From: Candidatus Peribacteraceae bacterium
GTDB taxonomy: Bacteria; Patescibacteriota; Gracilibacteria; Peribacterales; Peribacteraceae
Assembly: GCA_028711345.1 (NCBI GenBank)
Contig: JAQTSK010000002.1
Span: 228-64,227 of the forward strand
Direction: 5' to 3'
Length of the DNA stretch: 64,000 nt
Part shown: positions 1 through 64,000 of the stretch, in pieces
Layout of the letters: every line of letters starts with the position of its first letter
Position numbering within the stretch: position 1 is the first letter of the stretch
Program-made: the position numbers and the translations under genes
The notes under the pieces: model-generated
Database searches by the model: none
What the model was told of the DNA's origin: nothing
The model's input: the letters and a program-made list of their open reading frames with translations, nothing else

Positions 1-739
1 GTCCTTTCTCGAAGTGCTCCACGAACGTGTCTCCGTTGAGCGGTTCGCCGATGGCAAAGCCGGCGAGGTGCGAGTCGACTTCCACCCCGATGCCGGTGAT
101 CGCCAGTGCGTCGAAGTGGCGCATCGCATTCATCAGCGCCGTGCTCTCGTCGAGCATTGACGGATCGTTCTTGCCGCGGAACTCCAGCCACCGCTCCTGA
201 ATCCGCATGCAGGCGTCGGCGTCATCGGCTGTGAGCGGCCGGACCTCCGGATTCAATGCCTCGAAGCGCTTGATGAAGTTACGCTTGCCGTCGTATTTCT
301 TGCCGCTGAGTGCGCGGAGATCGGAGAGGCTGTAGACGTAATCGCTGTTGCTCCGATCCAGTATCAGGCGCATGTCTTTCTGCGCCACTGTGTGCCCCGG
401 ATGTTCGGGTATGCGCGCCCAGCAATACTTCTTGAGTCCGCTGAATATCGTATGCATGATCCGGACGGGGTCGGGTCCGACAGGCGGGTAGAAGTTAAGC
501 GTGCAGTGCGCATCGCGGAAGGTGACGAGCAGGTGACCGTCATACTCCAAGAAGAGGTGATGCCTCGCTTCCGCCCAACAGTAGAGGTTGGTGAAGGTGA
601 GTTCGGAGATCTGCGGAGGATACGCGGAGAGATAGCGCTGGATGAGCGGTTGATCGTTCATCGTGACCGGCCGGAGCATTTCAAGAACGTGACAACTCTG
701 CGCATCGCGAACGGAGAAGGGGGCTGTGGAGATGTGCAT
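1..739 (-). CDS. DUF2156 (MprF/LPG-synthase C-terminal-like) domain protein, partial; C-terminus lies beyond the window start
   Basis: Own minus-strand translation from ATG at 739-737: MHISTAPFSVRDAQ..LIQRYLSAYPPQISELTFTNLYCWAEARHH..YDGKRNFIKRFEAL... Open to position 1, so absent from the ORF track. Track ORF 392-805(+) is its antisense shadow. Confidence 0.6.
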   Translation of the reverse strand, partial: MHISTAPFSVRDAQSCHVLEMLRPVTMNDQPLIQRYLSAYPPQISELTFTNLYCWAEARHHLFLEYDGHLLVTFRDAHCTLNFYPPVGPDPVRIMHTIFSGLKKYCWARIPEHPGHTVAQKDMRLILDRSNSDYVYSLSDLRALSGKKYDGKRNFIKRFEALNPEVRPLTADDADACMRIQERWLEFRGKNDPSMLDESTALMNAMRHFDALAITGIGVEVDSHLAGFAIGEPLNGDTFVEHFEKG

Positions 740-793
740 ATGTCACTGAGACGTTGGCGGCTCCGGAGATATGACATCCGTGTGAATCAAAAA

Positions 794-1802
794 AATGACT
801 ACTGAGTTAACGCAGAAACAGCATTGTTCTGCCAGAATGTAGGCCTATGCCAACCTATACTTCTCTAAACTTTCTTGAATTCTTCGCTGCGTTCCCTTCG
901 GAAGAAGCATGCGAACAGCATTTAATGCACGTACGCTGGCCCCATGGAATGTCATGCCATCGATGCAGTAAAAAGGCCTTCTACAAGCGCATCAACACAC
1001 GAAGAGCCTATCAGTGCCGTCATTGCAAAGCGTTCGCATATCCGACCGCAGGTACAATCTTCCACCGTACCCGTACACCATTGAAAGCATGGTTTTTGGC
1101 TATTTTCTGCGTTGCATTCGACAAACGCGGAGTATCAGCATTGCAACTTGCCGACCAGATCGGCGTAGATTACAACACCGCGTGGGCGATGCTTCATCGC
1201 ATTCGTCGTGCCATGGCGACTCGCGATGCGCAGTATCATTTGCCAAGTCCTGTGGAAATGGATGACACGCTGATCGGTGCGCCGACGGTGGGCGGGAAGC
1301 GCGGACGCGGTACTGACAAAACGCCTGTGCTTGTTGCTATCTCCTTTGTGCTGAATCCAGCCGCAAAAGAAGAGTACACCGGTTTTGCGAAAATGCAGGT
1401 GGTGGCCTCGCCCGGCCGTGAATCGATCAGGGAATTTGCCCGTCAGTGCGTCACTCCGGGCAGCCATGTCCGCACCGATGCCAATTTTCCCTACCGGGTG
1501 CTCACCGAATCAGGGTTCGTCCATCAGCCCATCGATGTCAAAAACTCGGGGAGGAAAGCGCATGTTCTGTTGCCCCATGTCCATACCTGCATCAGCAATC
1601 TGAAGACCTTCATCCAGGGAACGTACCACGGACTGGATGACGGTCATCTGCAGCATTACCTCGACGAGTACTGTTATCGCTTCAACCGACGGAAGCACCG
1701 GCCGGAATTATTCGATCGTGTGCTGCTCGCCTGTCTGGAAATGCCGGAAACACCTTTCTATTCTCTGAGGAAAGCCACTTCTGCGTTAACTCAGTAGTCA
1801 TT
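794..1802. mobile_element. IS1595-family insertion sequence, apparently intact
   Basis: Perfect 24-bp terminal inverted repeats AATGACTACTGAGTTAACGCAGAA at 794-817 and its reverse complement at 1779-1802. Directly flanked by an 8-bp direct repeat ATCAAAAA (786-793 and 1803-1810). Single transposase ORF inside. Confidence 0.9.
847..1797 (+). CDS. IS1595-family transposase (N-terminal zinc ribbon + DDE domain)
   Basis: CHRCS..CRHC zinc-ribbon pairs, then ..DDTLIG..GKRGRGTDKTPVLVA..VRTDAN..HVHTCISNLKTFIQGTYHG..HLQHYLDEYCYRFNRR, typical of ISXO2-like/IS1595 transposases. Confidence 0.9.
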   Translation: MPTYTSLNFLEFFAAFPSEEACEQHLMHVRWPHGMSCHRCSKKAFYKRINTRRAYQCRHCKAFAYPTAGTIFHRTRTPLKAWFLAIFCVAFDKRGVSALQLADQIGVDYNTAWAMLHRIRRAMATRDAQYHLPSPVEMDDTLIGAPTVGGKRGRGTDKTPVLVAISFVLNPAAKEEYTGFAKMQVVASPGRESIREFARQCVTPGSHVRTDANFPYRVLTESGFVHQPIDVKNSGRKAHVLLPHVHTCISNLKTFIQGTYHGLDDGHLQHYLDEYCYRFNRRKHRPELFDRVLLACLEMPETPFYSLRKATSALTQ

Positions 1803-2019
1803 ATCAAAAATCGGATCGGCAAGATTTTGGTGGAGCACCGTTGCTCTAACCATCAACTTTTATCAGGGGACCGCGGGTAGATACCCGCTCCCTATTCAAT
1901 TGATGATGCTGCGTATGCCTGGTGCTTATTTTCCACTCAATTACTTTCTGATCCCAAACATTCTCTTTTTTCAAGCCGGAACTTTTTTGTATACTCCGGC
2001 TGCCCCTTCCTTTCAACGT

Positions 2020-2943
2020 ATGCTCACCGTCAAACGCCTGACCAAGTCCTTCGGAGACACCAAGGCAGTCGATGATCTGTCATTCAGCATCACCGCCGGC
2101 GAGATCGTCGGGTTCTTAGGCCCCAACGGCGCCGGCAAGACGACGACGATGCGCCTCATTGCCGGCTACCTGTCTCCCGACAGCGGCACGATCATCATTG
2201 ATGACAAGCAGGTCGGTGAAGAGGGGAGCGATGCACGGAGATACATCGGTTATCTTCCCGAGAACAATCCTCTCTACAAAGACATGCTCGTTTCCGAGTT
2301 CCTGACGCTCTCGGCGGATCTCAAGAACATCCCCGCCGACAAGCGCCGCGCCGCGTTCGACTTCGCCGTGAGCGCCGTGGACATCGGCGATGTGTTCTAC
2401 CGGCCGGTCGGGGAGTTATCCAAGGGGTACAAGCAGCGCATCGGCATGGCGGTGGCGCTGCTCCATCGTCCGTCCATTCTCATTCTCGACGAGCCGACCG
2501 AGGGGCTGGACCCGAACCAGCGGACGGAGATCCGGTCCCTCATCAAATCATTGGCCAAGGAGCGCACGATTCTGCTCAGTACGCACGTCATGCAGGAAGC
2601 ATCGGCGCTCTGCAGTCGCATCCTGATCATCCATCACGGCAAGCTGGTGGCGGACGGCACTCCCAAGGAATTGGCGGCGAAAGCGCAGCAGCAGAATATC
2701 CTGATCGTGGAGCTGGAAGGCAAAGGGATTGAAGCCGCACTGAAGTCCATGCCGGGTGTCTCCCGCATCGCGCTCGATTCGCTCGGCGGCGATCGTATCC
2801 GCGCCACGCTCATCACCGCCGGCGATCAGCTCCAGCCGCAGGTGCTTGCGTTGTCCGCGCAGCACGGCTGGAAGGTCTGGCGCCTCGCCGAGGAGGAGCA
2901 CAAGCTGGAGGACATCTTCCACTCCCTTACCACTCACGCCTGA
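2020..2943 (+). CDS. ABC transporter ATP-binding protein (ABC-2 type, GldA-like)
   Basis: Walker A GPNGAGKTT, signature LSKGYKQR, Walker B ILILDEP. Start moved to ATG 2020 (MLTVKRLTKSFG); the upstream track extension looks non-coding. Confidence 0.9.
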   Translation: MLTVKRLTKSFGDTKAVDDLSFSITAGEIVGFLGPNGAGKTTTMRLIAGYLSPDSGTIIIDDKQVGEEGSDARRYIGYLPENNPLYKDMLVSEFLTLSADLKNIPADKRRAAFDFAVSAVDIGDVFYRPVGELSKGYKQRIGMAVALLHRPSILILDEPTEGLDPNQRTEIRSLIKSLAKERTILLSTHVMQEASALCSRILIIHHGKLVADGTPKELAAKAQQQNILIVELEGKGIEAALKSMPGVSRIALDSLGGDRIRATLITAGDQLQPQVLALSAQHGWKVWRLAEEEHKLEDIFHSLTTHA

Positions 2944-2948
2944 TTCCC

Positions 2949-5207
2949 ATGCGCAACATTCTCACCATCCTCCGCAAAGAATTCCGTTCCTCTTTCGATC
3001 ATCCGACGGCGTACATCGTGCTCGGCGTCTTCCTGCTTCTCTGGGAGTTCCTCTTCTTCCAGCGGGTGTTCCTGGTCGGCGAAGCGTCACTCCGCTTGTT
3101 ATTTGACGTCCTGCCGTGGCTTCTGATCTTCGTCGTGCCGGGGCTCACGATGGGAAGCATCGCGCAGGAGAAGGCCGACGGGACCCTTGAACTGCTGCTC
3201 ACGCATCCGCTCAAAGATCGGGAGCTGATTCTCGGCAAGTTCCTTGCAAGTCTCGCGTTCCTCGCGCTGGCGTTCCTCTTCATGATTCCGATCGGGCTGA
3301 GTCTGGCGTCATTCGGGAGTGTGGATTGGGGCGTGGTCGCGGGACAGTACCTCGGGAGTCTCTGTCTCGCCGCGGTGCTGGTCGCTCTTGGCGTTTTCAT
3401 CTCCAGTCTCTTAAGCAGCCCCGTCGCATCGCTCCTTGTCTCCGCCGCGGCCGGGTTCCTCCTCGTCATCGCCGGATCGGAGATCGTCACGGCGGGTCTG
3501 CCGGCTGTGCTCGGTCACATCTTGGAACAGCTCTCGGTGACGTCGCATTTCCAGTCCATGGCGCGCGGGGTCATCGATCTCCGTGATGTGTGGTACGTCC
3601 TCTGTGCGGTGACGGTTTTCTTGAGCCTCGCGTACCTGCAACTGCGCAAGCGCAAGTTCGGGAACAACCGTTCCGTCTACCGGAAGTATCAGCTCAAAAT
3701 CTCGGCGTTCGTGTGTCTGGCGGTCATTGTCGCCATCCTCGGGAACTACGTGCCGATCCGCATCGATCTCACGCAGAGCCGGCTCTATACCATCACGGCG
3801 ACGACGAAGAAGATCCTCGGGAATCTCACGGGTCCGGTCACGCTGACGCTCTACGCAAGCGATCAATTGCCCGCACAGCTCCAGCCCGTGCTCAGGGACA
3901 TCGCGGATACGCTCCGCGACTATGCATCGTACGGCGGAGGGAACATCATCGTGATCCGGAAGAATCCTGCGAAAGATCAGAGCGTTGCGCAGGAAGCGGT
4001 GATGCAGGGCGTAGAGCAGGCGCAGTTCAACGTGGTCGGACAGGGGAACTTCCAGGTGCAGACGGGCTTTCTTGGCATCACCGCTGCATACGGAGATCAG
4101 AGTGAGGTCATTCCGTTCGTCCAGAGCACAGCCGATCTGGAGTACCAGCTGACGAGCATCATCCGCAAGCTCACCGTGACGGAGAAGAAGACGGTGAGGT
4201 TCCTGACGGGTCACGGCGAGAAAACCCCGCAGGAGTACGGGGCATTGCATGCGGAATTGGGGAAGCAGTACGTCGTGCAGCCCCTCACCATCGACAGCAA
4301 GAATCCGGCGGTTCCGGACGAGACGGCGGCACTGGTGATTGCGGGACCGACGACCGAAATCAATGCGAAGACCCGCACGGCCGTCAAAACGTATCTGGAC
4401 GGCGGCGGATCGGCGTTCTTCCTGATTGATACGCTCAGTGTGGATCTGTCGACGTTGAGCGGCACCGGAAGCTCGCACAGCTTCGCGGATTTCCTTCTCG
4501 ATTACGGCGTGTCCGTGCACACGGATGCGGTGTACGACGTCCGGTCCAACGAGACCGTCAACTTCTCGGGCGGCGGCGGAGCGAACCGGTTCATGAGTTT
4601 CCTCCTGCCGTACCCCTTCTGGGCGCTGGTGCAGCCATTCAGTTCATCGTCGCCCGTCACATCCAGAATCGGATCGGTGATGTTGCCGTGGACCGGCACC
4701 ATTTCGCTCGATGATGAGACGCTCACGAGCGCCGGTCTCAGGGCAACGAATCTCCTCATGACCACCCGCTTCGCCGGAAGGATGACGGGTGCGTTCAATC
4801 TGGCGCCGCAGCAGGATTTTCCGGCTGTCGGCCTCACCTCTCTGCTCGTTGCAGTCAGCCTCTCGGGCGACGCTTCCGATGACATGTCCTCCGCAGCGCT
4901 CTCCGGCACACGTATGGTGGTCGTCGGAAACTCCAACTTCCTCACCGATCAGTTCATGCAGCAGTCGCCGGAGAATCTCGCTTTCGGCATGGGCGCCGTC
5001 TCCTGGCTCGCTCACGACGATTCCATCGCGTCCATTCAGCTGAAGCAGAACGTGGAGCGCAAGCTCGTCTTCGGCAACGATACGCAGATCGCGCTGGTGA
5101 AGTTCGGGAACATGGTGTTTGCATTGATCGTGCTGCTCGGCATCGGACTGTACAGATTCCTGCGCCGTCGGCACTTGCGGCAGCTCACGTATGGATCGAT
5201 CGTCTGA
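2949..5207 (+). CDS. ABC-2 permease (GldF-like) fused to a GldG-like auxiliary domain
   Basis: N-terminal part of about 240 aa is multi-TM ABC-2 permease-like. A large extracytoplasmic domain and a C-terminal TM anchor follow. Starts 6 nt after the ATPase gene. Confidence 0.8.
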   Translation: MRNILTILRKEFRSSFDHPTAYIVLGVFLLLWEFLFFQRVFLVGEASLRLLFDVLPWLLIFVVPGLTMGSIAQEKADGTLELLLTHPLKDRELILGKFLASLAFLALAFLFMIPIGLSLASFGSVDWGVVAGQYLGSLCLAAVLVALGVFISSLLSSPVASLLVSAAAGFLLVIAGSEIVTAGLPAVLGHILEQLSVTSHFQSMARGVIDLRDVWYVLCAVTVFLSLAYLQLRKRKFGNNRSVYRKYQLKISAFVCLAVIVAILGNYVPIRIDLTQSRLYTITATTKKILGNLTGPVTLTLYASDQLPAQLQPVLRDIADTLRDYASYGGGNIIVIRKNPAKDQSVAQEAVMQGVEQAQFNVVGQGNFQVQTGFLGITAAYGDQSEVIPFVQSTADLEYQLTSIIRKLTVTEKKTVRFLTGHGEKTPQEYGALHAELGKQYVVQPLTIDSKNPAVPDETAALVIAGPTTEINAKTRTAVKTYLDGGGSAFFLIDTLSVDLSTLSGTGSSHSFADFLLDYGVSVHTDAVYDVRSNETVNFSGGGGANRFMSFLLPYPFWALVQPFSSSSPVTSRIGSVMLPWTGTISLDDETLTSAGLRATNLLMTTRFAGRMTGAFNLAPQQDFPAVGLTSLLVAVSLSGDASDDMSSAALSGTRMVVVGNSNFLTDQFMQQSPENLAFGMGAVSWLAHDDSIASIQLKQNVERKLVFGNDTQIALVKFGNMVFALIVLLGIGLYRFLRRRHLRQLTYGSIV

Positions 5208-5234
5208 TACGAGATTAACTTGAATGTTATCGTA

Positions 5235-5279
5235 GCTGCGGTTCGAAAACCGCAGCGGCGGCGATTTTCGAATCGCCGC
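5235..5279. repeat. REP-like tandem hairpins
   Basis: GCTGCGGTT-CGAA-AACCGCAGC and GCGGCGATT-TTCG-AATCGCCGC, bracketed by CGTAGC..GCTACGG. Confidence 0.8.
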
Positions 5280-5340
5280 TACGGAGATAAAAGATTCGAA
5301 TCAGGTTAATTCCGTATGACAGGAGTAGAATTGCCGCACT

Positions 5341-5580
5341 ATGAAAAACTCCTGCCAAAGTTGCTTGATGCCGCTTGCCAAAGATCCGGGGAAGAGCGGA
5401 TCGGATCAGTACTGCAGTTACTGCTTCAAAGACGGGAAGCTGGCCTACGAAGGGAATGATCTGAAAGAGTTCCAGCGACGGTGCTTCGAAGGCATGACTG
5501 CCGGTGGCATGGGCAGGTTCAAAGCCCGATTCTTCACCTGGCTGGTTCGCTTCGCGCCGCGGTGGAGAAGGAAGCAGTAG
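5341..5580 (+). CDS. putative zinc-ribbon domain protein
   Basis: CQSC..17 aa..CSYC motif in a 79-aa ORF. Flanked by related hairpin repeats. Confidence 0.55.
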   Translation: MKNSCQSCLMPLAKDPGKSGSDQYCSYCFKDGKLAYEGNDLKEFQRRCFEGMTAGGMGRFKARFFTWLVRFAPRWRRKQ

Positions 5581-5820
5581 GGGGAGCGACTGAGGTTCCA
5601 TCTTTGCTTGTCGGGTTGTGCGGAGCACATTTTCAGTTGAGCCAGCCACGTCGTTCGTTATTGGTGAGTGATACGAAATTAATCTGAATTGTACCGTAGC
5701 GGCGATTCGACAATCGCCCGAAGTGAGCAATCTGATTTCGCAGAACATCGAAAAAAGTATGACTTCTTTGTTAGGGAACTTTCCTTGCTTTTTCAGAGGT
5801 TCCTAAGGAAAAAGGATCGT

Positions 5821-6156
5821 TCAGAAGGACTGAGAAAAATACCCCAACTCCGCAAGTATCGTACCACTTGCTCCCACAATGAGATTAAAAATAAAAGCAG
5901 ACAGTATCCCGATTCTGATGAACTTCCTGCCTTTCTTTTTCGCTATTTCACTTCCGAAGAGTAGTGGTAAAAAGAAGATACAGTTAATAACTAAATGTAT
6001 GAGATAGATGCCCCATCGAGGAAGGTGTGGCATTTCTGCCATGCTGACAAAACTCCATACGATTACAAGTACAAGACCCCCCAAAAATCCTATGGAGAAA
6101 TCGAGCACTTTGTTATGAGAGGCCGAAGCAGAAGAAGGAGGAGAAGGGTGCGTCAT
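5821..6156 (-). CDS. hypothetical small membrane protein
   Basis: 111-aa ORF with three hydrophobic segments. AT-richer than its surroundings. Confidence 0.4.
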   Translation of the reverse strand: MTHPSPPSSASASHNKVLDFSIGFLGGLVLVIVWSFVSMAEMPHLPRWGIYLIHLVINCIFFLPLLFGSEIAKKKGRKFIRIGILSAFIFNLIVGASGTILAELGYFSQSF

Positions 6157-6236
6157 AAGAAGGGAGGGAGGAGTGAATTATTATGAGAGATGCTTTATAG
6201 GGTAGTGACGCGGAAGGAGGACACCCCGCCTTGCTT

Positions 6237-6262
6237 GCCACGTCAACGGAGGTTGACGTGGC
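6237..6262. repeat. 11-bp-stem hairpin between the SLH gene and the small membrane protein gene
   Basis: GCCACGTCAAC-GGAG-GTTGACGTGGC. No adjacent T-run on either strand. Confidence 0.7.
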
Positions 6263-6295
6263 CAGACAAGGTTGAAAATGACCTGCCGTCCTCGT

Positions 6296-8422
6296 TCAAC
6301 GACTGGATAAATACTGATAGATGGCAACAGCCACGTCCTGACGGCTGAGTACAGATCCTGGACGCAGAGAAGCTGATCGGCCGGGGAAGAGAGAATACTT
6401 TTTGGCGATACCGGCATATCGGGCAAACCAAGCGTTCGCCGACACATCCGAATACGTATTGGAGGTATTCAGCTGCAATCCGAAGGTGAGAGCGAGCATC
6501 TTGAGGAACTCAGCCGTGTTCACCTGGTCAGCGGGGCGGAACGTGCCGTCCGGATATCCGTTGATGATCCCTTTCTGCGCAGCCGTCATCACGAACTTCG
6601 TGTACCACTGGCCATCGAGAACGTCCGGAAACGTTCCGCTGTTTGCGATGTCGTCAACGGATCCGTACCGTGCGAGGAGAAGGAACTTCGCCGCCTCGGC
6701 ACGATTCACCGGTTGGTCACCTTTGAATTGCCCGTCAGGGAAACCGCCGATGATCGCTCTGCGATAGAGCTCGGCCGCCGCTTTTCCCGAGAGCTGAGTC
6801 ATATCTGTGTCAGGGAAGGGATTGCGGTACGTTTCGATGTTCGTGAGAACCGTGTCTTCGTAGCCTGCGGGTGGGATTTTCCCGTTGGAAGCAGATGTGA
6901 ATGTTGCACTCTTTACGGCTTGCGTTAATAGACTGCTCAGATGAATTTGTAGATTTTGCACAGTCACATTCTCCGAACACGCACTCTGCGAGTGGATAGA
7001 GGTAATCTGATGGAGGGCATCCACATGGATAATGCCGATACCATCCTGCTCGGCTGTGCAGTAGTGGCCACCGGCGTCTTGGTCAGCTTGAATGAGGGCC
7101 TTGGTCGAAAAAAGCACATTCTTTCCGATAGTTTTACCGTCAGTCTCTTTATCGGGTGCATCCACGATGACGTACACCAGGTCGCTCAGATCGGATGGAA
7201 TGGGGAACTGAATTCCCAGCTCTGGCACTGTAAATACGGCAGAAGGTGTAGTAAATTTAAAAGTAGAAAGAATCTGCGGGCTCACATTTTCAAATGTTGA
7301 ATACTGAGCCGCATAGGTTTTACCATCGTGGTAAGTCAGTTGAACAATTTGATTTTTGGCAACAATCAACTTCACCCAATGGATACCATTCGTTGTGATC
7401 GTTGTTCGTGAATCTATTGTACGTCCGGGTCTGCTGAACACAGGCAACAATGCTTCTGCCTCATTGAGGGGCACATTGTAGACATGAATTGCTAAAGAAT
7501 AGTCTTGTCCTCCAACGGGCATAAAAGCGACATTCGTATCGCTTATAGGACCCTTCCAATTATTCGGATATTTTACCTCATAACCATATTGAGTGTTTGA
7601 ATATGTTTTCCAGCCGGCGGTTGGGTCTGCTGGAGAAGCAACAACGCTGAACGCGACTTTATTACTCATCGTGCCCCATGGCTGTGCATAGAGGTGATAT
7701 GCCCCGGGAGTAATGGTGATAGACGAAGGGCACGGCAAGCCGGAATAGGAAGTATCTTTCGTGCAGTAGCTGCCAGAAAGTTTGAATGTGACCACGGTCG
7801 TCGAATCAGTACTGTCGCCGAGGACGACTCCTTTCTGTCCAGCACCGTTTTCGATCCAGAGATTCTTATCTCCTTCGAAGCCACGCAAGTTAAAGCCGTT
7901 GACCGTCACCGTCGATCCGATTTTTGCTGGATTGGGAGAAACACTGCTGATGGAAGGCACGAGAGACTTAACGCATTTTCCGTCAACGCATGTGTTGGTT
8001 GGACACGGAGCCACAAGACAGGCAATTTGCGGACAATCCGTGTCTGTTTTGCACTGGGAAGATGACGAACATTGACGCGCCAGCGCAGGGCATGCGATCG
8101 ACCCGTTGGCCACTCCGCAATGATTCGAGTCATTTGCCGTCAGAGATTGCCAGCCATTGGAACAGGCGCCCCAATCGCATTTCCAACTCGGCGTACAACT
8201 TGCTTTCGTCGTATTGAACGCATTCAGGCAATCCTGTTGATTGCTGAACGTTTGCAAGCCGAGATACATATATGTGCCGCAAAATTGTTTCCGTGTTTGA
8301 CATTGATCGCCTCCGGCAGTATCAAACCAAAATAAATTTGAGCAGGATATTTCCGCAGCAGAAACAGAAAGGGGAATCAGTGCAGCTGTTACGACAGCAA
8401 GACTGAGGAGATAGTTCTTCAT
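6296..8422 (-). CDS. secreted Cys-rich protein with IPT/TIG-like domain and three C-terminal SLH domains
   Basis: Signal peptide MKNYLLSLAVVTAALIPLSVSAAE from ATG 8422. C-terminus has three repeats of the SLH pattern (FPD..W....V......GI..GYPDGTF.P...V.RAE). Confidence 0.8.
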   Translation of the reverse strand: MKNYLLSLAVVTAALIPLSVSAAEISCSNLFWFDTAGGDQCQTRKQFCGTYMYLGLQTFSNQQDCLNAFNTTKASCTPSWKCDWGACSNGWQSLTANDSNHCGVANGSIACPALARQCSSSSQCKTDTDCPQIACLVAPCPTNTCVDGKCVKSLVPSISSVSPNPAKIGSTVTVNGFNLRGFEGDKNLWIENGAGQKGVVLGDSTDSTTVVTFKLSGSYCTKDTSYSGLPCPSSITITPGAYHLYAQPWGTMSNKVAFSVVASPADPTAGWKTYSNTQYGYEVKYPNNWKGPISDTNVAFMPVGGQDYSLAIHVYNVPLNEAEALLPVFSRPGRTIDSRTTITTNGIHWVKLIVAKNQIVQLTYHDGKTYAAQYSTFENVSPQILSTFKFTTPSAVFTVPELGIQFPIPSDLSDLVYVIVDAPDKETDGKTIGKNVLFSTKALIQADQDAGGHYCTAEQDGIGIIHVDALHQITSIHSQSACSENVTVQNLQIHLSSLLTQAVKSATFTSASNGKIPPAGYEDTVLTNIETYRNPFPDTDMTQLSGKAAAELYRRAIIGGFPDGQFKGDQPVNRAEAAKFLLLARYGSVDDIANSGTFPDVLDGQWYTKFVMTAAQKGIINGYPDGTFRPADQVNTAEFLKMLALTFGLQLNTSNTYSDVSANAWFARYAGIAKKYSLFPGRSASLRPGSVLSRQDVAVAIYQYLSSR

Positions 8423-8996
8423 GAGAGATGGGGGGGGAAGGAGAACTTGCACAATAAGCGCATAAGACTTTTGCGCAAGGGTCTGCGAAGAAACGAAGTC
8501 GTCAGGATTGGACCACTCCGGCACTCGTCTGGACTGAAGATGCTCCATAGTGTTTTTGTCTTTGCATTGTCAGACAAGCTCCCGTGGTGAAAGTGATCGT
8601 TTGAGATGAGACGCACAGCGTCTACGGGGTGCGGTGGAGGGGAATCAGGATTATCGCCGCTTCGCAAGCGGGATTGGGAGACTCTTGGATTCTTATTCGG
8701 TCCTTTCCATGAGGAAGGCGGACAAAATGAATCTGTCACGACAGAATGTTATTCTGTGCTGTTTGGTGCACAGTCACTGATTTTGGACATCGCAAAAGAG
8801 GACGGTAGGCATGCATCGACCATGGTATAACCGGGTCATTTTGTTGCGAAAAATAATGGCAAACCGTGGCCTGCCACGCGAAGCGCCTCCGCAGAGGCGC
8901 GAAGTGTGGCGGAGATGATACGAAAAAGTTGGAACCAGCTTGAACAGCGGCTATTTGGATTCGCAGTACCAATCAAAACGATTGAACGTACTCTGT

Positions 8997-9119
8997 TCAT
9001 CGCTCCGATTTCTTCTTCTTCCCCTCTGCGCGAATTTGCCGTCCACGCTTGACGGCATCGCCGTATGCTTTGATGACAGGATTCTTCGGATCCGGTGATG
9101 GGAGAGGAGTGCGCTTCAT
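8997..9119 (-). CDS. hypothetical 40-aa basic peptide coupled to the upstream kinase gene
   Basis: Own translation MKRTPLPSPDPKNPVIKAYGDAVKRGRQIRAEGKKKKSER. Its ATG overlaps the kinase TGA as ATGA (9119-9116). Too short for the track. Confidence 0.2.
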   Translation of the reverse strand: MKRTPLPSPDPKNPVIKAYGDAVKRGRQIRAEGKKKKSER

Positions 9120-9715
9120 GATGACTGAACGTCATTGGCCAGTTCATCAGTAGAGTACTGAATACTCTGCAAAAAGGCAACGAGCCGTGCATGATCCTGA
9201 AAGGAAATATCTGTAAACCGGATAACATCATCGCGATAGGTGCTTTCGTAGAGCTTGATCGCCACTTCCGGATGTTCCTTGGCAATCCAGAGTAATGTCT
9301 GTCGTGATCCTGCATGTGTTCGGTAGAAATGCTTCTCGTCGAATTGGCGTTTCCTCCCCAGGAATGCGTCAAAAGAACGTCCGATGTCGTCGGGAAATAC
9401 GGCAATGATGATCGGCTTCTTCTTCGCCTTTGCAATCTTTCGCATCTTGATGGTCGCACCTTCTATCGAGGAGAGAGTACTATCGAACACAATGCAATGT
9501 CGTTTTTTTAGGTACGTCTCCGCGAATTCGGTCTTTCCCGATGCGCTTCCGCCACAGAGCAAGATGACTTCATTGATGTCCTTGTTTTTCAGTGCTGTCT
9601 CGAATTGTTTGTCTGCAAGTCTCGCAGATTCCCGATGGAATTCTTGCGCTCTCTCCGGCATGTATCCTGCGATTTCTTTCTTCCAATCGTCGATGGAAAT
9701 ATAGGTGACGGACAT
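9116..9715 (-). CDS. zeta-toxin-like / AAA P-loop kinase
   Basis: Walker A LLCGGSASGKTEF. Size and layout resemble zeta-toxin family kinases. Start set at ATG 9715 (MSVTYISIDDW). Confidence 0.55.
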   Translation of the reverse strand: MSVTYISIDDWKKEIAGYMPERAQEFHRESARLADKQFETALKNKDINEVILLCGGSASGKTEFAETYLKKRHCIVFDSTLSSIEGATIKMRKIAKAKKKPIIIAVFPDDIGRSFDAFLGRKRQFDEKHFYRTHAGSRQTLLWIAKEHPEVAIKLYESTYRDDVIRFTDISFQDHARLVAFLQSIQYSTDELANDVQSS

Positions 9716-9854
9716 CGGGGAAAGTGTAGCATGAATGAGCGCCCGAAATGGTTTGCCACGCGAAGCGCAGCCCATGTGCAATTTTGCCCCACTTCGCACT
9801 CCGGGCTACGCGGGGTACACTTCGTTTCTTTGCTTTTGAAGAAAAGTGCTCAAC

Positions 9855-9901
9855 AAAAAAACGGGCGGCTTGCCACGCGAAGCTCCCCGCAGGGAGCGAA
9901 G
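9855..9901 (-). terminator. candidate displaced native ssrA terminator (hairpin + T7)
   Basis: On the minus strand, directly after the orphan tmRNA 3' fragment: CACTTCGC-TCCC..GGGA-GCTTCGCGTGG hairpin region, then CAAGCCGCCCG and TTTTTTT. Confidence 0.3.
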
Positions 9902-9917
9902 TGTGGTGGAGATGCCG
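9902..9917. repeat. attL core (orphan copy of the tmRNA 3' end)
   Basis: TGTGGTGGAGATGCCG, identical to 27639-27654. Confidence 0.7.
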
Positions 9918-10021
9918 TACCCGATTATTACTTGTGGAGATGTGAGTTTAACGAGCTGTAGAATTATTCGATATTTAAGCCAAATTGTAAGCATTAGTAT
10001 CCTGAGGAGTAAAATACGTGT

Positions 10022-11824
10022 ATGGGACGATCACACTCAAAAGCATTTCGTAGGCGGATAAATACAGGAAGACCTTTCACTGCGCCCAGACCCATTGCTG
10101 TTCCCGTTTCGATACCCGCCTCTGTGCGATCTCATATCGATTACATGGCCTACGAACGACTTATGAAGGATTACACCGCAGGTTATAAGGCTGCCGACTT
10201 CCTTCCTCACATATGCAGCCTCTCTGCTGTACGGCTTGGCATGGACGATATATTCAACGCACCAGATGGATACATTATCGCATCTTGGGATATGGCCAAC
10301 ATAACTAAGCATTTTCTTCTCAACGAAGACCCCCATAGCACAAAGCCATTTGGAATCAGAGTTGTAGAGCGTGCATGGATGCTTGAGATTAATCGACCTG
10401 AACCCCATCTTGAGAGAGAAATTGCCACTGGTGGTTGGTGGTTACACTTCATACGCGCTGGTTTCATAAGTGTTAAATATCGAAAGAGGATAAACAGCAT
10501 CTTAGGAAGGGCCATTGTTCTCTTCGGAGAAAGTGAGGCTTTTGGTAAGGATGCAGAGCAAATCGCGTTACGTACTCAGATTGAGACATTATTAGGGATG
10601 CGAATCGAGGAGTTTATAAGAATAGTGTTCGGAATATTCGCAACGCAGTTGAAAAATCATGGAATCATCACCATAAAGAATATCCTTGGGTCATCGGACC
10701 CAAAAATGCAGGAGATTATGGAGCCATCTAAGGTTGCTCGCGTCTTGGAATTGCTTTCCATTACGCCTGAGGGATTCCGAGACTTCGCATCACGCAAGCT
10801 CCCTGCTGGCTTAGATGCTTATTGGCTCAATCCCTTGTTTTCCTATCCTATTATTAAGGAAAAGGATGGAGAACAGATCTTCATTCCCATCACATCTCTG
10901 CTCATGCAGAGGGCTACAACGGGCCTTTATCATATGATTCTAAGAGAACTTGAGAAAAAGGGAGGAAAGGAATCACTCATATTCCGTGATTCGTTCGGCA
11001 AACATATCTTTGAGCCATACGTGGGGCTACATATGGCTCAAGCAATACCCTCAGAGAAGCAAAGAAGGGGTATGAAGTACTGTGACCCCCAGAGACCTTC
11101 ACAGCAGATTAGTGACGTAGATGTTTTGGGGTGGGACGCTGAAGGCATCATTTTTGTAGAAACCACTTTGCTTACAGCTTCTTTGGAAACACAGTTAGCC
11201 GTAAGCACAAAGAGCGTGACGGATTATGTAAGAAAATTATCTGATAAAGTGCGCCAACTGCATAAACATCACAAACACAGCGGACTTATTAAGAAAGATG
11301 TTGGAATATCAGAGGTGCTCCCTCATCACTGCGTATTAGTCACATTTCAAGAGCTTCCGATGCCCAATCTTCTTATCCGTTACCTCCTAGAATTAGAGTT
11401 AAATGGCGAACTAGGCACCGATTTTATCTATCACATCGCCTGCATCGATGATTGGGAGCACCTTTGCTCTTCATCCAAGAAGTATGGTATTCCACTTTCT
11501 CGTCTACTCTCAGAAAAAACAGGCGAGGTTCCTACGGGATATGATCTTATGCAATGGGAATGCATAAAGGATTCCGTATTTGCGAAGATAGAACTAAACA
11601 TGCCAGACCCTGAAAAGGAGAAAGCAGGTAAGAAGCCACCTCAGTGGGATATAACCAATACTGCCTTCTCTGAATTTACGGATTTCCTGATGCGCAGATT
11701 CGGTAAAGAGGCCATCGGTTCTGAGATGCTAGATGAAGCACAGAACCGCATGTGGGTAGAAATGGGTATCGATATCCTCGAAGAGCGCAGAGAGGAGAGG
11801 GCAATGCAGGATGGGCAGAATTGA
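10022..11824 (+). CDS. hypothetical protein, paralog of the next gene; PD-(D/E)xK-like C-terminal half with degenerate catalytic motif
   Basis: ..FGKHIFEPYVG..ISDVDVLGWDAEGIIFVETT.. (11111-11167) aligns with the nuclease core of the convergent neighbour, but has E-T-T in place of E-x-K. An alternative start at ATG 10145 is possible. Confidence 0.55.
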   Translation: MGRSHSKAFRRRINTGRPFTAPRPIAVPVSIPASVRSHIDYMAYERLMKDYTAGYKAADFLPHICSLSAVRLGMDDIFNAPDGYIIASWDMANITKHFLLNEDPHSTKPFGIRVVERAWMLEINRPEPHLEREIATGGWWLHFIRAGFISVKYRKRINSILGRAIVLFGESEAFGKDAEQIALRTQIETLLGMRIEEFIRIVFGIFATQLKNHGIITIKNILGSSDPKMQEIMEPSKVARVLELLSITPEGFRDFASRKLPAGLDAYWLNPLFSYPIIKEKDGEQIFIPITSLLMQRATTGLYHMILRELEKKGGKESLIFRDSFGKHIFEPYVGLHMAQAIPSEKQRRGMKYCDPQRPSQQISDVDVLGWDAEGIIFVETTLLTASLETQLAVSTKSVTDYVRKLSDKVRQLHKHHKHSGLIKKDVGISEVLPHHCVLVTFQELPMPNLLIRYLLELELNGELGTDFIYHIACIDDWEHLCSSSKKYGIPLSRLLSEKTGEVPTGYDLMQWECIKDSVFAKIELNMPDPEKEKAGKKPPQWDITNTAFSEFTDFLMRRFGKEAIGSEMLDEAQNRMWVEMGIDILEERREERAMQDGQN

Positions 11825-11825
11825 T

Positions 11826-13610
11826 CTACTTATGATCGTTATTCATGCCATTCTTAAAGAGCTTCTTTCGAGCTTTTACGATGAGCTTATGCATATGTCT
11901 TCCAACGATCTTATATTTATATATTCGCTTCTTATAGCGCGGGTCGAGAGCTAGAAAATCATTGAGAGATATCAGTCTATCGCGATGTTCTAGGGTGTAA
12001 TCCGATAGCAACTTGTGGAATGGTATTCCCCTGTGAATTGAGTCTTCGAGAGCTAAAAGCTCATCCATTGTCATGGTTATAAGGTTCGGAATGCTTAGCC
12101 TACCCTTGGCCATATCACCACGACCTGTGTCCTGATCTGGCTGGAGCTTTGTCTTAAATTCACGAGCAAGAAACCAGGGATGTAATGCAGAATCGAGATG
12201 AGGATCTCGCACAAAAAGAATGGGGAAAATCCTATCTAAGTCTCGTGGGGCTATGCCATTTACGGATACATCTGTGGAAAGATTCTTAATCGCAGTGGCC
12301 AGTTGTTCTGCCCCCCAAGTATTAACGTACTTCTTCCTTAGCTCTTCTAAATACGCTGCATTATCTGTGCCGTATATCACGTTCAGATTCAAGAACGATG
12401 CCTTGATTTCGAGTATGGCTAGTTGCCGATCTAACTTAAGGCCGATGTCCACATCTCCTGACTGCTGAGGTCGAGACATTTCTACGCCTAGCTTGTTTAC
12501 ACGAGCGCAATATATCTTCTTAAAGAAGAAGTGAGTGTAATCCTCAAAGGCTGCTCCGTAGTATCCGATAAGTTCTTGTGCTGGCTTTTTTAGCTTTTTC
12601 CTAATGATGAAGATTGGCCCAGCGGCCGCTCTTTCTGCGAAGAAAAGAGAATCTAAGATGATACCTCTTCCATCTCTGATACGAAGAATGGGCCTATCAA
12701 GCATTACGCGGGCATCAAATGAACCCGCCTCGCTTAGGGTGGCAACATCGAGACGCTCACCCCAGAAGCCTTTTCGTAATTCTTCAATTGTCTGCGACTC
12801 AAATTCCAGATAAGTTCGAACTGCTGGCTTCATAGAATCCAACACTTCATTTCCTGCGCTGTTTATATCGAAAATGCCATTACTATTCTCTGGCTTAGCG
12901 GCAATCTCTGACAGCGTTTTAAGATAGAAATGCGAAACAAGAAAACTCTTGCAGATGTAGTAGTCATCGATCTCAATTCCAGTCGCTTTGCGAAAATCCT
13001 CTCTGAGGGTCGTATAGTGTTTTTCCAGATATTTCTTTCGACAGAATATGGAATGCCCAAACCCTACCCACATCATAGGGTTAATATGGCCTATATAGCT
13101 ACCCTCATGATTTCTGCGTAATGCAAGCATTAATAACTCCCTCCCTTCATCATCTACTGGCCTCGTCGTTATCTGAGCAAAATCTGTAGTATCTAGCCAA
13201 ATCTTATTAGCAATTAACATTGCCTTAGCAAAGGTCTGCCTGACATCTTGTTTTCTGAACGTTTCCCCGTCCCCTTCGCTATTCTTACACCACAGCAATA
13301 CCCATCTCATAAGCTCCAAAAGTCCAGCCCTCATACAGATCACACTCTTGTTAAAGCCCTCAGATTTTTTCCAAACCAGCTCACATTGCTCCTTTGTGAA
13401 GAACCATTGAAGTATTAGTTTCTGTGTTTCCCTACCGTGATTTTCGGGATCAAGTTCTGGGTTTGATACGAGGAGGTTTAGCCGAGCACACCAAATAAGA
13501 GCATCTGTAAGGCTTAAGGTTTGTAAGCACCGTCTTAGATTATCTATATCTGCACCAACTTCTAAAAATACATCTTCAACGCCTAAGAACGATATTACTT
13601 GCGACGTCAT
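11826..13610 (-). CDS. hypothetical PD-(D/E)xK nuclease-like protein
   Basis: ..YGAAFEDYTHF..SGDVDIGLKLDRQLAILEIKASF.. (12402-12458) fits the D..(D/E)xK restriction-endonuclease-like core. The N-terminal 350 aa have no motif I recognise. Confidence 0.6.
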   Translation of the reverse strand: MTSQVISFLGVEDVFLEVGADIDNLRRCLQTLSLTDALIWCARLNLLVSNPELDPENHGRETQKLILQWFFTKEQCELVWKKSEGFNKSVICMRAGLLELMRWVLLWCKNSEGDGETFRKQDVRQTFAKAMLIANKIWLDTTDFAQITTRPVDDEGRELLMLALRRNHEGSYIGHINPMMWVGFGHSIFCRKKYLEKHYTTLREDFRKATGIEIDDYYICKSFLVSHFYLKTLSEIAAKPENSNGIFDINSAGNEVLDSMKPAVRTYLEFESQTIEELRKGFWGERLDVATLSEAGSFDARVMLDRPILRIRDGRGIILDSLFFAERAAAGPIFIIRKKLKKPAQELIGYYGAAFEDYTHFFFKKIYCARVNKLGVEMSRPQQSGDVDIGLKLDRQLAILEIKASFLNLNVIYGTDNAAYLEELRKKYVNTWGAEQLATAIKNLSTDVSVNGIAPRDLDRIFPILFVRDPHLDSALHPWFLAREFKTKLQPDQDTGRGDMAKGRLSIPNLITMTMDELLALEDSIHRGIPFHKLLSDYTLEHRDRLISLNDFLALDPRYKKRIYKYKIVGRHMHKLIVKARKKLFKNGMNNDHK

Positions 13611-13706
13611 AACATGATTATTTTAGCTTTAAATTATTTTCACATAATGGGAAATTTTTTGTAGTGACCTAAGTATTCTGCTTACCCTACATCAAAAAGA
13701 GCACTT

Positions 13707-14660
13707 GTGGTACATTTCGGATACATGGAAATTGCAATGAAGATGAACGTGGCAGATCACCTGAATCGAACGTTTGAAGCTGCGAAGTGTAGGATTGTGC
13801 TTCAGCGGCTTTTTTCGCTAAACAGAAGTAACAACGGCTCCTTAACCTTCAAGTTTAATCCAGAAACAGATTCGCCGATTTATAAATCGGATACAGTCGA
13901 TTGCCTTCAATCTTTGGCTGATGATGGAATAATAGAACTTCCAAGTTTGGAGAAAAAGAGGCAACGAGTTGGAACGGTTACGATAAAAATTCCGCCTGAC
14001 TTTGATTCGAAGTATCAAGATGCAATAAGGAGATGGCCCCTTTTTCATGATGAACTCTCTTCTCATAAGCAGATGAATTTTGTGTACCAGCAGTTACAAA
14101 ACAAGAGTCGTTTCTTGGGAAAGCAGATTGTGGTCATCGGCAATGGAGACCTTGGAGATGGCAAGGAACTACTGCACATCAATCTGCATCGCGCTCTACT
14201 GTCACTGGAGGCAGATGGGAAAATCTCCATCCATTCCATTCAGGCTATACCTCCTGTTCACTGGGTAGAATTTCCAAACAGCAATCATCGCAAGAAGATG
14301 GTCTACGATTTATTGTACGAAGTGAATGTGCAGGGGAGCACACTCCGCGGCGATAACTACATGCTGGACATGAACAGACTTCTCATCACCTTCGACGACG
14401 GACACACGGCTTCATTCAAGGTTGGAACAGAGTCATACAGATTTTTTGCTCTGTTCGCGCAGGATGGCAAACGTTCAGTATCAAATGAGGAATTGGTATC
14501 CCTGCTGTCTTCAACAACGTATGCCTCTGAGCAGGATATTCGCGATGCGGCCAAAGGGATAAGGTTGAGAGTAAGGAGCAGGGTATTACATGCCAAGAGC
14601 GGCAGCGCTCATGACATCATCCGATATAAAAATCAGATGACCTCGCTCCGGGGAATGTAG
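13707..14660 (+). CDS. hypothetical protein with OmpR/PhoB-like winged-helix C-terminus
   Basis: C-terminal ..FKVGTESYRFFALFAQDGKRSVSNEELVSLL....EQDIRDAAKGIRLRV resembles trans_reg_C wHTH. The track start is GTG; ATG 13725 is an alternative. Confidence 0.45.
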   Translation: MVHFGYMEIAMKMNVADHLNRTFEAAKCRIVLQRLFSLNRSNNGSLTFKFNPETDSPIYKSDTVDCLQSLADDGIIELPSLEKKRQRVGTVTIKIPPDFDSKYQDAIRRWPLFHDELSSHKQMNFVYQQLQNKSRFLGKQIVVIGNGDLGDGKELLHINLHRALLSLEADGKISIHSIQAIPPVHWVEFPNSNHRKKMVYDLLYEVNVQGSTLRGDNYMLDMNRLLITFDDGHTASFKVGTESYRFFALFAQDGKRSVSNEELVSLLSSTTYASEQDIRDAAKGIRLRVRSRVLHAKSGSAHDIIRYKNQMTSLRGM

Positions 14661-14905
14661 TGGTAACTTTTTTGGTAACCGAGTACATAGACGCTTCTAC
14701 TGTTTGCAACTGGGCGTTGTTTTAGTCTGGAACAGTGCAGAAGCGCCAATCATCAAAGGTCACCCGTAAGTTCACTCCTTCGAGTGACTTTGACGCGGTC
14801 ATGTTGGAGATCGTGGAGCTGATTCTGAACTCTGGGCAGAACTCAGATTTAACCGCAGTTGATTCTGGGCGTCCGTAATTTCTCTTTTCTACTTTCTTAC
14901 CCAAT

Positions 14906-15226
14906 ATGTCTATGCATATTTACCCTCTAAAAGCTGGCATGATAATGGATTGGGATACTGAACTCTGTGAAGGCAATATCAAGTATTCAGATGTTGATTA
15001 CTTTCCTAGTTGTGAGTGGGGCCGCGAGATATATACAAATAGACTCTTCGAAAAATCACTGATTTTGCTCGATGAGGAAGATATCTGTGTGTTAGAGGAA
15101 GAATTAAAAGAAGGCTGTTGGGATGAACTCCCGGACTTAGAAAAGTCCCTGAAGGCAATGGTTGATTATGCAAGAAAGAATCCCACACCTGATGGGGATC
15201 ACAATTTTATTTGGATCAACATTTAG
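14906..15226 (+). CDS. hypothetical acidic protein
   Basis: 106-aa ORF in the AT-rich island segment, same orientation as the replication module. Confidence 0.4.
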   Translation: MSMHIYPLKAGMIMDWDTELCEGNIKYSDVDYFPSCEWGREIYTNRLFEKSLILLDEEDICVLEEELKEGCWDELPDLEKSLKAMVDYARKNPTPDGDHNFIWINI

Positions 15227-15247
15227 TACCTCCCCGCATTTCTTTCA

Positions 15248-15484
15248 ATGCTTATGACAACCTTCTCCACCAGCGATCTCTCCATTGCCTCCTATGCGAT
15301 AGCGACGGGTGCAAAGTTGCTCCGCCTTGATCGTTCACAGCCTCGGGCAGTCTTTGTGTTGGAATGTGGTCTGAGCGAGGCCGACATGGTGCATCGGTAC
15401 ATGAATCAGCCGGTGCTGGCGAAGGACTTTGCACTCGCGCAGACCCATCTTAAACACAAGCTTTTCTCCTCTGATCGCGATTAA
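15248..15484 (+). CDS. DUF5659-like small protein
   Basis: ..FSTSDLSIASYAIATGAKLLRLDRSQPRAVFVLE.. matches the pattern of DUF5659 proteins, which are common in phage/plasmid-like elements. Confidence 0.55.
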   Translation: MLMTTFSTSDLSIASYAIATGAKLLRLDRSQPRAVFVLECGLSEADMVHRYMNQPVLAKDFALAQTHLKHKLFSSDRD

Positions 15485-15513
15485 TTCCTGCTTATTCCTT
15501 TTCTATCATTAAA

Positions 15514-17829
15514 ATGGATAATCCAAATGATCTACTGATCCGTGCACTGAACTACCTTGAGATGGGCTGGCCTGTAATTCCGGTGAATCAGAACAAGCGG
15601 CCGCGAATCAGCTCATGGAAAGAGTACCAAGAGCGCATGCCTACTACTGAGGAGGTGACTCGGTGGTTCAATGATCCGGGTGCTGTGGGTATGGCACTGA
15701 TTACAGGGCGTCAATCGGGCACCGTTGTTTTGGATGTCGAAAAGGAAGGCCTAGATGAACTTCAGAGACTAGAAATTCCTCAGACTGTCGTTGCGGTAAG
15801 TGGTGGCGGTGGACGCCATATTTACTTCAAGCATCCGGGTTTTGAAGTGTCGAACATGACAAAGATGGATGGGGTTCCGATGGATATCCGAGGAGATGGG
15901 GGCTACATCATTCTCCCGCCATCGCTGCACGCTTCGGGCAATCATTACTTATGGGCAACCGGACCGGGAGACGTTGAGATTGCCGAAATGCCAACATGGC
16001 TCTTGAAAAGAGTACAAAAAACGGGACTTCCGACTTCCATAGCACCGAATGTCAGCAAGAAAACGAAATTTGATTTCGGCGCGAACGTTCCAGAAGGCTC
16101 CAGAAACACCGAGGCTGCGAAAGCAATCGGAGCAATATTGTGTCGGTTGGAAGAGCAGGAGTTTGATTCCAAGGGGTGGTCACTGGCTGACCAATGGAAT
16201 ACCGCCCACTGTGAACCGCCACTGGAGGAGCAAGAACTGCGCGTCATATTTGAAAGTATCAAGAAGTCTCATATTGAACAGCTACATGACCTATTTGCTG
16301 AGAAAAAGAAACCCAAGGAATCAAAGGCCAAGCGGCTGCTAAATTACGTTGATATTGCAGGCGCTGAGCTGTTTCACAATCAGTCCAATGAACCGTTAAT
16401 GCGAGTCACGGTAAATGGTCATCAGGAAATATTCCGTTGTTCGCATAGAACCGAACGCTGCAAGCGGTACCTGACAAAGTTGTTCTGGGACAACGAAAAA
16501 GCATCGATTAAAGTTAGCGACTTGCAGGAGGCCGCAGATCTACTGGGTGCTCGAGCGTTCCACGATTCCCCAATGAGGGAACTTTCGAACAGAGTCGCTC
16601 GTCACGATGGAGCAATTTTCTATGATTTATCTGATAAAGAATGGAGAGCGGTGCGGATCACTCAGAACGGATGGGAAGTTCTTGCTAACCCTCCGATACT
16701 CTTTGCGCGGGAAGAGCATCAATTGCCTCAGGTCGAACCACTAAAGAGTGGTGGTAATGCCAAGAAGATCCTGGAATATATCAATATTGCTAAGCCCGAG
16801 CATAAGCTCCTGTATCTGGTACAAATCATCTCCTATTTTATCCCCAATATTCCTCATCCCGTAGCGGTATTTCACGGCAAGCCGGGATCAGCCAAGAGTA
16901 CGGCGACGAAAATGACCAAAATGCTGGTAGACCCCTCACAGATGGAAGCATTCACGTTGTCGCGGGATGAAGCGCAAATGGTACAACAACTTTCCCATCA
17001 CTATCTCGGTGCATACGACAATATTGACTATCTGAATCCGGAACAGTCCGATGCCCTTTGCCGTGCCGTAACCGGTGGCGGTTTCTCAAAACGAGCTCTT
17101 TACTCCGATGACGACGATAAGATCTACCACTACCGCAGGTGCATCGTCCTGAACGGCGTAAGCCAAGCCAGCACCAGAACCGACCTTCTGGATCGGAGCA
17201 CCCTCTTTGAGCTTGAGAGGATCCCTGATGATGTTCGCCTTACTGAGCGTGAATTATGGGAAAATTTCAGGAAAGATTTACCCGTTATTCTCGGAGGAGT
17301 TTTTGATGTGATTGCGGAAGCAATGCGGCTGCAACCTACGGTCAAATTAGTCCAACATCCACGTATGGCTGATTTCGCGGAGTGGGGATGCGCTATCGCA
17401 CTCGCCCTTGGCTACACCCAGGAAGAATTCGAGTCGTCGATTAACCTGAATAAGAAGGATCAGCACGAAACTGTTCTGAGCGAGGATGCTGTTGCCTCGT
17501 CTCTACTCAAATTTATGGCTAATCATGGTGAATCATGGCAGGGAACAGCAACAGATCTCCTGATTCACCTAGAAGACAATGGTCTGCGAGGCAGACGCCT
17601 GCCCACTGCGAATGCTCTTTCAAGACGCCTAAACCTCATTGGCTACAACTTGGAAGCCGCAGGCATCAAATTTGAGCGGGGATATAAAGACAACCAGCGC
17701 CTGATTATTCTCACAAAAATACCGTCGGTATCGTCGGAATCAATTCCAGAGAAAAGTGACGACAAGAACCGTACTGACGATACCGACGATGAAAATGGTG
17801 CACTCAAGCGACCTCGGGTTGTTTACTAA
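15514..17829 (+). CDS. bifunctional primase-polymerase (Prim-Pol) / PriCT / P-loop helicase replication protein
   Basis: N-terminal GWPVIPV..KRP...W..GMALITG....VVLDVE..GGGGRHIYF..DIRGDGGYIILPPS. PriCT-like EGSRNTEA...EEQELRVIFESI. Walker A GKPGSAKST. Confidence 0.85.
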   Translation: MDNPNDLLIRALNYLEMGWPVIPVNQNKRPRISSWKEYQERMPTTEEVTRWFNDPGAVGMALITGRQSGTVVLDVEKEGLDELQRLEIPQTVVAVSGGGGRHIYFKHPGFEVSNMTKMDGVPMDIRGDGGYIILPPSLHASGNHYLWATGPGDVEIAEMPTWLLKRVQKTGLPTSIAPNVSKKTKFDFGANVPEGSRNTEAAKAIGAILCRLEEQEFDSKGWSLADQWNTAHCEPPLEEQELRVIFESIKKSHIEQLHDLFAEKKKPKESKAKRLLNYVDIAGAELFHNQSNEPLMRVTVNGHQEIFRCSHRTERCKRYLTKLFWDNEKASIKVSDLQEAADLLGARAFHDSPMRELSNRVARHDGAIFYDLSDKEWRAVRITQNGWEVLANPPILFAREEHQLPQVEPLKSGGNAKKILEYINIAKPEHKLLYLVQIISYFIPNIPHPVAVFHGKPGSAKSTATKMTKMLVDPSQMEAFTLSRDEAQMVQQLSHHYLGAYDNIDYLNPEQSDALCRAVTGGGFSKRALYSDDDDKIYHYRRCIVLNGVSQASTRTDLLDRSTLFELERIPDDVRLTERELWENFRKDLPVILGGVFDVIAEAMRLQPTVKLVQHPRMADFAEWGCAIALALGYTQEEFESSINLNKKDQHETVLSEDAVASSLLKFMANHGESWQGTATDLLIHLEDNGLRGRRLPTANALSRRLNLIGYNLEAAGIKFERGYKDNQRLIILTKIPSVSSESIPEKSDDKNRTDDTDDENGALKRPRVVY

Positions 17830-17952
17830 AATGTTTCCTAGTAATACTGAAATGCACGAATCGACGACAATCCCCCCCCTTTAGGAAAAACGCTTGAATT
17901 GCCAATATAGGCTGTATAATACGAGTTAAAGCCTCTTTCGGCCAATATTAAG

Positions 17953-18183
17953 ATGACGAATCCTTCTCCAAGGCCTCCCCCGATGGAGGGGCTTCTTGAA
18001 CGCTTGCGTCTTATCCGTGGCGAAGCCGAACGGCTCTACTACCTATCAGATATTTTAGGTCGGCAGGGACAGCGCGAAGCGAGCTACAGACAGAAGCGTG
18101 CCGGAGACTTCGCCATGCAGGAGTGGAAGAGGGTGAATGCCCAGTACCGCGCACTGTGGAAGAAACAACGATGTAAGCGCTAG
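17953..18183 (+). CDS. hypothetical small helical protein
   Basis: 76-aa ORF directly upstream of the tyrosine recombinase. Bracketed by GCCAATAT motifs. Confidence 0.35.
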   Translation: MTNPSPRPPPMEGLLERLRLIRGEAERLYYLSDILGRQGQREASYRQKRAGDFAMQEWKRVNAQYRALWKKQRCKR

Positions 18184-18229
18184 TAGAAGCCAATATTGAC
18201 GTTGACTATCTGATGTTCTGAAATAATAA

Positions 18230-19186
18230 TTGTACATATTTTATGAATTTCCCCTCATTTATATGCACAAAGCTCTGCCTAAAGCCCTGGAAACACCAAA
18301 ATACTCACAAAATAATGTTTCGACGGTCGTCTCAGGGGACTTGGAGCGTGTGGTCGCCGCTCTGTTACAGCGGGACGTGAGCAGGAATACCCAGCTCGCC
18401 CTCCGCTCCGACCTCAAGTGTTTTCTTCAGTGGTACGCACAGAAGAACGGAGAGGCGTTCAGATTCCAGCGGGTCGTCATGCGGGACATCACCGATTTCA
18501 GGGATGATCTGAGCAAGACCCTGTCTCCGGCGACCACGAACCGCAGACTCGTGAACGTGCGCCTGTTCCTCCAAGAGGCCGTGGAACTCGACGTGATCCC
18601 CAAGAATCCGGCAAAAAGGGTGAAACAAGTGGCAACGCAGTCTCTCGCTTCCAAGGGACTGACCAAGCAGGAGGCACGGAGATTGATGAAGGAGGTCGAG
18701 ATACGGGCGAATCTTAGGGACTTGGCGGCTGTGAACCTGATGTTGATGGCCGGACTGCGAGCGGGAGAGGTAGTGGCGTTGACTGTGCAGGACGTAGAGA
18801 TGAGCGAACGCAGGGGGACACTGACGATACGGCGTGCCAAGGGGAACAAGACAAGGAGAGTCCCCATCCATCGTGCCCTACGGGCTATCTTGGAGGCGTA
18901 CATCGACCACTACAAGCCAACGGACAAGCTCCTGCTCGGAGAGCGCGGAGCCATTCAGCAGCTTGCGCTCAATGAGATTGTGCGAAAGTACGCGAAGCTC
19001 GCGGGGGTCACGGCGACACCACACACGCTGAGGCATTCATGGGCGTATCAGTATCTCGAACAAAACCCCGGCGACATCGTAGGGCTGGCACAGCTCTTGG
19101 GGCATTCATCCATTAGTACAACGCAAATTTACGTCCAGCATCGGATGGAACAATTGGAGCAGAGGGTGGAGGCGGTGAGCTTCTGA
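18230..19186 (+). CDS. tyrosine recombinase (XerC/D-phage integrase family)
   Basis: SAM-like N-domain. Catalytic region ..GLRAGEV..HTLRHSWAYQYLE..LLGHSSISTTQIYVQH. The start may be ATG 18263. Confidence 0.85.
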   Translation: MYIFYEFPLIYMHKALPKALETPKYSQNNVSTVVSGDLERVVAALLQRDVSRNTQLALRSDLKCFLQWYAQKNGEAFRFQRVVMRDITDFRDDLSKTLSPATTNRRLVNVRLFLQEAVELDVIPKNPAKRVKQVATQSLASKGLTKQEARRLMKEVEIRANLRDLAAVNLMLMAGLRAGEVVALTVQDVEMSERRGTLTIRRAKGNKTRRVPIHRALRAILEAYIDHYKPTDKLLLGERGAIQQLALNEIVRKYAKLAGVTATPHTLRHSWAYQYLEQNPGDIVGLAQLLGHSSISTTQIYVQHRMEQLEQRVEAVSF

Positions 19187-19295
19187 AGGTTCCTCATCAA
19201 AAGTGCGAATCCCTCGACACCAAGGACACACGACCATGCCGCTTCCATGCTACAAAGCGTTGACGTTCACAGATGAACACGAAGAGCGATCCTAC

Positions 19296-20420
19296 CTACA
19301 GAATGCTCACGTCGAGCAACTGCTTCACTGCCCCGACCACCTTCTTCTTTTCGACGCCGAGGAGAGATGCGACCGTAGTTTCCATTTCCTGACGTGCATT
19401 CTTCACTTCCTTTTTTCGTTGCTTGGGATCTTCGCCTGGTTTTTCTTGTCTGCCAAAGACCGCATGGTACTTCTCCACTGCTTGTTGCACTTTGGCGCGG
19501 ACAACTGCTGAGACCTCGGTGGGTGCTGACGTTTGTGGGCGTGGCTGCTCGGCTGCGGGAGCGACGAGCGGTGTTGTCACTGCCTTCACTGTCGTAGGTA
19601 TAGGAGCAGGCGGAGTTTTGACGGAAACCGGAGGAGTGGGGGCTGTTGGCGCTACGGCTTGCGGTTTGGGTGCTACAGATTTGGGGAGTGTCACCGGGGT
19701 CGGCAGTGTTGAGAGCAGGACACCGGGAAGTTGGCCTCTCAGTTTCTGCAAAAACTCATGGGCTCGCGCTTCGCCACCGTTAACAGCTGCAACGAAGAGC
19801 GCGACTTGCTCACTCTTGCGTGTGGCCAAGTAGAAAATGACCTGATCGGAGTACCCCACGCGCCTCAGCATCTCCCACTCGGTTTGCTGCAACGTGAACA
19901 TTTCCGCTGCCAGTGCTTTATCCAGTGCAGCAAAATCAGAGAAGCGCATTTTGGCTATGTCCGCCGCAACCGGAGAAGGGGGCAGCACTATCTCATCCTT
20001 CTTGCTCGCTTGCGCTGCCAATGGTTGCAGTTGCGTCTGCTCACGACCAGCCGTGTCACCTTTGGCTATGATCGGCGGTGGGGTGGGCGCCGCAGGCGTG
20101 GATACGGGAGAAGGAGCGGTCTTCTGAGGTAAAGGCGGCTTAGAGGTCATTGCAGATGGACGCTTCTGCCCCGGGACATGCGCGGGTCCTTGATGCTGAG
20201 CAGGAGTCGACTTGCCACCTTCATGTTGCCCACCCGATTTCTGCTCCGGTTTCCTTGCCACGGGTTGCCCTTTCTGCGCTGCGGCGACTGTGGCAATGGC
20301 GTCTTTCGTGTCAGTGCGCATGGCATCCGCTGGCTTGGGCGTTGACGCCATGGGTGCCACGCGTGTTTCTTCTCGCGGTCTTTCGGTTTCCCTGCGGATA
20401 GCGGTGTGGTGCTCGCACAT
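19296..20420 (-). CDS. hypothetical Pro/Ala-rich protein with a small central globular segment
   Basis: Long P/A/T/K low-complexity arms flank ..[45 protein letters not shown]... First ATG at 20420, 11 nt after the giant ORF stop. Confidence 0.5.
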   Translation of the reverse strand: MCEHHTAIRRETERPREETRVAPMASTPKPADAMRTDTKDAIATVAAAQKGQPVARKPEQKSGGQHEGGKSTPAQHQGPAHVPGQKRPSAMTSKPPLPQKTAPSPVSTPAAPTPPPIIAKGDTAGREQTQLQPLAAQASKKDEIVLPPSPVAADIAKMRFSDFAALDKALAAEMFTLQQTEWEMLRRVGYSDQVIFYLATRKSEQVALFVAAVNGGEARAHEFLQKLRGQLPGVLLSTLPTPVTLPKSVAPKPQAVAPTAPTPPVSVKTPPAPIPTTVKAVTTPLVAPAAEQPRPQTSAPTEVSAVVRAKVQQAVEKYHAVFGRQEKPGEDPKQRKKEVKNARQEMETTVASLLGVEKKKVVGAVKQLLDVSIL

Positions 20421-20431
20421 AGTGAGAAAGG

Positions 20432-23400
20432 TTAGAGAATGAGAGCTTGAGCGTGGTTGCGCCAATCCTCTCGGGTATTGAGGACAGGTTGATTAGATTG
20501 TACCGCTAAACGGAAAGTGTCAATATTATCGCGGACGGCATGGAAGAGTGTGTAGCTGTTGGGATCCCGTGCCCACTGATTAATCGCATCGAAGTACAAA
20601 TTTTGCGTGGGGATGACTGCCAATTCTGCGTGTCCTAGGAAGGTATGAGCGACCTGCGGATTGCCTGCACCGTACACTCCGGTATACGGGTTATAAGTCC
20701 AGGGGGCATCCAGGAGGTGTGAGTGATCTCCTAGGATTTCTTCGTGCCGACGGATGTACTCCTTTCCTGCTTCTGCAAATGGTCCGTTGTGTTCGGCATG
20801 CATGCATGCCGTGTGCACGGCTTGAATGATGCGGGCGTCAGCCGGTTCCAGCACACCCAACACATCAGTCCGCCCGGTACCCCAGCTGAAGGGGAGCGAG
20901 GCGCGTGCGCCCTGCGCGTCGTAACTGATGATTGCCCCGTTTTCTACGCCCGATCCGACCGTCGTCTGGAAATCCTCCGGCACGTAGCGGATCGCTCTAC
21001 TCGCGGCCAACAGGTAACTGGTGGCAAGCACACCGCAATTCCTGAGGCTTAAGCGTCCTGGGCAGCAAACCTGCAATTCCGGTTGCTCGCGGACGCCATG
21101 CCTCTGATTCAAGACTCTGCCTGCATTGAGTACCCACACGCGCAATTCAAACTCTTCTGTAGTAGGAACCGGGGGCAGATTCGCCGATTTCAGCGCATGC
21201 AGCAGGCGGAATCCGGTGCTGTTCCACCCTAATGCCGCGTTGATGACGTTGATTTGCGCGGCACCCATTTCCGAATGAGTGTGAGCCTTCCCTCCGATGG
21301 GAGACATGCCTTTGACGGTTTCTCGACTTTCACGAATGCTCTGGGCAAAGGGAGGAATGTGATCGCTGATCAGTGTGCGCATTTCTTTCCTGGTGAGTGT
21401 GCCTGCGCGCAGTGCTTGCTGTAGATCTCGCCGCACGGGCAGCGTCAGCGCATGGAGCGAATGTTCTGATGGAATAGGGAGGTCGGATGTATCGATCGTA
21501 TCAGCTTTGTCCGCCCCATCCCCATTGAACGGCATTCCAGTGGGTGAGAGATGCGAGGCGAGTGCCACCCTGCCCATTTGACGTCTGAGAAATGTGGAGA
21601 GGAGGAAGACGTAGCAGCGGAAAGAGTCTTCCGTACTCCGCAAGCTTGCCGCTTCCATTTCCGTGGGTGCGGTCTTCACCGAAATACCGAACGATTCCGT
21701 GGGGAACGACTGGACATCGGCGGCGATGGCGGCCAATTCATTGACTTGAAACTCCTCTGCCAGAATGTGATGCACCACCTGACGCGCACCATCATCCGTG
21801 AGCCCGGCCATCTGCCGCAGCAATGCGGAGACTACCTTCATCTGCTTCTGCACCTCCGTACGCACCTCCGGTGCCACTGTCTTCGGTCGGTGCCTGTCTT
21901 CTTCCTCATCTTCGTCCTCTCCCCAGTTGCGGACGAGGAGCTGTCCGATCTGCGCGACCAAGTGAGCAATGGACTCATGCAGAATCGGGTCACCGGTACT
22001 GATATGGCGGTCTGTGCACCAGTCCACGATGGTATGGGCATCGTCCGGACCGACGCATGCGGCCAATTTTCCGGTCAGTTCTTGTGCTTTGGCTGACTCG
22101 ACTTGTCGCTCGACTCGCTCTTCCGTCCATGGCAGCGTACTGATGACGTTGGGCGTGAGTTTCGCATCGGAATTCATCCCCGCACGCACAATCGCAGCGA
22201 TGTCACCGGTGGCAAAATGCTGCTGTGCACCGGATTGCAGGATTGTTGCCACGCGGTCCAATGTCCTGCGCAGCTCATGCAGGCGGTACGATTGCAGACT
22301 CGTTTGGCACTGACCCAAGACCTCCGTCACTTCCTGATGAAACTGCTGTCGGACTTCCTCCACAAAACGGGCACGCGCTTCCGCACTGTCAGCTTCTAGC
22401 TGCTCCTTACGTCTCTCGTTCTGCCGCTTCAGGCGGTAGGAGTTCGGGGGGCTGTACCCCAATGCTTTCTCATTCATTGCAAGATGGTCGATTTCAAATT
22501 GGCATGCAGCGATCTGGTCCTGCCTCTCGCGCTCCGCAACCTCAGGGAGGCGGGTGGCGTCACTGCGCGGGTCATCTTGGAACTTCGCTTGGACGGCCTC
22601 CGTCACCTCAAGATGGATCGGCGCAAAGACCCATGCCAGGATTGTCTTCACATCCTCCTCAGCAAGGAGGTCAAGTCCGTGGAGGTCTAAGAGCCGCGAT
22701 AGGGTGCGGTAGGGTTGCTCTTCCGCAAGGCGCAGTTCTTCACGGTCCGAGAATCGTGGCCCCGTCCCATTGGGGATCACCTGTGTTTCATCGATGTCGT
22801 CTCTGAAGCGCGTCTCCAGTTCGCGCAGCGTATGTTCATCGTCATAGACGGGTTCTCCCTGGTGCGGATACTGGCGCTCCAACCGGTCCAGTACGTCGAT
22901 GAGCCACGCGGGCGGTTGCAGGGGATGTTCTACCCGCGTCGCGCAATATCGGGCGTAGATCGCAGCGAGCAGGGGACCCCGGTAGGATCCCAAGCGGGAG
23001 AATGCAGCATGGAATTGTTGCAGATCCGTGAGAGATGAGGGCGAGCGCTCTGGGGGGGGGCCGGAGGGAGGCGGGTAGTCGCGGAGGGACAATGCGTGCT
23101 CCGAGGCAATCCCCGGCTTGCCGTGAACTGGCAGGCGTAGACGCTCCGGGAGCGGTCGATCGATACTGGTGAGGAGTTTCACTACTTCCTGTGGCGTTGC
23201 GTGGAGGGGGTCCGCGCGCTCCTGGACTCGATGTCTGCGGTCTCCATATGGATCATCATCCTCCTGTGTAACTCTTCCTTTGGATTGATCGAATGCATCT
23301 GCAAGTGCCGTGAGGCAGGGCTTCTGGAAGCTGGTCTGGGGCGTGGTGGTCTCCAAGATGCCCATCATCGGAGATACGGGCTTCTGTTTTTCTAGGAAAA

Positions 23401-25588
23401 TGAGGAATTCCTCCAGAGCAGCCGAACGCCGCTTCGTCGTTGTCTGCTCTATGAGTGCCAGAACATGGCGGAGGACATTGGTCGCTCGCAAGGGATTACC
23501 GATGCCATACCACTCCGTCACGCGCACGGTGCAATCGATCGCGCGTTCCTGTCCGATCCCCTCCATTGCTCCCAGCTGATATCCAGCGCGCTTGTAGGTT
23601 TCCAGTGCGTACTCGTACAGCGGTCCAGCGCGTCTGGCCATGGCCAGCGAGAGTGCGCACCCTTCTTGATTCGGCTCCACAGCGATACCGTGGCGGTAGC
23701 GAAACAAAGCGCGTCCCATTTCTTGCTCCTGCGGCCAGGTGGTGGGGATATGTTTGTGGTTCACGTATTCCTGTCTGGTGAATTCATCCTCTTCCCTCTC
23801 TTCGTCGTAATCATAAGTATTGTAAAAACCAGCACGCCTGGCCCGATACTCCATTTTTCTGATCTCCCGCAATTCACCACGAAGGGAACTGATTGCATGT
23901 TGCAAGGCATGTGCTTTCCAATCCTCAACACGACTCTGTATTTCAACTAATTCTCTTTCATCCACTAATCCCAATCCATCCACATCGACAATGCGTTGCG
24001 TGAGCTCCTTCGTGCATTGATGTCTTTCGGGATTGCAGTAGCGATCCATGACCATGGTACAACGTTGCGGGTTGACTCCTTGTTCCGATAAGCACGGAAG
24101 GTCGCGGAGAAAGGCGATTACAAAGTCCTTGCGAATATCCTCGATCGAGATCCAGGCGCCATGTTCACGCAGGAACGTGATGGCCTGCGGGTTGATTTCT
24201 CCTAGGGCTTCCTGTGCAGTTGTGAGGAGCTCCCACGTGTGCGCATCGGTTCCCTCGGGAGGGGTATTGGTTTCAGCCGGATCGAACGTCTGCTCGGCCA
24301 GACCAGCCTTCTCATTAAACCACCAAGGCAATTTTCCATTGCCGTAGATCGCCTGCACCAGATCAATGCCGTAGAGCACAGCGGCAGAGAGATCACCCGC
24401 AGCGGCGACTTTGCGAATGAGTGTAGTGAGCGATGCCATCCGCAATCCCTGTCTTAGGAACGCAGGCAGAGAGTGTAGAAAATCAATGATCCGTTCCTGT
24501 TCCAGATCTGTGCGAGTCAGCGTGTGATCAATGACGAATCCCACAGCTTCCGGCGTTAAATCGCGCATTTGTTCCTGTAACTGGCGGATGACTGCGCATT
24601 GTTCCGGTGGAAGGTGCCTCATGCGAAAGGGTGACTTTTCTTCTTGCGCGTTGCATACCAAGGGTGCGGTATGCTCCAAGCATTGCGCGATAAAGTCCGG
24701 CGGGAAGAACATGTGTCGGCGCATGGCAAAAGCCCCGCCCGCCATGGTCTCCGTACACTCCTTGGCCCACTGAAGCGGTGGTAAGCGGTGTGGCTGCGTT
24801 TTGCGGTAATGAACCGGCGCACCGAACTGAGCGTAGAACGAAGGCCAACCCATCCACGTTGCCTGCGCGCGCGCCTGTCCACCCTGCTTGAGGCGCAATT
24901 GTTCTAAACTGTAGAGCACAGCGATTTCCTGCTGTAGGATGGGGCCATTTCTGTACCGGCCGTACTGCAATTCAATTGTGTTATCCCCGCGCCATGTTAT
25001 GTACCCAGGTGACAAGGGAGCGCGTCGATCGATTACGCGTCGTTGCGTTGCGATCAGTTCTTCGGAGTTATCGTGGGCAAGGTAACGGACACTGTCGTAC
25101 TGGTTGACGTACGCGCGTCCGAAGTTGAATCCGGTATTGGGATTGCCGTGCTGCGATTTGCGGATGTTGTGGTCCGGCGGCAGTCTGAGGAGGAGCTTAC
25201 TGGTGCTCCCTGGTACATCCTCCGCCAAGCGGTACGTGAACCGGTCCGGGAGATCCGGTTGGGGGTAGGCGCTGCGTTCTCCGCTCCTGCCGTTCATCAT
25301 TTCCAAAAGCTCCCACTCTTCCTGTTCCTCGGGTGTCCGTTGCTGTCGCTCTTCCCCGCATTCTTCGCGCTCTCTATCATGCTCAGCCCAGTAGAGGTCC
25401 GTATTTCTGCGCCGTTGCTGCTCCTCGGGATCGTCATCTTCATCGCGGTAGCGGCTGCTCCTGAGCCCTGGCAGACCAGTGAGATGCATAGATATTAAAA
25501 TTGAAAGAGTGGAGCATTTTAACAAAAGTGACAAATAATGCAAATCATTATCTGATGTATCTTCAGCGGGGAGGGTATGGAACCTCAT
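20432..25588 (-). CDS. orphan giant protein (1718 aa)
   Basis: An uninterrupted 5.2-kb ORF cannot arise by chance. No P-loop, HExxH or other motif I recognise. Acidic, helical-looking N-terminal two thirds and a denser C-terminal 350 aa. The start is uncertain (25588 or 25489). Confidence 0.7.
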   Translation of the reverse strand: MRFHTLPAEDTSDNDLHYLSLLLKCSTLSILISMHLTGLPGLRSSRYRDEDDDPEEQQRRRNTDLYWAEHDREREECGEERQQRTPEEQEEWELLEMMNGRSGERSAYPQPDLPDRFTYRLAEDVPGSTSKLLLRLPPDHNIRKSQHGNPNTGFNFGRAYVNQYDSVRYLAHDNSEELIATQRRVIDRRAPLSPGYITWRGDNTIELQYGRYRNGPILQQEIAVLYSLEQLRLKQGGQARAQATWMGWPSFYAQFGAPVHYRKTQPHRLPPLQWAKECTETMAGGAFAMRRHMFFPPDFIAQCLEHTAPLVCNAQEEKSPFRMRHLPPEQCAVIRQLQEQMRDLTPEAVGFVIDHTLTRTDLEQERIIDFLHSLPAFLRQGLRMASLTTLIRKVAAAGDLSAAVLYGIDLVQAIYGNGKLPWWFNEKAGLAEQTFDPAETNTPPEGTDAHTWELLTTAQEALGEINPQAITFLREHGAWISIEDIRKDFVIAFLRDLPCLSEQGVNPQRCTMVMDRYCNPERHQCTKELTQRIVDVDGLGLVDERELVEIQSRVEDWKAHALQHAISSLRGELREIRKMEYRARRAGFYNTYDYDEEREEDEFTRQEYVNHKHIPTTWPQEQEMGRALFRYRHGIAVEPNQEGCALSLAMARRAGPLYEYALETYKRAGYQLGAMEGIGQERAIDCTVRVTEWYGIGNPLRATNVLRHVLALIEQTTTKRRSAALEEFLIFLEKQKPVSPMMGILETTTPQTSFQKPCLTALADAFDQSKGRVTQEDDDPYGDRRHRVQERADPLHATPQEVVKLLTSIDRPLPERLRLPVHGKPGIASEHALSLRDYPPPSGPPPERSPSSLTDLQQFHAAFSRLGSYRGPLLAAIYARYCATRVEHPLQPPAWLIDVLDRLERQYPHQGEPVYDDEHTLRELETRFRDDIDETQVIPNGTGPRFSDREELRLAEEQPYRTLSRLLDLHGLDLLAEEDVKTILAWVFAPIHLEVTEAVQAKFQDDPRSDATRLPEVAERERQDQIAACQFEIDHLAMNEKALGYSPPNSYRLKRQNERRKEQLEADSAEARARFVEEVRQQFHQEVTEVLGQCQTSLQSYRLHELRRTLDRVATILQSGAQQHFATGDIAAIVRAGMNSDAKLTPNVISTLPWTEERVERQVESAKAQELTGKLAACVGPDDAHTIVDWCTDRHISTGDPILHESIAHLVAQIGQLLVRNWGEDEDEEEDRHRPKTVAPEVRTEVQKQMKVVSALLRQMAGLTDDGARQVVHHILAEEFQVNELAAIAADVQSFPTESFGISVKTAPTEMEAASLRSTEDSFRCYVFLLSTFLRRQMGRVALASHLSPTGMPFNGDGADKADTIDTSDLPIPSEHSLHALTLPVRRDLQQALRAGTLTRKEMRTLISDHIPPFAQSIRESRETVKGMSPIGGKAHTHSEMGAAQINVINAALGWNSTGFRLLHALKSANLPPVPTTEEFELRVWVLNAGRVLNQRHGVREQPELQVCCPGRLSLRNCGVLATSYLLAASRAIRYVPEDFQTTVGSGVENGAIISYDAQGARASLPFSWGTGRTDVLGVLEPADARIIQAVHTACMHAEHNGPFAEAGKEYIRRHEEILGDHSHLLDAPWTYNPYTGVYGAGNPQVAHTFLGHAELAVIPTQNLYFDAINQWARDPNSYTLFHAVRDNIDTFRLAVQSNQPVLNTREDWRNHAQALIL

Positions 25589-26021
25589 TCATAGCACGAT
25601 CTTTTGATTCTTGAGCATCAGCCTGTTGTTGAGGTATCCGATTAGTTTGCGCATCTTTGTCGTTGTTCGGTTAGGGGCAAGTTTACAGGCCGCGCGATTT
25701 TCCTATTCCATAAACCGCATTAGCACCCCCTACACCAACACTGTCCCGCTTCGACTACGTTGACACTTGAAACGGATAAATTCAGCACTAGGGGCTGCTA
25801 ATTAGCGTGTAGGGGTAGGTATGTAGACGGGACAGAAACAATGAGGCGATTCCACCCAGTTTTTGAGTTTTGATGGAATGTTGCGGGTGACGAGCATCGC
25901 GGGACTCGGATGTAGGAGATATATTTCTCCGATCACAATACAAACCAGCTTCCTTTCATTTGTCAGCATGAAATACCAGCCATGAACAGAAAACTCCAAA
26001 ACTCCAAAAGTTTCCAATATA

Positions 26022-27860
26022 ATGGCTTACATGAGAACAACTCGAACAGACGCAAGGAAGCCGCGGCGCGTTGCTCAGTACATTCGCGTTTCGACTTTGG
26101 AGCAGGCGAAAGAGGGGAACAGCCTTCAGGGACAGCAGGACAGCTTGGCGAAGTACATCGAATCCAATGCAGACAGCGAGAACAATTGGGTCACCAGCAA
26201 GACGCTCGTTTACGTTGATGATGGATACTCCGGTGCGGACGATGAGCGACCCGAGTTCAAGCGCATGATGCGTGACGCCAAAGAACGGAAGTTCGACGTG
26301 CTACTTGTTTGGAAGATTGATCGGCTGTTCCGCAACACGCTCCTGCTTCTGGAGACGATCAAGGAGCTGAAGAAATATGGCGTGGAGTTCGCCTCGAAGA
26401 ACGAGCTGATCGACACGTCCAAGTCCACAGGCAGATTCCTCCTGACGATTCTTGGCGCCATTGCCGAGATGGAGCGCGAGACCATCCGCGAGCGCACAAT
26501 CATGGGCAAGATTACGAGCGCAAAGAACGGAAATTACGTCGGAGGAAAGTACCCGCCCTTCGGTTATGACGTGGATAAGCACGGCAAGATGGTCATCAAC
26601 AAAGACGAGGCAAAAATCGTACTTGAAATATTCACGATGCTCGTAGAAGAGAAGAAGACCCAAACACAGATTGCCAAGATACTCACTGCCCGCAGAGTTC
26701 CCACGAAGTCAGACCGCGTGGGAGTGGAGCGTCGGACGAATCAGGTGGGTTTTTGGGGTCAGGCTGCGATCGCTGCGATTTTACTGAAGGACGAATATGC
26801 AGGAACGTACTACTACGGCAAGCGTGAGACCTACCTGAACGAGAACGAAGACAAGCGCCAGCGGGAACGCCCCCGTGAGGAATGGATTCCTCTGCCGTGC
26901 CCCGAGATCATCCCGAAACCCATGTTCGACAAGGCGCGACTGATTGCGCGTGAGAACGAGCAATATTCCATTCGTGCCTCGGATCATGTCTACCTGCTCC
27001 GCAGCAAAGTCTACTGCGGCGAATGCGGCGGCAGATACCAAGGCTATCCCAAGAAGAAAAAGGGCATCGTGTACTTCAATTACCATTGCAGCCGGAAGAA
27101 TCCGGGCAAGAGTGAGAAGCCGTGCTTGAACAAAGAGATGTCCGAAAAGAAGCTGGATGTCATCGTATGGAAGACAATCGATGAGCTGCTCAGTGATCCC
27201 AAAGCAACGCTCAAGGCGTTCGATACCAAGATGCGAGAAGAGTCGAAGGCTGCCGAGTACCAGTCTCAGATTAAAGATTATCAAGATGAGCTGGATGAGA
27301 AGGACAAGGAGCTGGGACGCTTGGTGGCTGCCATGAAGCGAGGGAAGATGTCCGATGCGATCTACGACAATGAGGTGGACACGACCAATACCGAGATGGC
27401 GACCATCCGTACCGAAATTGCCCGACTCGGGAATCTCCTTTCCACAGAGCTGGAGCGAGAAGAGCTGAAGAAGTCACTGGCGAGACTTGCGACCGAATAT
27501 CGCAAGAAATACGGCAAAATTGACCGGAAGACACAGGAAGTGATCATCCGAAAGCTTGTAAACAAAGTGGTTATCCACGCTTCGGGCAAAATCACTGTGG
27601 ATTACGCAATCCCGACAATTCAAAATCGGGTATTTAAATGTGGTGGAGATGCCGGGAGTCGAACCCGGGTCCAACGTGTACGCCGACGGTCAGTACGATC
27701 ATGGTCTTCTCAGTTCTCTCATCCCCTGAGAGAAGAACAGAGAAAGGGTGAGAGTGATGACGCTGTATTCAGGAGTCCGTCACGTCAGTCGGAATCCAAC
27801 CCCGCTAGTGACGTTTCACCCGTCCAGCGAGGATCAACGGGGAAACGTGGTCCGAAGTGA
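26022..27860 (+). CDS. large serine recombinase (integrase); last 68 codons are antisense ssrA
   Basis: Resolvase catalytic domain VAQYIRVSTLEQ..DDGYSG..RPEF, recombinase domain, zinc ribbon CGECGG..YHCSRK, coiled-coil. The ORF reads through the att core into the tmRNA gene. Confidence 0.85.
   Translation: MAYMRTTRTDARKPRRVAQYIRVSTLEQAKEGNSLQGQQDSLAKYIESNADSENNWVTSKTLVYVDDGYSGADDERPEFKRMMRDAKERKFDVLLVWKIDRLFRNTLLLLETIKELKKYGVEFASKNELIDTSKSTGRFLLTILGAIAEMERETIRERTIMGKITSAKNGNYVGGKYPPFGYDVDKHGKMVINKDEAKIVLEIFTMLVEEKKTQTQIAKILTARRVPTKSDRVGVERRTNQVGFWGQAAIAAILLKDEYAGTYYYGKRETYLNENEDKRQRERPREEWIPLPCPEIIPKPMFDKARLIARENEQYSIRASDHVYLLRSKVYCGECGGRYQGYPKKKKGIVYFNYHCSRKNPGKSEKPCLNKEMSEKKLDVIVWKTIDELLSDPKATLKAFDTKMREESKAAEYQSQIKDYQDELDEKDKELGRLVAAMKRGKMSDAIYDNEVDTTNTEMATIRTEIARLGNLLSTELEREELKKSLARLATEYRKKYGKIDRKTQEVIIRKLVNKVVIHASGKITVDYAIPTIQNRVFKCGGDAGSRTRVQRVRRRSVRSWSSQFSHPLREEQRKGESDDAVFRSPSRQSESNPASDVSPVQRGSTGKRGPK
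27639..27654. repeat. attR core within the ssrA 3' end
   Basis: TGTGGTGGAGATGCCG. Its reverse complement is the CGGCATCTCCACCA acceptor/CCA end of the tmRNA plus 2 nt. Confidence 0.7.
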
Positions 27861-28040
27861 ATCAGACCTTAGGCAGTGACGAGAGAGGGCAAGCGAACAG
27901 AGTTCACGAGGTCCTCCACGTATGCCATGAAATTGCTTTTGGCAATTATGGTTTGCTCCAAGTGGGTAACGGGAACCAGAGCAATCCCGGATCGAGACGC
28001 AGTCGACGCATTGTCACGCTGTCGAAAGCCTGTCATCCCC
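27641..28040 (-). ncRNA. ssrA: tmRNA (transfer-messenger RNA)
   Basis: 5' GGGGATGACAGGCTTTCGACAGCG.. and 3' ..GGACCCGGGTTCGACTCCCGGCATCTCCACCA. The acceptor stem GGGGATG/CATCTCC carries the G3:U alanine identity pair. Internal tag frame ends ..LVTA-TAA at 27869-27871. Confidence 0.9.
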
Positions 28041-28214
28041 ATGGTGTGAGAGAGCGGAGAGTGAACAGTATAGCACAAAAATTGTGTGAGGATGCCGAGG
28101 AATCCGAAGAAACCGAGGATTCCGACGAACACATCATCGAAATATGGTTCAATTTTATGCCAACTCCCGTATCACTTTCCCCACTGGCTTGCAGAAGCCA
28201 AAAAGTCGCCGCAA

Positions 28215-28565
28215 CTACAAGTCATTAAGTATGTACATACAACTTCCGAAGACCAGAATCGGAATGATCGCAGTCGAGAGAATGCCGATGGAAATGTACC
28301 GCCTTCCCGTTTTGTTGAAGAAACGAACGAGGAGATACACAATGAGAATGGCGATTCCCGTTCCGATGATGACTGCCATGATTACTTCGGATTGCTGACT
28401 CAGCAGGCCGAGACCGAGGGGAAAATTGAGAAGGAAGCCTCCGACAATTGTCAGGAGAGCGCCAAGGATGAAGTCGACGGTTTTTCGTACGCCGGTATTA
28501 GTCGCATAGTAGTCGGGACGGGACGTTCCCGGCTTAGGATTGTTCACGACGGGCGTTTGATCCAT
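28215..28565 (-). CDS. hypothetical small membrane protein
   Basis: Only the last 116 codons of track ORF 28215-28988 look coding (MDQTPVVNNPKPG.., three TM segments). Overlaps the lgt 3' end by 22 nt. Confidence 0.45.
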   Translation of the reverse strand: MDQTPVVNNPKPGTSRPDYYATNTGVRKTVDFILGALLTIVGGFLLNFPLGLGLLSQQSEVIMAVIIGTGIAILIVYLLVRFFNKTGRRYISIGILSTAIIPILVFGSCMYILNDL

Positions 28566-29329
28566 ATGCGTATGGGGAAGGGGAACAGAAGCTTGAGCGC
28601 ATAGTATACCAATACGACAATTGCGGCATATTGGTAGCCGGTGAAACCGAAGAGGAGCCGCGGTTCGGTGCGGATGAATTCGAGGAAGAAGCGGAAGAGG
28701 AAGTAGGCGATCATGAATCCCGTCAGGAGCAATCCGTCGGGTTGTTTCTTCCTCAGGCAGAATATGAGGATCAGGAATGCGATGACGCCGAACAGCGACT
28801 CGTAGAGTTGCGTCGGATGTCGCAAGATCCCGTCGCCGAAGTCGACGCCCCACGGCAACAGAGTCGGTTGTCCATGGCAGCATCCGCGTAGGAAACAGCC
28901 CCATCGTCCGACGGCGATACCGGCGGCCAGTGCCGGCGCGATGGCATTGCCGATCCGCTGCTTGATGTGCAGCCTGCGCTTGATCCACCAGACCGCCAGT
29001 GTGCCGCCGATCAGTCCTCCGACGATCGTCCTGCCGGAGAGCAGTGCGTCGATGTCGAATCCGCCCGTCGCAATCTGCGCATATTGCGTGAGCCAGATCG
29101 GGATCTTCGCTCCCAGTACACCGCCAACGAGAGCAGCAATGAGAATGTAGAAAGAATGTTCATGTGTCTTCTTCTCTTTCTTCAGAAAGAATACGAAGAC
29201 AAGTATTCCGACGAAGAGCGCAAGTGCCATGAAGACCGGATACGATTCCACGCGGAATGAACCGACGGTGAACAGCACGGGGCGGATACCCCATGACGAC
29301 GGCAGCGGCAATGGCGGTAAGCTCGTCAT
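28544..29329 (-). CDS. lgt: prolipoprotein diacylglyceryl transferase
   Basis: ..GRTIVGGLIGG..GRWGCFLRGCCHGQPT..WGV.F..RHPTQLYES... Start at ATG 29329 overlaps the upstream stop as ATGA. Confidence 0.85.
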   Translation of the reverse strand: MTSLPPLPLPSSWGIRPVLFTVGSFRVESYPVFMALALFVGILVFVFFLKKEKKTHEHSFYILIAALVGGVLGAKIPIWLTQYAQIATGGFDIDALLSGRTIVGGLIGGTLAVWWIKRRLHIKQRIGNAIAPALAAGIAVGRWGCFLRGCCHGQPTLLPWGVDFGDGILRHPTQLYESLFGVIAFLILIFCLRKKQPDGLLLTGFMIAYFLFRFFLEFIRTEPRLLFGFTGYQYAAIVVLVYYALKLLFPFPIRIWIKRPS

Positions 29330-29784
29330 TGCTTCTCCCCGAAGAGGCGCCTCGAGAGCGGACAGCAGCCGCCTGTCGCACAGAGGTAGAGTTTGGACGC
29401 CGGGCAGTAGCCGCACGCGGAAATCGTCTTCACGATGGCGAGGAGCAGCAGGAGACGCCAGCCGATGGGCGTTGCGGGGAAAGCAGAGATGAGGAGGAGA
29501 CACGCTGCGCTCCAGAGCGCGCCGAGGGTGTGTGCGAAGCGCATCGCGGAGCGATCAAGCGTCTCGGAAACGGAAGGCAGAAATCGCCCGAGCGTGTTCG
29601 TGTACAGCACGATCATCGGGGCGCGGTCGATGCCGAGAAGAGCGGAGAGGGCCAAGATGCCGAATGTGAGCCAGAGCGCCCACACGGCATCAAATAGGAA
29701 CGCGATCCAGAGAAGGGCCGTGATGCCGACGCGGCAGAACAGGAAGGCTGCACGTTGAACGGCGACGGGATGGCGCGTTTTCAT
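29326..29784 (-). CDS. DUF4395-like membrane protein
   Basis: MKTRHPVAVQRAAFLF.., four TM segments, ..RFAHTLGA.. and C-terminal ..ACGYCPASKLY... Start ATG 29784 overlaps the ICMT stop as ATGA. Confidence 0.6.
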   Translation of the reverse strand: MKTRHPVAVQRAAFLFCRVGITALLWIAFLFDAVWALWLTFGILALSALLGIDRAPMIVLYTNTLGRFLPSVSETLDRSAMRFAHTLGALWSAACLLLISAFPATPIGWRLLLLLAIVKTISACGYCPASKLYLCATGGCCPLSRRLFGEKQ

Positions 29785-30416
29785 GGGTGAGAGCGTAGGA
29801 GTTTCGGGAAGAACATGCCAGTCGCCTTTCTGTATGCGCCGTATTCGGGGAACGTCTCCTCCAGCATTCCTTCTTCCTGCCGCGCTCTCCATGTCATGAA
29901 GGGCACGAAGACGCAGGCGGTGAGGAGGAAGAGCAGCCAATTCACGTACATCACGCTCCCCGCGAAGAACATCCAGATGAGTGAGGCATACAGCGGATGA
30001 CGGACGAACGCATAGGGGCCGGAATGCACGATGCTCTGATCGTCGTACATCCTGATCTGATTCGCCCAATTGTGACCGAGCGACGTTCTCCCCCGGATAT
30101 TCACGAACGTCCCGAGGATCAACACGGCGATGGAAAGACTGACGAGCGTGATGTGCAGGGGTACGGATTGCGGGTGCAATGCACCGATCTGAAACCTCGC
30201 AACGAGATAGTAGATGATGAAGAACAGCGTCATGGTTCCGGTCTCCACGACGCTGCGGCGTTCTTTCCGCACGGCATGCGTATTGGCTTCCGCAAAATTG
30301 CAGATGATCGCAATGAAGATGGCCGCGACACAAAGGACGACAATGATCGACGCGACGGCGTCAAATGCGCCGAGAGGGGTTTCAAACAGCCGCCGGAAGC
30401 GATCAAGTTGCATCAT
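29781..30416 (-). CDS. isoprenylcysteine carboxyl methyltransferase (ICMT/PEMT) family membrane methyltransferase
   Basis: ..IVHSGPYAFVRHPLYAS...F......W........RARQEEGMLEETFPEYGAYR... Start ATG 30416 overlaps the radical SAM TGA as ATGA. Confidence 0.75.
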   Translation of the reverse strand: MMQLDRFRRLFETPLGAFDAVASIIVVLCVAAIFIAIICNFAEANTHAVRKERRSVVETGTMTLFFIIYYLVARFQIGALHPQSVPLHITLVSLSIAVLILGTFVNIRGRTSLGHNWANQIRMYDDQSIVHSGPYAFVRHPLYASLIWMFFAGSVMYVNWLLFLLTACVFVPFMTWRARQEEGMLEETFPEYGAYRKATGMFFPKLLRSHP

Positions 30417-31789
30417 GCCGCGATGGTCCTGTGAATCATATTGTACGCGGAGAAGGGAATTTTGCGGCCGTCCGGCGTGATGATGTGTACGCACTCCTTC
30501 TGCATGGAGCGCAGGTCGAAGTTGTACGCATCGACGAAGGACGTGATGCTGATCCGGAACAGGCTTTCATTGAGGTACTGCGCGCGCTGTCCGACCGTGC
30601 GCATGAGAGCGGCGTCGCCGAGCAGATCGATGAATTTGAAAGGACCCTTCAGGCAACCGCATCCCTGCAGCGCTTTCATGTCCATCGCATCGTCGAGAGA
30701 GAAGGCGAAGGTGTTTTTGATGGCCGGTACAAATTTTCGGATATCGATCTCCCGCGGGAGCGCAGTCCACTTCCCTTTCTTATTCTTCCGCAAATAGGTC
30801 AGAGAAACGCGGTCGACATCACAGGGGAGCGGAACGAAATCCCGCATCGTCAGGAGACCGTCCGTCTGCTCCTCCATGCGACGGATGATGCCGGTGAGCG
30901 TTACGCGATCCTTCGTCGAAGATCCGGTCGGCATCCTCCCGAAGTAGGCCATGGGCTGGAAATTCACGCCGCGAATGCACGGAGTGTCGAGGCCGAGCCG
31001 CACGATGGATCCGATGTCGCCGTCATTCACCCCGCGCGCAATCGTCGCAACCAGCGTCGTCGGCACGCGGTGCCGCACCAGGTGTTCGATGGCTTTCTTC
31101 TTCTCGCAGCTTAAGTCTCTGCCTCTGAGCGTACGGAGCGCGTCCGGACTGAATCCGTCGAATTGGAGATAGACTTCGAATCCGCCGTTGAATGCCGCGA
31201 GCTGCTTCACAAATTCCTCATCCTTCGCAAGACGCAGTCCATTGGTATTGAGCATGACGTACTTGAAACCCTTCTTCTTTCCCAGATCGATGATGTCGAG
31301 AATGTGCGGATGCAGAGTCGGTTCCCCGCCGCTGATCTGGAGGATCTCGGGCGGCTCGAATTCGGAATCGATGTACGCATCCATCATCCGTTCAATGGTT
31401 TCCATGGGAAGGAACTCGCCGTCCCCTGACGCCGCATAGCACATGGGGCAGCGGAGATCGCAGGCATTCGTCACTTCGATGAGTCCGATGCAGGTGTGCT
31501 GGGCGTGTTGCGGACAGAGACCGCAATCGAACGGGCATCCCTTCTCGATTTTCGTCTGTCTCCTGCAATCGGTTCCCAGCTTGTCATAGTCCCGCCGCCT
31601 CATGAAATACTCCGCATCCTCCTCCAGCAATTCCGTTTGCAGGCCGTGGGACGGACACACTTTCTCGAGAACAACGCCGCCTCCCCGCCGGATCATTCGC
31701 GCAGGTACGCACTCCATGCACTGCGGACACAGGCTGGTGGTTGCTTCGAGGAAGAAATCGAGGGGGATGCTACTCGTGCTGGAATGCAT
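30413..31789 (-). CDS. radical SAM protein with N-terminal zinc-ribbon and auxiliary Cys cluster (COG1964-like)
   Basis: CPQC..CPSHG, GCPFDCGLCPQHAQHTC, then the radical SAM CxxxCxxC motif NACDLRCPMCY and the GGEPT motif. Confidence 0.85.
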   Translation of the reverse strand: MHSSTSSIPLDFFLEATTSLCPQCMECVPARMIRRGGGVVLEKVCPSHGLQTELLEEDAEYFMRRRDYDKLGTDCRRQTKIEKGCPFDCGLCPQHAQHTCIGLIEVTNACDLRCPMCYAASGDGEFLPMETIERMMDAYIDSEFEPPEILQISGGEPTLHPHILDIIDLGKKKGFKYVMLNTNGLRLAKDEEFVKQLAAFNGGFEVYLQFDGFSPDALRTLRGRDLSCEKKKAIEHLVRHRVPTTLVATIARGVNDGDIGSIVRLGLDTPCIRGVNFQPMAYFGRMPTGSSTKDRVTLTGIIRRMEEQTDGLLTMRDFVPLPCDVDRVSLTYLRKNKKGKWTALPREIDIRKFVPAIKNTFAFSLDDAMDMKALQGCGCLKGPFKFIDLLGDAALMRTVGQRAQYLNESLFRISITSFVDAYNFDLRSMQKECVHIITPDGRKIPFSAYNMIHRTIAA

Positions 31790-31882
31790 TGGTCGGATGA
31801 TACAGGAAGCATGAGGCTGATCCCGGAAAGCTCATGCCGTAATCGTGTGATTCCAATCCTGTGTGTTCGGATTGCTCGCACC

Positions 31883-32263
31883 TCATAGCACATGCTTCAT
31901 CACCCAGTTTCCCGCACCGATCACGCAGCTCACGACGATCCAACCCATGATGCCGCCGGTGATGGCGAGTGAGACGATGGCGGGATCCATGAGCAGGACG
32001 AACTGATAGACGAGCCAAAGGAAGAGGCCGTTCACCACGATCGTTGTCGCCAGAGTGAAGAGGAGATGGAAGGGGAAGGTGACGACGTTCAGGAGCGGGC
32101 GCAGGAAGAGGTTGCCGAGTGTCAGGAGGCTTCCGATGATCACGTAGGCGGGGGCACCGCCGAAGACTGCAACGTACTGCGGCAAATAGCTATTTACGCC
32201 GAGGATCAGCAGGATGTTGCCGACGGCGCGGAGCGCGATGCGGGATGGAAGGGAGAGGGACAC
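31883..32263 (-). CDS. DUF360 / phage-holin-4_2 family membrane protein
   Basis: 126 aa, four TM segments, typical DUF360 layout. GTG start. Confidence 0.6.
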   Translation of the reverse strand: MSLSLPSRIALRAVGNILLILGVNSYLPQYVAVFGGAPAYVIIGSLLTLGNLFLRPLLNVVTFPFHLLFTLATTIVVNGLFLWLVYQFVLLMDPAIVSLAITGGIMGWIVVSCVIGAGNWVMKHVL

Positions 32264-32702
32264 AAATTGAAAATTGTAAATTGAAAAAGGAAAATTAATG
32301 TTTTGAATTATTTTCTTTCGAAGATTTTATGATGGCCACCAAGAGGCGGATGATCTCATTAATATCACTCAAAAGAGAAGTGCCTTCTACTTGGCTAAAA
32401 TAACAGCTATCACGCAGGAGGAGAATCCAGAACCGTGTTTCATATGCCTCTTTCAGTGCAATAGAAAGCTTTGAAATGAAATCTGCCCTACTTTGCCCTT
32501 GCAGCGATTCCTCGATGTTCGCGCCAACACTTGTTCCTGAGCGCAGCAGTTGCTTGCTCATTACATATTCCCTTTTCGATTCCGTAAGAAATTGATATGC
32601 CTTCACAATTCGCAGTGCAAAGGCAAAACTTTTCTCCCGGACGATATTCTTTTTCTCCATAACAATTTTCAATTTTCCTTTTTCAATTATCAATTGTAAA
32701 GC
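32263..32702. repeat. inverted-repeat-flanked cassette carrying four-helix-bundle gene 1
   Basis: Perfect 18-bp inverted repeat AATTGAAAAAGGAAAATT (32279-32296) / AATTTTCCTTTTTCAATT (32671-32688) within longer low-complexity arms. Confidence 0.75.
32295..32660 (-). CDS. four-helix-bundle protein ('23S rRNA intervening sequence protein' family)
   Basis: ..SFAFALRIVKAYQFL......YVMSKQLLRSGTSVGANIEE......DFI.KL.IALKEA.ET.FWL.LL... Start set at MEKKNIV. Confidence 0.8.
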   Translation of the reverse strand: MEKKNIVREKSFAFALRIVKAYQFLTESKREYVMSKQLLRSGTSVGANIEESLQGQSRADFISKLSIALKEAYETRFWILLLRDSCYFSQVEGTSLLSDINEIIRLLVAIIKSSKENNSKH

Positions 32703-35700
32703 TCACTTCTTCTTGAACCGGATTTTGAGCTTCCTACGGACGACGTCGATCTCATGAATTTCCGCCTCGTCGCACGGACGGATCTCCGAACGGGTTTCGC
32801 TTTCGATGAGATCCTTGTGAGCGGAGACAATCTCATCGCCGCCGTCGACCTGCAACGTGATGGTGTCGGTGAACTCGAGTCCGCTTTCTTTGCGAAGCGT
32901 CTGGATTGCATGGATCAGTTCTCGGGCAGCACCCTCATTCTCCAATGCTTCATTTACAGCAATATCCAGCGTGACAACGATGCCTCGGTTGGCGGCGACG
33001 GTCTGCCCTTCCTTGCTCTGATGAATGATCTTCGCCTCCTCGGGTGACAGTGTCTCGCCGAGGATGATGATGACACCGTCCTTCTCCTCGAATTTGCCTT
33101 CTTTTCCTGCCTTGATCACTTCCTGCACTTTCTTGCCGAGTCGCGGACCGACTTTGCGCGCATCGACCTGTACAATTGAAGATGCGAGTGCGGAGGCATC
33201 CGTCGTTCTGATGACCTGTTTCACGTTCAGTTCCTCTTTGATCAGCTCCGTGACGACACCGACGGCATCGGACGGCGGCAGAGCGAAAGTGACGGATTGC
33301 AGAGGTTGGCGGACGCGGATCTTGGCATCCGATCGGAGTGAGAGGCCGAGAGTTACAACCTGCCGGGTGCTTTCCATCAGTTGCAGCAGCTTCTGATCTT
33401 CTTCATTGATTTGAACGGACACCGGCCAGTCGGTGAAGTGGATGCTGCCGTGATCTTCTTCGACGAGATTGAGGTAGATCGCCTCGGTGACGAACGGGCA
33501 GAACGGCGCGAGCAATTGGCAGTTGGCGATGATGACGCGGTAGAGCGTATCCAGCGCATCGGTTCCGCCTTCTTCCTTGGCGCTGAAACGCCGCCTGCTC
33601 AACCGGACATACCAGTTCGTCAGATCATCGATGGAATCGGCGAGGTGCGCGCAGGTGGCGGAGAGGTCGTAGCCGTCCAGTTCCGTCGTCATATTGTTCA
33701 CCAGTTCCTGCGTCTTGAGGATGATCCAGCGATCCAGCTGATTCGTCGATGTCCCATTCTTGAGCGACGAATCCAACGACGGTTTCCAGTTCGCCGCATT
33801 GGCGTACGTCACGAAGAGCCGGTACGTGTTCCACAGCGGCAGGAGCACTGATCGCACCGTCTCCTCCACCAGCTTCTCAGAGAACCGCAGATCTTCTCCT
33901 CTGACTGCGGGTGATGCCATCAATGCAAACCGGACGGCATCGGCGCCGTGTTTCTTCACCACTTCCGTCGGCTCGGGGTAGTTCTTGAGGCGCTTACTCA
34001 TCTTCTTGCCGTCCTCCGCCAGCACGATCCCGTTGACGACGCAGTGCTTGAACGCGGGGCATTTGAACAGAGCACTGGAGAGCACCATGAGCGTGTAGAA
34101 CCACCCGCGCGTCTGATCCAGCCCCTCCGCGATGAAGTCCGCGGGGAAGCCGACCGGACTGTCCGATTTCACCTCGAACGGGAAATGATCCTGCGCGTAG
34201 GGCATGGAACCGGATTCGAACCAGCAATCAAGCACTTCCTCGATGCGGCGCATCTGCGGACGGAGTGTGATGTTCACGGGAGCGCCATTCCTTGGTTGTA
34301 CCTGCGGCATATCTTCATATGCGATGCCTTCCGCGACCATCCTGAACGCTTGTGAGAAGCCTCCATGTGATATGAGGAGCACGCGTTTCCCCGCATATTC
34401 TTTCAAGAGAAAATCATGTGCACGCTGCGCCCGTTCGATGAATCGGTCGAATGATTCACCGTTCGGCCCGGCGGAACGCGAAAAGCAAATACCTTTGAAG
34501 GCCTTGTCATTCAGCAATGATTCAATGTCCTTCACCGGTTTCATGTCCCACTCCCCGACATTCCGTTCGGTGAAGAGTTCCCCTTCTTTCACGTCCGCAA
34601 CCCCCAGTTCCTTGGCGATGATTGTTGCCGTTTCTTTCGCCCTCTTCAGGGGAGAAGAGATGATCACATCAAACTGCTGACCTTTCAGCTGCTCGGCGGC
34701 TTGCTTCGCCTGTGTCCTGCCCGTCTTGTTCAGTTTCGTGTCCGCTCCGCTGCCCTGTACGATTTTCAGTTTGTTCAAGTCGGTCTCCCCGTGCCTGACC
34801 AGCGTCACTTCCACCTCACTGCCTTTATTGCCCTTACTGCCTTCACTGCCTTTATTCCAAACAATTCCATCCACCGATTCCTTATGCAGATCCATCTGCG
34901 CATTCCTCTCGTGGTCCCAGTAGAAGGTGCGCAGCGACGCGAGAGCGGGGTACGGCTGATGCACGATCTTGTTCGGCTCCTGTCCCGTGAAGAAGTGGAC
35001 AATGTTCATGATGGGGTCCGCGTGTGTCACGATCGAAATGGATTCTCCCCGATGCTTCGGCAGAATTTCCTTGAGGAACGATTCCACGCGTCTGCCGACG
35101 TCCGCCCACGTCTCCATGCCGTGGAAGTGGTAGATGCTTTCCACCTGCCCCTGCTCCAGTTTGTGCGCTCTGCGTTCGCGGACGAAGGTGAGATCGTCGA
35201 AATCCACGTGCTTGCCCTCGTACTCCCCGAAATCCACTTCCTTCAGCCGCTCATCGATGATAATTTTTGCGCCCGTTGCCTTGGCCACGGCTTCGGCCGT
35301 CTCCCGCGTGCGCCTAAGCGGCGAGCAGTAGATGACCTTCACGGGCAGACTGTCGGCCTGCTCTTTCAGCCGGTCAGCGAGCGCTTTCGCTTGCTGTTGC
35401 CCGTTGTCCGTGAGAGGAGTGGACGGTTCCTTGCACTGGTAGATTTTGTCGACGTTGCCCTGACTTTCCGCATGACGCGAGATGAAGATTTTCGTGAAGC
35501 GCGTCGGCGCTTTGGCCATCAGTTCGCTGCGCGAGCCGATCACTTCCACCTCGCCGGTCGTCGTATTGCGCCAGATGGGCAGCGGCGTGCCCCAGAAGCG
35601 GTTTCTGGAAATCGCCCAGTCTCTCGCTCCCTCCAGCCATTTGCCGAACCGTCCGTCGCGGAGGTGGGAGGGTACCCACTGCGTCTGTGCATTGGACTTG

Positions 35701-37016
35701 AGCATTGTTTCCTTGATCTTCTCCACCGCGACGAACCACGAGCTGGTCGCGTAGTTGAGGAGAGGTGTGTCGCACCGCCAGCAGTGAGGGTAACTATGGG
35801 TGACGGTGTAGCTGTCGAAGTGGCGGCCCATCTCCTTGAGTTTGCGGATGATCGCCTTATCGGTGCTCATCGGATCTTTGCCTTCGGGCTTGATCAGCAT
35901 GCCCTTAAAATCAGTGACTTCACTGAAGAAATTGTTATCCGTCGTCACGTGGTGCAGGACGTCGACCTTCAGCTTCTTGGCCAGCTCGAAGCCGTCTTCG
36001 CCGTAGGAGGTCGTCATGTGGACGATGCCCGTTCCTTCGTCCTCCGACACTTCCGGATGCAGCAGAATGTTGAATGCTTTCTCGCCGTACGTGACGGGCT
36101 TTCCTTCTGCGGCCGATGACGGCAGCACCTTGTCGACGAAATAGTTGAAGAGGGGAACGTACTTCTTGCCGACCAGTTCCGATGCTTTGATGTCGCCGGT
36201 GATCTCGTATGTCCGTTTCTTGAAGATCTTCTCGACCAGCTTTTTGGCGACAATGTACGTCGTATCGCCCTCTTTGACTTTGACGTAGTGAATCTCATCT
36301 TTCATCGCCAGCCAGATGTTCCCCGGCAGCGACCACGGCGTCGTCGTCCAAGCGAGGATCACCGTTTTCGGATCGTCTACGAGTGGAAAGGTCATGATTA
36401 CGGATTGGTCCGTCCGGTCCCGGTAGCCCTGCGTTACTTCGAAATTGGAGAGCGGTGTCACGCAGCGGGGGCAGATGTGCATCGACTTGTATCCCTCGTA
36501 GATCAGCTTCTGTTCATGGAGCTGCTTGAATACCCACCAGATACTTTCCATGTAATCCGCATCCATCGTGCGGTAATCCCAGTCCATGTCCACGAAGCGG
36601 CCGAGGCGTTCGACGGTCGATCTCCATTCCCCCGTGTAGCGCTGGACGGCGGTGCGGCAAAGGTTGTTGAAGTTGGCGATACCCAAGGTTTCGATGTCCT
36701 TCTTGGAGGTAAGCCCCTTCTCCTTTTCGATCTCGTTCTCCACCGGCAGTCCGTGGCAGTCCCAGCCGAAGCGGCGCTTCACGAACTTCCCGCGCATGGT
36801 TTGGTACCGCGGGATGACGTCTTTGATGGTGCCGGCGAGGATGTGGCCGTAGTGCGGTAAGCCGGTTGCAAACGGCGGTCCGTCGTAGAAGCTGAAGATC
36901 TCCCCCTTCTCGCGGCGGTGCATGGAGCGCTTGAAGGTGTCTTCCTCGCGCCAGTACTTCAGGATCCCGAGCTCGAGGTCGGGGAGGGATTGCTTGGGGT
37001 CAACGGAGTCGAACAT
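32703..37016 (-). CDS. ileS: isoleucine--tRNA ligase (type 2) with two inserted histidine-phosphatase domains
   Basis: HYGH and KMSKR class-I motifs; editing and anticodon-binding regions present. Extra RHAES.. (34902-35504) and RHGET.. (34257-34814) phosphoglycerate-mutase-like domains. Confidence 0.9.
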   Translation of the reverse strand: MFDSVDPKQSLPDLELGILKYWREEDTFKRSMHRREKGEIFSFYDGPPFATGLPHYGHILAGTIKDVIPRYQTMRGKFVKRRFGWDCHGLPVENEIEKEKGLTSKKDIETLGIANFNNLCRTAVQRYTGEWRSTVERLGRFVDMDWDYRTMDADYMESIWWVFKQLHEQKLIYEGYKSMHICPRCVTPLSNFEVTQGYRDRTDQSVIMTFPLVDDPKTVILAWTTTPWSLPGNIWLAMKDEIHYVKVKEGDTTYIVAKKLVEKIFKKRTYEITGDIKASELVGKKYVPLFNYFVDKVLPSSAAEGKPVTYGEKAFNILLHPEVSEDEGTGIVHMTTSYGEDGFELAKKLKVDVLHHVTTDNNFFSEVTDFKGMLIKPEGKDPMSTDKAIIRKLKEMGRHFDSYTVTHSYPHCWRCDTPLLNYATSSWFVAVEKIKETMLKSNAQTQWVPSHLRDGRFGKWLEGARDWAISRNRFWGTPLPIWRNTTTGEVEVIGSRSELMAKAPTRFTKIFISRHAESQGNVDKIYQCKEPSTPLTDNGQQQAKALADRLKEQADSLPVKVIYCSPLRRTRETAEAVAKATGAKIIIDERLKEVDFGEYEGKHVDFDDLTFVRERRAHKLEQGQVESIYHFHGMETWADVGRRVESFLKEILPKHRGESISIVTHADPIMNIVHFFTGQEPNKIVHQPYPALASLRTFYWDHERNAQMDLHKESVDGIVWNKGSEGSKGNKGSEVEVTLVRHGETDLNKLKIVQGSGADTKLNKTGRTQAKQAAEQLKGQQFDVIISSPLKRAKETATIIAKELGVADVKEGELFTERNVGEWDMKPVKDIESLLNDKAFKGICFSRSAGPNGESFDRFIERAQRAHDFLLKEYAGKRVLLISHGGFSQAFRMVAEGIAYEDMPQVQPRNGAPVNITLRPQMRRIEEVLDCWFESGSMPYAQDHFPFEVKSDSPVGFPADFIAEGLDQTRGWFYTLMVLSSALFKCPAFKHCVVNGIVLAEDGKKMSKRLKNYPEPTEVVKKHGADAVRFALMASPAVRGEDLRFSEKLVEETVRSVLLPLWNTYRLFVTYANAANWKPSLDSSLKNGTSTNQLDRWIILKTQELVNNMTTELDGYDLSATCAHLADSIDDLTNWYVRLSRRRFSAKEEGGTDALDTLYRVIIANCQLLAPFCPFVTEAIYLNLVEEDHGSIHFTDWPVSVQINEEDQKLLQLMESTRQVVTLGLSLRSDAKIRVRQPLQSVTFALPPSDAVGVVTELIKEELNVKQVIRTTDASALASSIVQVDARKVGPRLGKKVQEVIKAGKEGKFEEKDGVIIILGETLSPEEAKIIHQSKEGQTVAANRGIVVTLDIAVNEALENEGAARELIHAIQTLRKESGLEFTDTITLQVDGGDEIVSAHKDLIESETRSEIRPCDEAEIHEIDVVRRKLKIRFKKK

Positions 37017-37045
37017 ACGAAAAGAGCATACAGAATGACGCTTCC

Positions 37046-38998
37046 GTGGTACACTCCCGCTCTATGGGAGAACTCCGGAGAGCTTTCCGGTCATCCATCG
37101 GGTATCTGTCCGCGCAGGATCTGGAAGCGGTCATGGCGGCTCTGGATGCAGCGGAACGATGCCATGCGGGTCAGATGCGGGAATCCGGTGAGCCGTACGT
37201 TTCCCATCCGCTGACGACGGCATTGTATCTGGCGCAGCTGGAAGCCGGACGGGATACGCTGATGGCGGCGCTTCTTCATGATGTCATCGAGGACGGTGGC
37301 GCGACGGACGCGGAGGTGATGGCGCAGTTCGGGTCGGTGGTCGCGTCATTGGTTCAGGGTGTCACCAAGATCGAAAAAACACGTTTCGAAGGCGATCCTT
37401 CGTTCCGTCAGGTCGCATCGTTACGCAAGCTGCTCCTCGTCGCGGCAGAAGATGTACGTGTCCTCGTGATCAAAATTGCGGACCGGCTTCATAACGTAGA
37501 AACGTTGGCCTCACTCCGTCCCGACAAGCAGGAGCGCATCGCACGGGAGACGCTGGAAATCTATGTACCCTTTGCTCGCACACTGGGACTGTGGGAGTGG
37601 AAACGGCGCATGGAAGAACGTTGTTTTCCGCTTGCCTATCAGGAGGAAAGCGCACGTTGGCGTATGGCGATCGCGGAGCGGCGAGTCGCGCTGGCTGACG
37701 AGCGGAACCGTTTCGTGGCACAGTTCAATGAAGTGACGGAGAAGCGCGTCGAGCCGGCACTGGTTCCGATGACGGACTACGAACTCTTTCAGCGGCTGTA
37801 CCGTGATCCTGCCAGGCTTGCACAGTCCAGCCAGATTGATTCGGTGGAAGTCATCATCCGGCATGCGGCATCCCCTCTCGATTGCTACCGTGTCGTGGGT
37901 GAAATACACACCCGTTACCCCGTGCGTTCGCTGTCATTCCGTGACTTCATCAATGCACCGCAGCCGAGCGGATATCGCGCACTGCATACGACGGTCTTTC
38001 TCGCGAAGGATCACGAGCTTCGGCTCCGTATCCTCACGGAGGAAATGGCGATGTTCTCCTCACGGCGCAAGCTCACGGACTGGACGGAGCAGCGGGACTC
38101 CGATATTCGCATCGCGCTCTCGTCCTTAAGCCAAACGGGGTTCGACCGGCACCGGTACATGACCGACCTGAAGGATACCGTTCTGGATCGGATGAATGTG
38201 TTCACGACGGGCGGGGAGATTTTGTCGCTGCCGAGGGGTGCGACAGGTGTGGACTTCGCCTTCTCCGTCAATCCGGACTATCTCTCGTCGCTCGCAGGTA
38301 TCCGCGTGAACGGCGAGCTGTACGAGGCCATCCATGAACTGAAGGACGGCGATACCGTGGAATTGTCGCTGCTCGACGCCCCTCAGAGCGGCACGGACAT
38401 GCGTGTGATGTGGATGGAAAAAATGAAGTCCGCGGAAGCACGCACTTCATTGCAGCAGGAACTCAAGAAGCTTTCCGCAGACGATCAACGCGCCGCCGGA
38501 TACGATTTATTGAAATATGAAGCGCAGAAACGTCGTCTGCCGCTCTGGTGGATTTCCTCAAGTGCGAAGATGCAGCGGCGGCTCGCGGCCGGTCTCGGCA
38601 TTGAGCGCTTCGATCAGGTGCTGACCAGAGTCGGCTCCGGCGAACTGGGGGTCCGGACGGTCATCGAGAAATATCGTGAACTGCTGGAAATGCCGGGCAT
38701 GCTGTTATGGATTCTTCGTTTCTTTCGTCTTTTGCCCCATTCAAGAGTCCAGGATAAGGAAGCGATGATCATGAAGATCGATGTTCTCGCCAACGACGTT
38801 CCGGGCATGATTTACAATGTTTCCAAGTGTTTCGCGGAACGGAGGATCAACATCGCGGACTTCAAGGTGTACGCGGTACCGCCGGACAGCGCTCTCTACC
38901 ACATTCGTTGCGAAGCGAAGAGCTTTGACGAGTTCTCGGATCTCTTCGATGCGCTGGGGCAGGTGCCGAATGTGAAGCGGGTCTTGCGTAAGAAATGA
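37046..38998 (+). CDS. rel: bifunctional RelA/SpoT-homolog (p)ppGpp synthetase/hydrolase
   Basis: HD domain (HPL..ALLHDVIED), synthetase domain (..GYRALHTTV..), TGS and ACT regions. The start may be ATG 37064. Confidence 0.9.
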   Translation: MVHSRSMGELRRAFRSSIGYLSAQDLEAVMAALDAAERCHAGQMRESGEPYVSHPLTTALYLAQLEAGRDTLMAALLHDVIEDGGATDAEVMAQFGSVVASLVQGVTKIEKTRFEGDPSFRQVASLRKLLLVAAEDVRVLVIKIADRLHNVETLASLRPDKQERIARETLEIYVPFARTLGLWEWKRRMEERCFPLAYQEESARWRMAIAERRVALADERNRFVAQFNEVTEKRVEPALVPMTDYELFQRLYRDPARLAQSSQIDSVEVIIRHAASPLDCYRVVGEIHTRYPVRSLSFRDFINAPQPSGYRALHTTVFLAKDHELRLRILTEEMAMFSSRRKLTDWTEQRDSDIRIALSSLSQTGFDRHRYMTDLKDTVLDRMNVFTTGGEILSLPRGATGVDFAFSVNPDYLSSLAGIRVNGELYEAIHELKDGDTVELSLLDAPQSGTDMRVMWMEKMKSAEARTSLQQELKKLSADDQRAAGYDLLKYEAQKRRLPLWWISSSAKMQRRLAAGLGIERFDQVLTRVGSGELGVRTVIEKYRELLEMPGMLLWILRFFRLLPHSRVQDKEAMIMKIDVLANDVPGMIYNVSKCFAERRINIADFKVYAVPPDSALYHIRCEAKSFDEFSDLFDALGQVPNVKRVLRKK

Positions 38999-39023
38999 TT
39001 ATATATTATAGTCATATTTGATT

Positions 39024-40145
39024 ATGAACGATTCATCACCAAAATATTCGTACGTTAAGGATGGGGGCAGCTGTTCTTACGCCGCATGTGCAGATGCCTA
39101 CGCAACACGCTGGTCCAGCGGATTTCGGGATCCGGCTTATGAGTATGGAGTCAATTCGAATCTGAATGCATTTCTGATTGAACTGGCAGAGCAAGGTATA
39201 GGCATTAGAGATGCTCATCTATTGCATTGTGGTCCGGGGGTTGGTATGACTGATTTAGACTCTCGCAGTATCACAATGTTAGGAGGGTCGAATCGAAAAG
39301 GGAAGGTCATGGAGGTCGATTGGTCGCCAAAAATTCTAGGTGATGCTCATACCAATCTTTTGAAGCGTGGATTGCGTCCAGAGCATATCGTGCTTGCACA
39401 GGATGATTTTTCGGATGGTCATTGTACGCGTTTCGATAATGTAGTTAGTCCGCAAGTTGGACTTATCACTTGTGCTCAAGATCTCAGAAATTTTAGTAGT
39501 TGGTTGTCGGATAATGCCTGTTCGGAAAAAATTGCATCGCATAACATTTCCACACCGAGAAACGGAGTCGTGGATCAGAATGCTTCCGATATCGTAGATG
39601 AAGGTGGTCTTGAGTATCTGGCCACACAACAGAAAGAAAACGGCAATGTTCGCGTAGCAGTTGCCAATCTGGTATTGGATGGTTATCACTTCGAAGAGGA
39701 GGCGTCTTTTAGAGAACGGGTTGCGGAGTTGCGTGATAATCACCTGGTCGGTGATGATGATGTTCGCGATGCACTTGAAGCTTGGCATCAAATTGTTGCA
39801 GAGAATGTGGAGTATGTATCACTGCAATTTCTTACCAAGCTTTTCCGTCTTTTTCCGGAAGCGCGTCTCTTTGCTGCGGTGCAGTTGAATGTTACTTACT
39901 CTGGAATCGACACCTTCCAGCGTATCAATATGGATAGGCTTCGAAGATTATTATTCCAACACAATGGTATTGAACTTGTGCAAGATACTGAAGCAATCAA
40001 ACTGAATGATTCCGAAGATCCGATCCCTCATATCCACGCAGTCGGAGTGTTCAAGGGCAGAGTAAGACTGAAGGAAGAAGTTTCAATTGTTCCCTCAATC
40101 CAATCTGAAACCATATCTGAAGAGACCCGAGGCTCGGTTGCTTGA
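39024..40145 (+). CDS. hypothetical protein, possibly class I SAM-methyltransferase-like
   Basis: LLHCGPGVGMTD and VMEVDWSPKIL resemble MTase motifs I and II. Clearly AT-richer than its neighbours. The track start is TTG; ATG 39024 is used here. Confidence 0.35.
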   Translation: MNDSSPKYSYVKDGGSCSYAACADAYATRWSSGFRDPAYEYGVNSNLNAFLIELAEQGIGIRDAHLLHCGPGVGMTDLDSRSITMLGGSNRKGKVMEVDWSPKILGDAHTNLLKRGLRPEHIVLAQDDFSDGHCTRFDNVVSPQVGLITCAQDLRNFSSWLSDNACSEKIASHNISTPRNGVVDQNASDIVDEGGLEYLATQQKENGNVRVAVANLVLDGYHFEEEASFRERVAELRDNHLVGDDDVRDALEAWHQIVAENVEYVSLQFLTKLFRLFPEARLFAAVQLNVTYSGIDTFQRINMDRLRRLLFQHNGIELVQDTEAIKLNDSEDPIPHIHAVGVFKGRVRLKEEVSIVPSIQSETISEETRGSVA

Positions 40146-40163
40146 TCGGTGATAGAAACTCGT

Positions 40164-40658
40164 TCATCGGGAACCCAAAGATGTCGGGATTGTGTTGAGG
40201 ATGTACCGCTTCACATTCGCGAATATCTCCGTCCTCTCATCCATCACCTCGATCTCTCCCCGCGTGAACCACCGCATTTCCCTCGCTTCGAACGCATCCA
40301 GAACGAGGGCTTGCGATTCATCGATCGGCCGCGCGAGGAAGAGGAAGTCCATGTGCTGATGCGCGGGTTCATTCCGTTCTTTCGATTCGGGAATATTTTC
40401 GAGGAGCATCGCAATGGGCTTCTTCAACATCCGGCCCTCATTCGGATTGCCCGCAAACAGATCAGCCTGGTCCTCGCCGACGATCTCCACGTCCAGCCCC
40501 GTCTCCTCTTTGCACTCACGCCGCGCGGTTTCCTCCGGCGTCTCATCCGGGTCCACGTGTCCGCCCGGTGGCATCCAGCGCTGAAGACGTTTGTGCCAGA
40601 GAAGGAGCGTGCGGTGCCGCGAATCGAGGATGAAGGCGGTGGTGGTGAAGTGGCGCAC
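40164..40658 (-). CDS. NUDIX hydrolase
   Basis: Nudix box GGHVDPDETPEETARRECKEETG. The track N-terminal extension runs through the repeat arm and the opposite-strand gene, so a GTG start at 40658 is proposed. Confidence 0.7.
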   Translation of the reverse strand: MRHFTTTAFILDSRHRTLLLWHKRLQRWMPPGGHVDPDETPEETARRECKEETGLDVEIVGEDQADLFAGNPNEGRMLKKPIAMLLENIPESKERNEPAHQHMDFLFLARPIDESQALVLDAFEAREMRWFTRGEIEVMDERTEIFANVKRYILNTIPTSLGSR

Positions 40659-40660
40659 GG

Positions 40661-41136
40661 GAGAAAGGGAGGATGAGAGGATGGAGAGGTGAGAGAGGAT
40701 GAGAGGAAGGATGTTGTGATACAATTGAAGCTTCCTATGGCAGAGCGCCCATATCAGAGGCTGATCGCTTGGAAGGAAGCTCATGCTCTCTGCCTGCGAG
40801 TATATGAGTATACGAAAAAATTTCCATCCGAAGAGCAATATGGATTGAGGTCTCAGATGCGTCGTTCAGCGTATAGCGTTCCGACGAACATAGCAGAAGG
40901 CAACGGACGAAAAACGATTCCTGACAAAAGGCATTTTTTGGATATCGCGACCGGTTCCATTGAGGAGTTGCACTACCAGTGCATTCTTGCACGTGATCTG
41001 CACTACATAACTGCCGAGGTTTGCATTGAGCTGCATGATCGCATCCAACGTACCGGTTACCTCATCCACAAACTGAGACTTTCATTGTAGATTTCTTCTC
41101 ATCCTCTCATCCTCTTTTTCTTCTCATCCTTTCTTC
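40661..41136. repeat. inverted-repeat-flanked cassette carrying four-helix-bundle gene 2
   Basis: Purine-rich arm built of GGATGAGAGG words (40661-40713). Complementary CCTCTCATCC-word arm (41092-41136). Imperfect. Confidence 0.65.
40737..41090 (+). CDS. four-helix-bundle protein ('23S rRNA intervening sequence protein' family)
   Basis: ..YQRLIAWKEAHALCLRVYEYTKKFP.EE.YGLRSQMRRSAYSVPTNIAEG......D...FL.IA.GS.EEL.YQ..LARDL.. Confidence 0.8.
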   Translation: MAERPYQRLIAWKEAHALCLRVYEYTKKFPSEEQYGLRSQMRRSAYSVPTNIAEGNGRKTIPDKRHFLDIATGSIEELHYQCILARDLHYITAEVCIELHDRIQRTGYLIHKLRLSL

Positions 41137-41152
41137 GTGCGATTATTCCTTC

Positions 41153-42136
41153 TTATCGCTCCGTTCCAAGAGTCAGCATCATCACCTCCGGCGGCGCGGA
41201 CAGTCTCACTCTCGGCCCCGATTCGCCGACACCGCGCGTGATCGCCAATGTCGAACCGCTCTGTAGCGTGAAGATGCCCTGATCGAATCGCTGGGGGATG
41301 TGGATGGGGAGCGTCGAGAGTGCACCGTACCACGGGAGCCGGATCTGACCGCCGTGCGTGTGACCGGAGACGATGAGCTGTGCCTGCGATGCCAGAGGGT
41401 CCAGGACGACGTCCGGATTGTGGGCGAGCAGGATCGTCGGCGTCCCGGGAGCAATGCCGTCGAAAGCACCGACGATATCGGCTTTGCCGGCCCACGGATC
41501 GTCGATGCCTGTGATCGTAAGAGTCTCGGTTCCCAGGTTGACAGTAGTATTCGTGTTCTTGAGTACGGTGATGCCGAACGATTGCAGCGTCTCCATCACC
41601 AGATCGGCTCTGTCGGACGAGGGTCGTTTCTTGGGCAGGAGTGAGCGCGATATCCCGTGATCCTGATTGCCGAGCACGGCGAACGTCCCCACGGTGGGCC
41701 GGAGGTTCTTGAGCGGCGCGAGTGCCGTGAGTTCGGCGTTCGTCACCTCACTCGACAGGACGAAATCGCCGTCCAGCACGATGATGTCGGGTAGCAGCGC
41801 ATTGGTCCGGCTCACGAGGCGTTCGACGAACGTCCGTCCTTTGTACGGTCCGACGTGCAGGTCGGAGATGACGACGATTTTGACCGGATGCTCGAGGGGG
41901 AAGGGAATGTCCGCTGTCGTCACGGTGATGATCCGGGGTTCGATGAACGAGCCGTACATGGAAAGCAGAACGCCGAGGAAGCAGGTCCATCCGACGGCTC
42001 TCACACCGAGTCGCGCAGCCAAACGTCTGCGGGGATTTTTGCGGAGCCACACACGGGCAGCCACCGAGATACCGCATCCGAATGCGAGGACGGAGAGGAT
42101 GATGATGTCGAACGGGAAGGTGAGCAGCGAAAACAT
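41153..42136 (-). CDS. membrane-anchored metallophosphoesterase (YkuE-like)
   Basis: ISDLHVG, LDGDF, GNQDH, GHTHGGQ calcineurin-like motifs after two TM segments. Confidence 0.8.
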   Translation of the reverse strand: MFSLLTFPFDIIILSVLAFGCGISVAARVWLRKNPRRRLAARLGVRAVGWTCFLGVLLSMYGSFIEPRIITVTTADIPFPLEHPVKIVVISDLHVGPYKGRTFVERLVSRTNALLPDIIVLDGDFVLSSEVTNAELTALAPLKNLRPTVGTFAVLGNQDHGISRSLLPKKRPSSDRADLVMETLQSFGITVLKNTNTTVNLGTETLTITGIDDPWAGKADIVGAFDGIAPGTPTILLAHNPDVVLDPLASQAQLIVSGHTHGGQIRLPWYGALSTLPIHIPQRFDQGIFTLQSGSTLAITRGVGESGPRVRLSAPPEVMMLTLGTER

Positions 42137-42210
42137 CGCGGCACAGTATGACGGGTTCAACCCAAGAGCCAATTGCCAAGAGACGAGCGGTGTAGGGGAA
42201 TAGGGGAGTA

Positions 42211-42301
42211 GCACGTGCGTGTTGCACGTGGTCGCATGGGCATCGTGCCCATGGCGGTGTCACGGCGACAATCGCCGTGCAACCATCGGCTATAAGCCGA
42301 T
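42211..42301. repeat. four consecutive 19-nt hairpins
   Basis: CACGTGC-GTGTT-GCACGTG, CATGGGCA-TCG-TGCCCATG, CACGGCGA-CAA-TCGCCGTG, CATCGGCT-ATAA-GCCGATG, starting at 42211, 42234, 42260 and 42283. Confidence 0.8.
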
Positions 42302-42352
42302 GCTACGGTCTTGCAAGCAATGTCGAGTCAGTGTCAGTAACCTGTTCTCGAA

Positions 42353-42697
42353 TTAGAGTCTCGTCGACAACCTCGGTGCCGGACACACGCCCAGTCTCTG
42401 GAGCATGACGAACGCGATATCGCTCACTGCGGGATCGGAACACTCACTCGAGTACCCAGTGAAGTCGACGGTGTTGAACGTCGCCCCTGCACCGATTCCG
42501 AGTGAAGGAATGTGGGAGACGGGACGATCGGGCAGCCACGACGGTCGGACGGTGTCATTGGTTATGCTTGTCGTCGTTGTCCAGTCGGCTGCAGTCGGTA
42601 CCGCGGATTCCGGGTAGGCATCTGAATCTCCGCCGGCAATGCCGATGACCGGAACCAAGAGGAATGACGAGATCAGGAGGGAGGAGAGGTGTTTCAT
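42353..42697 (-). CDS. hypothetical secreted protein
   Basis: 114 aa with the signal peptide MKHLSSLLISSFLLVPVIGIAGG. Confidence 0.4.
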   Translation of the reverse strand: MKHLSSLLISSFLLVPVIGIAGGDSDAYPESAVPTAADWTTTTSITNDTVRPSWLPDRPVSHIPSLGIGAGATFNTVDFTGYSSECSDPAVSDIAFVMLQRLGVCPAPRLSTRL

Positions 42698-42781
42698 ATG
42701 TTAGGGGGAATATGGGAAACGATGGTATCAGGAATCTCCTCGGGAAGACAATGCAAGTTTACATTGCGAGATCAGTGTCGA

Positions 42782-45757
42782 TCAAAGCACTTTCTTCAGA
42801 TACTCCCCCGTGGCATTCCCTTTGGCAGCCGCCACTTCTTCCGGCGTTCCCTTCGCGACGATCTTCCCGCCGCCGTCACCGCCGTCCGGCCCGATGTCGA
42901 TGACATGGTCGACCGACTTGATGACGTCCAGATTGTGCTCGATCACCAAGACCGTATTCCCTCTCTCCACCAGCCGTTGCAGGACGTCCAGCAGACGCCG
43001 GATGTCGTCGAAGTGGAGGCCGGTCGTGGGTTCATCGAGGATGTAGAACGTCTTGCCGGTGGCGCGCTTGGTGAGTTCCGTCGCCAGCTTGATCCTCTGC
43101 GCTTCGCCGCCGGACAGCGTGGTCGCGCTCTGACCCAGATGAATGTAGCCGAGACCGACGTCGCACAGCACCTGCAGCTTGTTCTTGATCGACGGGAACG
43201 ATCCGAAGAACTCCAACCCTTCCGCGATGGTCATATTGAGCGCTTCCGCGATCGTCTTGCCGCGGTAGGTCACTTCCAGCGTTTCGCGGTTGTAGCGCTG
43301 TCCTTTACAGGTTTCGCAGGTCACGTAGACGTCGGGCAGGAAGTGCATTTCTATCCGCTTGAGTCCGTCGCCTTCGCAGTCTTCGCAGCGGCCGCCGGAG
43401 ACGTTGAAGCTGAAGCGTCCGGGTTTGTACCCGCGCAGTTTCGCTTCCGGCGTGAGGGCGAATGCGTCGCGGACTTCCGTGAAGATGCCGGTGTATGTTG
43501 CGGGATTGCTGCGGGGCGTTCTGCCGATGGGGGATTGATCGATGACGATGGCTTTGTCCACGTACTGCAGTCCGCGGATTTCCTTGAAATCCTGTCCCTT
43601 GGCGTGCGCCTTGTTCAGCACCCGCTGCAGTTCCGGCGCCAGAATCCCGTGGATCAGGCTGGATTTCCCCGAGCCGGATACGCCGGTGATGCCGATGAGG
43701 CAGCCCAGCGGGAACCGCGCGTCGACATTCTGGAGATTGTGGTGCGTCGCGCCGGTGATCTCGATGAAGTTGCCGTTGCCCTTCCGTCGCTTCGCCGGCA
43801 CGGCGATTTTCTTCTTTCCGCTCAGGTACTGCCCCGTCACCGACTTCGGATTGTCGACCAGCGTCTTCGGCGAACCTTCGGCGATCACTTCGCCGCCGTG
43901 CTTTCCCGCACCGGGTCCGATTTCCAGCAGCCAGTCGGCGGATTCGATGGTTTCCTGATCGTGCTCAACGACGATCACGGTGTTGCCGATGTCGCGGAGG
44001 CGTTGGAGCGTGGAAATCAGCTTGGCGTTGTCGCGCTGGTGCAGACCGATGGACGGTTCATCGAGCACGTACAGCACGCCCTGCAGCGCGGAACCGATCT
44101 GTGTGGCCAGCCGGATGCGCTGTGCTTCGCCGCCGGAGAGCGTGGCAGCGGAACGATCGAGCGTTAAGTACTTGAGCCCGACATTTTCGAGAAACGTGAG
44201 ACGGGCGACGATTTCGGAGATCACTTTGCGGACGATGGTGTATTCATAGGATGACAAAGAACCAGAGGATTGAGAGGAAGCAGAGGAACCAGAAGAATCG
44301 GCAATCGTCATTTCCTTTGGTTCTTCTGGTTCTTTTGTTTCCTTTGGTTCCTTCCTGTTCGGAATCAATCCCTCAAAAAACTTCCGTGCTCCGGTGATCG
44401 ACATCCCCGATCCCTCGACGATGTTCTTCCCGCCGACCGTCACGCCGAGGATTTCTTTCCTGAGGCGCTTGCCGCCGCAGTCCGGGCAAGGGAGCTCGAA
44501 CATGTACGCTTCGATCTGGGAGCGGACGTAGCTCGAATCCGTCTCGTTGTGTCGCCGCTGCAGATTCGGGATGACGCCTTCGTAGGTTGTCTGGTAGTGA
44601 CCGTCGAACTTTTCGGTGAGGAAATCCACATCCACTTTGTCCGGATGACCGTGCAGGATGATGTTCTGAACTTCGGGCGTCAGTTCTTTCCACGGAACGT
44701 CGAGCGAGAATTTGAGTTTCTTCGCGAGCGCAGTCAGCGTCTGGAGCATGAAGCTCATGCGTCCCGCCGATGTGGCCCACGGATGGACCGCCCCTTCGTT
44801 CACGGTGAGATCTTTATTCGGAATGATGCTGCCCTGATCGATCTGCAGAATGTTCCCGATGCCGTGGCAGTGCCCGCAAGCACCATGCGGGGAGTTGAAG
44901 GAGAAGCTGCGCGGCTCGATCTCCGGAATGCTCAGCTCAGGATGATCGGGATCGATGAATTTGTCCGAGAACTTCACCAGATTGCCGGTGTTGTTGTCGA
45001 GGATGAAGAGCATACCTTCGCCCTTCCTGAGCGCCAATTCGACGGAATCCGCGAGGCGCACACGGTGGGGATTGGGCGTTTCGACGACGGTGCCGCTTGA
45101 AAGGGTTTCTTTCGTCGGAGCGAAGTCTTTCACGATCATCCGGTCGATGACGATCTCGATGTCGTGGGCTTTCTTCGGATCCAGAGCCAATTCCTCATCG
45201 GTGGTCACGATCTGTCCGTCGACGCGCATCCGGACGTATCCTTCCCGTTTGATGAGGTCGAGGATCTTCTGGTGTGCGCCCTTCCGTCCCACGACCTGCG
45301 GAGAGAGCAGGAGAATTTTCTTGCCGGCCGGCATGGCGGTGATGATGTCGGTGATCTGGCTGGGGGATTGACGCGTGAGGAGCTTGCCCGTGATGGGGGA
45401 GTGGACTTTGCCGACCTTCGCCCAAAGGAGTCGCATGTAGTCGTAGATCTCCGTGATCGTCCCGACGGTTGACCGCGGATTTCGCGGGGCGGTCTTCTGA
45501 TCGATGGAAATGGCGGGACTTAAGCCCTCGATGGAATCCACTTCCGGTTTCTCCATCTGCGCGATGAACTGCCGTGCATAGGCGGAGAGCGATTCGGCGT
45601 AGCGCCGCTGCCCTTCCGCGAAGATCGTGTCGAATGCGAGCGAGGATTTTCCTGAGCCCGACAAGCCGGTGATGACGGTGAGGGCGTTGCGGGGAATGCT
45701 CACATCGATGTTCTTCAGATTGTGCATCCGCGCCCCTTTGACCTTGATGAAATCCAT
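42782..45757 (-). CDS. uvrA: excinuclease ABC subunit A, with a low-complexity in-frame insertion
   Basis: Two ABC ATPase modules (GLSGSGKSS, GVSGSGKSS; LSGGEAQR twice) and zinc-finger Cys motifs. Extra ..KEPKETKEPEEPKEMTIADSSGSSASSQSSGS.. segment. Confidence 0.95.
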   Translation of the reverse strand: MDFIKVKGARMHNLKNIDVSIPRNALTVITGLSGSGKSSLAFDTIFAEGQRRYAESLSAYARQFIAQMEKPEVDSIEGLSPAISIDQKTAPRNPRSTVGTITEIYDYMRLLWAKVGKVHSPITGKLLTRQSPSQITDIITAMPAGKKILLLSPQVVGRKGAHQKILDLIKREGYVRMRVDGQIVTTDEELALDPKKAHDIEIVIDRMIVKDFAPTKETLSSGTVVETPNPHRVRLADSVELALRKGEGMLFILDNNTGNLVKFSDKFIDPDHPELSIPEIEPRSFSFNSPHGACGHCHGIGNILQIDQGSIIPNKDLTVNEGAVHPWATSAGRMSFMLQTLTALAKKLKFSLDVPWKELTPEVQNIILHGHPDKVDVDFLTEKFDGHYQTTYEGVIPNLQRRHNETDSSYVRSQIEAYMFELPCPDCGGKRLRKEILGVTVGGKNIVEGSGMSITGARKFFEGLIPNRKEPKETKEPEEPKEMTIADSSGSSASSQSSGSLSSYEYTIVRKVISEIVARLTFLENVGLKYLTLDRSAATLSGGEAQRIRLATQIGSALQGVLYVLDEPSIGLHQRDNAKLISTLQRLRDIGNTVIVVEHDQETIESADWLLEIGPGAGKHGGEVIAEGSPKTLVDNPKSVTGQYLSGKKKIAVPAKRRKGNGNFIEITGATHHNLQNVDARFPLGCLIGITGVSGSGKSSLIHGILAPELQRVLNKAHAKGQDFKEIRGLQYVDKAIVIDQSPIGRTPRSNPATYTGIFTEVRDAFALTPEAKLRGYKPGRFSFNVSGGRCEDCEGDGLKRIEMHFLPDVYVTCETCKGQRYNRETLEVTYRGKTIAEALNMTIAEGLEFFGSFPSIKNKLQVLCDVGLGYIHLGQSATTLSGGEAQRIKLATELTKRATGKTFYILDEPTTGLHFDDIRRLLDVLQRLVERGNTVLVIEHNLDVIKSVDHVIDIGPDGGDGGGKIVAKGTPEEVAAAKGNATGEYLKKVL
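44259..44352. repeat. inverted-repeat element embedded in frame in uvrA
   Basis: GAACCAGAAGAA (44286-44297) pairs perfectly with TTCTTCTGGTTC (44321-44332). Extended imperfectly by GAACCAGAGGA / TCCTTTGGTTC words. Confidence 0.65.
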
Positions 45758-45892
45758 AAGCGAAACAATAAATAAAAACTACGATCTCTAGCGTGACCAT
45801 AGCCGAGAGAGCTTACACCAAAGGGAACGGGTTTGTCGAGGGTAAGGCTCCGGATTCCTGAAGGAGGGATGTGCTTCCCGAACCATCGGTAC

Positions 45893-46177
45893 TCACCATT
45901 CGCGCGTTTCATCATTGTAAAAAACCGGCTGGAACGGTCGCCGGATGTGCTGTCCCGTTTGCGTGAGCAACTCTATGGCCCGGTCTTTCATCCTCTCGCC
46001 ATGGAACACGATGCGTAGTGGAAGATCTTTCCCGATACCCCGATGTCCCCGCAGCATGTGTGCGATCTCTTCGGCGACATCGCGGGAGGTGTCCTGAATC
46101 GCGATGGAGTACACGCCGATTTCCAGACATTCTTCCGGCTGATAGATATGCCGATAGGACCGTTTCATAGGAGACAT
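45893..46177 (-). CDS. hypothetical protein
   Basis: 94-aa ORF downstream of the STAS-like gene, same strand. Confidence 0.35.
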   Translation of the reverse strand: MSPMKRSYRHIYQPEECLEIGVYSIAIQDTSRDVAEEIAHMLRGHRGIGKDLPLRIVFHGERMKDRAIELLTQTGQHIRRPFQPVFYNDETREW

Positions 46178-46246
46178 GCAGAACCTATGACGGAACTCCG
46201 CTCATAAATTTGTCTTGTCTGGAGGATGGGAGTTTACGATCCCGTA

Positions 46247-46675
46247 TTACCGTACTTCACATATGCCCCCTCCTGGTGCCATCGACCTGTCCCCGGAGTC
46301 CTCCGCGAGGCTTGGGGAAGGAGGATTGATGTTAAGTAATGTTTGAAGTCTAAGTCTCTGTATGTATTCACAAGGAATCTCCTGAACATTAATTACCTTC
46401 ATTGAGGCACCAGCATTCTTCAATCTTGCATTGAGTCTGATGATTTCGTTAATGTCTGCACTCGACAATGCATCACACGGTTCAAGATCAACAGTGACGC
46501 ACACCCCGGAGAGTGTATCGCCTAGTTCCTTTCTGATGGGCTGCATTACATCTTCTGCAAAGCTAACATTAGACGGATCGTCAGAGAGAGTGATACGGAC
46601 GTTTCTCCCATCGACGATAACTTCAGGTAAACGATTGAGGTATTTAGGATTGCTCATACGGTCAAAGTATGCCAA
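46247..46675 (-). CDS. STAS-domain (anti-sigma-factor-antagonist-like) protein
   Basis: ..VTVDLEPCDALSSADINEIIRLNARLKNAGASMKVINVQ......RL.L.TLLNI fits the STAS pattern. Confidence 0.5.
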   Translation of the reverse strand: MAYFDRMSNPKYLNRLPEVIVDGRNVRITLSDDPSNVSFAEDVMQPIRKELGDTLSGVCVTVDLEPCDALSSADINEIIRLNARLKNAGASMKVINVQEIPCEYIQRLRLQTLLNINPPSPSLAEDSGDRSMAPGGGICEVR

Positions 46676-46683
46676 TAAAAATA

Positions 46684-49293
46684 TTATGTCAACATAATAA
46701 TATTATTATGTACAATAACGTTTATATTGGCATTTTCTTGCGGTGAATCCAACATCTTCATAGCAACTTCATCCACGATGGTCGTTTGAATCAGCCGTTT
46801 TAAGGGACGGGCGCCGTAGACGGGATCGAATCCGTTCTTCGCCAGCCACATCCTCGCTTCTTTGGACACCGAGAGACTGATTCCTTTCTTCTCCAGACGA
46901 TCGACAAGTTGTTTCAGCTGAATGTCCACGATCGCTTCGATCTGCTTTGATGAGAGGGGATCGAACACCAGCACGTCATCGATGCGATTCAAGAATTCCG
47001 GACGGAAGTGATGTTTCAGGACTGCCGTAATCGCTTCTTTCTCCATCATTGTCGCCACCTCGGTTTCGATTCCTTTCTTCGCTTTCTTCTCGCGCTCTTC
47101 GATCATCTGCCTGATCTCGTCGGAGGCGATGTTGGTTGTGAGGATCACGATGGTGTTCGTGAAGTTGACGGTGCGGCCGCGGTTGTCCGTGAGGCGGCCG
47201 TCATCGAGAAGCTGGAGCAGAATGTTGAAAACGTCCGGATGCGCCTTCTCCACTTCATCGAAGAGCAGGACGGCGTACGGACGGCGACGCACGGCTTCGG
47301 TGAGCTGTCCGCCTTCCTCGTAGCCGACATATCCCGGCGGCGAGCCGATGAGTCGCTGGACCGAGAACTTCTCCATGTACTCGGTCATGTCGATCCGGAT
47401 GAGCGATTTTTCATCACCGAACATCTCCGCCGCCAGCGCTTTGGCGAGCTCGGTTTTCCCCACACCGGTGGGTCCCATGAAGATGAAGCTGCCGATGGGA
47501 CGGTTGGCGTCCTGAATGCCCGATCTGGCTCTCCGGACGGCACTCGCGACGGCATGCACCGCCGCCTCCTGCCCGATGACGCGCTTCTTCAATTCCTGCT
47601 CCAGATTCTTGAGCCGATCGGTTTCGGTTTTCAGCATCTTCGTCACCGGCACGCCCGTCCAGCGGCTGACGACTTTGGCGATGTCTTCGGCGGTGACTTC
47701 TTCCTTGAGCAAGGCTTGGTCGCCCGATGCCTTGAGTTTCGCGCTCTGGGCTTTGAGCTGTTTTTCAAGCGTCGGTAATTCTCCATGTTTGATTGCGGCG
47801 GCACGTTCGAAGTTACCTTCGCGTTCAGCGCGCTCCTGCTCGGTTTTCAGCCGGTCAATCTTCGCTTTGATGTCCTTGAGTTTGGTGTGCGCCTCCTTCT
47901 CCGCTTTCCATCGGGTTTCGATGGCGCGAATTTGCTCAGAGAGATCGGCAAGCTGCTTCTCGGCTTTCTTGAGCCGTTCTTTGCTATCCGAATCTTTTTC
48001 TTTCTTGAGAGCCATCTGCTCCATCTGCAGATTCATTTTCTTCCGCTCCAGTTGATCGAGCTCGGTGGGTTTGCTCTCGACTTCCAGTTTCAAACCGCTC
48101 GTCGCTTCGTCGATTAAATCAATCGCCTTGTCGGGCAGGAAACGGTCGGAGATGTACCGTTGGCTCAGGTCCACCGCAGCGACGAGGGCTTCATCTCTGA
48201 TTCTGACTCCGTGATGAACCTCGTATTTCTCTTTGATTCCGCGGAGGATGGACAGCGTGTCTTCGGTCGTCGGCTCATTCACCGGTACGGGCTGGAACCG
48301 CCGCTCCAGCGCCGCGTCCTTTTCCACGTGTTGCCGATACTCTTTGATGGTCGTCGCGCCGATGGCATGGAGCTGACCCCGTGCCAAGGCAGGCTTGAGC
48401 AAATTGCCCGCATCCGTCGCGCCTTCGGCCGCACCCGCGCCGACAATCGTGTGCAGTTCATCGATGAACAGGATCACCTCGCCCGCCGCCGCTTCTATTT
48501 CTTTGAGCAGCGCTTTCAGCCGGTCTTCGAATTCCCCGCGGTACTTGGTTCCGGCGATCATCGCTCCCAGATCGAGTGAGAGGACGCGCTTGTTCCTGAG
48601 GCTTTCGGGTACATCGCCCTGCACGATTCGTTGTGCCAGACCTTCAACAATTGCGGTCTTTCCGGTTCCCGGTTCTCCGACCAACACCGGATTATTCTTC
48701 GTCCGTCTGCTCAGGATCTGCATCGTCCGGCGGATCTCGTCATCGCGGCCGATGACAGGGTCCAGCTTGCCCGTCTTGGCAAGTGCCGTGAAATCGATGG
48801 TGTATTTCTCCAGCGTCTTGTACTTGCCTTCCGGACTCGGATCATTGACGGCATGTGGTCCGCGCATGGATTTGATTGTATCAAGAAATTGGGAAGCGGG
48901 ATTCCTTCCCGCGGAGGATTCGAGCATTGCTTTGGCATCACTCTCGATCGTCGCCAGCGCGATGAACAGGTGCTCAAGGGACAGGAATGAATCTTTCATC
49001 GTCTTCATCTGCTTCTCAGCTTCGGTGAAGATTTTTTGAAGCGATGGATCAGCGGAGAGCTGGCCGCCGGACACCGTCGGCAATTTTTTGAGCTTCGATT
49101 CAATGTCATCGAGGATTGTCTGAACATTGATTTGTTTCGATTGCAGTGCCGCGACCGGCAAGCCGTCCGGTTCATTCAGCACTCCCCACAGCAAATGCAG
49201 CGGCGTGAGAATTCCATGACTCATCTCCTGCGCTTTGGACTGCGCGGTCATGAGGGATTTTTGGGCGAGTTCGGTGTAGTGAGAGGGATCCAT
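46684..49293 (-). CDS. clpB: ATP-dependent chaperone ClpB
   Basis: Clp N domain, two AAA+ modules ([16 protein letters not shown]) and a long middle coiled-coil. Confidence 0.95.
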
Positions 49294-49359
49294 GGGTGAG
49301 CGGGTAGCTGAGAGCAGTTAGCGGGTAGACGTCTAATCAATGAGGAAAAAACGAACTAA

Positions 49360-49386
49360 TTGGCAGTCGAGAGTATAGAGTGCTAA
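49360..49386 (-). promoter_or_regulatory. CIRCE-like inverted repeat (HrcA operator) upstream of clpB
   Basis: Minus strand TTAGCACTC-N9-GACTGCCAA versus the consensus TTAGCACTC-N9-GAGTGCTAA (2 mismatches). Lies 67-93 nt upstream of the clpB ATG. Confidence 0.55.
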
Positions 49387-49567
49387 TAGGGGAAGGTCAA
49401 GCAGTCTCGCGCACTTTCCTAGTTATGAAAACTTCGGATGAGCGTGGTGAACCTTTGAAAGGGCAAGGCATGAGAGAAGAAATCATGGAAATCCTTTCAT
49501 CATGAGAATCAAGGTTCAGACGGTTTTTTCGCGAATACGATGCGCGGTGTGGTATGATATTCATGTC

Positions 49568-49816
49568 ATGACTACTCTTCTCCCCATCATCGCCATCGAG
49601 TTCATCCCCGATCCGGTTCACGGAGGATTCACCGCGCATGTTCCGGATATTCCCGCGTACGGAGAAGGCAAGACGGAGGAGGAGGCGCTGGAAGATCTGA
49701 AAGTCGGCATCCAAGCGTTCATCGAGGAGAACGGCATCGACGCAACGCTTGCCCGTCTCAACTCACCGACGAAGCTTAAGACCATGAATTTCGGCGATTT
49801 GGTATCCCATGGGTAA
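49568..49816 (+). CDS. hicB: HicB-family antitoxin
   Basis: ..GGFTAHVPDIPAYGEGKTEEEALEDLKVGIQAFIEE... Overlaps hicA by 8 nt. Confidence 0.75.
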   Translation: MTTLLPIIAIEFIPDPVHGGFTAHVPDIPAYGEGKTEEEALEDLKVGIQAFIEENGIDATLARLNSPTKLKTMNFGDLVSHG

Positions 49817-50036
49817 GCTGCCGAATGTCACGGGGAAGGAAATGGTACGGTTTCTCGAGCGTCAGCAGTTCGTTCTCCGGCGTGTGGTCGGAAGTCATCA
49901 TGTGCTGCGGAAAGGCGATGTACAGACGGTCGTCCCCGTCCATGGGAATGAAGATCTCAGGATCGGTACACTCAGAGGAATTCTCCGTGACGTCCGTATG
50001 AAGCCGGAGGAGTTTGAGAAACTATGGAGAAATTGA
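49809..50036 (+). CDS. hicA: HicA-family mRNA interferase toxin
   Basis: ..GKEMVRFLERQQFVLRRVVGSHHVLRK......VVPVHGNEDLRIGTLRGILRDV.. Confidence 0.85.
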   Translation: MGKLPNVTGKEMVRFLERQQFVLRRVVGSHHVLRKGDVQTVVPVHGNEDLRIGTLRGILRDVRMKPEEFEKLWRN

Positions 50037-50265
50037 AAAGAAGCTCATTTGATTTGACTTCTGCTTCATTCCGCCTATTCTTTCCCCCGTCCAATGTCCT
50101 CCCGCGTCCTCGCTCTCCGGCGCACCTCACCCTTCCTGCTCGCTGCGGTCGCCACTGCGATGTACGCGTGGTTTGCTTTCTATTTCTTTTACTTCGCCCG
50201 TTAACTCTCTCGTGTGTGGAATAGCTAAAACGCTTCCCCCGAGAGAACGGGAGAGGCGGGCTTTC

Positions 50266-50373
50266 GGAATGTAAAATGTACAATGTAGAATGTAAAATTA
50301 TTGCTTTCCCAAGCCCAAATCGCATGCATCGCCATTCAGCATTGTACATTGTACATTCTACATTTTACATTTC
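50266..50373. repeat. empty low-complexity inverted-repeat element upstream of aroF
   Basis: 34-nt arms, 29/34 complementary (GGAATGTAAAATGTACAATGTAGAATGTAAAATT / CATTGTACATTGTACATTCTACATTTTACATTTC), 40-nt centre. Confidence 0.75.
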
Positions 50374-50397
50374 TCCGTTCCCTTTCCCCCACATCCC

Positions 50398-51417
50398 ATG
50401 CTCATCGTCCTCAAGAATAAGAATGACGCGCTGCTCCTCAAAGAGCTTCAGCATTTGCTCCAAGATAAGTTTGGCTGCCCGTCGCATCTGATCGGCGAGA
50501 ACAAGCGCGTACTCGCGGTCACCGGCGATACGTCGACGGTCGACATCAACCTGATCAAGGGCTTCGACGGGGTCAAATCTGTCGACCGCGTGGACCGGCC
50601 GTACAAGCTGGCGACGCGGGAGAAAAAGAACCGCACGCTCATCGAGGTCAGCAAGGACTGCGTCATCGGCGATCCGAAGAGTGTCGTCATCATTGCCGGC
50701 CCATGTTCCATCGACTCCGAAGGCGATCTGGATGAGGCGGCGGCGATGGCGAAGGAGCGCGGGGTGAAGATTCTCCGCGGCGGGGCGTACAAGCCGCGCA
50801 CGGGTCCGTACTCGTTCCAAGGAAAAGGCGTGGAGGGATTGAAGCTCATGAAGAAGGCGGGCGAGAAGTACGGCATGAAGACGATTTCGGAGATCATGAA
50901 GTCGGAGGATATTCCGGCGTTCGAGGAATACGTCGACATGTACCAGATCGGGGCGAGGAACATGCAAAATTATGAATTATTGAAATCGCTCGGGAAGACC
51001 AAGAAGCCGATTCTCCTGAAGCGAGGATTGGCTGCGACATTGGAAGAATGGCTCCTCGCTGCGGAATATCTGCTTGCCGGCGGCAATCCCAACGTCATGC
51101 TTTGTGAACGGGGCATCCGGACATTCGAGGAGGAAGTGCGCTTCACGCTCTGTCTCGGCTCGGTTCCCGCACTCCGCGAGATGACCCATTTGCCGATCAT
51201 CGTCGATCCAAGCCACGCGATGGGAAAGACGCGGTGGGTGAAGGATGCGGCCCTCGGTGGTGTCGCTGTCGGTGCGGACGGTCTCATCATCGAGATTCAC
51301 CCGCGTCCTCAAACGAGCGCTTGCGATGCCGCACAATTACTGGACAGCGAGCACTGGAACGAGTGTATGGATGGGGTGACAGCTGTTGCGAAGGCGATCG
51401 GGAAGAAAGTGGTTTGA
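50398..51417 (+). CDS. aroF: 3-deoxy-7-phosphoheptulonate (DAHP) synthase, type I-beta with N-terminal ferredoxin-like regulatory domain
   Basis: ..IIAGPCSIDSE......A...KE.GVKILRGGAYKPRT.PYSFQG.G.EGLKL... Thermotoga-type architecture. Confidence 0.9.
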   Translation: MLIVLKNKNDALLLKELQHLLQDKFGCPSHLIGENKRVLAVTGDTSTVDINLIKGFDGVKSVDRVDRPYKLATREKKNRTLIEVSKDCVIGDPKSVVIIAGPCSIDSEGDLDEAAAMAKERGVKILRGGAYKPRTGPYSFQGKGVEGLKLMKKAGEKYGMKTISEIMKSEDIPAFEEYVDMYQIGARNMQNYELLKSLGKTKKPILLKRGLAATLEEWLLAAEYLLAGGNPNVMLCERGIRTFEEEVRFTLCLGSVPALREMTHLPIIVDPSHAMGKTRWVKDAALGGVAVGADGLIIEIHPRPQTSACDAAQLLDSEHWNECMDGVTAVAKAIGKKVV

Positions 51418-51419
51418 TC

Positions 51420-51531
51420 GGTTTCAAGTAACATGTTTCAGGTTTCAAGTTTCTATGCCACTAACCCCTTCTATACTCTGAATCGATCATTCCTTCCTAA
51501 CCTGAAACCTGCAAACCTGAAACCTGTAACC
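51420..51531. repeat. empty low-complexity inverted-repeat element between aroF and aroB
   Basis: Arms built of GGTTTCA(A/G)G words (51420-51453) and CCTGAAACC words (51499-51531). Several pairing registers, 45-nt centre. Confidence 0.65.
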
Positions 51532-51545
51532 TTCCCCATAATTCC

Positions 51546-52604
51546 ATGTCTACCATCACCCTCACACCGCCGACCCATTCGCCCCTCCCGTATCCGATTG
51601 TCATCGGGAAAGGTGTGATGAATGATTTGCCATCAATTATCCGGCGCGGGATTCTTCCCGCGGCTGGTCCTGTCGATCGCATCGTCGTGCTCTATGACCG
51701 GAGGATTGAAGATCTGGCCAAGCGCGTGGCATCGATTGCGTCGACCAAGCATCTCATTCCGGTCGAGAGCGGAGAGCATTCCAAGTCGCTCAAAGAATTG
51801 GACAGGCTGGCGACAGAACTGCTGAAGATCGGTGCGTCCAGAGCTACGATCCTGATCACGGTCGGCGGCGGGATGATGACGGATCTCGGCGGGTTCCTCG
51901 CGAGTATCTTCATGCGCGGCATTCGCGTCATTCACATCCCGACCAGCATGCTCGCGATGGTCGATGCCGCCATCGGCGGGAAGACTGCCGTGGAAGTCGG
52001 TGTCGTGAAGAATGTCCTCGGTACCATCCACCATCCGTCAGCAATCATCTGTGACATTGATGCATTGGCGAAGCTTCCCGAAACGCAGCTTGCCGAAGGA
52101 ATCGTCGAGGTGGTGAAGGAAGCCGCGATGCTGGATGCGAAGACGTTTGATTGGTTGGAGAAAGCGATGCCGAAGATTCTCGGCCGTGAGGAAGAGGAGC
52201 TCACGAGATGCATTTATGAAGGAGCGAAAATGAAATCAGTCGTAGTCCAAGCTGATGACCGCGACGCGAGCCATCGGCATTTCCTGAACTTCGGCCACAC
52301 CATCGGCCATGCGGTGGAAGCGTACTCGAAGTTTGCGATCTCGCACGGGAAGGCGGTCAGCATCGGCATGGCGTACGAGATGAAGATTGCAGCGACGAAT
52401 GGGGCTGATCGAGTCATTGCATTACTTAAATTAATGAAGATGCCGCTCGAAATTCCAAGTGATTTCCAGCCGGCGGAACTCTGGAAGATCATGCAGAACG
52501 ACAAGAAGAAGAAAGCCGGCGTGGTGCGGATGTTCGTGCCGTCGACTATCGGCAAGGGTGGTCCGAGACCGCTCACCGAGAAACAATTCCTCGCCTCCAT
52601 CTGA
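51546..52604 (+). CDS. aroB: 3-dehydroquinate synthase
   Basis: ..GGGMMTDLGGF.A....RGI..IHIPTS.LAMVDA.IGGKT..; ..LNFGHTIGHA.E... Confidence 0.9.
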   Translation: MSTITLTPPTHSPLPYPIVIGKGVMNDLPSIIRRGILPAAGPVDRIVVLYDRRIEDLAKRVASIASTKHLIPVESGEHSKSLKELDRLATELLKIGASRATILITVGGGMMTDLGGFLASIFMRGIRVIHIPTSMLAMVDAAIGGKTAVEVGVVKNVLGTIHHPSAIICDIDALAKLPETQLAEGIVEVVKEAAMLDAKTFDWLEKAMPKILGREEEELTRCIYEGAKMKSVVVQADDRDASHRHFLNFGHTIGHAVEAYSKFAISHGKAVSIGMAYEMKIAATNGADRVIALLKLMKMPLEIPSDFQPAELWKIMQNDKKKKAGVVRMFVPSTIGKGGPRPLTEKQFLASI

Positions 52605-54391
52605 TGAGCGCGCCGCGTTCCATTCCGGCACTTCCGTATCCGGTCGAAGCTGACATAGTCCTGCCCGGATCCAAGTCCATCGCCAACCGAGCCCTGATCT
52701 GTGCGGTTCTCGCCGAAGGCACGACGATGATCAGTAATGCGACACCGTGTGATGATGTGGAGATGATGGTGGAGAATCTCGCAAAGATGGGATTTGATAT
52801 TCACTGGGAAGATAAGAAATCAGGATTAATCAAAGTTGCGGGAAGGTCAGCTAATAGCCAAAAGCCAAAAGCAAATAGCCCCGTTACACTCGACTGTCAC
52901 AATGCCGGCACCACACTTCGTTTCCTCACTTCCCTTGCCTGTCTGATTCCCGGCGAATGGGTTGTCACCGGCAATGAGCACATGCGGAAGCGACCGATCA
53001 AAGATCTTGTCAGCGCACTGCGTTCGCTTGGTGCAGAGATCGAAGACACGAACGGCTGTCCGCCGATCAGGATCAAGGGCGGAACACTGCGTGGCGGTCA
53101 TGTGAAGCTGAAGGCAACGATCTCCAGCCAGTTCCTCACCTCACTCCTGCTCGTTGCACCGATGTTGAAGGAAGGGCTGGAAATAGAGCTGGATGGGCAG
53201 TTGGCATCATCGGGATATGTCGATCTGACCAAGAAGGTGATGGAGGATTTTGGGGTGAAGGTTGAGCAGACTGAATCGAAGTTCATCGTTCATTCCGGAA
53301 ATTATCAGTCACATTCATCGGGTTATACCATCGAAGGTGACTGGTCAGCTGCCGGAGTCTGGCTGGTGCTCAATGCCCTGACCGGCAGCAGGATCAGCTG
53401 TACCAATCTTAATTATTCCTCCGCGCAATCGGATCGGAAGATTATCGATGCGATCGGCAAATTGGAGCCGAAAGCCATGGCTTTCGGCTCCGGAGATGTC
53501 ACCATCGATGCTCTGCAGATACCGGATCAGGTCATGAATCTCGCGGCGCTCGCGGCGTTCCGCAAGGGCAAAACAACCATCACCGGCGCCAAGAATCTGC
53601 GTTTCAAGGAATGCAATCGGCTCGCGGTAACGGTTGAGAGTTTCCGCAAGCTCGGTATTCAGATTGAGGAGCATCCTGATGGCTTGATCATTCTAGAAAG
53701 GGAACCAAAAACCAGTAACCAAAAACCAGTAAACTTGGAGCCTCACGCAGATCATCGGATGGTCATTTCTTTTGCAGCCCTTGGGTTGCTTCTCGGCAAC
53801 GTATCCATCTCCGATCCGGAATGCGTCGCCAAGAGCTACCCGTCATTCTTCGACGATCTCGATTTGATTGTGAAATCCCCGCGTCCGATCGTCATTGTCG
53901 GCATGCGCGGAGTCGGGAAGAGCAACCTCGGCAGACGATTGGCATCCAAGCTGAAGCTCAAGCACTTGGACAGCGATCATCTCATTGAAAAACGGCACGG
54001 CAATATCAAGGAATTCGTGAAGAGCAAGGGCTGGCCTGCCTTCCGATCGGCAGAGGAATCGATCATCGCCGATGCATTGAAACCTGGCATTGTTCTTTCG
54101 CTCGGCGGCGGTGCGACGGAATCGGTGAAGACGCGCGCATTATTGAAGGATCGTGCCATCGTTATTTGGTTACAGGCAGATGACCGGGAACTGGTGAAGA
54201 GGCTGAAGTCAGGAAAGCGTCCTCCGCTCACCGATTTGCCCCTGCAGCAGGAGGTGGCCAAGTTCCAACGGGAACGCGCGCCGCAGTACAAGGAAGTGGC
54301 GTCGATTATCGTCGGATCCAAGGTCAGATTCTCGGGGCAAGTCGGATTGGCCATGAAACTACTCAGGCAGCTCGTATCACCTCCGAAATAA
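52604..54391 (+). CDS. aroA: EPSP synthase fused to shikimate kinase
   Basis: N-terminal LPGSKSI.NRALI.A.LAEG.., ..NAGTTLRFL... C-terminal VIVGMRGVGKSNLGRRLA..L...HLDSD.. (AroK). The start overlaps the aroB stop (TGATG). Confidence 0.9.
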   Translation: MSAPRSIPALPYPVEADIVLPGSKSIANRALICAVLAEGTTMISNATPCDDVEMMVENLAKMGFDIHWEDKKSGLIKVAGRSANSQKPKANSPVTLDCHNAGTTLRFLTSLACLIPGEWVVTGNEHMRKRPIKDLVSALRSLGAEIEDTNGCPPIRIKGGTLRGGHVKLKATISSQFLTSLLLVAPMLKEGLEIELDGQLASSGYVDLTKKVMEDFGVKVEQTESKFIVHSGNYQSHSSGYTIEGDWSAAGVWLVLNALTGSRISCTNLNYSSAQSDRKIIDAIGKLEPKAMAFGSGDVTIDALQIPDQVMNLAALAAFRKGKTTITGAKNLRFKECNRLAVTVESFRKLGIQIEEHPDGLIILEREPKTSNQKPVNLEPHADHRMVISFAALGLLLGNVSISDPECVAKSYPSFFDDLDLIVKSPRPIVIVGMRGVGKSNLGRRLASKLKLKHLDSDHLIEKRHGNIKEFVKSKGWPAFRSAEESIIADALKPGIVLSLGGGATESVKTRALLKDRAIVIWLQADDRELVKRLKSGKRPPLTDLPLQQEVAKFQRERAPQYKEVASIIVGSKVRFSGQVGLAMKLLRQLVSPPK

Positions 54392-55986
54392 TGTTTGTCG
54401 TCACCCTTCCTCCATCGGCCCAGAAAAATCCCAGAGCATTCGCACTGAAGGCCAAGAAAGCCGGAGCGGATCTTCTGGAGATTCGCGGTGATTTGACTCC
54501 GAATGTGAAGGCATTGAAGTCTCCGCTGCCGTTGATTGTTTCCCCGCGGGGAAAGGGATTTGGTCTGATTGAGCGAATGAAACCGGAGTATGTGGATCTG
54601 GATATGGGGGAAGCCCCCACCCCCGACCCCTCCCCCGGGCACCTCGATCGCTTCGCTCTCTCGGTGCAACCGGGTGAGGGGAGGAAACCGAAGGTAAAGC
54701 TCATTGTGAGTTATCACAACTATGATCGAACGCCGTCCCTGTCTGATCTGCAAAAGATTGTACAAAAAATGTGTGCGAAATCCGGGACGCGGCGTCCCGG
54801 CTGCGGCGGTGTGGGGAAAATTTGGGCCATCAAAATCGCAACGAAGATTGTGGATTATAAAGATCTTCTGATTCATCGTGATTTGCATGATTGGATGAAG
54901 TCGTTTTGTAGAGCCGCAAAATTTTGCGGCTCTACAAAACAAATCGTTCTTGGCATGGGCGACAAGGCGTATTATTCCAGAATCACTTCGCCGATGCGGA
55001 ATGTGCTGACGTACACGTTTCTCCATGGATCGGAGGCGGCTGCGCCGGGGCAGTTGCCGATATCGTTCTACAAAATATTGAACCAAGGGAGCAGGTATCC
55101 TTGGCGGCCGAAGCCTTGTTTGCAGGGAATTGTTACAAAGAAGAGAGGGCGAAGGCTGCTACCTGCGGAGAAATCAGCAAAAAGTTATCAAAAGATATTC
55201 GGGATTATCGGCGGGGATCAGATTGTCCATAGCCTAAGCCCGACTATTCACAATTTGCTGTTTCAACAGTACGGCATCGATGCCCTCTACTCCTGCTTCC
55301 CGACCGATGACTTCAAAGGAACAATGAAGATTTTGGAAAAGCTCGGCATTGCAGGGTTGTCTGTCACGGCACCGTTCAAGCACGATGCCTTCGCTTTTAC
55401 GGATCAGGTCGATCCGATCGGCAAGGAGCTCGGTGCTGTGAATACGTTGATCAAGAAGAATGGCATGTGGAAGGCCTTCAACACCGATGTCATCGGCATC
55501 GAGCGTGGGTATCCGTTCCTGAAGTTAGCTCAATCGATCGCGATTCTCGGTGCCGGTGGGGTTGTCCCTGCGGTGATCGAGGGAATCAGGAGGATTAATT
55601 CTGAAGCATGTATCACAGTTTTCGCGCGTGATCCGGAAAAGGCGGAGAGGGATTTTATACATCGTTGTCATGGTTCGACTCCGCTCACCATGACAACTAT
55701 TAGGGTTTGTTTATTGGATGAGGCAATCAATGCAACTGCTGATGCTGTGATCTGCGCTGTCTCACAGGACATCGCTCTGCCTTTGCCGAAGCATGGAATA
55801 AAATCCGTGGCGATTGATCTTCGCTACGGCAAGGAAACAAAGTTCTTAAGGAGCGCAGCGGCCAAGGGCTTCCGCGTGTACGATGGACTCTCTATGCTCC
55901 TCCATCAGGCACTGGCGCAGTTTCAGCTATTCACCGGAATGACTCCCAACATGAAGAATTTTAATTATGATCAGTACTTTTCATGA
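54391..55986 (+). CDS. type I 3-dehydroquinate dehydratase fused to shikimate dehydrogenase
   Basis: AroD part ..LLEIRGD..YVDLD..LIVSYHNYDRTPS..KIATK..GMGDKAYYSRI... AroE part ..GIIG..I.HSLSP.IHN..GLSVT.PFK..AVNT..GAGG... TAATG overlap with aroA::aroK. Confidence 0.85.
   Translation: MFVVTLPPSAQKNPRAFALKAKKAGADLLEIRGDLTPNVKALKSPLPLIVSPRGKGFGLIERMKPEYVDLDMGEAPTPDPSPGHLDRFALSVQPGEGRKPKVKLIVSYHNYDRTPSLSDLQKIVQKMCAKSGTRRPGCGGVGKIWAIKIATKIVDYKDLLIHRDLHDWMKSFCRAAKFCGSTKQIVLGMGDKAYYSRITSPMRNVLTYTFLHGSEAAAPGQLPISFYKILNQGSRYPWRPKPCLQGIVTKKRGRRLLPAEKSAKSYQKIFGIIGGDQIVHSLSPTIHNLLFQQYGIDALYSCFPTDDFKGTMKILEKLGIAGLSVTAPFKHDAFAFTDQVDPIGKELGAVNTLIKKNGMWKAFNTDVIGIERGYPFLKLAQSIAILGAGGVVPAVIEGIRRINSEACITVFARDPEKAERDFIHRCHGSTPLTMTTIRVCLLDEAINATADAVICAVSQDIALPLPKHGIKSVAIDLRYGKETKFLRSAAAKGFRVYDGLSMLLHQALAQFQLFTGMTPNMKNFNYDQYFS
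54904..54939. repeat. perfect 36-nt palindrome inside the aroD coding region
   Basis: TTTTGTAGAGCCGCAAAA|TTTTGCGGCTCTACAAAA. Encodes FCRAAKFCGSTK on both strands. Confidence 0.9.
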
Positions 55987-55987
55987 A

Positions 55988-56293
55988 TCACGTCTCCTCT
56001 CCTTCAATGGCAGACGCCTCTCGGATTGCGGAGTATATTTTTTCCGAGAGCTTATTTTTACCGTCACATTTCATTATCATACCTTCACCAAAAGTCCAAC
56101 CTCCCAAACTCTCAATTTCTGCTGGTGTTAGATTGCAGCAATGGAGCGCAACAAGATACTGTCGTGTGTTCGCTTCTAGTTTTGCAAGCGCTGCGTCCAA
56201 AAATGGCAGAGCTTCAATAACTCCTTCCTTATCATCAAAACCAATTCCGATGAGAAGATTGACTTTATCGGCTAGTCTTAGTTCGAGTCCCAT
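55988..56293 (-). CDS. hypothetical protein, antisense to the aro operon in an AT-rich insert
   Basis: 101-aa ORF. The in-frame upstream sequence has no ATG, so it may be N-terminally decayed. Confidence 0.3.
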   Translation of the reverse strand: MGLELRLADKVNLLIGIGFDDKEGVIEALPFLDAALAKLEANTRQYLVALHCCNLTPAEIESLGGWTFGEGMIMKCDGKNKLSEKIYSAIREASAIEGEET

Positions 56294-56394
56294 ATTATCT
56301 ATTATATTAAAATTCTCTTTAACAATGTCAATATTAGAAGCGTCGAAAAAATTCTATTCAGCATTATAATTTTTTTCATTCTACATTCCGATTT

Positions 56395-57423
56395 ATGTCC
56401 TCCAACTCCTTCGGATCCCTTCTCCGGCTCACGACCTTCGGTGAATCGCATGGCGCAGCACTCGGCGCGGTCATCGACGGTTGTCCCGCAGGCATTCGAT
56501 TGTCCGAAAAAGATTTCGAAACTGAATTGAAGCGGCGGCGACCGGGGCAGAGTGCGGTGACGACAAGCCGCAGTGAGGAAGATCGTCCGGTGATTCTATC
56601 GGGCATCTTCGAAGGCAAAACCACTGGAATGCCGATTGCCGTCATTGTCGAGAACAAAGCGCAGCGGTCGCAGGATTATGACAAATTGAAGACTGTCTTC
56701 AGGCCGGGGCATGCTGATGAAGTCTACGATTCAAAATATGGTATTCGCGATTATCGCGGCGGCGGCAGGTCGTCGGGGCGCGAAACATTGGCGAGAGTGA
56801 TCGGTGGTGTGGTTGCCCGGAAGATCTTGCCGAAGAACGTGACGATCATCGGACACACGGTGAACGTCGGCGGCATCGAGATCGAGACGTTCGATCCGAC
56901 GGTGATCGAGAAGAACCCGATGAGATGCGCGGATATGGAGGCAGCGAAGGAGATGGAGAAGTACGTGCTGGAGCTCAAGTCGAAGGGTGATTCCATCGGC
57001 GGGATTATCTCTGTATTGATTCAAAGTCCCCCGAAGAACCTTGGTGATCCGGTGTTCGGCAAATTGAAATCACGGCTTGCAGACGCCATTATGTCGATTG
57101 GCGCTGTCACGGGATTCTCGTACGGAGCAGGATTCGATGTCGCGTACATGCGAGGGAGTGAGTATGTGAAGGATGCACAGAATTTTGGCGGCATCCTCGG
57201 CGGCATTTCCACAGGCGACGACATTGTCCTGAGTGTCGCCGTGAAGTCGCCATCATCCGTCGGCAAAATTGCCAAGGAAGGCCGCCACGATCCGTGCATC
57301 GTCCCGCGCGTCATTCCGGTCGTGGAGGCGATGACGGCGCTGGTGCTGGCGGATTGTTGGTTGTTACAGAAAGCGTACGCACGGGAGCGATCAGCGATCA
57401 GCGATCAGCGATCAGCTGTGTAA
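56395..57423 (+). CDS. aroC: chorismate synthase
   Basis: ..LRLTTFGESHG.A.G.VIDG.PAG..; ..RPGHAD..Y..KYG.RD.RGGGRSS.RET.. Confidence 0.95.
   Translation: MSSNSFGSLLRLTTFGESHGAALGAVIDGCPAGIRLSEKDFETELKRRRPGQSAVTTSRSEEDRPVILSGIFEGKTTGMPIAVIVENKAQRSQDYDKLKTVFRPGHADEVYDSKYGIRDYRGGGRSSGRETLARVIGGVVARKILPKNVTIIGHTVNVGGIEIETFDPTVIEKNPMRCADMEAAKEMEKYVLELKSKGDSIGGIISVLIQSPPKNLGDPVFGKLKSRLADAIMSIGAVTGFSYGAGFDVAYMRGSEYVKDAQNFGGILGGISTGDDIVLSVAVKSPSSVGKIAKEGRHDPCIVPRVIPVVEAMTALVLADCWLLQKAYARERSAISDQRSAV
57387..57416. repeat. tandem heptamer (GCGATCA)x4 at the 3' end of aroC
   Basis: Four exact units at 57387-57414 plus a partial GC. Encodes the ..RSAISDQRSAV tail. Confidence 0.9.
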
Positions 57424-57469
57424 TCAAGGGTTCCAAGTATTCCTTTTCCCAATATTTCAATCCCCCCAT

Positions 57470-57748
57470 ATGCCCTCCTCTGACCCCGTCACCGTCGGCG
57501 AAATCCGTGAAGCCATCGACGAAGCGGATTCGCTTCTGATCCGCGCACTCGGCGCACGTTTCCGCGGCGTGGATTTCCTCCGTCGCCTGAAGAAATTCGA
57601 GAGAATCCGGATCGAAGACCCCGTTCGCGAGCAGGAGCTGAAAGCCAAGTGGAAGAAGGAAGCCAGGGAGTGCAAGGTGCCGGAGCATTTGGCGCTCCTG
57701 ATGCTGGATTTTATTCTTTCCGAATCGAAAAGGATTCAGGAATCGTGA
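57470..57748 (+). CDS. AroQ-class chorismate mutase
   Basis: ..IREAIDEADSLLIRALGARF......K......I.DP.RE.E... 92 aa. Confidence 0.7.
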   Translation: MPSSDPVTVGEIREAIDEADSLLIRALGARFRGVDFLRRLKKFERIRIEDPVREQELKAKWKKEARECKVPEHLALLMLDFILSESKRIQES

Positions 57749-57786
57749 TGATTTCCCCGCTCCGATTTGCCGGCGATTATTTCGCG

Positions 57787-57848
57787 GCAGCGATTCGACA
57801 ATCGCTGCGGTTGTTCGTATTCTGCCGCGGCGATTTTCGAATCGCCGC
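57787..57848. repeat. REP-like tandem hairpins (same family as 5235-5279)
   Basis: GCAGCGATT-CGAC-AATCGCTGC and GCGGCGATT-TTCG-AATCGCCGC. The second hairpin plus TACGGAG is identical to 5258-5286. Confidence 0.8.
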
Positions 57849-57869
57849 TACGGAGTTCACATTATTTTT

Positions 57870-58718
57870 ATGATAATTTCCACTCGTCATTCCATCGGCA
57901 TCATCGGCGGCGAAGGCCGGACCGGCGGGCAATTTGCACGTTTATTCAAGAAACACGGATTCACAGTGCGCGCGACCGGGTCGAAGACGAAGCGACAGAA
58001 TGAATCGATTCTTCGGAATTGTGACATCGTCATTTTCGCTCTGCCGCTCAAGTCCGCGGCGACGATGATCACCGGATTTTCAAAGAAGGCTCGGCGCAAA
58101 GATCAATTGCTGCTTGATCTGAGTTCGCTCAAGGTGAACGAGGTGAAGGCGATGCTCTGCGGCGCGGGGGAAGTCATCGGCATGCATCCGCTCTTCGGAC
58201 CGTCGACGGATCCCAAAGGTGAGACGATCATCCTCTGTCCCGCACGTGTCCGGAAGGAAACGATGACATCGCTGACGAATGTTCTGCATCGTCTGGGGCT
58301 CAAGACCGTCGTCATGACTCCCGGGGAACACGACCGCTTCATGGCCATCGTGCAGGTGATTCCGCACCTCAAGAGCCTGCTGATGGCCGAGGTCATGCGC
58401 TCCATGAAGATCGATTTTTCGAAAGTGCTCAGCATGTGTACGCCGACCTACGAAATGGAGTTCAACATCGTCGGACGTTTTCTGGACGATCATCCGGGTT
58501 TGTACATGCCCATCATTTTCCGTAATCCGGAAACGAAGCGCATCCTCCGGCTCATGGAGAAATCCGTGAAGAATCTTACGACGCTGGCATCGAAAGACAA
58601 TTTGAACGCTGCGGAAAAACGCTACAGCGCCTGCCGTCGATTTTTTGAGCCGCATCTGAACAAGGCCCGCTCCCACAGCGAAGCCTGCATCCGTACCCTC
58701 CTCTCCCTCTCCCGATGA
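57870..58718 (+). CDS. tyrA: prephenate dehydrogenase
   Basis: Rossmann motif IGIIGGEGRTGGQFARLF; ..GMHPLFGP.., ..HD...A..Q..PH... Confidence 0.8.
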   Translation: MIISTRHSIGIIGGEGRTGGQFARLFKKHGFTVRATGSKTKRQNESILRNCDIVIFALPLKSAATMITGFSKKARRKDQLLLDLSSLKVNEVKAMLCGAGEVIGMHPLFGPSTDPKGETIILCPARVRKETMTSLTNVLHRLGLKTVVMTPGEHDRFMAIVQVIPHLKSLLMAEVMRSMKIDFSKVLSMCTPTYEMEFNIVGRFLDDHPGLYMPIIFRNPETKRILRLMEKSVKNLTTLASKDNLNAAEKRYSACRRFFEPHLNKARSHSEACIRTLLSLSR

Positions 58719-59527
58719 CAACACTTCCTTCCATCAAGAAGATCCACACGCTCGGTCCGGCCGGCACGTTCTCGCATGAAGCCGCGGAGAAGATTTTTCC
58801 CAAGGGAGACGTCGTCTTCGACCCGAACTTCGATGCGCTGTTCTCATCGCTTGCGGCGCATCCGACGGACATTGGCGTGGTCCCTATCGAGAACAGTCTG
58901 CACGGTTCCATCGATGAGGTGCTGGATCTGCTGTACGAGTCGAAGGACGTGCGGATCATCCGGACGCACGACGTGGCCATCGTGCATGCGTTCGGTGCAT
59001 TGGATCCGAAGAAGGTGACGAAAGTCGCCAGCCATCCGCAGGCGCTGCGTCAGTGTCGTCTCTGGCTCAAAGCGCATTTCCCGCATGCGGAACATTTTCC
59101 CGTGAGCTCAACAGCCAAAGCCGCTGACCTTGCGAAGGGGGATCCGTCATTCGGCGCCATTTCCTCCGCGAAGGTTCTCAGGAAAGCGGGACTGAAAGTC
59201 ATCGCCGAAAATACGGAAGGGGAGGGGAATACCACCCGCTTCGCAATCATTTCGGCAGCCGATCACTTTCCGGCTTTCAAGCGCACGCGTATGACCGTCG
59301 TGCTGAATCCATCGGTCGATCGGCCGGGGTTACTCCACGCACTGCTGACACCGTTCAAGGTCTACGATATCAACATCACGCGCATCGAGAGCCGGCCGCT
59401 CGGGACGAAGTTCGGGAGCTACGTTTTCTACCTCGATTTTCTGGGGAACAGCGCCGATCCGCGGACGAAAAAAGTAATGGAAGAACTGCGGGAGCTTGCG
59501 GAAATCAAGGTGCTGGGGGAGTGGTGA
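58715..59527 (+). CDS. pheA: prephenate dehydratase with C-terminal ACT domain
   Basis: ..LGPAGTFSHEAA.., ..VPIENSLHGSI.., ..TRF..I.., ACT ..RPGLLH..L..F....INITRIESRP... ATGA overlap with tyrA. Confidence 0.9.
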   Translation: MTTLPSIKKIHTLGPAGTFSHEAAEKIFPKGDVVFDPNFDALFSSLAAHPTDIGVVPIENSLHGSIDEVLDLLYESKDVRIIRTHDVAIVHAFGALDPKKVTKVASHPQALRQCRLWLKAHFPHAEHFPVSSTAKAADLAKGDPSFGAISSAKVLRKAGLKVIAENTEGEGNTTRFAIISAADHFPAFKRTRMTVVLNPSVDRPGLLHALLTPFKVYDINITRIESRPLGTKFGSYVFYLDFLGNSADPRTKKVMEELRELAEIKVLGEW

Positions 59528-59671
59528 GGTGGAGATCCGGGATCAGTAATCAAAGGATCGGGGGTGACCTCCGGAATTTCGGAGAAAAACTCTTGAGAAA
59601 ACCGCAACTTTCTGCTACAATAAAGAGATTTGTGGCGCGCGTGCGTGAAAAACACACACAAACCAAAACCG

Positions 59672-60892
59672 ATGTCATTACATACGCTCATGTTCGGCTG
59701 GGAATATCCTCCTGTCCACTGCGGCGGTCTGGGAGTGGCTTGCCAGGGGATCGTTCGCGGGCTGAAAGCTCATGGAACGCACGTGACGTTGGTGTTGCCG
59801 CATGACACGGCGAGCGAGGACGGGGTATCCATCCTGACTCCCGCCGATCTGGGTGTGGCGGGATTGATCTCGGTTCAAACGAGGCTGCATCCCTACGATT
59901 CGGTGGAAACGTTCGCCGCACGTATCGCGGCTCAGGAGGCAGATCCGGCTCTGCAGGAACTCTACGGCACCGATCTCGGTGACGCGGTGGAGCGGTACAC
60001 GGCGACGGCGGTGGAACTGACGAAGAACGTGCCTGCGGACATCGTGCATACGCATGACTGGATGACGCTTGGTGCCGGCGCTCGCGCCGCCAAAGCGTTG
60101 CGTAAGCCGCTGGTGGCGCACGTACACGCGACGGAATTGGATCGCACCGAGTTCCATCCCAACGCATGGATCTACGCACAGGAATTGAAAGGATTGCAGT
60201 CTGCCGATCACGTCCTTGCCGTCAGCTCGTATACCAAGAATCTCCTCGTCCGGGAGTACGGCATCCGTGCGGACAAAATTACGGTGCTCCACAACGGCGC
60301 ATTTGCAGTGCCGACGCACAATCGACCGTTTGAGAAGCACGGGAAGCGGCATCCGCTGGTCTTATTCCTCGGTCGTCTGACGGTGCAGAAGGGCGTTACG
60401 TACTTCCTGCGTGCTGCGCGGAAGATCGCCGACCACCGTTCGGATGTCCGTTTCGTTGTCGCCGGTGACGGGTACCTGCTTCCGCAGCTTATCGCGCAGG
60501 CTTGTGACATGGGACTGGCAGACCGGATCATTTTCGCAGGCCGCGTGACGAACGCCGAGGCGCGTCAGCTCTATCGTAAAGCGGACTGCTTCGTCATGCC
60601 GTCCGTCTCCGAACCGTTCGGTCTGGTCGCTCTCGAGGCGATCACCCACGGCGCTCCGGTGGTGATGAGCCGCCAGTCCGGTGCCGCCGAAGTCATACAG
60701 AATTCTCTGCTGGTCGATTTCTGGGATACGGACAAGATGGCGGACTGCATTCTGACCGTGCTTCGCGAGGAGCCGCTGCGCCGCGCGATGCATTCGCAGA
60801 CACCGCGTATCCTCCGCAACCTCACATGGGAGCGGCAGGCGGGGAAGATCCTCGCAACATACCGGAATGTCATCGGAGGGCGGAATGGATAA
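59672..60892 (+). CDS. glycogen-synthase-like glycosyltransferase (GT4/GT5)
   Basis: ..FGWEYPP..CGGLGVAC.G..., ..GRLT.QKG......A......D.RFV.AGDG...., ..PS.SEPFGLVALEA...G.P.V... Confidence 0.8.
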   Translation: MSLHTLMFGWEYPPVHCGGLGVACQGIVRGLKAHGTHVTLVLPHDTASEDGVSILTPADLGVAGLISVQTRLHPYDSVETFAARIAAQEADPALQELYGTDLGDAVERYTATAVELTKNVPADIVHTHDWMTLGAGARAAKALRKPLVAHVHATELDRTEFHPNAWIYAQELKGLQSADHVLAVSSYTKNLLVREYGIRADKITVLHNGAFAVPTHNRPFEKHGKRHPLVLFLGRLTVQKGVTYFLRAARKIADHRSDVRFVVAGDGYLLPQLIAQACDMGLADRIIFAGRVTNAEARQLYRKADCFVMPSVSEPFGLVALEAITHGAPVVMSRQSGAAEVIQNSLLVDFWDTDKMADCILTVLREEPLRRAMHSQTPRILRNLTWERQAGKILATYRNVIGGRNG

Positions 60893-61003
60893 TTGATAAT
60901 TGAAAATTGATAATTACTTTCAGGCGTTGCCTTCTCTCCATCGAACACAACTTGATTCACAGCACAAAAAATTATCCATTATCCATTCTCAATTATCCAT
61001 TAC
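60883..61003. repeat. empty low-complexity inverted-repeat element between the GT and GH57 genes
   Basis: 34-nt arms 60883-60916 and 60970-61003, 29/34 complementary. The left arm contains the GT stop codon. Confidence 0.75.
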
Positions 61004-61007
61004 ACCA

Positions 61008-62300
61008 ATGTCCTCCAAGCGCATCACCACTCCGGCAGTCTGCTTCTATTTTCAGGTTCACCAGCCGTACAGGTTGAATGACCTGCGTATCACGGACATC
61101 GGCAGTGTCGGGCCGGCCGGATACTTCGATGCGACGAAGAACCATGCGATCTTCCGCAAGGTGGCCGAAAAATGCTATCTGCCTGCGAATGCGCTGATGC
61201 TGACGTTGCTCCGCGATCATCCGGATTTCAAGGTCGCATACTCGCTCTCCGGCGTCTTCCTCGACCAGTGCCGCGAGTATGGACAGGATGTGCTGGATTC
61301 CTTCCGCGCATTGGCGAAGACAGGACAAGTCGAATTTCTGGCTGAAACGTACTATCACTCGCTCTCTTCTCTGTTCTCACTCGGTGAGTTCTGTGAGCAG
61401 GTGAAGCGGCATGCCGATACCATTGAGGAATTATTTGGAGAACGCCCCACCGTGTTCCGCAACACCGAGCTGGTGTTCTCGAACGAGATTGCCGAGATCG
61501 CACGTCTGCTCGGGTTTAAGGGAATTCTTGCCGAAGGTGCGGATCATTTGCTGAAGGGGAGAGAGGCGACAACGCTCTACCGCCCTCCGCGTTTCGCCTT
61601 GCCGTCCGCATCGAAGCGCATCATCGCACGTCACAGGATTCATCCGCGGAGCGCCGCAACGACGAAAATCCTCCTCAAGCACTACCGTCTCTCGGATGAC
61701 ATCGCTTTCCGCTTTTCGAACCGTACGTGGCCCGGTTATCCGCTGAAGTCCGAGACATTCGTTTCGTGGGTACGCGAGAACCCCGGTTTCACGACGAATC
61801 TCTTCATGGACTACGAAACGTTCGGTGAGCACCAGTGGGCCGATACGGGGATCTTTCAATTCCTAGCCGCACTGCCTGGTGAGCTCAGGCGTCAGGGTAT
61901 TCCCACGCGAACGCCATCGGAAACGATTGTCGCATGGGCACGCAGACCAATGCCGGTGCTGGATGCGCACGTGCCGTACTCATGGGCCGACACCGAACGC
62001 GATCTGTCAGCATGGAGAGGCAATCCGCTGCAGGAAGCCGCTCTCAGGAATATTTACAGTTTGGAATCACAAGTGAAGGCGTCGGGTGATCTGTTCCTCC
62101 TCGATACGTGGCGCAGACTCCAGACGTCCGATCACTTCTACTACCTCTGCACGAAGTACTGGAACGACGGCGACGTGCACCGGTACTTCAGTCCGTACGA
62201 ATCGCCGTACGAGGCGTACCGGAGGTATAGCCACGCAATCGAAGATTTGCGGTTGCAGCTGGAAAGAGCAGCCGAAGGGAAATTGATAATGGAAAATTGA
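61008..62300 (+). CDS. glycoside hydrolase family 57 (alpha-amylase/branching-enzyme-like)
   Basis: ..CFYFQVHQPYRL..., ..YLPAN..., ..DYETFGEHQW... Start moved to ATG 61008; the track N-terminus translates a repeat arm. Confidence 0.8.
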   Translation: MSSKRITTPAVCFYFQVHQPYRLNDLRITDIGSVGPAGYFDATKNHAIFRKVAEKCYLPANALMLTLLRDHPDFKVAYSLSGVFLDQCREYGQDVLDSFRALAKTGQVEFLAETYYHSLSSLFSLGEFCEQVKRHADTIEELFGERPTVFRNTELVFSNEIAEIARLLGFKGILAEGADHLLKGREATTLYRPPRFALPSASKRIIARHRIHPRSAATTKILLKHYRLSDDIAFRFSNRTWPGYPLKSETFVSWVRENPGFTTNLFMDYETFGEHQWADTGIFQFLAALPGELRRQGIPTRTPSETIVAWARRPMPVLDAHVPYSWADTERDLSAWRGNPLQEAALRNIYSLESQVKASGDLFLLDTWRRLQTSDHFYYLCTKYWNDGDVHRYFSPYESPYEAYRRYSHAIEDLRLQLERAAEGKLIMEN

Positions 62301-62413
62301 TAATGGAAAATTGTCTGTCTTTCTCATTGATGACCATGGTATTTACAACTCCAATCTTCATGTCCTCTCTGCACAAAATAATTATCAATTTTCAATTATC
62401 CATTATCAATTCC
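62278..62413. repeat. empty low-complexity inverted-repeat element between the GH57 and GH15 genes
   Basis: Arms 62278-62314 and 62380-62413 built of ATTGATAATGGAAAA words. The right arm is 32/34 complementary to 60883-60916. Confidence 0.7.
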
Positions 62414-62438
62414 GTTCCGTCTCTCTAATCACAACTTT

Positions 62439-64000
62439 ATGCCAAGATCTCTCGTTCTAGGCAACGGCTCCATGCTCGCGACGTTCGATGATTTCCTCCA
62501 ACTGCGGGATTTCTATTACCCGTATGTCGGGGAGGAAGATCACACGACGTACGGGAAATTTCATAGAGTCGGATTTTTAGTGGAAGGGAAAGGCTTCTCA
62601 TGGATCAATGACGGCAGTTGGACGGTGAAGGCGGGTTACTCGCAGGATTCGCTTGTCTCGACATCCATACTGGCATCGGAAAAGCTGGGTCTCAAGATTC
62701 TCTCCGAGGATTTCGTCGATCCGACCAAAGACATTCTGGTCCGCTCGTTCAAGCTGCAGACCACTGACGGCAAAGAACGGAAGGTGCAGTGCTTCTTCCA
62801 CCACGATTTCTACATCTACGGAGACAAGCAGAAAGATACGGCGTTTTATGAGCCTCACACGAAGAGCGTGATTCATTACCGTCAGCGGCGCTACTTCCTC
62901 GTCGGCGGAACCACGTCGGATCCGGTGAACTGTCAGACCAGTGAGGTTCCCGACGACTTTCATCCGCTGAGCCGTGATGAGAAGCACATTGATCACTGCG
63001 GCATCACGTCGTTCTCCATCGGCAAGGCGAACTACCGCGGGTTGGAAGGAACGTGGCGGGACGCGGAGGACGGCATTCTCAGTCGATACCCCATCGAGCA
63101 GGGCTCGGTCGATTCCACGGTGGAGATCGACTGTCTGGCATCCGGACGGGGGAGCTGGGTTTATCTGTGGATCTGCGCGGGTCAGAACATTTCCGCCGTG
63201 CATGACTTGCAGCATTTCCTGCTGGAGGAGACGCCTGATCAGGTCAAGCAGTCCGCACGCAATTACTGGCGCGGATGGGTCGCAGCGCATGCGGATCCGG
63301 GTGAGGCGGTGCCTGCGAGCGTCCACGATCTCTTCGTCCGCAGTCTCCTTACCATCCGCACGCAGGCGGATAACCATGGCGGGATTCTGGCGGCGAACGA
63401 CAGTGACATCATGCAGTTCAACCGCGATACCTACACGTACGTCTGGCCCCGCGACGGCGCGTTCGTCTCCATGGCTCTGACGCGTGCGGGGCAGACCGAG
63501 GTCGTGCGTCGCTTCCTCTCCTTCTGTGAGAAAGCGCAGACCAAGGAGGGGTATCTGCTCCACAAGTACAATCCGGACGGATCGGCGGGATCCTCGTGGC
63601 ATCCGTGGTATCGCGCACGGCAATCGGTGCTTCCGGTGCAGGGCGACGAAACCGCATTGCCGCTTCTGGCACTCTGGAAACACTTCGAGAAGACGCAGGA
63701 TTTCGAGTTTCTACACAGTCTCTATCAATCGTTCGTAAAGCGGGCTGCGGACTTTTTGACGCGATTTACCGAGCCCGACACCGGCTTACCGCTCCCCAGT
63801 TACGATCCGTGGGAGGAACACCGCGGCATCTTCACGTACACGACGGCAGCCACCTGTGCCGGTTTGCGTGCCGCTGCCAGCATCTCCGAGGCGCTCGGTC
63901 ACTTCCGGCATGCGGCGCGGTACGGTGAGGCGGCGGACCGCATGACTGATTCACTCCTCATCCATCTCTTCGACGGACAGACCAAGTGTTTCCTCAAGAA
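62439..64000 (+). CDS. glycoside hydrolase family 15 (glucoamylase/glucodextranase-like), partial; continues past the window end
   Basis: Own translation MPRSLVLGNGSMLATFDDFLQLRDFYYPYVG..GGILAANDSD...FNRDTY.YVWPRDGAF...AL...G..., ..YDPWEE..G.FTYT.A... Open at 64000, so absent from the track. Track ORF 62598-63683(-) is its shadow. Confidence 0.8.
   Translation, partial: MPRSLVLGNGSMLATFDDFLQLRDFYYPYVGEEDHTTYGKFHRVGFLVEGKGFSWINDGSWTVKAGYSQDSLVSTSILASEKLGLKILSEDFVDPTKDILVRSFKLQTTDGKERKVQCFFHHDFYIYGDKQKDTAFYEPHTKSVIHYRQRRYFLVGGTTSDPVNCQTSEVPDDFHPLSRDEKHIDHCGITSFSIGKANYRGLEGTWRDAEDGILSRYPIEQGSVDSTVEIDCLASGRGSWVYLWICAGQNISAVHDLQHFLLEETPDQVKQSARNYWRGWVAAHADPGEAVPASVHDLFVRSLLTIRTQADNHGGILAANDSDIMQFNRDTYTYVWPRDGAFVSMALTRAGQTEVVRRFLSFCEKAQTKEGYLLHKYNPDGSAGSSWHPWYRARQSVLPVQGDETALPLLALWKHFEKTQDFEFLHSLYQSFVKRAADFLTRFTEPDTGLPLPSYDPWEEHRGIFTYTTAATCAGLRAAASISEALGHFRHAARYGEAADRMTDSLLIHLFDGQTKCFLK

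Follow-up and report, generated by a model that had tools for sequence, protein, structure and literature searches.

A Conserved Gene Cassette of a Tes-Related Radical SAM Enzyme, an Lgt Paralog, and Small Cysteine Proteins in Candidatus Peribacteraceae and Other Lineages

Results

Gene Order of the Cassette

The window, that is, the whole stretch of 64,000 nucleotides analyzed here from Candidatus Peribacteraceae bacterium (GCA_028711345.1, JAQTSK010000002.1:228-64227), contains five genes on the minus strand at positions 28215–31789, all of them members of a membrane cassette. The source bacterium comes from groundwater, and a serine recombinase gene adjoins the cassette. Read along the minus strand, the genes encode a radical SAM enzyme (rSAM; 30413–31789, 458 aa) with the Pfam domains Zn_ribbon_HMPTM and Radical_SAM, an ICMT-like methyltransferase (29781–30416, 211 aa; Pfam ICMT and PEMT), a DUF4395 membrane protein (29326–29784, 152 aa; Pfam DUF4395, PF14340), an Lgt-family paralog (28544–29329, 261 aa; Pfam LGT), and a small membrane protein (28215–28565, 116 aa), which matched no family in Pfam or NCBIfam. 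The Pfam assignments bear out the radical SAM, ICMT-family, DUF4395, and Lgt domain calls of the original prediction for this locus.

The first four genes are chained by three ATGA overlaps that can be read directly in the sequence (30416–30413, 29784–29781, and 29329–29326), and the ATG of the small gene (28565) lies 22 nt ahead of where the lgt stop codon ends (28544), giving a 22-nt overlap; both observations had been made previously and hold. The 4-nt ATGA is the commonest overlap type among the genes of operons, and the Candidate Phyla Radiation (CPR), of which the source organism is a member, has compact genomes in which such overlaps are common. The overlaps alone are evidence of an operon and of nothing beyond that, and the fixed stoichiometry earlier deduced from them was an over-reading.

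A Third Clade in the Tes/TrsS Superfamily

The rSAM protein carries the motifs GCPFDCGLCPQHAQHTC (residues 84–100) and CDLRCPMC (residues 110–117). Its rubredoxin-like site (C21, C24, C45, and H48), its N-terminal auxiliary cluster (C85, C89, and C92 plus a His, H95/H98), and its radical SAM cluster (C110, C114, and C117) are all invariant. The same layout, with a rubredoxin-like CX2C...CX2H site, an N-terminal [4Fe-4S] cluster on three Cys plus His, a CX3CX2C core, and a C-terminal domain, is found in Tes/GDGT-MAS (Methanocaldococcus jannaschii MJ0619; PDB 7TOL and 7TOM; NCBIfam NF045702), for which the metal ligands have been identified (PMC9433317). The match to 7TOL (E 6e-81) spans both domains and both ends of the protein, and identity to one archaeal Tes is 32% (E 5e-74). 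The Pfam domains, the 7TOL match, and the per-clade cysteine table therefore uphold the predicted N-terminal Cys ribbon, the auxiliary-cluster motif, and the overall architecture in common with GDGT-MAS/Tes. The prediction had also counted Mss, from Thermotoga and Thermoanaerobacter, as a relative of the same architecture. Mss is a radical SAM enzyme that likewise couples lipid tails, in functional analogy to Tes, but it is not a Tes homologue; according to the literature, Mss producers have none (PMC13159169), and the grouping of Mss with this architecture is not supported.

Despite these similarities, the protein scores 318.9 bits against the Tes model NF045702, below the cut-off of 450, and ten further members of its clade score 235–349 bits. 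The top-scoring curated family is TrsS (NF045646), a radical SAM (seleno)protein reportedly described by Haft and Tolstoy in 2025; here too the score of 369 bits falls below the cut-off of 490. Phylogenetic analysis places the window protein in subclade A of a third clade of the Tes/TrsS superfamily (support 100/100), designated here as Lgt-linked and separate from a monophyletic Tes (99/93), and no grouping with an unrelated family was seen. In the more careful version of the tree, the Lgt-linked clade is sister to TrsS (92/88), with the window protein outside the TrsS clade.

Across all 28 Tes and five TrsS sequences, three C-terminal Cys columns are conserved; the window protein has R327, E432, and S447 at these places, in an assignment that depends on the alignment. 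The Lgt-linked clade has instead C100, C323, C433, and a CxC or CC pair (CxC at 377/379 in the window protein), listed as clade-specific in the cysteine table. C100 and mostly C323 are common to this clade and TrsS, which is of similar length, whereas TrsS retains the Tes-type C-terminal triad; compared with Tes, the window protein is ∼40–70 residues shorter. An assignment as Tes was rejected on the cut-off, the separate clade nearer to TrsS, and the absence of the C-terminal triad at the aligned positions, and one as TrsS on the cut-off, the sister position, and a different gene neighborhood. The genes next to TrsS code for soluble products, namely a class I methyltransferase, a C_GCAxxG_C_C protein, and an AMP-binding enzyme, without Lgt or membrane genes.

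A Divergent Paralog of Lgt

The Lgt-family protein belongs to the PF01790 fold family of Escherichia coli Lgt (PDB 5AZB/5AZC) and matches Pfam LGT with 141 bits (gathering score 24.9). Against the equivalog model TIGR00544 it reaches 96.1 bits, below the cut-off of 118.9, and the type B paralogs reach 40–76 bits. Alignment to 5AZB shows that the equivalents of the E. coli residues Y26, R143, Y235, R239, E243, and R246 are retained together with RHPxQLYE, and that the lipid-binding arginines are kept. The HGGL motif has become VGGL in the window, with H103 replaced by V or I across the clade, and the Lgt signature GRLGNFINGELWG has become GRWGCFLRGCCHG, in which N146, E151, and L152 are all Cys, with R143 and G154 kept. 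In the clade alignment, E151–L152 is Cys-Cys in type A paralogs, whereas type B paralogs have D for E243 and K for R246. The catalytic motif is now rich in cysteine (GR[IW]GCF, plus C-C-H in type A). In E. coli Lgt, H103 and E151 are essential and their mutants inactive (PMC4728403); with these two and N146 absent, the paralog may not transfer diacylglycerol at all.

In the Lgt tree the cassette paralogs are monophyletic, with every other genomic Lgt outside their group (SH-aLRT 99). The genome studied here encodes a canonical Lgt outside the cassette, and one Lsp, and the other bacterial carriers also retain a canonical Lgt elsewhere. The cassette protein was rejected as the diacylglyceryl transferase of the cell, given its missing residues and the canonical enzyme elsewhere; the gene originally called as Lgt is thus a divergent paralog by residues, cut-off, and tree.

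The ICMT-Like and DUF4395 Proteins

The methyltransferase matches Pfam ICMT (PF04140; 4.5e-13, 49.9 bits, gathering score 24), PEMT (7.6e-10), and PDB 4A2N (E 5e-14), with a weak match to the lipid A phosphate methyltransferase LmtA. Its score of 72.4 bits against the NCBIfam isoprenylcysteine methyltransferase model NF040696 is below the cut-off of 160. The motifs RHPLYaS and RAxQEE are conserved in an alignment of 23 cassette homologues. The DUF4395 protein (46.5 bits against PF14340, gathering score 24.5) has four helices and a basic, Cys-rich C-terminal tail; its AlphaFold2 model has a pLDDT of 91, and its invariant residues in the alignment are F16, C17, W26, S47, P56, T64, H85, C127, C135, C140, and C141. 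Comparison of its fold against the PDB returned no match and so no functional clue. Both genes are confined to subclade A cassettes, mostly from anaerobes, and are accessory to it; the universal core consists of rSAM, the Lgt paralog, and one or more small Cys proteins.

A Small Protein with an Invariant Cysteine

The small overlapping gene, which the prediction had bracketed as an extra, is a core component of the cassette: Conserved small proteins with an invariant Cys adjoin cassettes of both types A and B in one to five tandem copies. In the window it encodes a three-helix membrane protein with the C-terminal element ...NKTGRRY-ISIGILSTAIIPILVFGS-C-MYILNDL, where a lipobox-like motif, I-L-V-F-G-S-C (28239–28259, minus strand), ends in the invariant Cys109 (codon 28241–28239). 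The family layout is a K/R loop, a hydrophobic helix, G-F-[GSA]-[ATGS]-C, and a tail of 3–14 residues (median 8). Of 72 small proteins, 100% have the Cys, 67% A/T/G/S at −1, 84% G/S/A/T at −2, 44% F at −3, and 50% G at −4; the sequences diverge rapidly outside the motif. The small residues at −1 and −2 resemble a lipobox.

Among loci with room for one, searches with an HMM recovered a small protein in 11 of 19 of type A and in 34 of 49 of type B, and more are visible by eye; a loose form of the motif occurs in only 107 of 6193 background ORFs. The HMM search found none in ∼10 proteobacterial, Longimicrobium, and Planctomycetota loci. Proteobacterial small proteins have the motif in their first helix, with the Cys followed by a second transmembrane helix and no short tail. 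Tails of type A are hydrophobic and show little conservation, and those of the Bacteroidota show a recurrent C-terminal N-x-H, which indicates that this tail is under selection. Up to five tandem copies of a small-protein gene is a pattern frequent for substrates and precursors.

Distribution and Linkage

Candidatus Peribacter riflensis has the same five genes in identical order, with overlaps of 4, 4, 8, and 20 nt, and the five-gene set is also found in ∼20 loci of Clostridia, Bacteroidales, Actinomycetota, Elusimicrobiota, Kiritimatiellota, Acidobacteriota, and DPANN archaea, so that the gene order that had been proposed for checking proved to be conserved across phyla. A same-strand Lgt paralog adjoins the Lgt-linked rSAM gene in 70 of 71 informative loci. 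Tes loci differ in this respect: Of 44 Tes or Tes-like loci and five TrsS loci, not one has Lgt, ICMT, or DUF4395 within 1.5 kb. The co-occurrence of the gene set is far beyond chance. The neighborhood survey found no other conserved neighbors and no protease or exporter, and the cassette was absent from all 40 sampled relatives. A literature search found no paper describing this gene combination, in agreement with the initial impression that the operon had not been described before.

Discussion

The original prediction of a lipid or lipoprotein tailoring operon is supported in part, by the Tes homology and the conserved linkage, with protein lipidation now favored and bulk synthesis of membrane-spanning lipids unlikely. 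Most likely the cassette marks a pathway of protein-lipid modification that has not been described, as opposed to a membrane-lipid synthase. More specifically, we tentatively favor a self-contained system, mobile by horizontal transfer and dedicated to the lipid modification of small Cys proteins, at a confidence somewhat short of an even chance. The sequence data establish the homologies, the clade structure, the linkage, the conserved motifs, and the replaced residues; for the substrate, the order of steps, and all of the chemistry, we infer the following scheme.

The small protein is probably the acceptor substrate and would be dedicated to this role. Its K/R loop should be cytoplasmic by the positive-inside rule, and the last helix would then bring the Cys to the external side of the membrane, where active sites of the Lgt type are located. 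The acceptors of Lgt similarly have a hydrophobic helix with K/R ahead of it and [small][small]C behind it; in the cassette, however, this motif sits close to the C-terminal end of a polytopic mini-protein, whereas in Lgt substrates it follows an N-terminal signal peptide. The Lgt paralog, with its phosphate-binding arginines kept and its catalytic motif remodeled, would move a glycerolipid-derived group to the thiol. The rSAM enzyme, its C-terminal cluster site presumably re-ligated relative to Tes, would perform a Tes-type radical hydrogen abstraction on a hydrocarbon chain, so that the lipid is coupled or cross-linked before or after transfer. In subclade A, the ICMT-like enzyme may methylate a carboxylate or phosphate made in the pathway, and DUF4395 may act through its Cys and His as a redox, metal, or docking partner. 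A topological difficulty for this scheme is that active sites of the Lgt type look outward, while the SAM used by rSAM and by ICMT-type enzymes is cytoplasmic, so that the steps may be placed and ordered in more than one way.

A variant that we regard as unlikely is a RiPP-like lipopeptide factory, in which the small proteins are precursors with a long membrane "leader" that ends in the lipobox-like motif, are S-lipidated, and are then cut before the Cys by Lsp or another protease, releasing a surface lipopeptide of 4–15 residues that is further modified by rSAM (and by the methyltransferase in subclade A). The precursor-like tandem copies, the short tail after the invariant Cys, the N-x-H of the Bacteroidota, and the presence of Lsp in the genome are all consistent with this, as is a last helix whose n-region, h-region, and lipobox mimic a lipoprotein signal peptide. 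The cassette nevertheless lacks a protease or exporter, the hydrophobic type A tails show little conservation, and in Proteobacteria the Cys precedes a transmembrane helix instead of a tail.

The small proteins could instead be structural or catalytic subunits, with the Cys as covalent lipid carrier or metal ligand, in a complex that makes or remodels a special phospholipid and in which the Lgt paralog is a glycerophospholipid headgroup or alkyl transferase. The Cys-rich motif of the paralog, the five invariant Cys of DUF4395, which suggest intramembrane thiol or metal chemistry, and the PEMT and weak LmtA matches of the methyltransferase point in this direction. Copy numbers of one to five and rapid divergence outside the motif would however be unusual for obligatory subunits, and the lipobox-like surroundings of the Cys are those of a protein accepted by Lgt; we consider a subunit role decidedly unlikely.

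Very doubtful is that rSAM acts as a bacterial Tes coupling ordinary lipid tails of the brGDGT or diabolic-acid type, with its neighbors as general lipid or lipoprotein tailors. The close match to archaeal Tes and to 7TOL would fit, GDGT-MAS purified from E. coli carried E. coli phospholipids (PMC9433317), and a brGDGT-synthase role has been proposed for bacterial Tes homologues (PMC8941075). The distinct clade without the Tes/TrsS triad at the aligned positions argues against it, as does the obligate association of the enzyme with an Lgt paralog and small Cys proteins, which true Tes, the acidobacterial ones included, do not show. The cassette is also patchy and accessory, and we know of no report of membrane-spanning lipids from its cultured aerobic carriers (Bacillaceae, Paenibacillus, and Chitinophagaceae). 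Finally, adjacency by chance or local synteny, for which the prevalence of ATGA overlaps in compact CPR genomes might speak, is effectively refuted, as the set recurs in unrelated genomic surroundings across two domains and more than ten phyla.

Returning to the lipid modification of small Cys proteins, a fuller version of this pathway, which we put forward as rather unlikely in all its parts, would have the Lgt paralog post-translationally lipidate the near-C-terminal Cys of mini-proteins and rSAM weld the tails by radical C-C or C-S coupling, giving macrocyclic or membrane-spanning anchors or released lipopeptides. Such a pathway would be widespread in bacteria, laterally acquired by DPANN and halophilic archaea, and completed by ICMT-like capping in anaerobes. 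By analogy only, the cassette may be likened to CaaX processing: An ICMT-family methyltransferase gene, with the RHPxY...EE cofactor motif of Ma-ICMT (PDB 4A2N) conserved, lies beside that of a putative S-lipidating enzyme, and the Cys is a few residues from the C-terminus. It differs in having neither prenyltransferase nor CaaX protease, in a tail of 3–14 residues after the Cys compared with 3 in CaaX, and in the absence of the methyltransferase from all of subclade B. If true, ICMT-like capping in anaerobes would be a prokaryotic parallel to CaaX processing.

Composition and Genomic Setting of the Cassette

The cassette comprises five genes on the minus strand: A radical SAM (rSAM) enzyme of 458 aa (30413-31789; Pfam Zn_ribbon_HMPTM and Radical_SAM), an ICMT-like protein of 211 aa (29781-30416; Pfam ICMT/PEMT), a DUF4395 protein of 152 aa (29326-29784; Pfam DUF4395), an Lgt-family protein of 261 aa (28544-29329; Pfam LGT), and a small membrane protein of 116 aa (28215-28565). 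The Pfam matches confirm the domain calls of the original prediction, and both motifs it quoted for the rSAM enzyme, GCPFDCGLCPQHAQHTC and CDLRCPMC, are present in the protein. The predicted ATGA overlaps at 30416-30413, 29784-29781, and 29329-29326 were likewise read from the reverse-complement sequence, as was the 22-nt overlap of the small ORF with the 3' end of lgt. ATGA overlaps are an ordinary feature of operons; it is the repeated occurrence of this gene set that is unusual. A scan for promoters and terminators returned fewer sites than shuffled sequences predict.

The closest homologue of the rSAM enzyme (79% identity) is found in Candidatus Peribacter riflensis (Peribacteria, CPR), which encodes the five genes in identical order with overlaps of 4, 4, 8, and 20 nt; IleRS and a holin-like gene are close to its cassette as well, but the cassette is inverted relative to both. 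The rSAM gene is absent from all 40 genomes sampled within the same genus, family, or class (the window's own assembly has 1.77 Mb in 93 contigs), and a large serine recombinase gene (26022-27860, plus strand; Resolvase, Recombinase, and Zn_ribbon_recom domains) is located immediately downstream of the cassette, which together argue that the cassette is accessory and patchily distributed. An ORF of 1718 aa with no Pfam domain (20432-25588, minus strand) adjoins the recombinase gene, and the two may represent an integrated element at the cassette border. The interval between IleRS and the cassette (31883-32693, minus strand) encodes a holin-like protein (Phage_holin_4_2, 126 aa, slightly under the Pfam cut-off; 31883-32263) and, upstream of it, a 23S_rRNA_IVP four-helix protein; both were rejected as cassette members because they are unlinked in other loci. 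The IleRS (32703-37016, minus strand; 1437 aa) has two histidine-phosphatase (PF00300) domains inserted in its catalytic domain, an architecture shared with Ca. Peribacter riflensis.

Placement of the rSAM Enzyme in a Third Clade beside Tes and TrsS

Among the NCBIfam models, TrsS is nearest to the window rSAM enzyme with 369 bits against a cut-off of 490, followed by Tes with 319 against 450; ten more homologues, covering both cassette architectures described below, also fall under both cut-offs. The sole solved relative is the tetraether synthase Tes itself (GDGT-MAS, 7TOL; E 6e-81), with a match that reaches both ends of the protein. For comparison we assembled 80 related loci from species-representative genomes, many of them MAG contigs (the archaeal ones of 33-224 kb, with L011, L012, and L034 at 92-224 kb), and added loci of true Tes (from archaea and acidobacteria, each above the cut-off) and of true TrsS.

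A maximum-likelihood tree of 121 rows and a careful tree of 50 rows, calculated under LG+C20+F+G4, agree with each other: Both recover TrsS (support 100/99), Tes (99/93), and a third clade including the window protein (100/100), which is sister to TrsS (92/88 in the careful tree) and which we refer to as the Lgt-linked clade. Its subclade A (100/98) has the gene order rSAM, ICMT, DUF4395, Lgt, small protein, and derives from CPR, Clostridia, Bacteroidales, Actinomycetota, Elusimicrobiota, Kiritimatiellota, Holophaga, and DPANN archaea. Subclade B (100/99), with the order Lgt, rSAM, small protein(s), is found in Bacillaceae, Paenibacillus, Chitinophagaceae, Saprospiraceae, Alpha- and Betaproteobacteria, and Gemmatimonadota, as well as in MAGs of Halobacteriales and Methanobacteriota; in the Ktedonobacteria the order is Lgt, small protein, rSAM. 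Several loci deviate from these layouts: The gammaproteobacterial locus L068 of subclade B has the order ICMT, Lgt, rSAM, L014 has its Lgt gene upstream of the rSAM gene, and in L011 a 2.2-kb insertion separates the rSAM from the ICMT gene. Ktedonosporobacter rubrisoli encodes a second rSAM copy on its chromosome (L100, 2016213-2017145) that branches at the base of the clade and lacks Lgt, ICMT, and small-protein genes within 1.5 kb. A putative selenocysteine in the DPANN homologue L008 was rejected, the in-frame TGA being only the terminal stop codon.

With ligand identities taken from PMC9433317, the alignment shows that the rubredoxin-like site, the N-terminal cluster, and the radical SAM cluster are kept in all clades. 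Where Tes and TrsS have three C-terminal Cys columns in common, the window protein aligns with R327, E432, and S447; C100, C323, and C433 are invariant in the Lgt-linked clade instead, joined by a CxC pair in subclade A (C377 and C379 in the window protein) or a CC pair in subclade B, all of which are putative ligands. The C-terminal cluster of Tes bears the sulfur-carbon lipid intermediate, and re-ligation of this site may therefore indicate an altered chemistry.

The Cassette Lgt Is a Divergent Paralog

An intact rSAM gene is present at 79 loci, and at 70 of these an Lgt-family protein is encoded on the same strand within 3.4 kb; of the other nine, eight are truncated by the end of the contig on the side in question, leaving L069 as the only locus truly without Lgt. 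No Lgt, ICMT, or DUF4395 gene occurs within 1.5 kb at any examined Tes, Tes-like, or TrsS locus.

The window genome encodes three proteins of the LGT family (PF01790): a canonical copy elsewhere on the genome (230 bits, signature GRLGNFINGE), the cassette copy (141 bits), and a degenerate third copy on contig C36 (L087:1429-2412; 94 bits), which lacks an equivalent of R143 because DWFGM replaces GRLGN. Seven other bacterial carriers have a canonical Lgt of 175-282 bits in addition to a cassette copy of 82-136 bits, and three archaeal genomes have the cassette copy only. In the Lgt tree all noncassette copies lie on one side of a branch with an SH-aLRT support of 99. The possibility that the cassette copy is the housekeeping Lgt was thus rejected, based on the canonical gene elsewhere, this separation, and the residue changes described below.

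Aligned to E. coli Lgt (5AZB), the cassette proteins keep Y26, R143, Y235, R239, E243, R246, and the RHPxQLYE motif, with HGGL changed to (V/I)GGL and, in subclades A and B, GRLGN changed to GR(I/W)GC; in subclade A, E151-L152-W153 is further replaced by C-C-H/Y. Substitution of H103, R143, or E151 inactivates the E. coli enzyme (PMC4728403). Retention of R143 and the other residues alongside the changes at H103, N146, and E151 points to an Lgt-fold enzyme with predicted lipid-phosphate binding and a rebuilt catalytic center, which is not a bona fide Lgt. With H103 lost and N146 replaced by Cys, the paralog amounts to an experiment of nature on the active site of Lgt. Archaea have been reported to have no Lgt homologues (PMC12462473), and despite this the cassette carries PF01790 genes into archaeal MAGs (L034, L041, L011, and L012, from Halobacteriales, Methanobacteriota, and DPANN), where they occur solely within the cassette.

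Accessory Proteins of Subclade A

The RHPLY...QEE motif is retained in the ICMT-like protein, whose nearest match is Ma-ICMT (4A2N, E 5e-14). Further matches are to PEMT and, weakly, to LmtA, so that a carboxylate or phosphate on a lipid is no less possible a target than a carboxylate on a protein. Invariant residues of the DUF4395 protein are C17, H85, C127, C135, C140, and C141; AlphaFold2 models it with confidence as a four-helix bundle (pLDDT 91), for which Foldseek found no fold relative in the PDB (best E 0.8, TM 0.43).

Small Proteins with an Invariant Cysteine

HMMs seeded from the window's small ORF and its C-terminal region recovered small ORFs of about 65-180 aa in one to five tandem copies, the maximum being the five genes of L039. 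Type A cassettes encode them directly after Lgt, type B cassettes directly after rSAM, and those of the Ktedonobacteria between Lgt and rSAM. Where at least 400 bp of room was available, the HMMs matched at 11 of the 19 loci of type A and at 34 of the 49 of type B, and visual inspection added small ORFs at L009, L013, L020, L022, L028, L034, L038, and L041. No Pfam or NCBIfam model exists for these proteins, which are a core component of the cassette.

Common to all of them are a K/R-rich loop, a hydrophobic helix, and a motif followed by a short tail of 3-14 residues (median 8). The motif has L/I/V at positions -6 and -5, G at -4 (50%), F at -3 (44%), G/S/A/T at -2 (84%), A/T/G/S at -1 (67%), and C at position 0 (100%); a loose version occurs in 1.7% of background ORFs. 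This is the layout of a lipoprotein signal peptide with its lipobox, here placed at the C-terminal end of a mini-protein of two to three helices. In the proteobacterial loci the motif (e.g., LFSGGC) is part of the first helix, with a second helix behind it, and the tails of Bacteroidota proteins encoded after rSAM often end in His, as N-x-H (L039, L047, L058, L067, L073, L075, L079-L084). Judging from charge distribution and the positive-inside rule, the NKTGRR loop of the window protein is probably cytoplasmic and its Cys (C109) at the outer face.

A Candidate Lipid-Modification System

The three universally linked parts, a putative Lgt-fold transferase, an rSAM enzyme that would activate lipid tails, and a mini-protein with an invariant lipobox-type Cys, fit a dedicated system of acceptor, transferase, and radical modifier. 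We tentatively propose, at somewhat short of an even chance, that the cassette covalently lipid-modifies the small proteins at this Cys. A difficulty for this reading is topology: The Lgt site faces outward, versus the cytoplasmic SAM needed by the rSAM and ICMT-type enzymes. The product might also be a released lipopeptide, which we consider unlikely; all-against-all clustering of 1669 flanking ORFs found no protease, exporter, Lsp, or other conserved neighbor, only generic or lineage-specific families. That the small proteins are subunits of a special-lipid synthase is doubtful, as the residues preceding their Cys resemble the lipobox of an Lgt acceptor. Improbable too is bulk synthesis of membrane-spanning lipids, to which the kinship with Tes would point, and it is very unlikely that the Lgt-linked rSAM enzyme is a tetraether synthase. 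The original prediction had further grouped the bacterial synthase Mss with the Tes-type architecture, which was not borne out; organisms with Mss are reported to lack a Tes homologue (PMC13159169), and Mss is taken to be unrelated to Tes. Adjacency of the genes by chance is scarcely credible.

The cassette also differs from the TrsS context, where a soluble class I methyltransferase, a C_GCAxxG_C_C redox protein, and an AMP-binding (PaaK-like) enzyme (L107, L108, L115, L109, L110) indicate a soluble small-molecule setting quite unlike this membrane cassette. Searches for Lgt with rSAM enzymes and tetraethers, DUF4395, COG1964, and Lgt paralogs found no description of the system in searchable papers, and a recent review of lipid-modifying rSAM enzymes makes no mention of a link to Lgt or lipoproteins.

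Surveys have called bacterial Tes homologues, taken as brGDGT potential, at BLAST E <1e-50 and identity >20% (PMC8941075) or at E <1e-30 and identity >=30% (PMC11868695), thresholds that the Lgt-linked clade passes with 32% identity and E 5e-74 to archaeal Tes. Separating this clade from Tes, for which linkage to Lgt, absence of the C-terminal Cys triad of Tes, and C100/C323/C433 are useful markers, would sharpen the assignment of lipid sources in biomarker surveys. The cassette represents a widespread, conserved enzyme system with a concrete candidate substrate, and since its carriers include cultured bacteria such as Heyndrickxia, Paenibacillus, Niabella, Hymenobacter, and Ktedonosporobacter, the lipidation hypothesis is open to testing at the bench.

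Follow-up and report, generated by a model that had tools for sequence, protein, structure and literature searches.

Introduction

In Coxiella burnetii, helix 45 of the 23S rRNA is interrupted by an intervening sequence (IVS) of 428-444 nt. This IVS is closed by a 28-bp terminal stem and holds the open reading frame (ORF) of a protein called S23p (Warrier et al. 2016, PMC4990558). A strain-variable set of two to three tandem GACAGAT heptamers sits just 5' of the S23p start codon, and RNase III cuts have been mapped within the stem (PMC4990558). The same paper cites work in which rRNA IVSs of Leptospira are also cut by RNase III. Related genes, annotated as 23S_rRNA_IVP, have been found wedged among cas genes (PMC3936711) and inside rRNA inserts of CPR genomes (PMC11270868). 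The protein family, PF05635, is homologous to Avd, the accessory protein of diversity-generating retroelements (DGRs) (PMC10053308). As cited there, Avd pentamers bind both nucleic acid and protein partners.

A separate literature describes abundant intergenic heptamer repeats. These include GGGAATC in Xanthomonas and GGGGAYT in Nostoc (Rehm et al. 2015, PMC4692102), TAACTGA in Beggiatoaceae (MacGregor 2015, PMC4679880), and GGACCGG and MTYCTGA in Geobacter metallireducens (Aklujkar et al. 2009, PMC2700814). It has been suggested that unknown global regulators act at the Geobacter and Beggiatoa arrays (PMC2700814, PMC4679880). Within the text reached by a term search, PMC4692102, PMC4679880 and PMC2700814 make no mention of the four-helix-bundle (4HB)/IVS protein family.

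Three puzzles, 15 to more than 30 years old, are involved here: what the IVS and its ORF are for in rRNA, what the very large TIGR02436/PF05635 family does outside DGRs, and why certain heptamers are over-represented in the genomes of many bacteria. A further system offers a useful comparison. REPIN-RAYT elements, in which REP doublets are paired with a cognate Y1 transposase, are said to have been described by Nunvar in 2010 and by Bertels and Rainey in 2011. IVSs with an S23p ORF and heptamers, the homology to Avd, and heptamer arrays without a gene are all in print already. Our literature search, which covered few subscription journals, found no paper that connects the 4HB family to genome-wide heptamer arrays.

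Results

An IVS-type cassette fills the spacer downstream of ileS

The window, meaning the whole 64,000-nucleotide stretch of DNA that was analysed, belongs to a Peribacteraceae (CPR) genome of 1.77 Mb in 93 contigs. A cassette of 439 nt (32264..32702, minus strand) spans the entire spacer that separates ileS from a gene for a membrane protein. Its GC is ~0.40, against 0.546 for the genome. The upstream neighbor, ileS (32703..37016, minus strand), encodes 1437 aa with two His_Phos_1 domains inserted. The downstream neighbor (31883..32263, minus strand) encodes a 126-aa membrane protein with a weak PF04020 match, and a radical-SAM gene lies 3' of it on the same strand. The ileS stop codon (32705-32703) is 2 nt off the right arm of the cassette, and the GTG start of the membrane gene (32263) touches the left arm. 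With these two codons at its edges, the cassette makes up the complete 439-nt spacer.

The cassette has three parts. The proximal arm, on the 5' side of the transcript (32664..32700, minus strand), is a purine-rich heptamer array, ACAATTGATAATTGAAAAAGGAAAATTGAAAATTG. Promoter-like, sigma70-type hexamers in this arm, upstream of the ATG, are weak (9/12 matches). An intact gene for a 121-aa 4HB protein of PF05635 / TIGR02436 follows (32295..32660, minus strand), with its ATG at 32660 and its TAA at 32297-32295. The distal arm, on the 3' side of the transcript (32264..32296, minus strand), consists of the complementary array AATTTTCCTTTTTCAATTTACAATTTTCAATTT; it shares 2 nt with the stop codon of the ORF and adjoins the GTG of the next gene.

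In design, the cassette matches the Coxiella IVS. The two share a protein family, and they are alike in length (439 nt against 428-444) and in stem (~30 bp against 28 bp). Tandem heptamers stand upstream of the start codon in both, the Shine-Dalgarno sequence is poor, and versions without the gene exist. Unlike the rRNA IVS, the cassette lies between protein-coding genes, here ileS and the membrane gene, with no rRNA helix. This bears out an earlier note on this DNA, made from the sequence alone, which had recognized the stem-plus-ORF architecture of an IVS outside rRNA. The two systems also differ in scale, as this genome has 11 cassettes, private heptamer words, and hundreds of same-word arrays that lack a gene. 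A further difference is that the RNase III cuts of the Coxiella IVS are mapped, whereas any in the ileS-spacer cassette are putative.

Other classes of element were searched for at the locus. No Rfam rRNA match occurs in 31800-33200. The only Rfam match in the cassette is sub-threshold and at chance level, so a known RNA family was rejected. No intrinsic terminator was found within the cassette. Membership of an anti-phage defense system was likewise rejected, as no PADLOC family matched at E <= 0.01. PF05635 is the sole domain of the cassette protein, with no transposase domain, and no direct repeat is visible at the cassette boundaries as a target-site duplication. With neither of these features, and with unrelated loops in the gene-less copies described below, the cassette does not classify as an IS element or MITE.

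The arms are tandem heptamer arrays predicted to pair

A repeat finder identifies 30-nt arms at 32267-32296 and 32671-32700 that are 87% complementary. Both are composed of runs of the heptamers AATTGAA, AATTGTA, and AAAGGAA. The arm upstream of the 4HB start reads AATTGAT AATTGAA AAAGGAA AATTGAA AATTG. Inside the arms is a perfect 18-bp pair, 32279-32296 (AATTGAAAAAGGAAAATT) and 32671-32688, and these coordinates reproduce those of the earlier note. Its layout also holds, with the stop codon reaching 2 nt into the left arm and a gap of 10 nt between the ATG and the right arm's perfect core.

An inverted repeat of equal quality arose in 0/200 shuffles of the cassette flanks. As a second control, 1500 random 315-nt pseudo-genes were placed in the same genome, and 22 of them reached a score of 11, the lowest score among the ten complete 4HB copies. 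Together these results exclude chance as the source of the arms. The stem that the earlier note had envisaged is also recovered in folding predictions. A mini-hairpin consisting of the arms only folds at -23.7 kcal/mol (z = -5.4), and in the fold of a 491-nt transcript the two arms pair with each other.

The cassette protein is a PF05635 four-helix bundle

The 121-aa protein matches PF05635 at 93.6 bits (cut-off 33.8, E=1e-26), with residues 3-108 aligned to profile positions 1-105 of 106. It matches TIGR02436 at 102.6 bits (cut-off 24, E=1e-29). A solved four-helix bundle, PDB 2RLD, is matched over residues 3-117 at E=1e-34. The 2RLD structure has five chains, and Xcc0516, another solved homolog, is pentameric as cited in PMC4990558. 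The fold is homologous to that of Avd from Bordetella phage BPP-1 (PDB 4DWL, as cited in PMC10053308). A profile search found no enzyme domain in the protein.

The family motif is GxxRxxxSxxxNxxE (PMC3936711). The ileS-spacer copy has R40, S44, N48, and E51 in the R-x3-S-x3-N-x2-E arrangement and lacks the leading G. Together with Q37, these four residues are invariant across the 11 paralogs in this genome.

Eleven 4HB genes each have their own heptamer word

In a profile search, the genome yielded 12 PF05635 genes, of which 11 match well and one weakly. Paralogs are 18-55% identical to the ileS-spacer protein. Inverted arrays bracket all ten complete copies, with 356-422 nt between their inner ends, and every complete cassette is AT-rich. 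The 11th copy, at a contig end, has an array on its visible side. The 4HB gene and its arms travel together. The earlier note had staked its reading on the existence of other bracketed copies in the genome, and ten further copies carry inverted-repeat brackets.

The heptamer word differs with each copy. The first six words are GAGCTWT, TAGGTGA, TAGCGRT, GGATGAGA, TGGTAGY, and GAGGAGTCC; the remaining five are AAGGGCA, AATTGWA, TTAACAR, AATGGAT, and GGTTTCT. No two cassettes in the genome are identical. One other cassette lies in the window (40662..41121, plus strand). Its 4HB ORF is at ~40737-41090, and its arms of GGATGAGA words are at 40662-40683 and 41100-41121.

The weak twelfth match is an Avd-like gene on contig C92, which has normal GC and no heptamer arms. 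It sits beside the only reverse transcriptase of the genome, which is of DGR type and split over two frames.

Gene-less hairpins use the words of the cassettes

A low-score TRF census was swamped by coding signal of period 6 and period 9 and was replaced by a purpose-made inverted-repeat/period-7 detector. The inverted-repeat census gave 148 pairs, mostly hairpins with loops of 5-100 nt whose arms are tandem words of 7-9 nt. A second detector, for inverted repeats and period 7, gave 110 word-type hairpins and 319 period-7 tracts in the genome. Hairpin arms lie near gene ends, at a median of 6 nt from a stop codon as judged by crude ORF calls.

Three gene-less hairpins in the window illustrate the pattern, and none has an assigned strand. 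The hairpin at 50268..50371 consists of AATGTAG/AATGTAA heptamers, with 31-nt arms and a 42-nt loop. The one at 60884..61001 is built of AATGGAT/AATTGAT heptamers, which are the arm words of the 4HB cassette on contig C20. The third, at 62281..62411, belongs to the AATTGAT/AATGGAA word family.

The words of each cassette are found at 2-60 more sites, either as gene-less hairpins or as single arrays. No word family is common to two 4HB genes, a result with P <= 1e-4 under random assignment of the 11 genes to elements. Clades of the 4HB protein follow the type of arm word. Within one family, hairpins draw on a common vocabulary of words but differ in word order and have unrelated loops. No homology was found between cassette interiors and any other locus or hairpin loop. 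Because the loops are unrelated and the interiors have no homologs, gene-less hairpins are not simple deletion derivatives of cassettes, and a MITE-like origin by internal deletion was rejected.

In G001, the closest relative and a member of the same genus, the exact 18-mer AATTGAAAAAGGAAAATT occurs at seven loci, inside the array AATTGAA-AATTGAA-AAAGGAA-AATTGAA-AATT. Seven identical multi-word arrays imply that such arrays have been copied as units, at the DNA level.

The ileS spacer varies among relatives

The order of ileS and the membrane gene is kept across the family, and the content of the spacer varies. In G001 the spacer is 68 nt long and has only the ileS-proximal arm, without the ORF and the distal arm. 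Another relative, G009, has only an array of the distal type, and the spacers of G005 and G012 contain hairpins without a gene. The earlier note had suggested comparing occupied with empty sites; the site is filled here, and it lacks the ORF and distal arm in G001. On this sequence comparison, the cassette is a presence/absence polymorphism within the genus, as G001 carries the ileS-side arm alone at the orthologous site. Either gain or loss could have produced it.

The stop codon and proximal arm are identical at 40/42 positions between this genome (G000) and G001, against 76% for the adjacent ileS 3' coding DNA. Over 25 nt, the distal arm of the cassette is perfectly complementary to the proximal arm as it stands in G001. 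This exact complementarity indicates that the two arms of the cassette are related through inverted copying.

Some cassettes have been passed down vertically at orthologous sites, even across genera. The C55 cassette has a counterpart in G003, from another genus, where the site is orthologous and the flanks are collinear. The two proteins are 63% identical. Third-codon identity is 36%, which means that neutral sites are saturated. Both cassettes nonetheless retain the words TAGGTGA/TAGGTTT/TAGGTCA. Words are likewise retained in a Xanthomonas/Pseudoxanthomonas pair of cassettes. A need for a stem alone would permit the words to drift through compensatory change, so the word sequence itself appears constrained. 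This points to selection on the identity of the arm words, beyond that on stem pairing.

Heptamer arrays co-occur with the 4HB family

Among 31 relatives, the number of PF05635 genes ranges from 0 to 24 per ~1-Mb genome. We compared 4HB genes with period-7 tracts in 13 genomes, this one and 12 relatives sampled at 59-400 kb. Six genomes without a 4HB gene have 0, 0, 0.3, 0.5, 1.7, and 7.0 tracts per 100 kb, and word hairpins are nearly absent from them. In the seven that carry 4HB genes, this one included, the density is 10-26 tracts per 100 kb. Heptamer arrays thus co-occur with the 4HB family in these 13 genomes, with the exception of G017, which has no 4HB gene and yet 7.0 tracts per 100 kb. 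Tract density follows the 4HB genes with a Spearman coefficient of 0.82 (p = 6e-4; Mann-Whitney p = 0.0017), in statistics that ignore kinship and are uncorrected for phylogeny.

The bracket extends to more distant hosts. Among class-level relatives, a significant bracket surrounds 19/27 of the 4HB copies. We then sampled 80 loci from ~15 phyla, selected by a motif of one subfamily (an alignment of four sequences), of which 75 were testable. Brackets were found at 59/75, a figure that is no rate for PF05635 as a whole because of this selection. A score >= 13 was reached by 53/75 real loci and by 0/126 displaced controls. Of 58 arms, 45 have a period of 7 and eight a period of 8. The ORF is lower in GC than its flanks at 72/75 loci, and the inner distance has a median of 412 nt.

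The arms also have a polarity. G-rich words come 5' and C-rich words second, on either strand, at 53/59 sampled loci and in 9/10 of the copies in this genome. AG occurs within the consensus heptamer in 36/45 cases against 48% expected (p = 1.6e-5).

Two PF05635 genes with flanking arrays also occur in Xanthomonas codiaei. The arrays consist of GGGGACC (CGGGGAC) words around the first gene and of GGGAATC/GGGGATT words around the second. Both words are abundant in that genome, where matches number 366 vs 2 in the control for the word of the GGGGACC gene and 145 vs 57 for that of the GGGAATC gene.

Discussion

The explanation that we consider probable is an IVS-type cassette outside rRNA. Its 4HB (S23p/Avd-like) gene, together with a pair of inverted arrays of three to five words, would form a co-inherited, selected spacer module. 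The private word of each paralog, the conservation of words, and the co-occurrence at genome level together suggest that the protein binds its own heptamers. A pentameric 4HB protein would recognize its own word in nucleic acid and take part in making, spreading, or keeping the arrays. The logic of protein and word would be like that of RAYT and REPIN, with no known enzyme involved. We regard a specific partnership of this kind, in which the arrays need the 4HB protein to be made, spread, or kept, as an evenly balanced proposition on the sequence patterns above.

The module may also act on RNA. On a transcript reading through from ileS, the arms could pair as a 20-30-bp duplex. RNase III, for which the genome has an rnc gene, could cut this duplex as it cuts the rRNA IVSs of Coxiella and Leptospira. 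The cut would uncouple the ileS mRNA from the downstream membrane and radical-SAM genes. It would also free the 4HB message with a short leader, or else destabilize it. The predicted stability of the stem speaks for such cleavage and its A/U-rich nature (-23.7 kcal/mol) against it, and by analogy with rRNA IVSs we would place cleavage midway between doubtful and probable.

Cassettes would be gained and lost at spacers, rarely enough for some to persist vertically across genera. The earlier note had gone further and proposed a mobile IVS-like cassette. The polymorphism of the site within the genus agrees with that proposal. Against it stand the lack of a transposase and of a target duplication, the finding that no two copies are identical, and the vertical persistence of cassettes at some sites. 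Strict mobility therefore seems to us somewhat doubtful.

Much of the same evidence could describe a regulatory protein-RNA system. Much as the TRAP ring binds GAG repeats, a 4HB pentamer would bind tandem heptamers of transcripts and control the processing, decay, or translation of flanking genes. The arrays would be selected binding sites at gene ends, with the 4HB gene placed inside its own site for autoregulation. The closeness of arrays to stop codons favors this account, as does their contact with start codons at the ileS spacer, both here and in G001. Apparent selection on word identity and the conservation of single, unpartnered arrays fit it as well. Arms usually have three to five words, and the solved homologs, 2RLD with its five chains and Xcc0516 as cited in PMC4990558, are pentamers. 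Earlier authors had also taken the Geobacter and Beggiatoa arrays for global-regulator sites. However, a patchy occurrence of 0-24 copies among close relatives is better explained by a selfish element than by a core regulator. The AT-rich, foreign-looking composition and the presence or absence at orthologous sites also look more like a selfish element, and the seven identical multi-word arrays in G001 demand copying at the DNA level. Regulation overlaps with the spacer module, and neither excludes the other. As an account of the locus we judge it rather unlikely.

Two other explanations would sever the gene from its arms or assign it to a known system. If replication slippage had produced the hairpins, as generic elements for termination or RNA processing, unrelated 4HB genes might simply prefer to insert in their loops. 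The excess of hairpins over genes (~110 against 11) would then be expected, as would gene-less hairpins in the same ileS spacer of relatives and loops with no relation to the ORF. But genomes without the gene are almost free of hairpins, each gene has a private word family, and protein clades follow the words. Arms and ORF are also inherited together at an orthologous site across genera, and slippage cannot account for identical 9-mer words at 60 sites. We find such a passenger role improbable. CPR genomes often carry DGRs, which makes it conceivable that the cassette gene is the Avd accessory gene of a DGR. The homology of PF05635 to Avd (PMC10053308) points the same way. The context of the locus refutes this identity. 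The neighbors of the cassette are ileS and a membrane-protein gene, with no reverse transcriptase, and unlike Avd, the armed genes have no neighboring reverse transcriptase, template repeat, or variable repeat. The sole reverse transcriptase lies elsewhere, on contig C92, and the Avd-like gene linked to it is unarmed and of normal GC, from which it follows that the armed genes are not DGR Avd genes. We therefore rejected an Avd identity, which is scarcely credible for this gene.

Returning to the spacer module, its parts together connect the three puzzles, through the pairing of gene and word, the gene-less arrays of the same words, their co-occurrence, and selection on the words. The published heptamer repeats resemble our arrays in several ways. 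They are intergenic, have three to six or more words, often form convergent inverted pairs, and are kept at orthologous sites with function unexplained. In this genome each word family is tied to a single 4HB gene that its words enclose, and in X. codiaei arrays of the GGGAATC type surround a 4HB gene. We tentatively suggest, on sequence grounds and with some reserve, that PF05635 proteins are the sequence-specific partners of heptamer arrays, each paralog reading its own 7-nt word and being required for the generation, copying, or maintenance of all arrays of that word in the genome. If this were true, the 23S rRNA IVS, S23p, and the heptamers of Xanthomonas, Geobacter, Beggiatoa, and cyanobacteria would be one undescribed system, akin to RAYT-REPIN and without a known enzyme.

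For annotation, what matters is that cassettes and hairpins would split operons, here separating ileS from the membrane/radical-SAM cluster. By analogy with rRNA IVSs, cassettes and hairpins are likely RNA-processing sites, with relevance to operon structure in CPR and other organisms.

The comparison with REPIN-RAYT is instructive on both sides. In each system, a gene is flanked by an inverted repeat that is also dispersed as intergenic hairpins, with one gene per repeat family. Inheritance is mostly vertical and presence is patchy in both. Unlike a RAYT, the cassette gene encodes a small 4HB protein without the HUH/Y1 catalytic motif. The repeats also differ, as the REPIN is a fixed palindrome, whereas the cassettes and hairpins have tandem word arrays of variable order with unrelated loops. 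True REP palindromes and RAYT-like genes are present in this genome too, as a separate system with a different palindrome.

Inverted word arrays around 4HB and other genes

Inverted arrays of short words are found around genes other than the four-helix-bundle (4HB) gene. On contig C40 of the source genome (7567-8075), arrays of AATGTAG words, inverted relative to each other, lie on both sides of an ordinary gene. Its translation, judged by eye, resembles ribosomal protein L7/L12. Brackets around non-4HB genes can therefore come from arrays of neighbouring spacers. None of the 4HB genes found in the source genome has AATGTAG arms. A relative of the same genus does have such a gene, flanked by apparent dnaA and thrS genes. 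In the source genome, C/T-rich words (CCCTCTCCC / CCCCTCACC) form inverted repeats that also enclose further small genes of nuclease type (C67:20338-20816, C76:15647-16182 and C62:3130-3418). By eye, from the translations alone, two of these resemble DUF559 genes and one resembles a small GIY-YIG gene.

The 9-nt words GAGGAGTCC and GAAGAAACC keep frame, and their translation gives acidic EESEE-type peptides. In the GAGGAGTCC family, an example of which lies at C49:4036-4077, open frames in the arms read through into the 4HB ORF (SEETEESEESEETDE...). At the sampled locus L047 of another relative, G010, the spacer between ileS and the membrane-protein gene has no heptamer arrays; in their place, words of the types CCCTCTCCC/GGGAGAGGG and GGGTGAGGG form a nested hairpin.

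The ileS side of the cassette

The proximal arm, on the ileS side, carries two overlapping sigma70-like matches directly 5' of the 4HB start (window 32665-32700, minus strand). These read TTTACA-17-GAAAAT and TTGATA-17-GAAAAT (9/12), and the region holds three sites versus 0.8 expected. Upstream, on the same strand, ileS (32703-37016) encodes an isoleucyl-tRNA synthetase of 1437 aa. Two histidine-phosphatase (His_Phos_1) domains lie within this enzyme, at residues about 508-927, separating its catalytic halves.

Other repeats and a DGR-like locus

A REP-like palindrome family, GTAGAGACGCCCGA / TCGGGCGTCTCTAC with a GCAAAA variant, is distinct from the heptamer arrays. It occurs at window 54903-54940 and at about 25 further loci across the genome, and it flanks two IS200/RAYT-like genes (C63:13623-13949 and C65:15157-15858). 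A 25-nt inverted repeat, GGCGATTTTCGAATCGCCGCTACGG, spans window 5260-5718 with a 409-nt spacer that lacks a 4HB gene; its terminal tail is GCTACGG.

Outside the window, a locus resembling a diversity-generating retroelement (DGR) lies on contig C92 (8860-10180). Here a DGR-type reverse transcriptase adjoins a weakly matching Avd-like gene that has no heptamer arms. The reverse transcriptase carries the motifs SQxxxN and YLRYGDD and is split between two frames, with the break at a GAGAGA-type run that codes for ERERERER.

Follow-up and report, generated by a model that had tools for sequence, protein, structure and literature searches.

The 64,000-nucleotide stretch of DNA analysed here (the window) comes from an uncultivated groundwater bacterium of the Peribacteraceae, within the CPR, and encodes on its minus strand an isoleucyl-tRNA synthetase (IleRS) that carries two phosphatase domains inside its catalytic body; no second IleRS was found in the 64 kb. 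The gene, its segments and three of its neighbours are given below, with residues numbered as in the protein and the evidence for each segment in brackets.

32703–37016, minus strand: ileS, complete gene, encoding a 1437-aa type-2 (eukaryote/archaea-like) IleRS with two embedded phosphatase domains
36417–37016, minus strand: aa 1–200, first half of the Rossmann catalytic fold, with HYGH at aa 55–58 (conservation of HYGH and of the pocket)
35787–36416, minus strand: aa 201–410, CP1 editing domain (invariant editing motifs; matches to the PDB editing-domain chains 1wk8 and 1wny)
35505–35786, minus strand: aa 411–504, CP core return, CP2, CP2-3 linker (ARDWAISRNRFWG) and start of CP3, from WGTPLPIW to SRSELMAKA (colinear with yeast and Candida IleRS)
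34902–35504, minus strand: aa 505–705, D1, histidine phosphatase at CP3 site A (Pfam PF00300; six catalytic residues; AF2; Foldseek)
34851–34901, minus strand: aa 706–722, native CP3 helix AQMDLHKESVDGIVWNK between the two inserts (aligned with SDLHRESVDHLTI in the human and TDLHRDVIDKLTI in the yeast enzyme)
34809–34850, minus strand: aa 723–736, low-complexity flexible linker GSEGSKGNKGSE, encoded by a 9-bp microsatellite (TRF; pLDDT)
34257–34808, minus strand: aa 737–920, D2, second histidine phosphatase, at site B, the tip of the CP3 hairpin (Pfam PF00300 over aa 738–927; AF2)
33747–34256, minus strand: aa 921–1090, final CP3 strand, second half of the Rossmann fold and stem-contact fold, with KMSKR at aa 1005–1009 (motif conservation; PDB alignments restart here)
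33267–33746, minus strand: aa 1091–1250, helical anticodon-binding domain (Pfam Anticodon_1 over aa 1095–1241)
32703–33266, minus strand: aa 1251–1437 and stop codon, C-terminal DUF5915, typical of type-2 IleRS (Pfam PF19302 over aa 1257–1436)
37046–38998, divergent from ileS: RSH gene, its start codon 29 bp from that of ileS
40164–40838: NUDIX gene, with the Nudix box at 40494–40562
41153–42214: metallophosphoesterase gene

The 1437-aa protein is identical to an NCBI entry from a Candidatus Peribacteraceae bacterium (P0001), and its best PDB matches are the IleRS entries 9w01_B, 8wnd, 6ldk and 1ile. Its score of 820.7 bits against TIGR00392 (ileS), where the cutoff for the equivalog is 621.4, and its intact class I signature motifs bear out the identity given in the initial annotation. 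HYGH (aa 55–58) and KMSK (aa 1005–1008) are each invariant in 120 of 120 homologues. The isoleucine-pocket residues P47, P48, W932, D967, Q968 and W972 and the GWDCHG motif are invariant among the IleRS homologues. In CP1, the WTTTPW motif (W223, T224, T225, T226, W228) and the GTG.V motif (G328, T329, G330, V332) are likewise invariant, and the editing residues H333 and D341 are conserved in at least 90% of homologues. With the motifs of both its synthetic and its editing site all intact, the protein is, judged by its sequence, the working IleRS of the organism. The order of its domains (Rossmann fold, CP core, CP1, CP2, CP3, anticodon-binding domain, DUF5915) is that of known type-2 enzymes from Thermus thermophilus (1ILE), yeast (7D5C/8WND), Candida (6LDK) and human (9W01), which share the intact HIGH, KMSK, pocket and editing motifs and with which the protein is colinear once the inserts are removed. 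It differs from them in lacking the zinc motif of Thermus CP3 and in the size of CP3, which two complete enzymes bring to about 480 aa, as against about 65 aa.

The extra length of about 400 aa that had been noted earlier corresponds to about 416 aa standing in place of an IleRS connector of about 24 aa, with both His_Phos_1 domains inside CP3, a single surface subdomain. Boundaries of CP2, the CP2-3 linker and CP3 were taken from PMC7955072 and PMC7191050. Alignments to solved IleRS structures end at about aa 504 and restart at about aa 921, the human counterparts being residues 493 and 517, and nucleotides 34257–35504, the span first assigned to the inserts, are exactly aa 505–920. A construct devoid of inserts (aa 440–504, 706–722 and 919–1010) gives one colinear alignment to each of the human, yeast, Candida and Thermus enzymes, with gaps of only 1–3 aa; it follows that the inserts lie at two distinct points, one before and one after the native DLHKESVD element, the arrangement proposed in the initial annotation. 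Within this bridge (aa 706–722), residues D709, L710, H711 and D716 are invariant among homologues. The bridge is ordered in a model of aa 1–1200 (pLDDT 85.4, pTM 0.82) and disordered in the model of the isolated insert (overall pLDDT 88.6), and in both inserted domains pLDDT is about 90 or higher. These models suggest a defined arrangement of the inserts on the IleRS body. The low-complexity linker reported as NKGSEGSKGNKGSE is indeed present; it is encoded by a microsatellite of period 9 with 4.1 copies (TRF, 34818–34854), constitutes the most gapped and least conserved region among homologues (aa 723–736), and has pLDDT below 50 at aa 724–729. CP3 comes after the CP2-3 linker, which lines the pocket for the tRNA CCA end (PMC7955072, PMC7191050), and no contact between CP3 and tRNA is described in the IleRS structural literature that we examined. 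A self-splicing insertion was also considered and rejected, since the Pfam scan of the whole IleRS contains no Hint, intein or homing-endonuclease family and the inserts are conserved enzyme domains.

The His_Phos_1 family (PF00300) matches the IleRS with 275 bits over two stretches, against a cutoff of 21.7. The catalytic residues of D1 are R514, H515 (codon at 35472–35474), N521, R569, E593 and H665, all six of which are present in 120 of 120 homologues. Those of D2 are R741, H742 (codon at 34791–34793), N748, R792, E817 and H884; of these, E817 is found in all 120 homologues, H884 in 117, and R741, H742, N748 and R792 in 119, the only homologue gapped at the latter four positions being a single-domain variant (P0099). 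The motifs previously recognised, RHAES and THAD in D1 and RHGET and SHGG in D2, are thus all present and invariant or nearly so. Across all inserted copies collected from relatives, whatever the host or site, the full R-H..R..E..H set is retained in 398 of 408, so homologues have not lost their catalytic residues. From this conservation we infer that D1 and D2 are active as phosphatases and that the catalytic competence of both is under selection.

Comparison with known structures places both domains among small phosphatases. The best Foldseek matches are PhoE (1h2e) and PspA (4ij5), with 6e4b also among them (probability 1.00, TM 0.74–0.80), whereas true dPGM structures score lower (TM 0.62–0.69). 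When D1 and D2 were scored separately against NCBIfam equivalogs, no dPGM, CobC or PspA cutoff was reached and no subfamily could be assigned. Identity with dPGM was rejected on these scores (dPGM_arch, 109.6 for D1 and 72.4 for D2 against a cutoff of 225; pgm_1, 26.6 and 47.6 against 81.7) and on size, the domains having 185–200 aa as against about 230–250 aa with a C-terminal tail. Identity with the alpha-ribazole phosphatase CobC was rejected as well: the 195.6 bits of the whole IleRS are the sum of D1 and D2, and neither domain alone (96.5 and 110.0, respectively) attains the TIGR03162 cutoff of 162.9. SixA is among the weaker NCBIfam matches, also below cutoff. Therefore, of the initial description as PGM-like histidine phosphatases, the second part stands and the first is misleading; D1 and D2 resemble small phosphatases of the PhoE/PspA/CobC type and not true phosphoglycerate mutases. 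With PhoE/YhfR (1H2E), PspA (4IJ5), CobC (6E4B) and GpgP (4QIH) they share the fold (TM 0.74–0.80), the size of roughly 185–200 aa and a complete catalytic set of RH(G/A), N, R, E and H. However, PhoE-type phosphatases are free-standing, whereas D1 and D2 are internal inserts, each a conserved, site-specific sequence lineage, and in most members D1 has RHA and THA in place of RHG and SHG. Both domains are near-neutral, with median pI of 6.5 and 7.9, and the charge analysis gave no sign of an RNA-binding surface on either.

The same layout is common to more than 120 homologue clusters with 54–74% identity from NCBI, JGI, ENA and Logan, some of them on contigs longer than 1 Mb. A relative of the insert is encoded in at least 157 GTDB species, the best 80 of which are essentially all Peribacteria or Peregrinibacteria. 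An origin of the architecture in a chimeric contig or in a frameshift-fused neighbouring gene has a negligible probability in view of this recurrence in independent clusters and species, the single uninterrupted ORF, the conserved native bridge between the inserts and the identical protein in NCBI. The two-phosphatase arrangement is of ancient origin and, throughout the Peribacterales, is inherited vertically and subject to purifying selection.

In related IleRSs of Gracilibacteria/Peregrinibacteria, His_Phos domains occupy four sites (A, B, C and D) and form four separate lineages. Sites were assigned by a motif-anchored census, preferred over a BLAST-anchored version that was too imprecise near the 17-aa bridge; it placed 174 full-length proteins and left out 62 in which one landmark motif was lacking under the regular expressions. 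The copies cluster by insertion site, 295 of 300 having their nearest neighbour at their own site, and therefore represent several old, separately maintained acquisitions. A recent tandem duplication giving rise to D1 and D2 was rejected, as the two are 37% identical over 97 aa only and belong to distinct site-specific lineages. Most related IleRSs keep at least one copy; the number per protein ranges from one to four and their position varies. This variability in number and position fits loose tethering and an unrelated passenger enzyme equally well.

One related IleRS (P0336) has no His_Phos domain; at site C it carries two HAD phosphatases in tandem, their DxDG[TV] motifs intact, so that a non-homologous fold of the same chemistry has taken the place of His_Phos. 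In Sungbacteria, a His_Phos domain lies within the CP3 zinc knuckle of ValRS, an acquisition independent of those in IleRS. In an exhaustive search of 1.84 billion representatives, the core is IleRS- or ValRS-like in all 25 distinct mapped matches of at least 700 aa within the top 150. A free-standing relative with tandem His_Phos domains was examined for its genomic context, which held nothing informative. Other families are found at the same permissive sites in related IleRSs, namely GNAT, P-loop kinase, serine hydrolase, DUF559 nuclease and IS200-transposase domains; this IleRS may simply be tolerant of domain accretion at large. In some relatives, AAA_33/Zeta-type P-loop kinase inserts accompany the His_Phos or HAD phosphatases. 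RNA end-healing enzymes of the T4 Pnkp type combine a P-loop kinase with a HAD 3'-phosphatase, and PFK-2/FBPase-2 combines a P-loop kinase with a His_Phos domain. The pairing of chemistries in these relatives is the same, by analogy only, and the IleRS of the window contains no kinase domain.

Relatives contain nuclease and transposase domains inserted in frame, a hint that mobile elements drove the insertion, and D1 and D2 could be pictured as inert spacers, structural domains or remnants of selfish in-frame insertions that persist as their removal would disrupt IleRS. The microsatellite-encoded linker and the structural variability of CP3 between IleRSs (PMC7191050) would fit such an origin. 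It is nevertheless highly improbable, for the catalytic set is preserved across deep divergence as strictly as the signature motifs of IleRS itself, which would not be expected of a purely structural role, and the Pfam scan detected no Hint or intein domain.

The genes next to ileS led to a first, tentative proposal that the phosphatases process nucleotides made by synthetases or in the stringent response (Ap4A, (p)ppGpp) jointly with the products of the RSH, NUDIX and metallophosphoesterase genes. All three genes are present in the window as described, and RSH is divergently adjacent to ileS. Of 63 informative related loci, 30 have RSH upstream within about 4.5 kb, its distance and orientation varying from locus to locus; in L001, a NUDIX gene likewise lies near RSH. 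On the other hand, RSH is divergent from ileS in only 8 related loci, and the metallophosphoesterase is seen in 1 of 81, although the retrieved flank barely extends to its position. The IVP, radical-SAM and ICMT neighbours are each found in at most 1 of 81 loci, again with a flank that barely extends to some of them, and the only consistently syntenic neighbour is a small membrane protein downstream of ileS (64 of 81 loci). With RSH synteny partial and the remaining neighbours so rarely retained within the limits of the flank, we rejected the neighbourhood as an argument for function. Histidine phosphatases are phosphomonoesterases and are not known to attack Ap4A or ppGpp at their pyrophosphate or anhydride bonds; the ValRS of Sungbacteria and the other IleRS layouts are moreover independent of this neighbourhood. 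The link to these nucleotides is thus weak and a joint role with the neighbouring genes very unlikely. The wider pattern of four IleRS sites, the ValRS case and the HAD replacement lay outside the view of the initial annotation and changes the interpretation.

We tentatively favour, at slightly less than even confidence, a role of D1 and D2 as tethered accessory phosphomonoesterases whose job is tied to IleRS and which likely remove phosphate from a nucleotide-type ligand. D1, whose insertion point precedes the native helix DLHKESVD, and D2, which occupies the tip of the next hairpin, would hydrolyse phosphomonoesters through a phospho-histidine intermediate formed on His515 and His742, respectively, with assistance from the conserved Arg/Arg/Glu/His set. 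The candidate ligand would be a phosphorylated, and thereby blocked, tRNA 3' end, or else an adenylate or other nucleotide species. tRNAs phosphorylated at the 3'-CCA end and blocked for charging are known in bacteria (bioRxiv 10.1101/2021.04.30.441581; PMC11559606). Both the substrate and the coupling to aminoacylation are guesses; coupling is suggested by the use of four IleRS sites, the usual retention of at least one copy, the HAD replacement, the ValRS case and the IleRS- or ValRS-like cores of all mapped large hosts. We regard functions as a glycolytic mutase or as an inert spacer as far less probable.

It is also possible, though we think it less probable, that D1 and D2 are active phosphatases with an ordinary metabolic job, housed in the permissive loops of a protein that is abundant and essential in a streamlined genome, and having no mechanistic link to aminoacylation (the Rosetta-stone case). 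They could serve as a broad phosphatase like PhoE, as a short PGM, or as a phosphatase of phosphoserine or sugar phosphates. The generic PhoE/PspA/CobC-like character of the domains, which reach no specific equivalog, is consistent with this, as are their neutral charge, the varying number and position of the His_Phos copies and the many unrelated families at the same sites in relatives; JGI pipelines in fact name such proteins 'IleRS/phosphoglycerate mutase' or 'IleRS/PhoE'. However, repeated internal insertion is far harder than terminal fusion, and the same chemistry has been regained specifically in IleRS and ValRS, at four sites, by a HAD replacement and in the ValRS of a different CPR lineage, with all mapped large hosts in the exhaustive search having cores of these two kinds. 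The pTM of 0.82 for aa 1–1200 further suggests that the domains dock on the IleRS body and do not dangle from it.

Self-protection is an improbable alternative to the favoured role in tethered phosphate removal. Here the domains would remove an inhibitory phosphate from IleRS or a partner, or would detoxify a phosphorylated or phosphoramidate aminoacyl-adenylate mimic directed against IleRS or ValRS. Protein and phospho-histidine phosphatases belong to the His_Phos superfamily, PGAM5, Sts and SixA being protein Ser/Thr/His phosphatases, synthetases are inactivated by HipA-type kinases, which phosphorylate them near the ATP site, and resistance to adenylate-mimic antibiotics uses GNAT and serine-hydrolase enzymes. 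These precedents, the GNAT and serine hydrolase domains inserted in related IleRSs and the SixA match would all be compatible with protection, but the argument is one of analogy throughout, the SixA scores are under the cutoff, and no cognate kinase or toxin is seen nearby. A PADLOC scan of D1, D2, RSH and the neighbours gave no match to a defence system, with the exception of a weak one of the NUDIX protein to PDC-S07 (27.5 bits, E 4.7e-07).

In a broader form of the favoured role, which we consider unlikely as it stands, phosphatase chemistry would in several CPR lineages be an integral accessory of class Ia synthetases, invented anew time and again, and the embedded domains would free the tRNA 3' end, or an adenylate-type ligand, of a blocking phosphate or pyrophosphate in cis shortly before charging. 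If true, this would constitute a built-in step of tRNA end repair or anti-toxin defence, a new synthetase-resident quality control beside editing.

Few enzymes are as conserved as the aminoacyl-tRNA synthetases, and new catalytic modules inside their bacterial cores are rare. Here a second predicted enzymatic activity is maintained inside IleRS across a whole order of uncultivated bacteria, and the convergence seen in the four sites, the HAD replacement and ValRS points to a real functional tie, in organisms whose genomes are minimal, of dephosphorylation to the charging of tRNA. The labels given by the JGI pipelines could lead to an overstatement of the glycolytic capacity inferred for CPR genomes. 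A full-text literature search found no publication describing a fusion or insertion of a histidine phosphatase with IleRS or another aminoacyl-tRNA synthetase, and the Peribacteria genome paper makes no mention of the architecture.

Two curated families nevertheless offer partial precedents. NF040702 (isoleucine--tRNA ligase, N-acetyltransferase domain-containing) is an IleRS with a second catalytic domain, and GNAT-bearing relatives of the present family exist as well (P0019 and others). The IleRS of the window scores 273 bits against this model, where the cutoff is 1999, has no GNAT match in Pfam and bears its inserts in CP3, whereas the GNAT domain of P0019 is located in the CP1 region. The bifunctional RNase H/acid phosphatase family (NF005567, Rv2228c type) also has a His_Phos_1 domain covalently joined to an enzyme acting on nucleic acid, and against its phosphatase half both inserted domains score about 100 bits, far under the cutoff of 326. 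That protein is an end-to-end fusion with a different partner enzyme, whereas D1 and D2 are inserted internally.

The ileS gene (32703..37016, minus strand) is a single unbroken open reading frame encoding 1437 residues. The product scores 820.7 bits against the NCBIfam ileS equivalog (cutoff 621.4), and its Pfam domains are tRNA-synt_1, Anticodon_1, DUF5915, which is the C-terminal domain of type-2 IleRS, and His_Phos_1 in two stretches. Alignment with solved eukaryote-like IleRS structures (human 9w01, yeast 8wnd/7d5c, Candida 6ldk, Thermus 1ile) ends at residue ~504 and picks up again at ~921, and in the human enzyme the same two break points lie just ~24 residues apart. Nucleotides 34257-35504, to which the initial annotation had assigned the insertions, correspond exactly to residues 505–920. 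A construct from which both phosphatase domains, D1 (505–705) and D2 (737–920), had been deleted (residues 440–504, 706–722 and 919–1010) gave a single colinear alignment with these structures, with gaps of 1–3 residues. The 17-residue segment AQMDLHKESVDGIVWNK thus belongs to the native IleRS, with D1 and D2 entering at two separate points flanking it, so that the insert architecture originally described, two independent insertions around a native segment, is borne out in every detail. The Ile-pocket residues and editing-site motifs are conserved.

CP3 spans residues 459–526 in yeast IleRS (PMC7955072) and 473–534 in Candida IleRS (PMC7191050), and by these boundaries the insert-bearing segment, between the 'ARDW..SRNR.WG' CP2-3 linker and 'DCWFESGS', lies in CP3. 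This subdomain is small and variable in structure (PMC7191050): the Candida topology is ββαα, that of Thermus βααββ and furnished with a zinc motif. The CP2-3 linker just before it lines the pocket that takes in the tRNA CCA end (PMC7955072). D1 is inserted behind the first CP3 helix (site A) and D2 at a hairpin tip, in the hairpin bearing the zinc knuckle in Thermus (site B). A 9-bp microsatellite at 34818-34854 (AAAGGCAGT, 4.1 copies, reading K-G-S) codes for the linker preceding D2, GSEGSKGNKGSE. This linker is less conserved than any other part of the protein and differs widely in length across homologues.

Residue conservation was counted in an alignment of 120 sequences.

Conservation of catalytic residues and synthetase motifs
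D1: R514, H515, N521, R569, E593, H665, 120/120
D2: R741, H742, N748, R792, 119/120 (a gap only in the single-domain variant P0099)
D2: E817, 120/120
D2: H884, 117/120
IleRS: HYGH, KMSK, 120/120

These counts show the predicted catalytic residues of both domains to be under strong purifying selection. In AlphaFold2 models both inserts fold with pLDDT of ~90, and the pTM is 0.82 for residues 1–1200 compared with 0.53 for the insert alone; this rise, together with the ordering of the bridge (residues 706–722) in the longer model, suggests that D1 and D2 pack against the IleRS body instead of hanging loose. The protein is thus a functional-looking IleRS with two His_Phos domains predicted to be well folded within CP3, and we consider this architectural part of the explanation highly probable. 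The closest Foldseek matches to the inserts (TM 0.74–0.80) are the short broad-specificity phosphatases PhoE (1h2e), PspA (4ij5/4ij6), GpgP and CobC and mycobacterial hydrolases, whereas true dPGMs match less well (TM 0.62–0.69). Scored singly, D1 and D2 fall below every NCBIfam equivalog cutoff for dPGM, CobC, PspA and SixA. The earlier assignment to the histidine phosphatases stands on Pfam and fold; its qualifier 'PGM-like' should therefore be replaced by 'PhoE-like phosphatase'. D1 and D2 are only 37% identical, over 97 residues, which rules them out as recent duplicates. Outside the synthetases, the closest relatives of the insert include many free-standing proteins of ~405–430 residues composed of two tandem His_Phos domains (P0133, P0135, P0138, P0140 and others); the genes around P0133 (locus L082) gave no functional hint.

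NCBI lists an identical protein from Candidatus Peribacteraceae, and more than 120 clusters from NCBI, JGI, ENA and Logan assemblies, some on contigs longer than 1 Mb, share its Pfam composition at 54–74% identity and 1419–1545 residues. Variants include P0099 (1270 residues), with D1 only, P0069 and P0103 (~1640 residues), with D2 duplicated, and P0019, with an additional GNAT domain in the CP1 region. A scan of GTDB, one genome per species, with an alignment restricted to the insert found relatives encoded by 157 species, the best 80 of which are labelled Peribacteria, Peribacteraceae, Peribacterales or Peregrinibacteria, bar one Gracilibacteria and a few generic Patescibacteria. The inserts are a trait of the clade as a whole.

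The insert was also searched exhaustively against 1.84 billion representatives, the protein P0159 served as a further query, and long matches were mapped onto the IleRS core. Among the top 150 representative hits were 25 distinct proteins of at least 700 residues, all of which map onto an IleRS- or ValRS-like core. Nearly every type-2 IleRS from Gracilibacteria, Peregrinibacteria and Peribacteria carries His_Phos, with four different positions used across them: sites A and B within CP3, site C in the second Rossmann half (between DCWFESG and DQTRGW), and site D past KMSK, ahead of the anticodon-binding domain.

Insert layouts of 174 full-length proteins (motif-anchored census)
A+B: 103
D only: 23
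B only: 14
A only: 9
C+D: 9
B+D: 3
C only: 3
Two copies, A and B not told apart: 3
A+B+B: 2
B+C+D: 2
One copy, A and B not told apart: 2
A+D: 1

For 295 of 300 domain copies the nearest neighbour in another protein occupies the same site, and identity is 33–58% within a site as against 24–32% between sites; this clustering indicates four old phosphatase lineages, inherited separately. The complete R-H..R..E..H set is present in 398 of 408 copies across all hosts and sites; the ten others include two truncated fragments. Such conservation and recurrence essentially exclude both an assembly artefact and the reading of the domains as inert spacers.

The related IleRS P0336 (1504 residues) is without His_Phos and carries at site C two tandem HAD phosphatases (residues 567–760 and 769–965). 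They are 44.5% identical to each other, and the DxDG[TV] nucleophile motif is intact in both (FDFDGV, FDNDGV): a non-homologous fold with the same chemistry in the same place. In Candidatus Sungbacteria, a CPR lineage other than that of the window IleRS, ValRS (P0255, P0392-P0412) has His_Phos lodged in its own CP3 zinc knuckle, separating the two CxxC halves; these ~25 clusters run to roughly 870–1070 residues, ordinary CPR ValRS to ~700. A ValRS fragment, P0130, has four His_Phos copies. For specialists in synthetases or in CPR bacteria, this convergence gives the finding real interest. Other in-frame inserts, namely GNAT, P-loop kinases (AAA_33/AAA_18/Zeta_toxin), a serine hydrolase, DUF559/MTES_1575 nucleases and an IS200-type Y1 transposase domain, lie at the same permissive sites or in CP1 of P0019, P0353, P0359, P0326, P0288 and P0337, and the IleRS of this clade appears to be a general hotspot of domain accretion. 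The main rival explanation, that an ordinary metabolic phosphatase is simply carried in a permissive loop, we regard as somewhat less likely than a link to the synthetase.

We tentatively favor D1 and D2 as tethered accessory phosphatases with a job connected to the synthetase, a reading that as a whole may well prove wrong. From knowledge of the superfamily, each would hydrolyse a phosphomonoester via a phospho-His on His515 or His742. Coupling to the synthetase is suggested by five observations in combination: the domains were acquired repeatedly and independently, at several sites; most relatives retain at least one copy; HAD domains stand in for them in one relative; ValRS shows convergence; and the docked model is confident. 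A tRNA blocked at its 3' end is one candidate substrate, since bacterial toxSAS toxins are known to stop charging by pyrophosphorylating the CCA end (bioRxiv 10.1101/2021.04.30.441581; PMC11559606), but the near-neutral charge of D1 and D2 lends this no support. Self-protection against kinases or adenylate-mimic inhibitors carries a smaller probability.

The initial annotation had instead offered, as a guess, a link to (p)ppGpp or Ap4A from the gene neighborhood.

Genes around ileS
32295-32693, minus strand, 23S_rRNA_IVP gene (four-helix bundle), directly downstream of ileS
37046-38998, plus strand, RSH gene (HD_4 strong, RelA_SpoT weak and partial, TGS, ACT)
40164-40838, minus strand, NUDIX gene, farther upstream of ileS, with Nudix box GHVDPDETPEETARRECKEETGL at 40494-40562
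41153-42214, metallophosphoesterase gene, farther upstream of ileS

The RSH, NUDIX and metallophosphoesterase genes are indeed present, but loose synteny leaves the functional argument weak. RSH is divergent from ileS, with 29 bp between start codons; among related loci its distance and orientation vary, it lies within ~4.5 kb upstream in 30 of the 63 having enough upstream sequence, and it is divergent in just 8. Of 81 related loci, 1 has the metallophosphoesterase, but the flank covered only just extends to where this gene lies in the window. The RelA_SpoT synthetase match of RSH reaches 34 bits over profile positions 36–99 of 113, and the protein may be hydrolase-biased. PADLOC returned no match for the inserts or RSH. 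The nucleotide-signal idea is likewise among the less probable rivals. The sole consistently syntenic neighbor (64 of 81 loci) is a small holin_4_2-like membrane protein downstream of ileS. The IVP gene, in a sharp GC dip (~0.41 against ~0.56 around it), occurs at only 1 of 81 related loci and thus seems to have been inserted recently, separating ileS from this conserved gene. A 175-residue ORF (40149-40676, plus strand) overlapping the NUDIX gene is probably spurious.

No publication on the insertion, its sites or its recurrence was found in a literature search. The proteins themselves already stand in public databases, as 'class I tRNA ligase family protein' at NCBI and, for some of them, as 'isoleucyl-tRNA synthetase/phosphoglycerate mutase' or '/PhoE' at JGI. 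The nearest curated precedent is the NCBIfam 'IleRS with GNAT' model, which the window protein, a class Ia synthetase in which second enzymes are embedded, does not match.

Elsewhere in the window, a probable integrated mobile element spans 15514-27860, and two fused shikimate-pathway genes lie at 52604-55986 (plus strand).

Other features
15514-17829, Prim-Pol protein
20432-25588, 1718-residue ORF without a Pfam match
26022-27860, large serine recombinase
52604-54391, plus strand, EPSP synthase and shikimate kinase fusion
54391-55986, plus strand, dehydroquinase and shikimate dehydrogenase fusion
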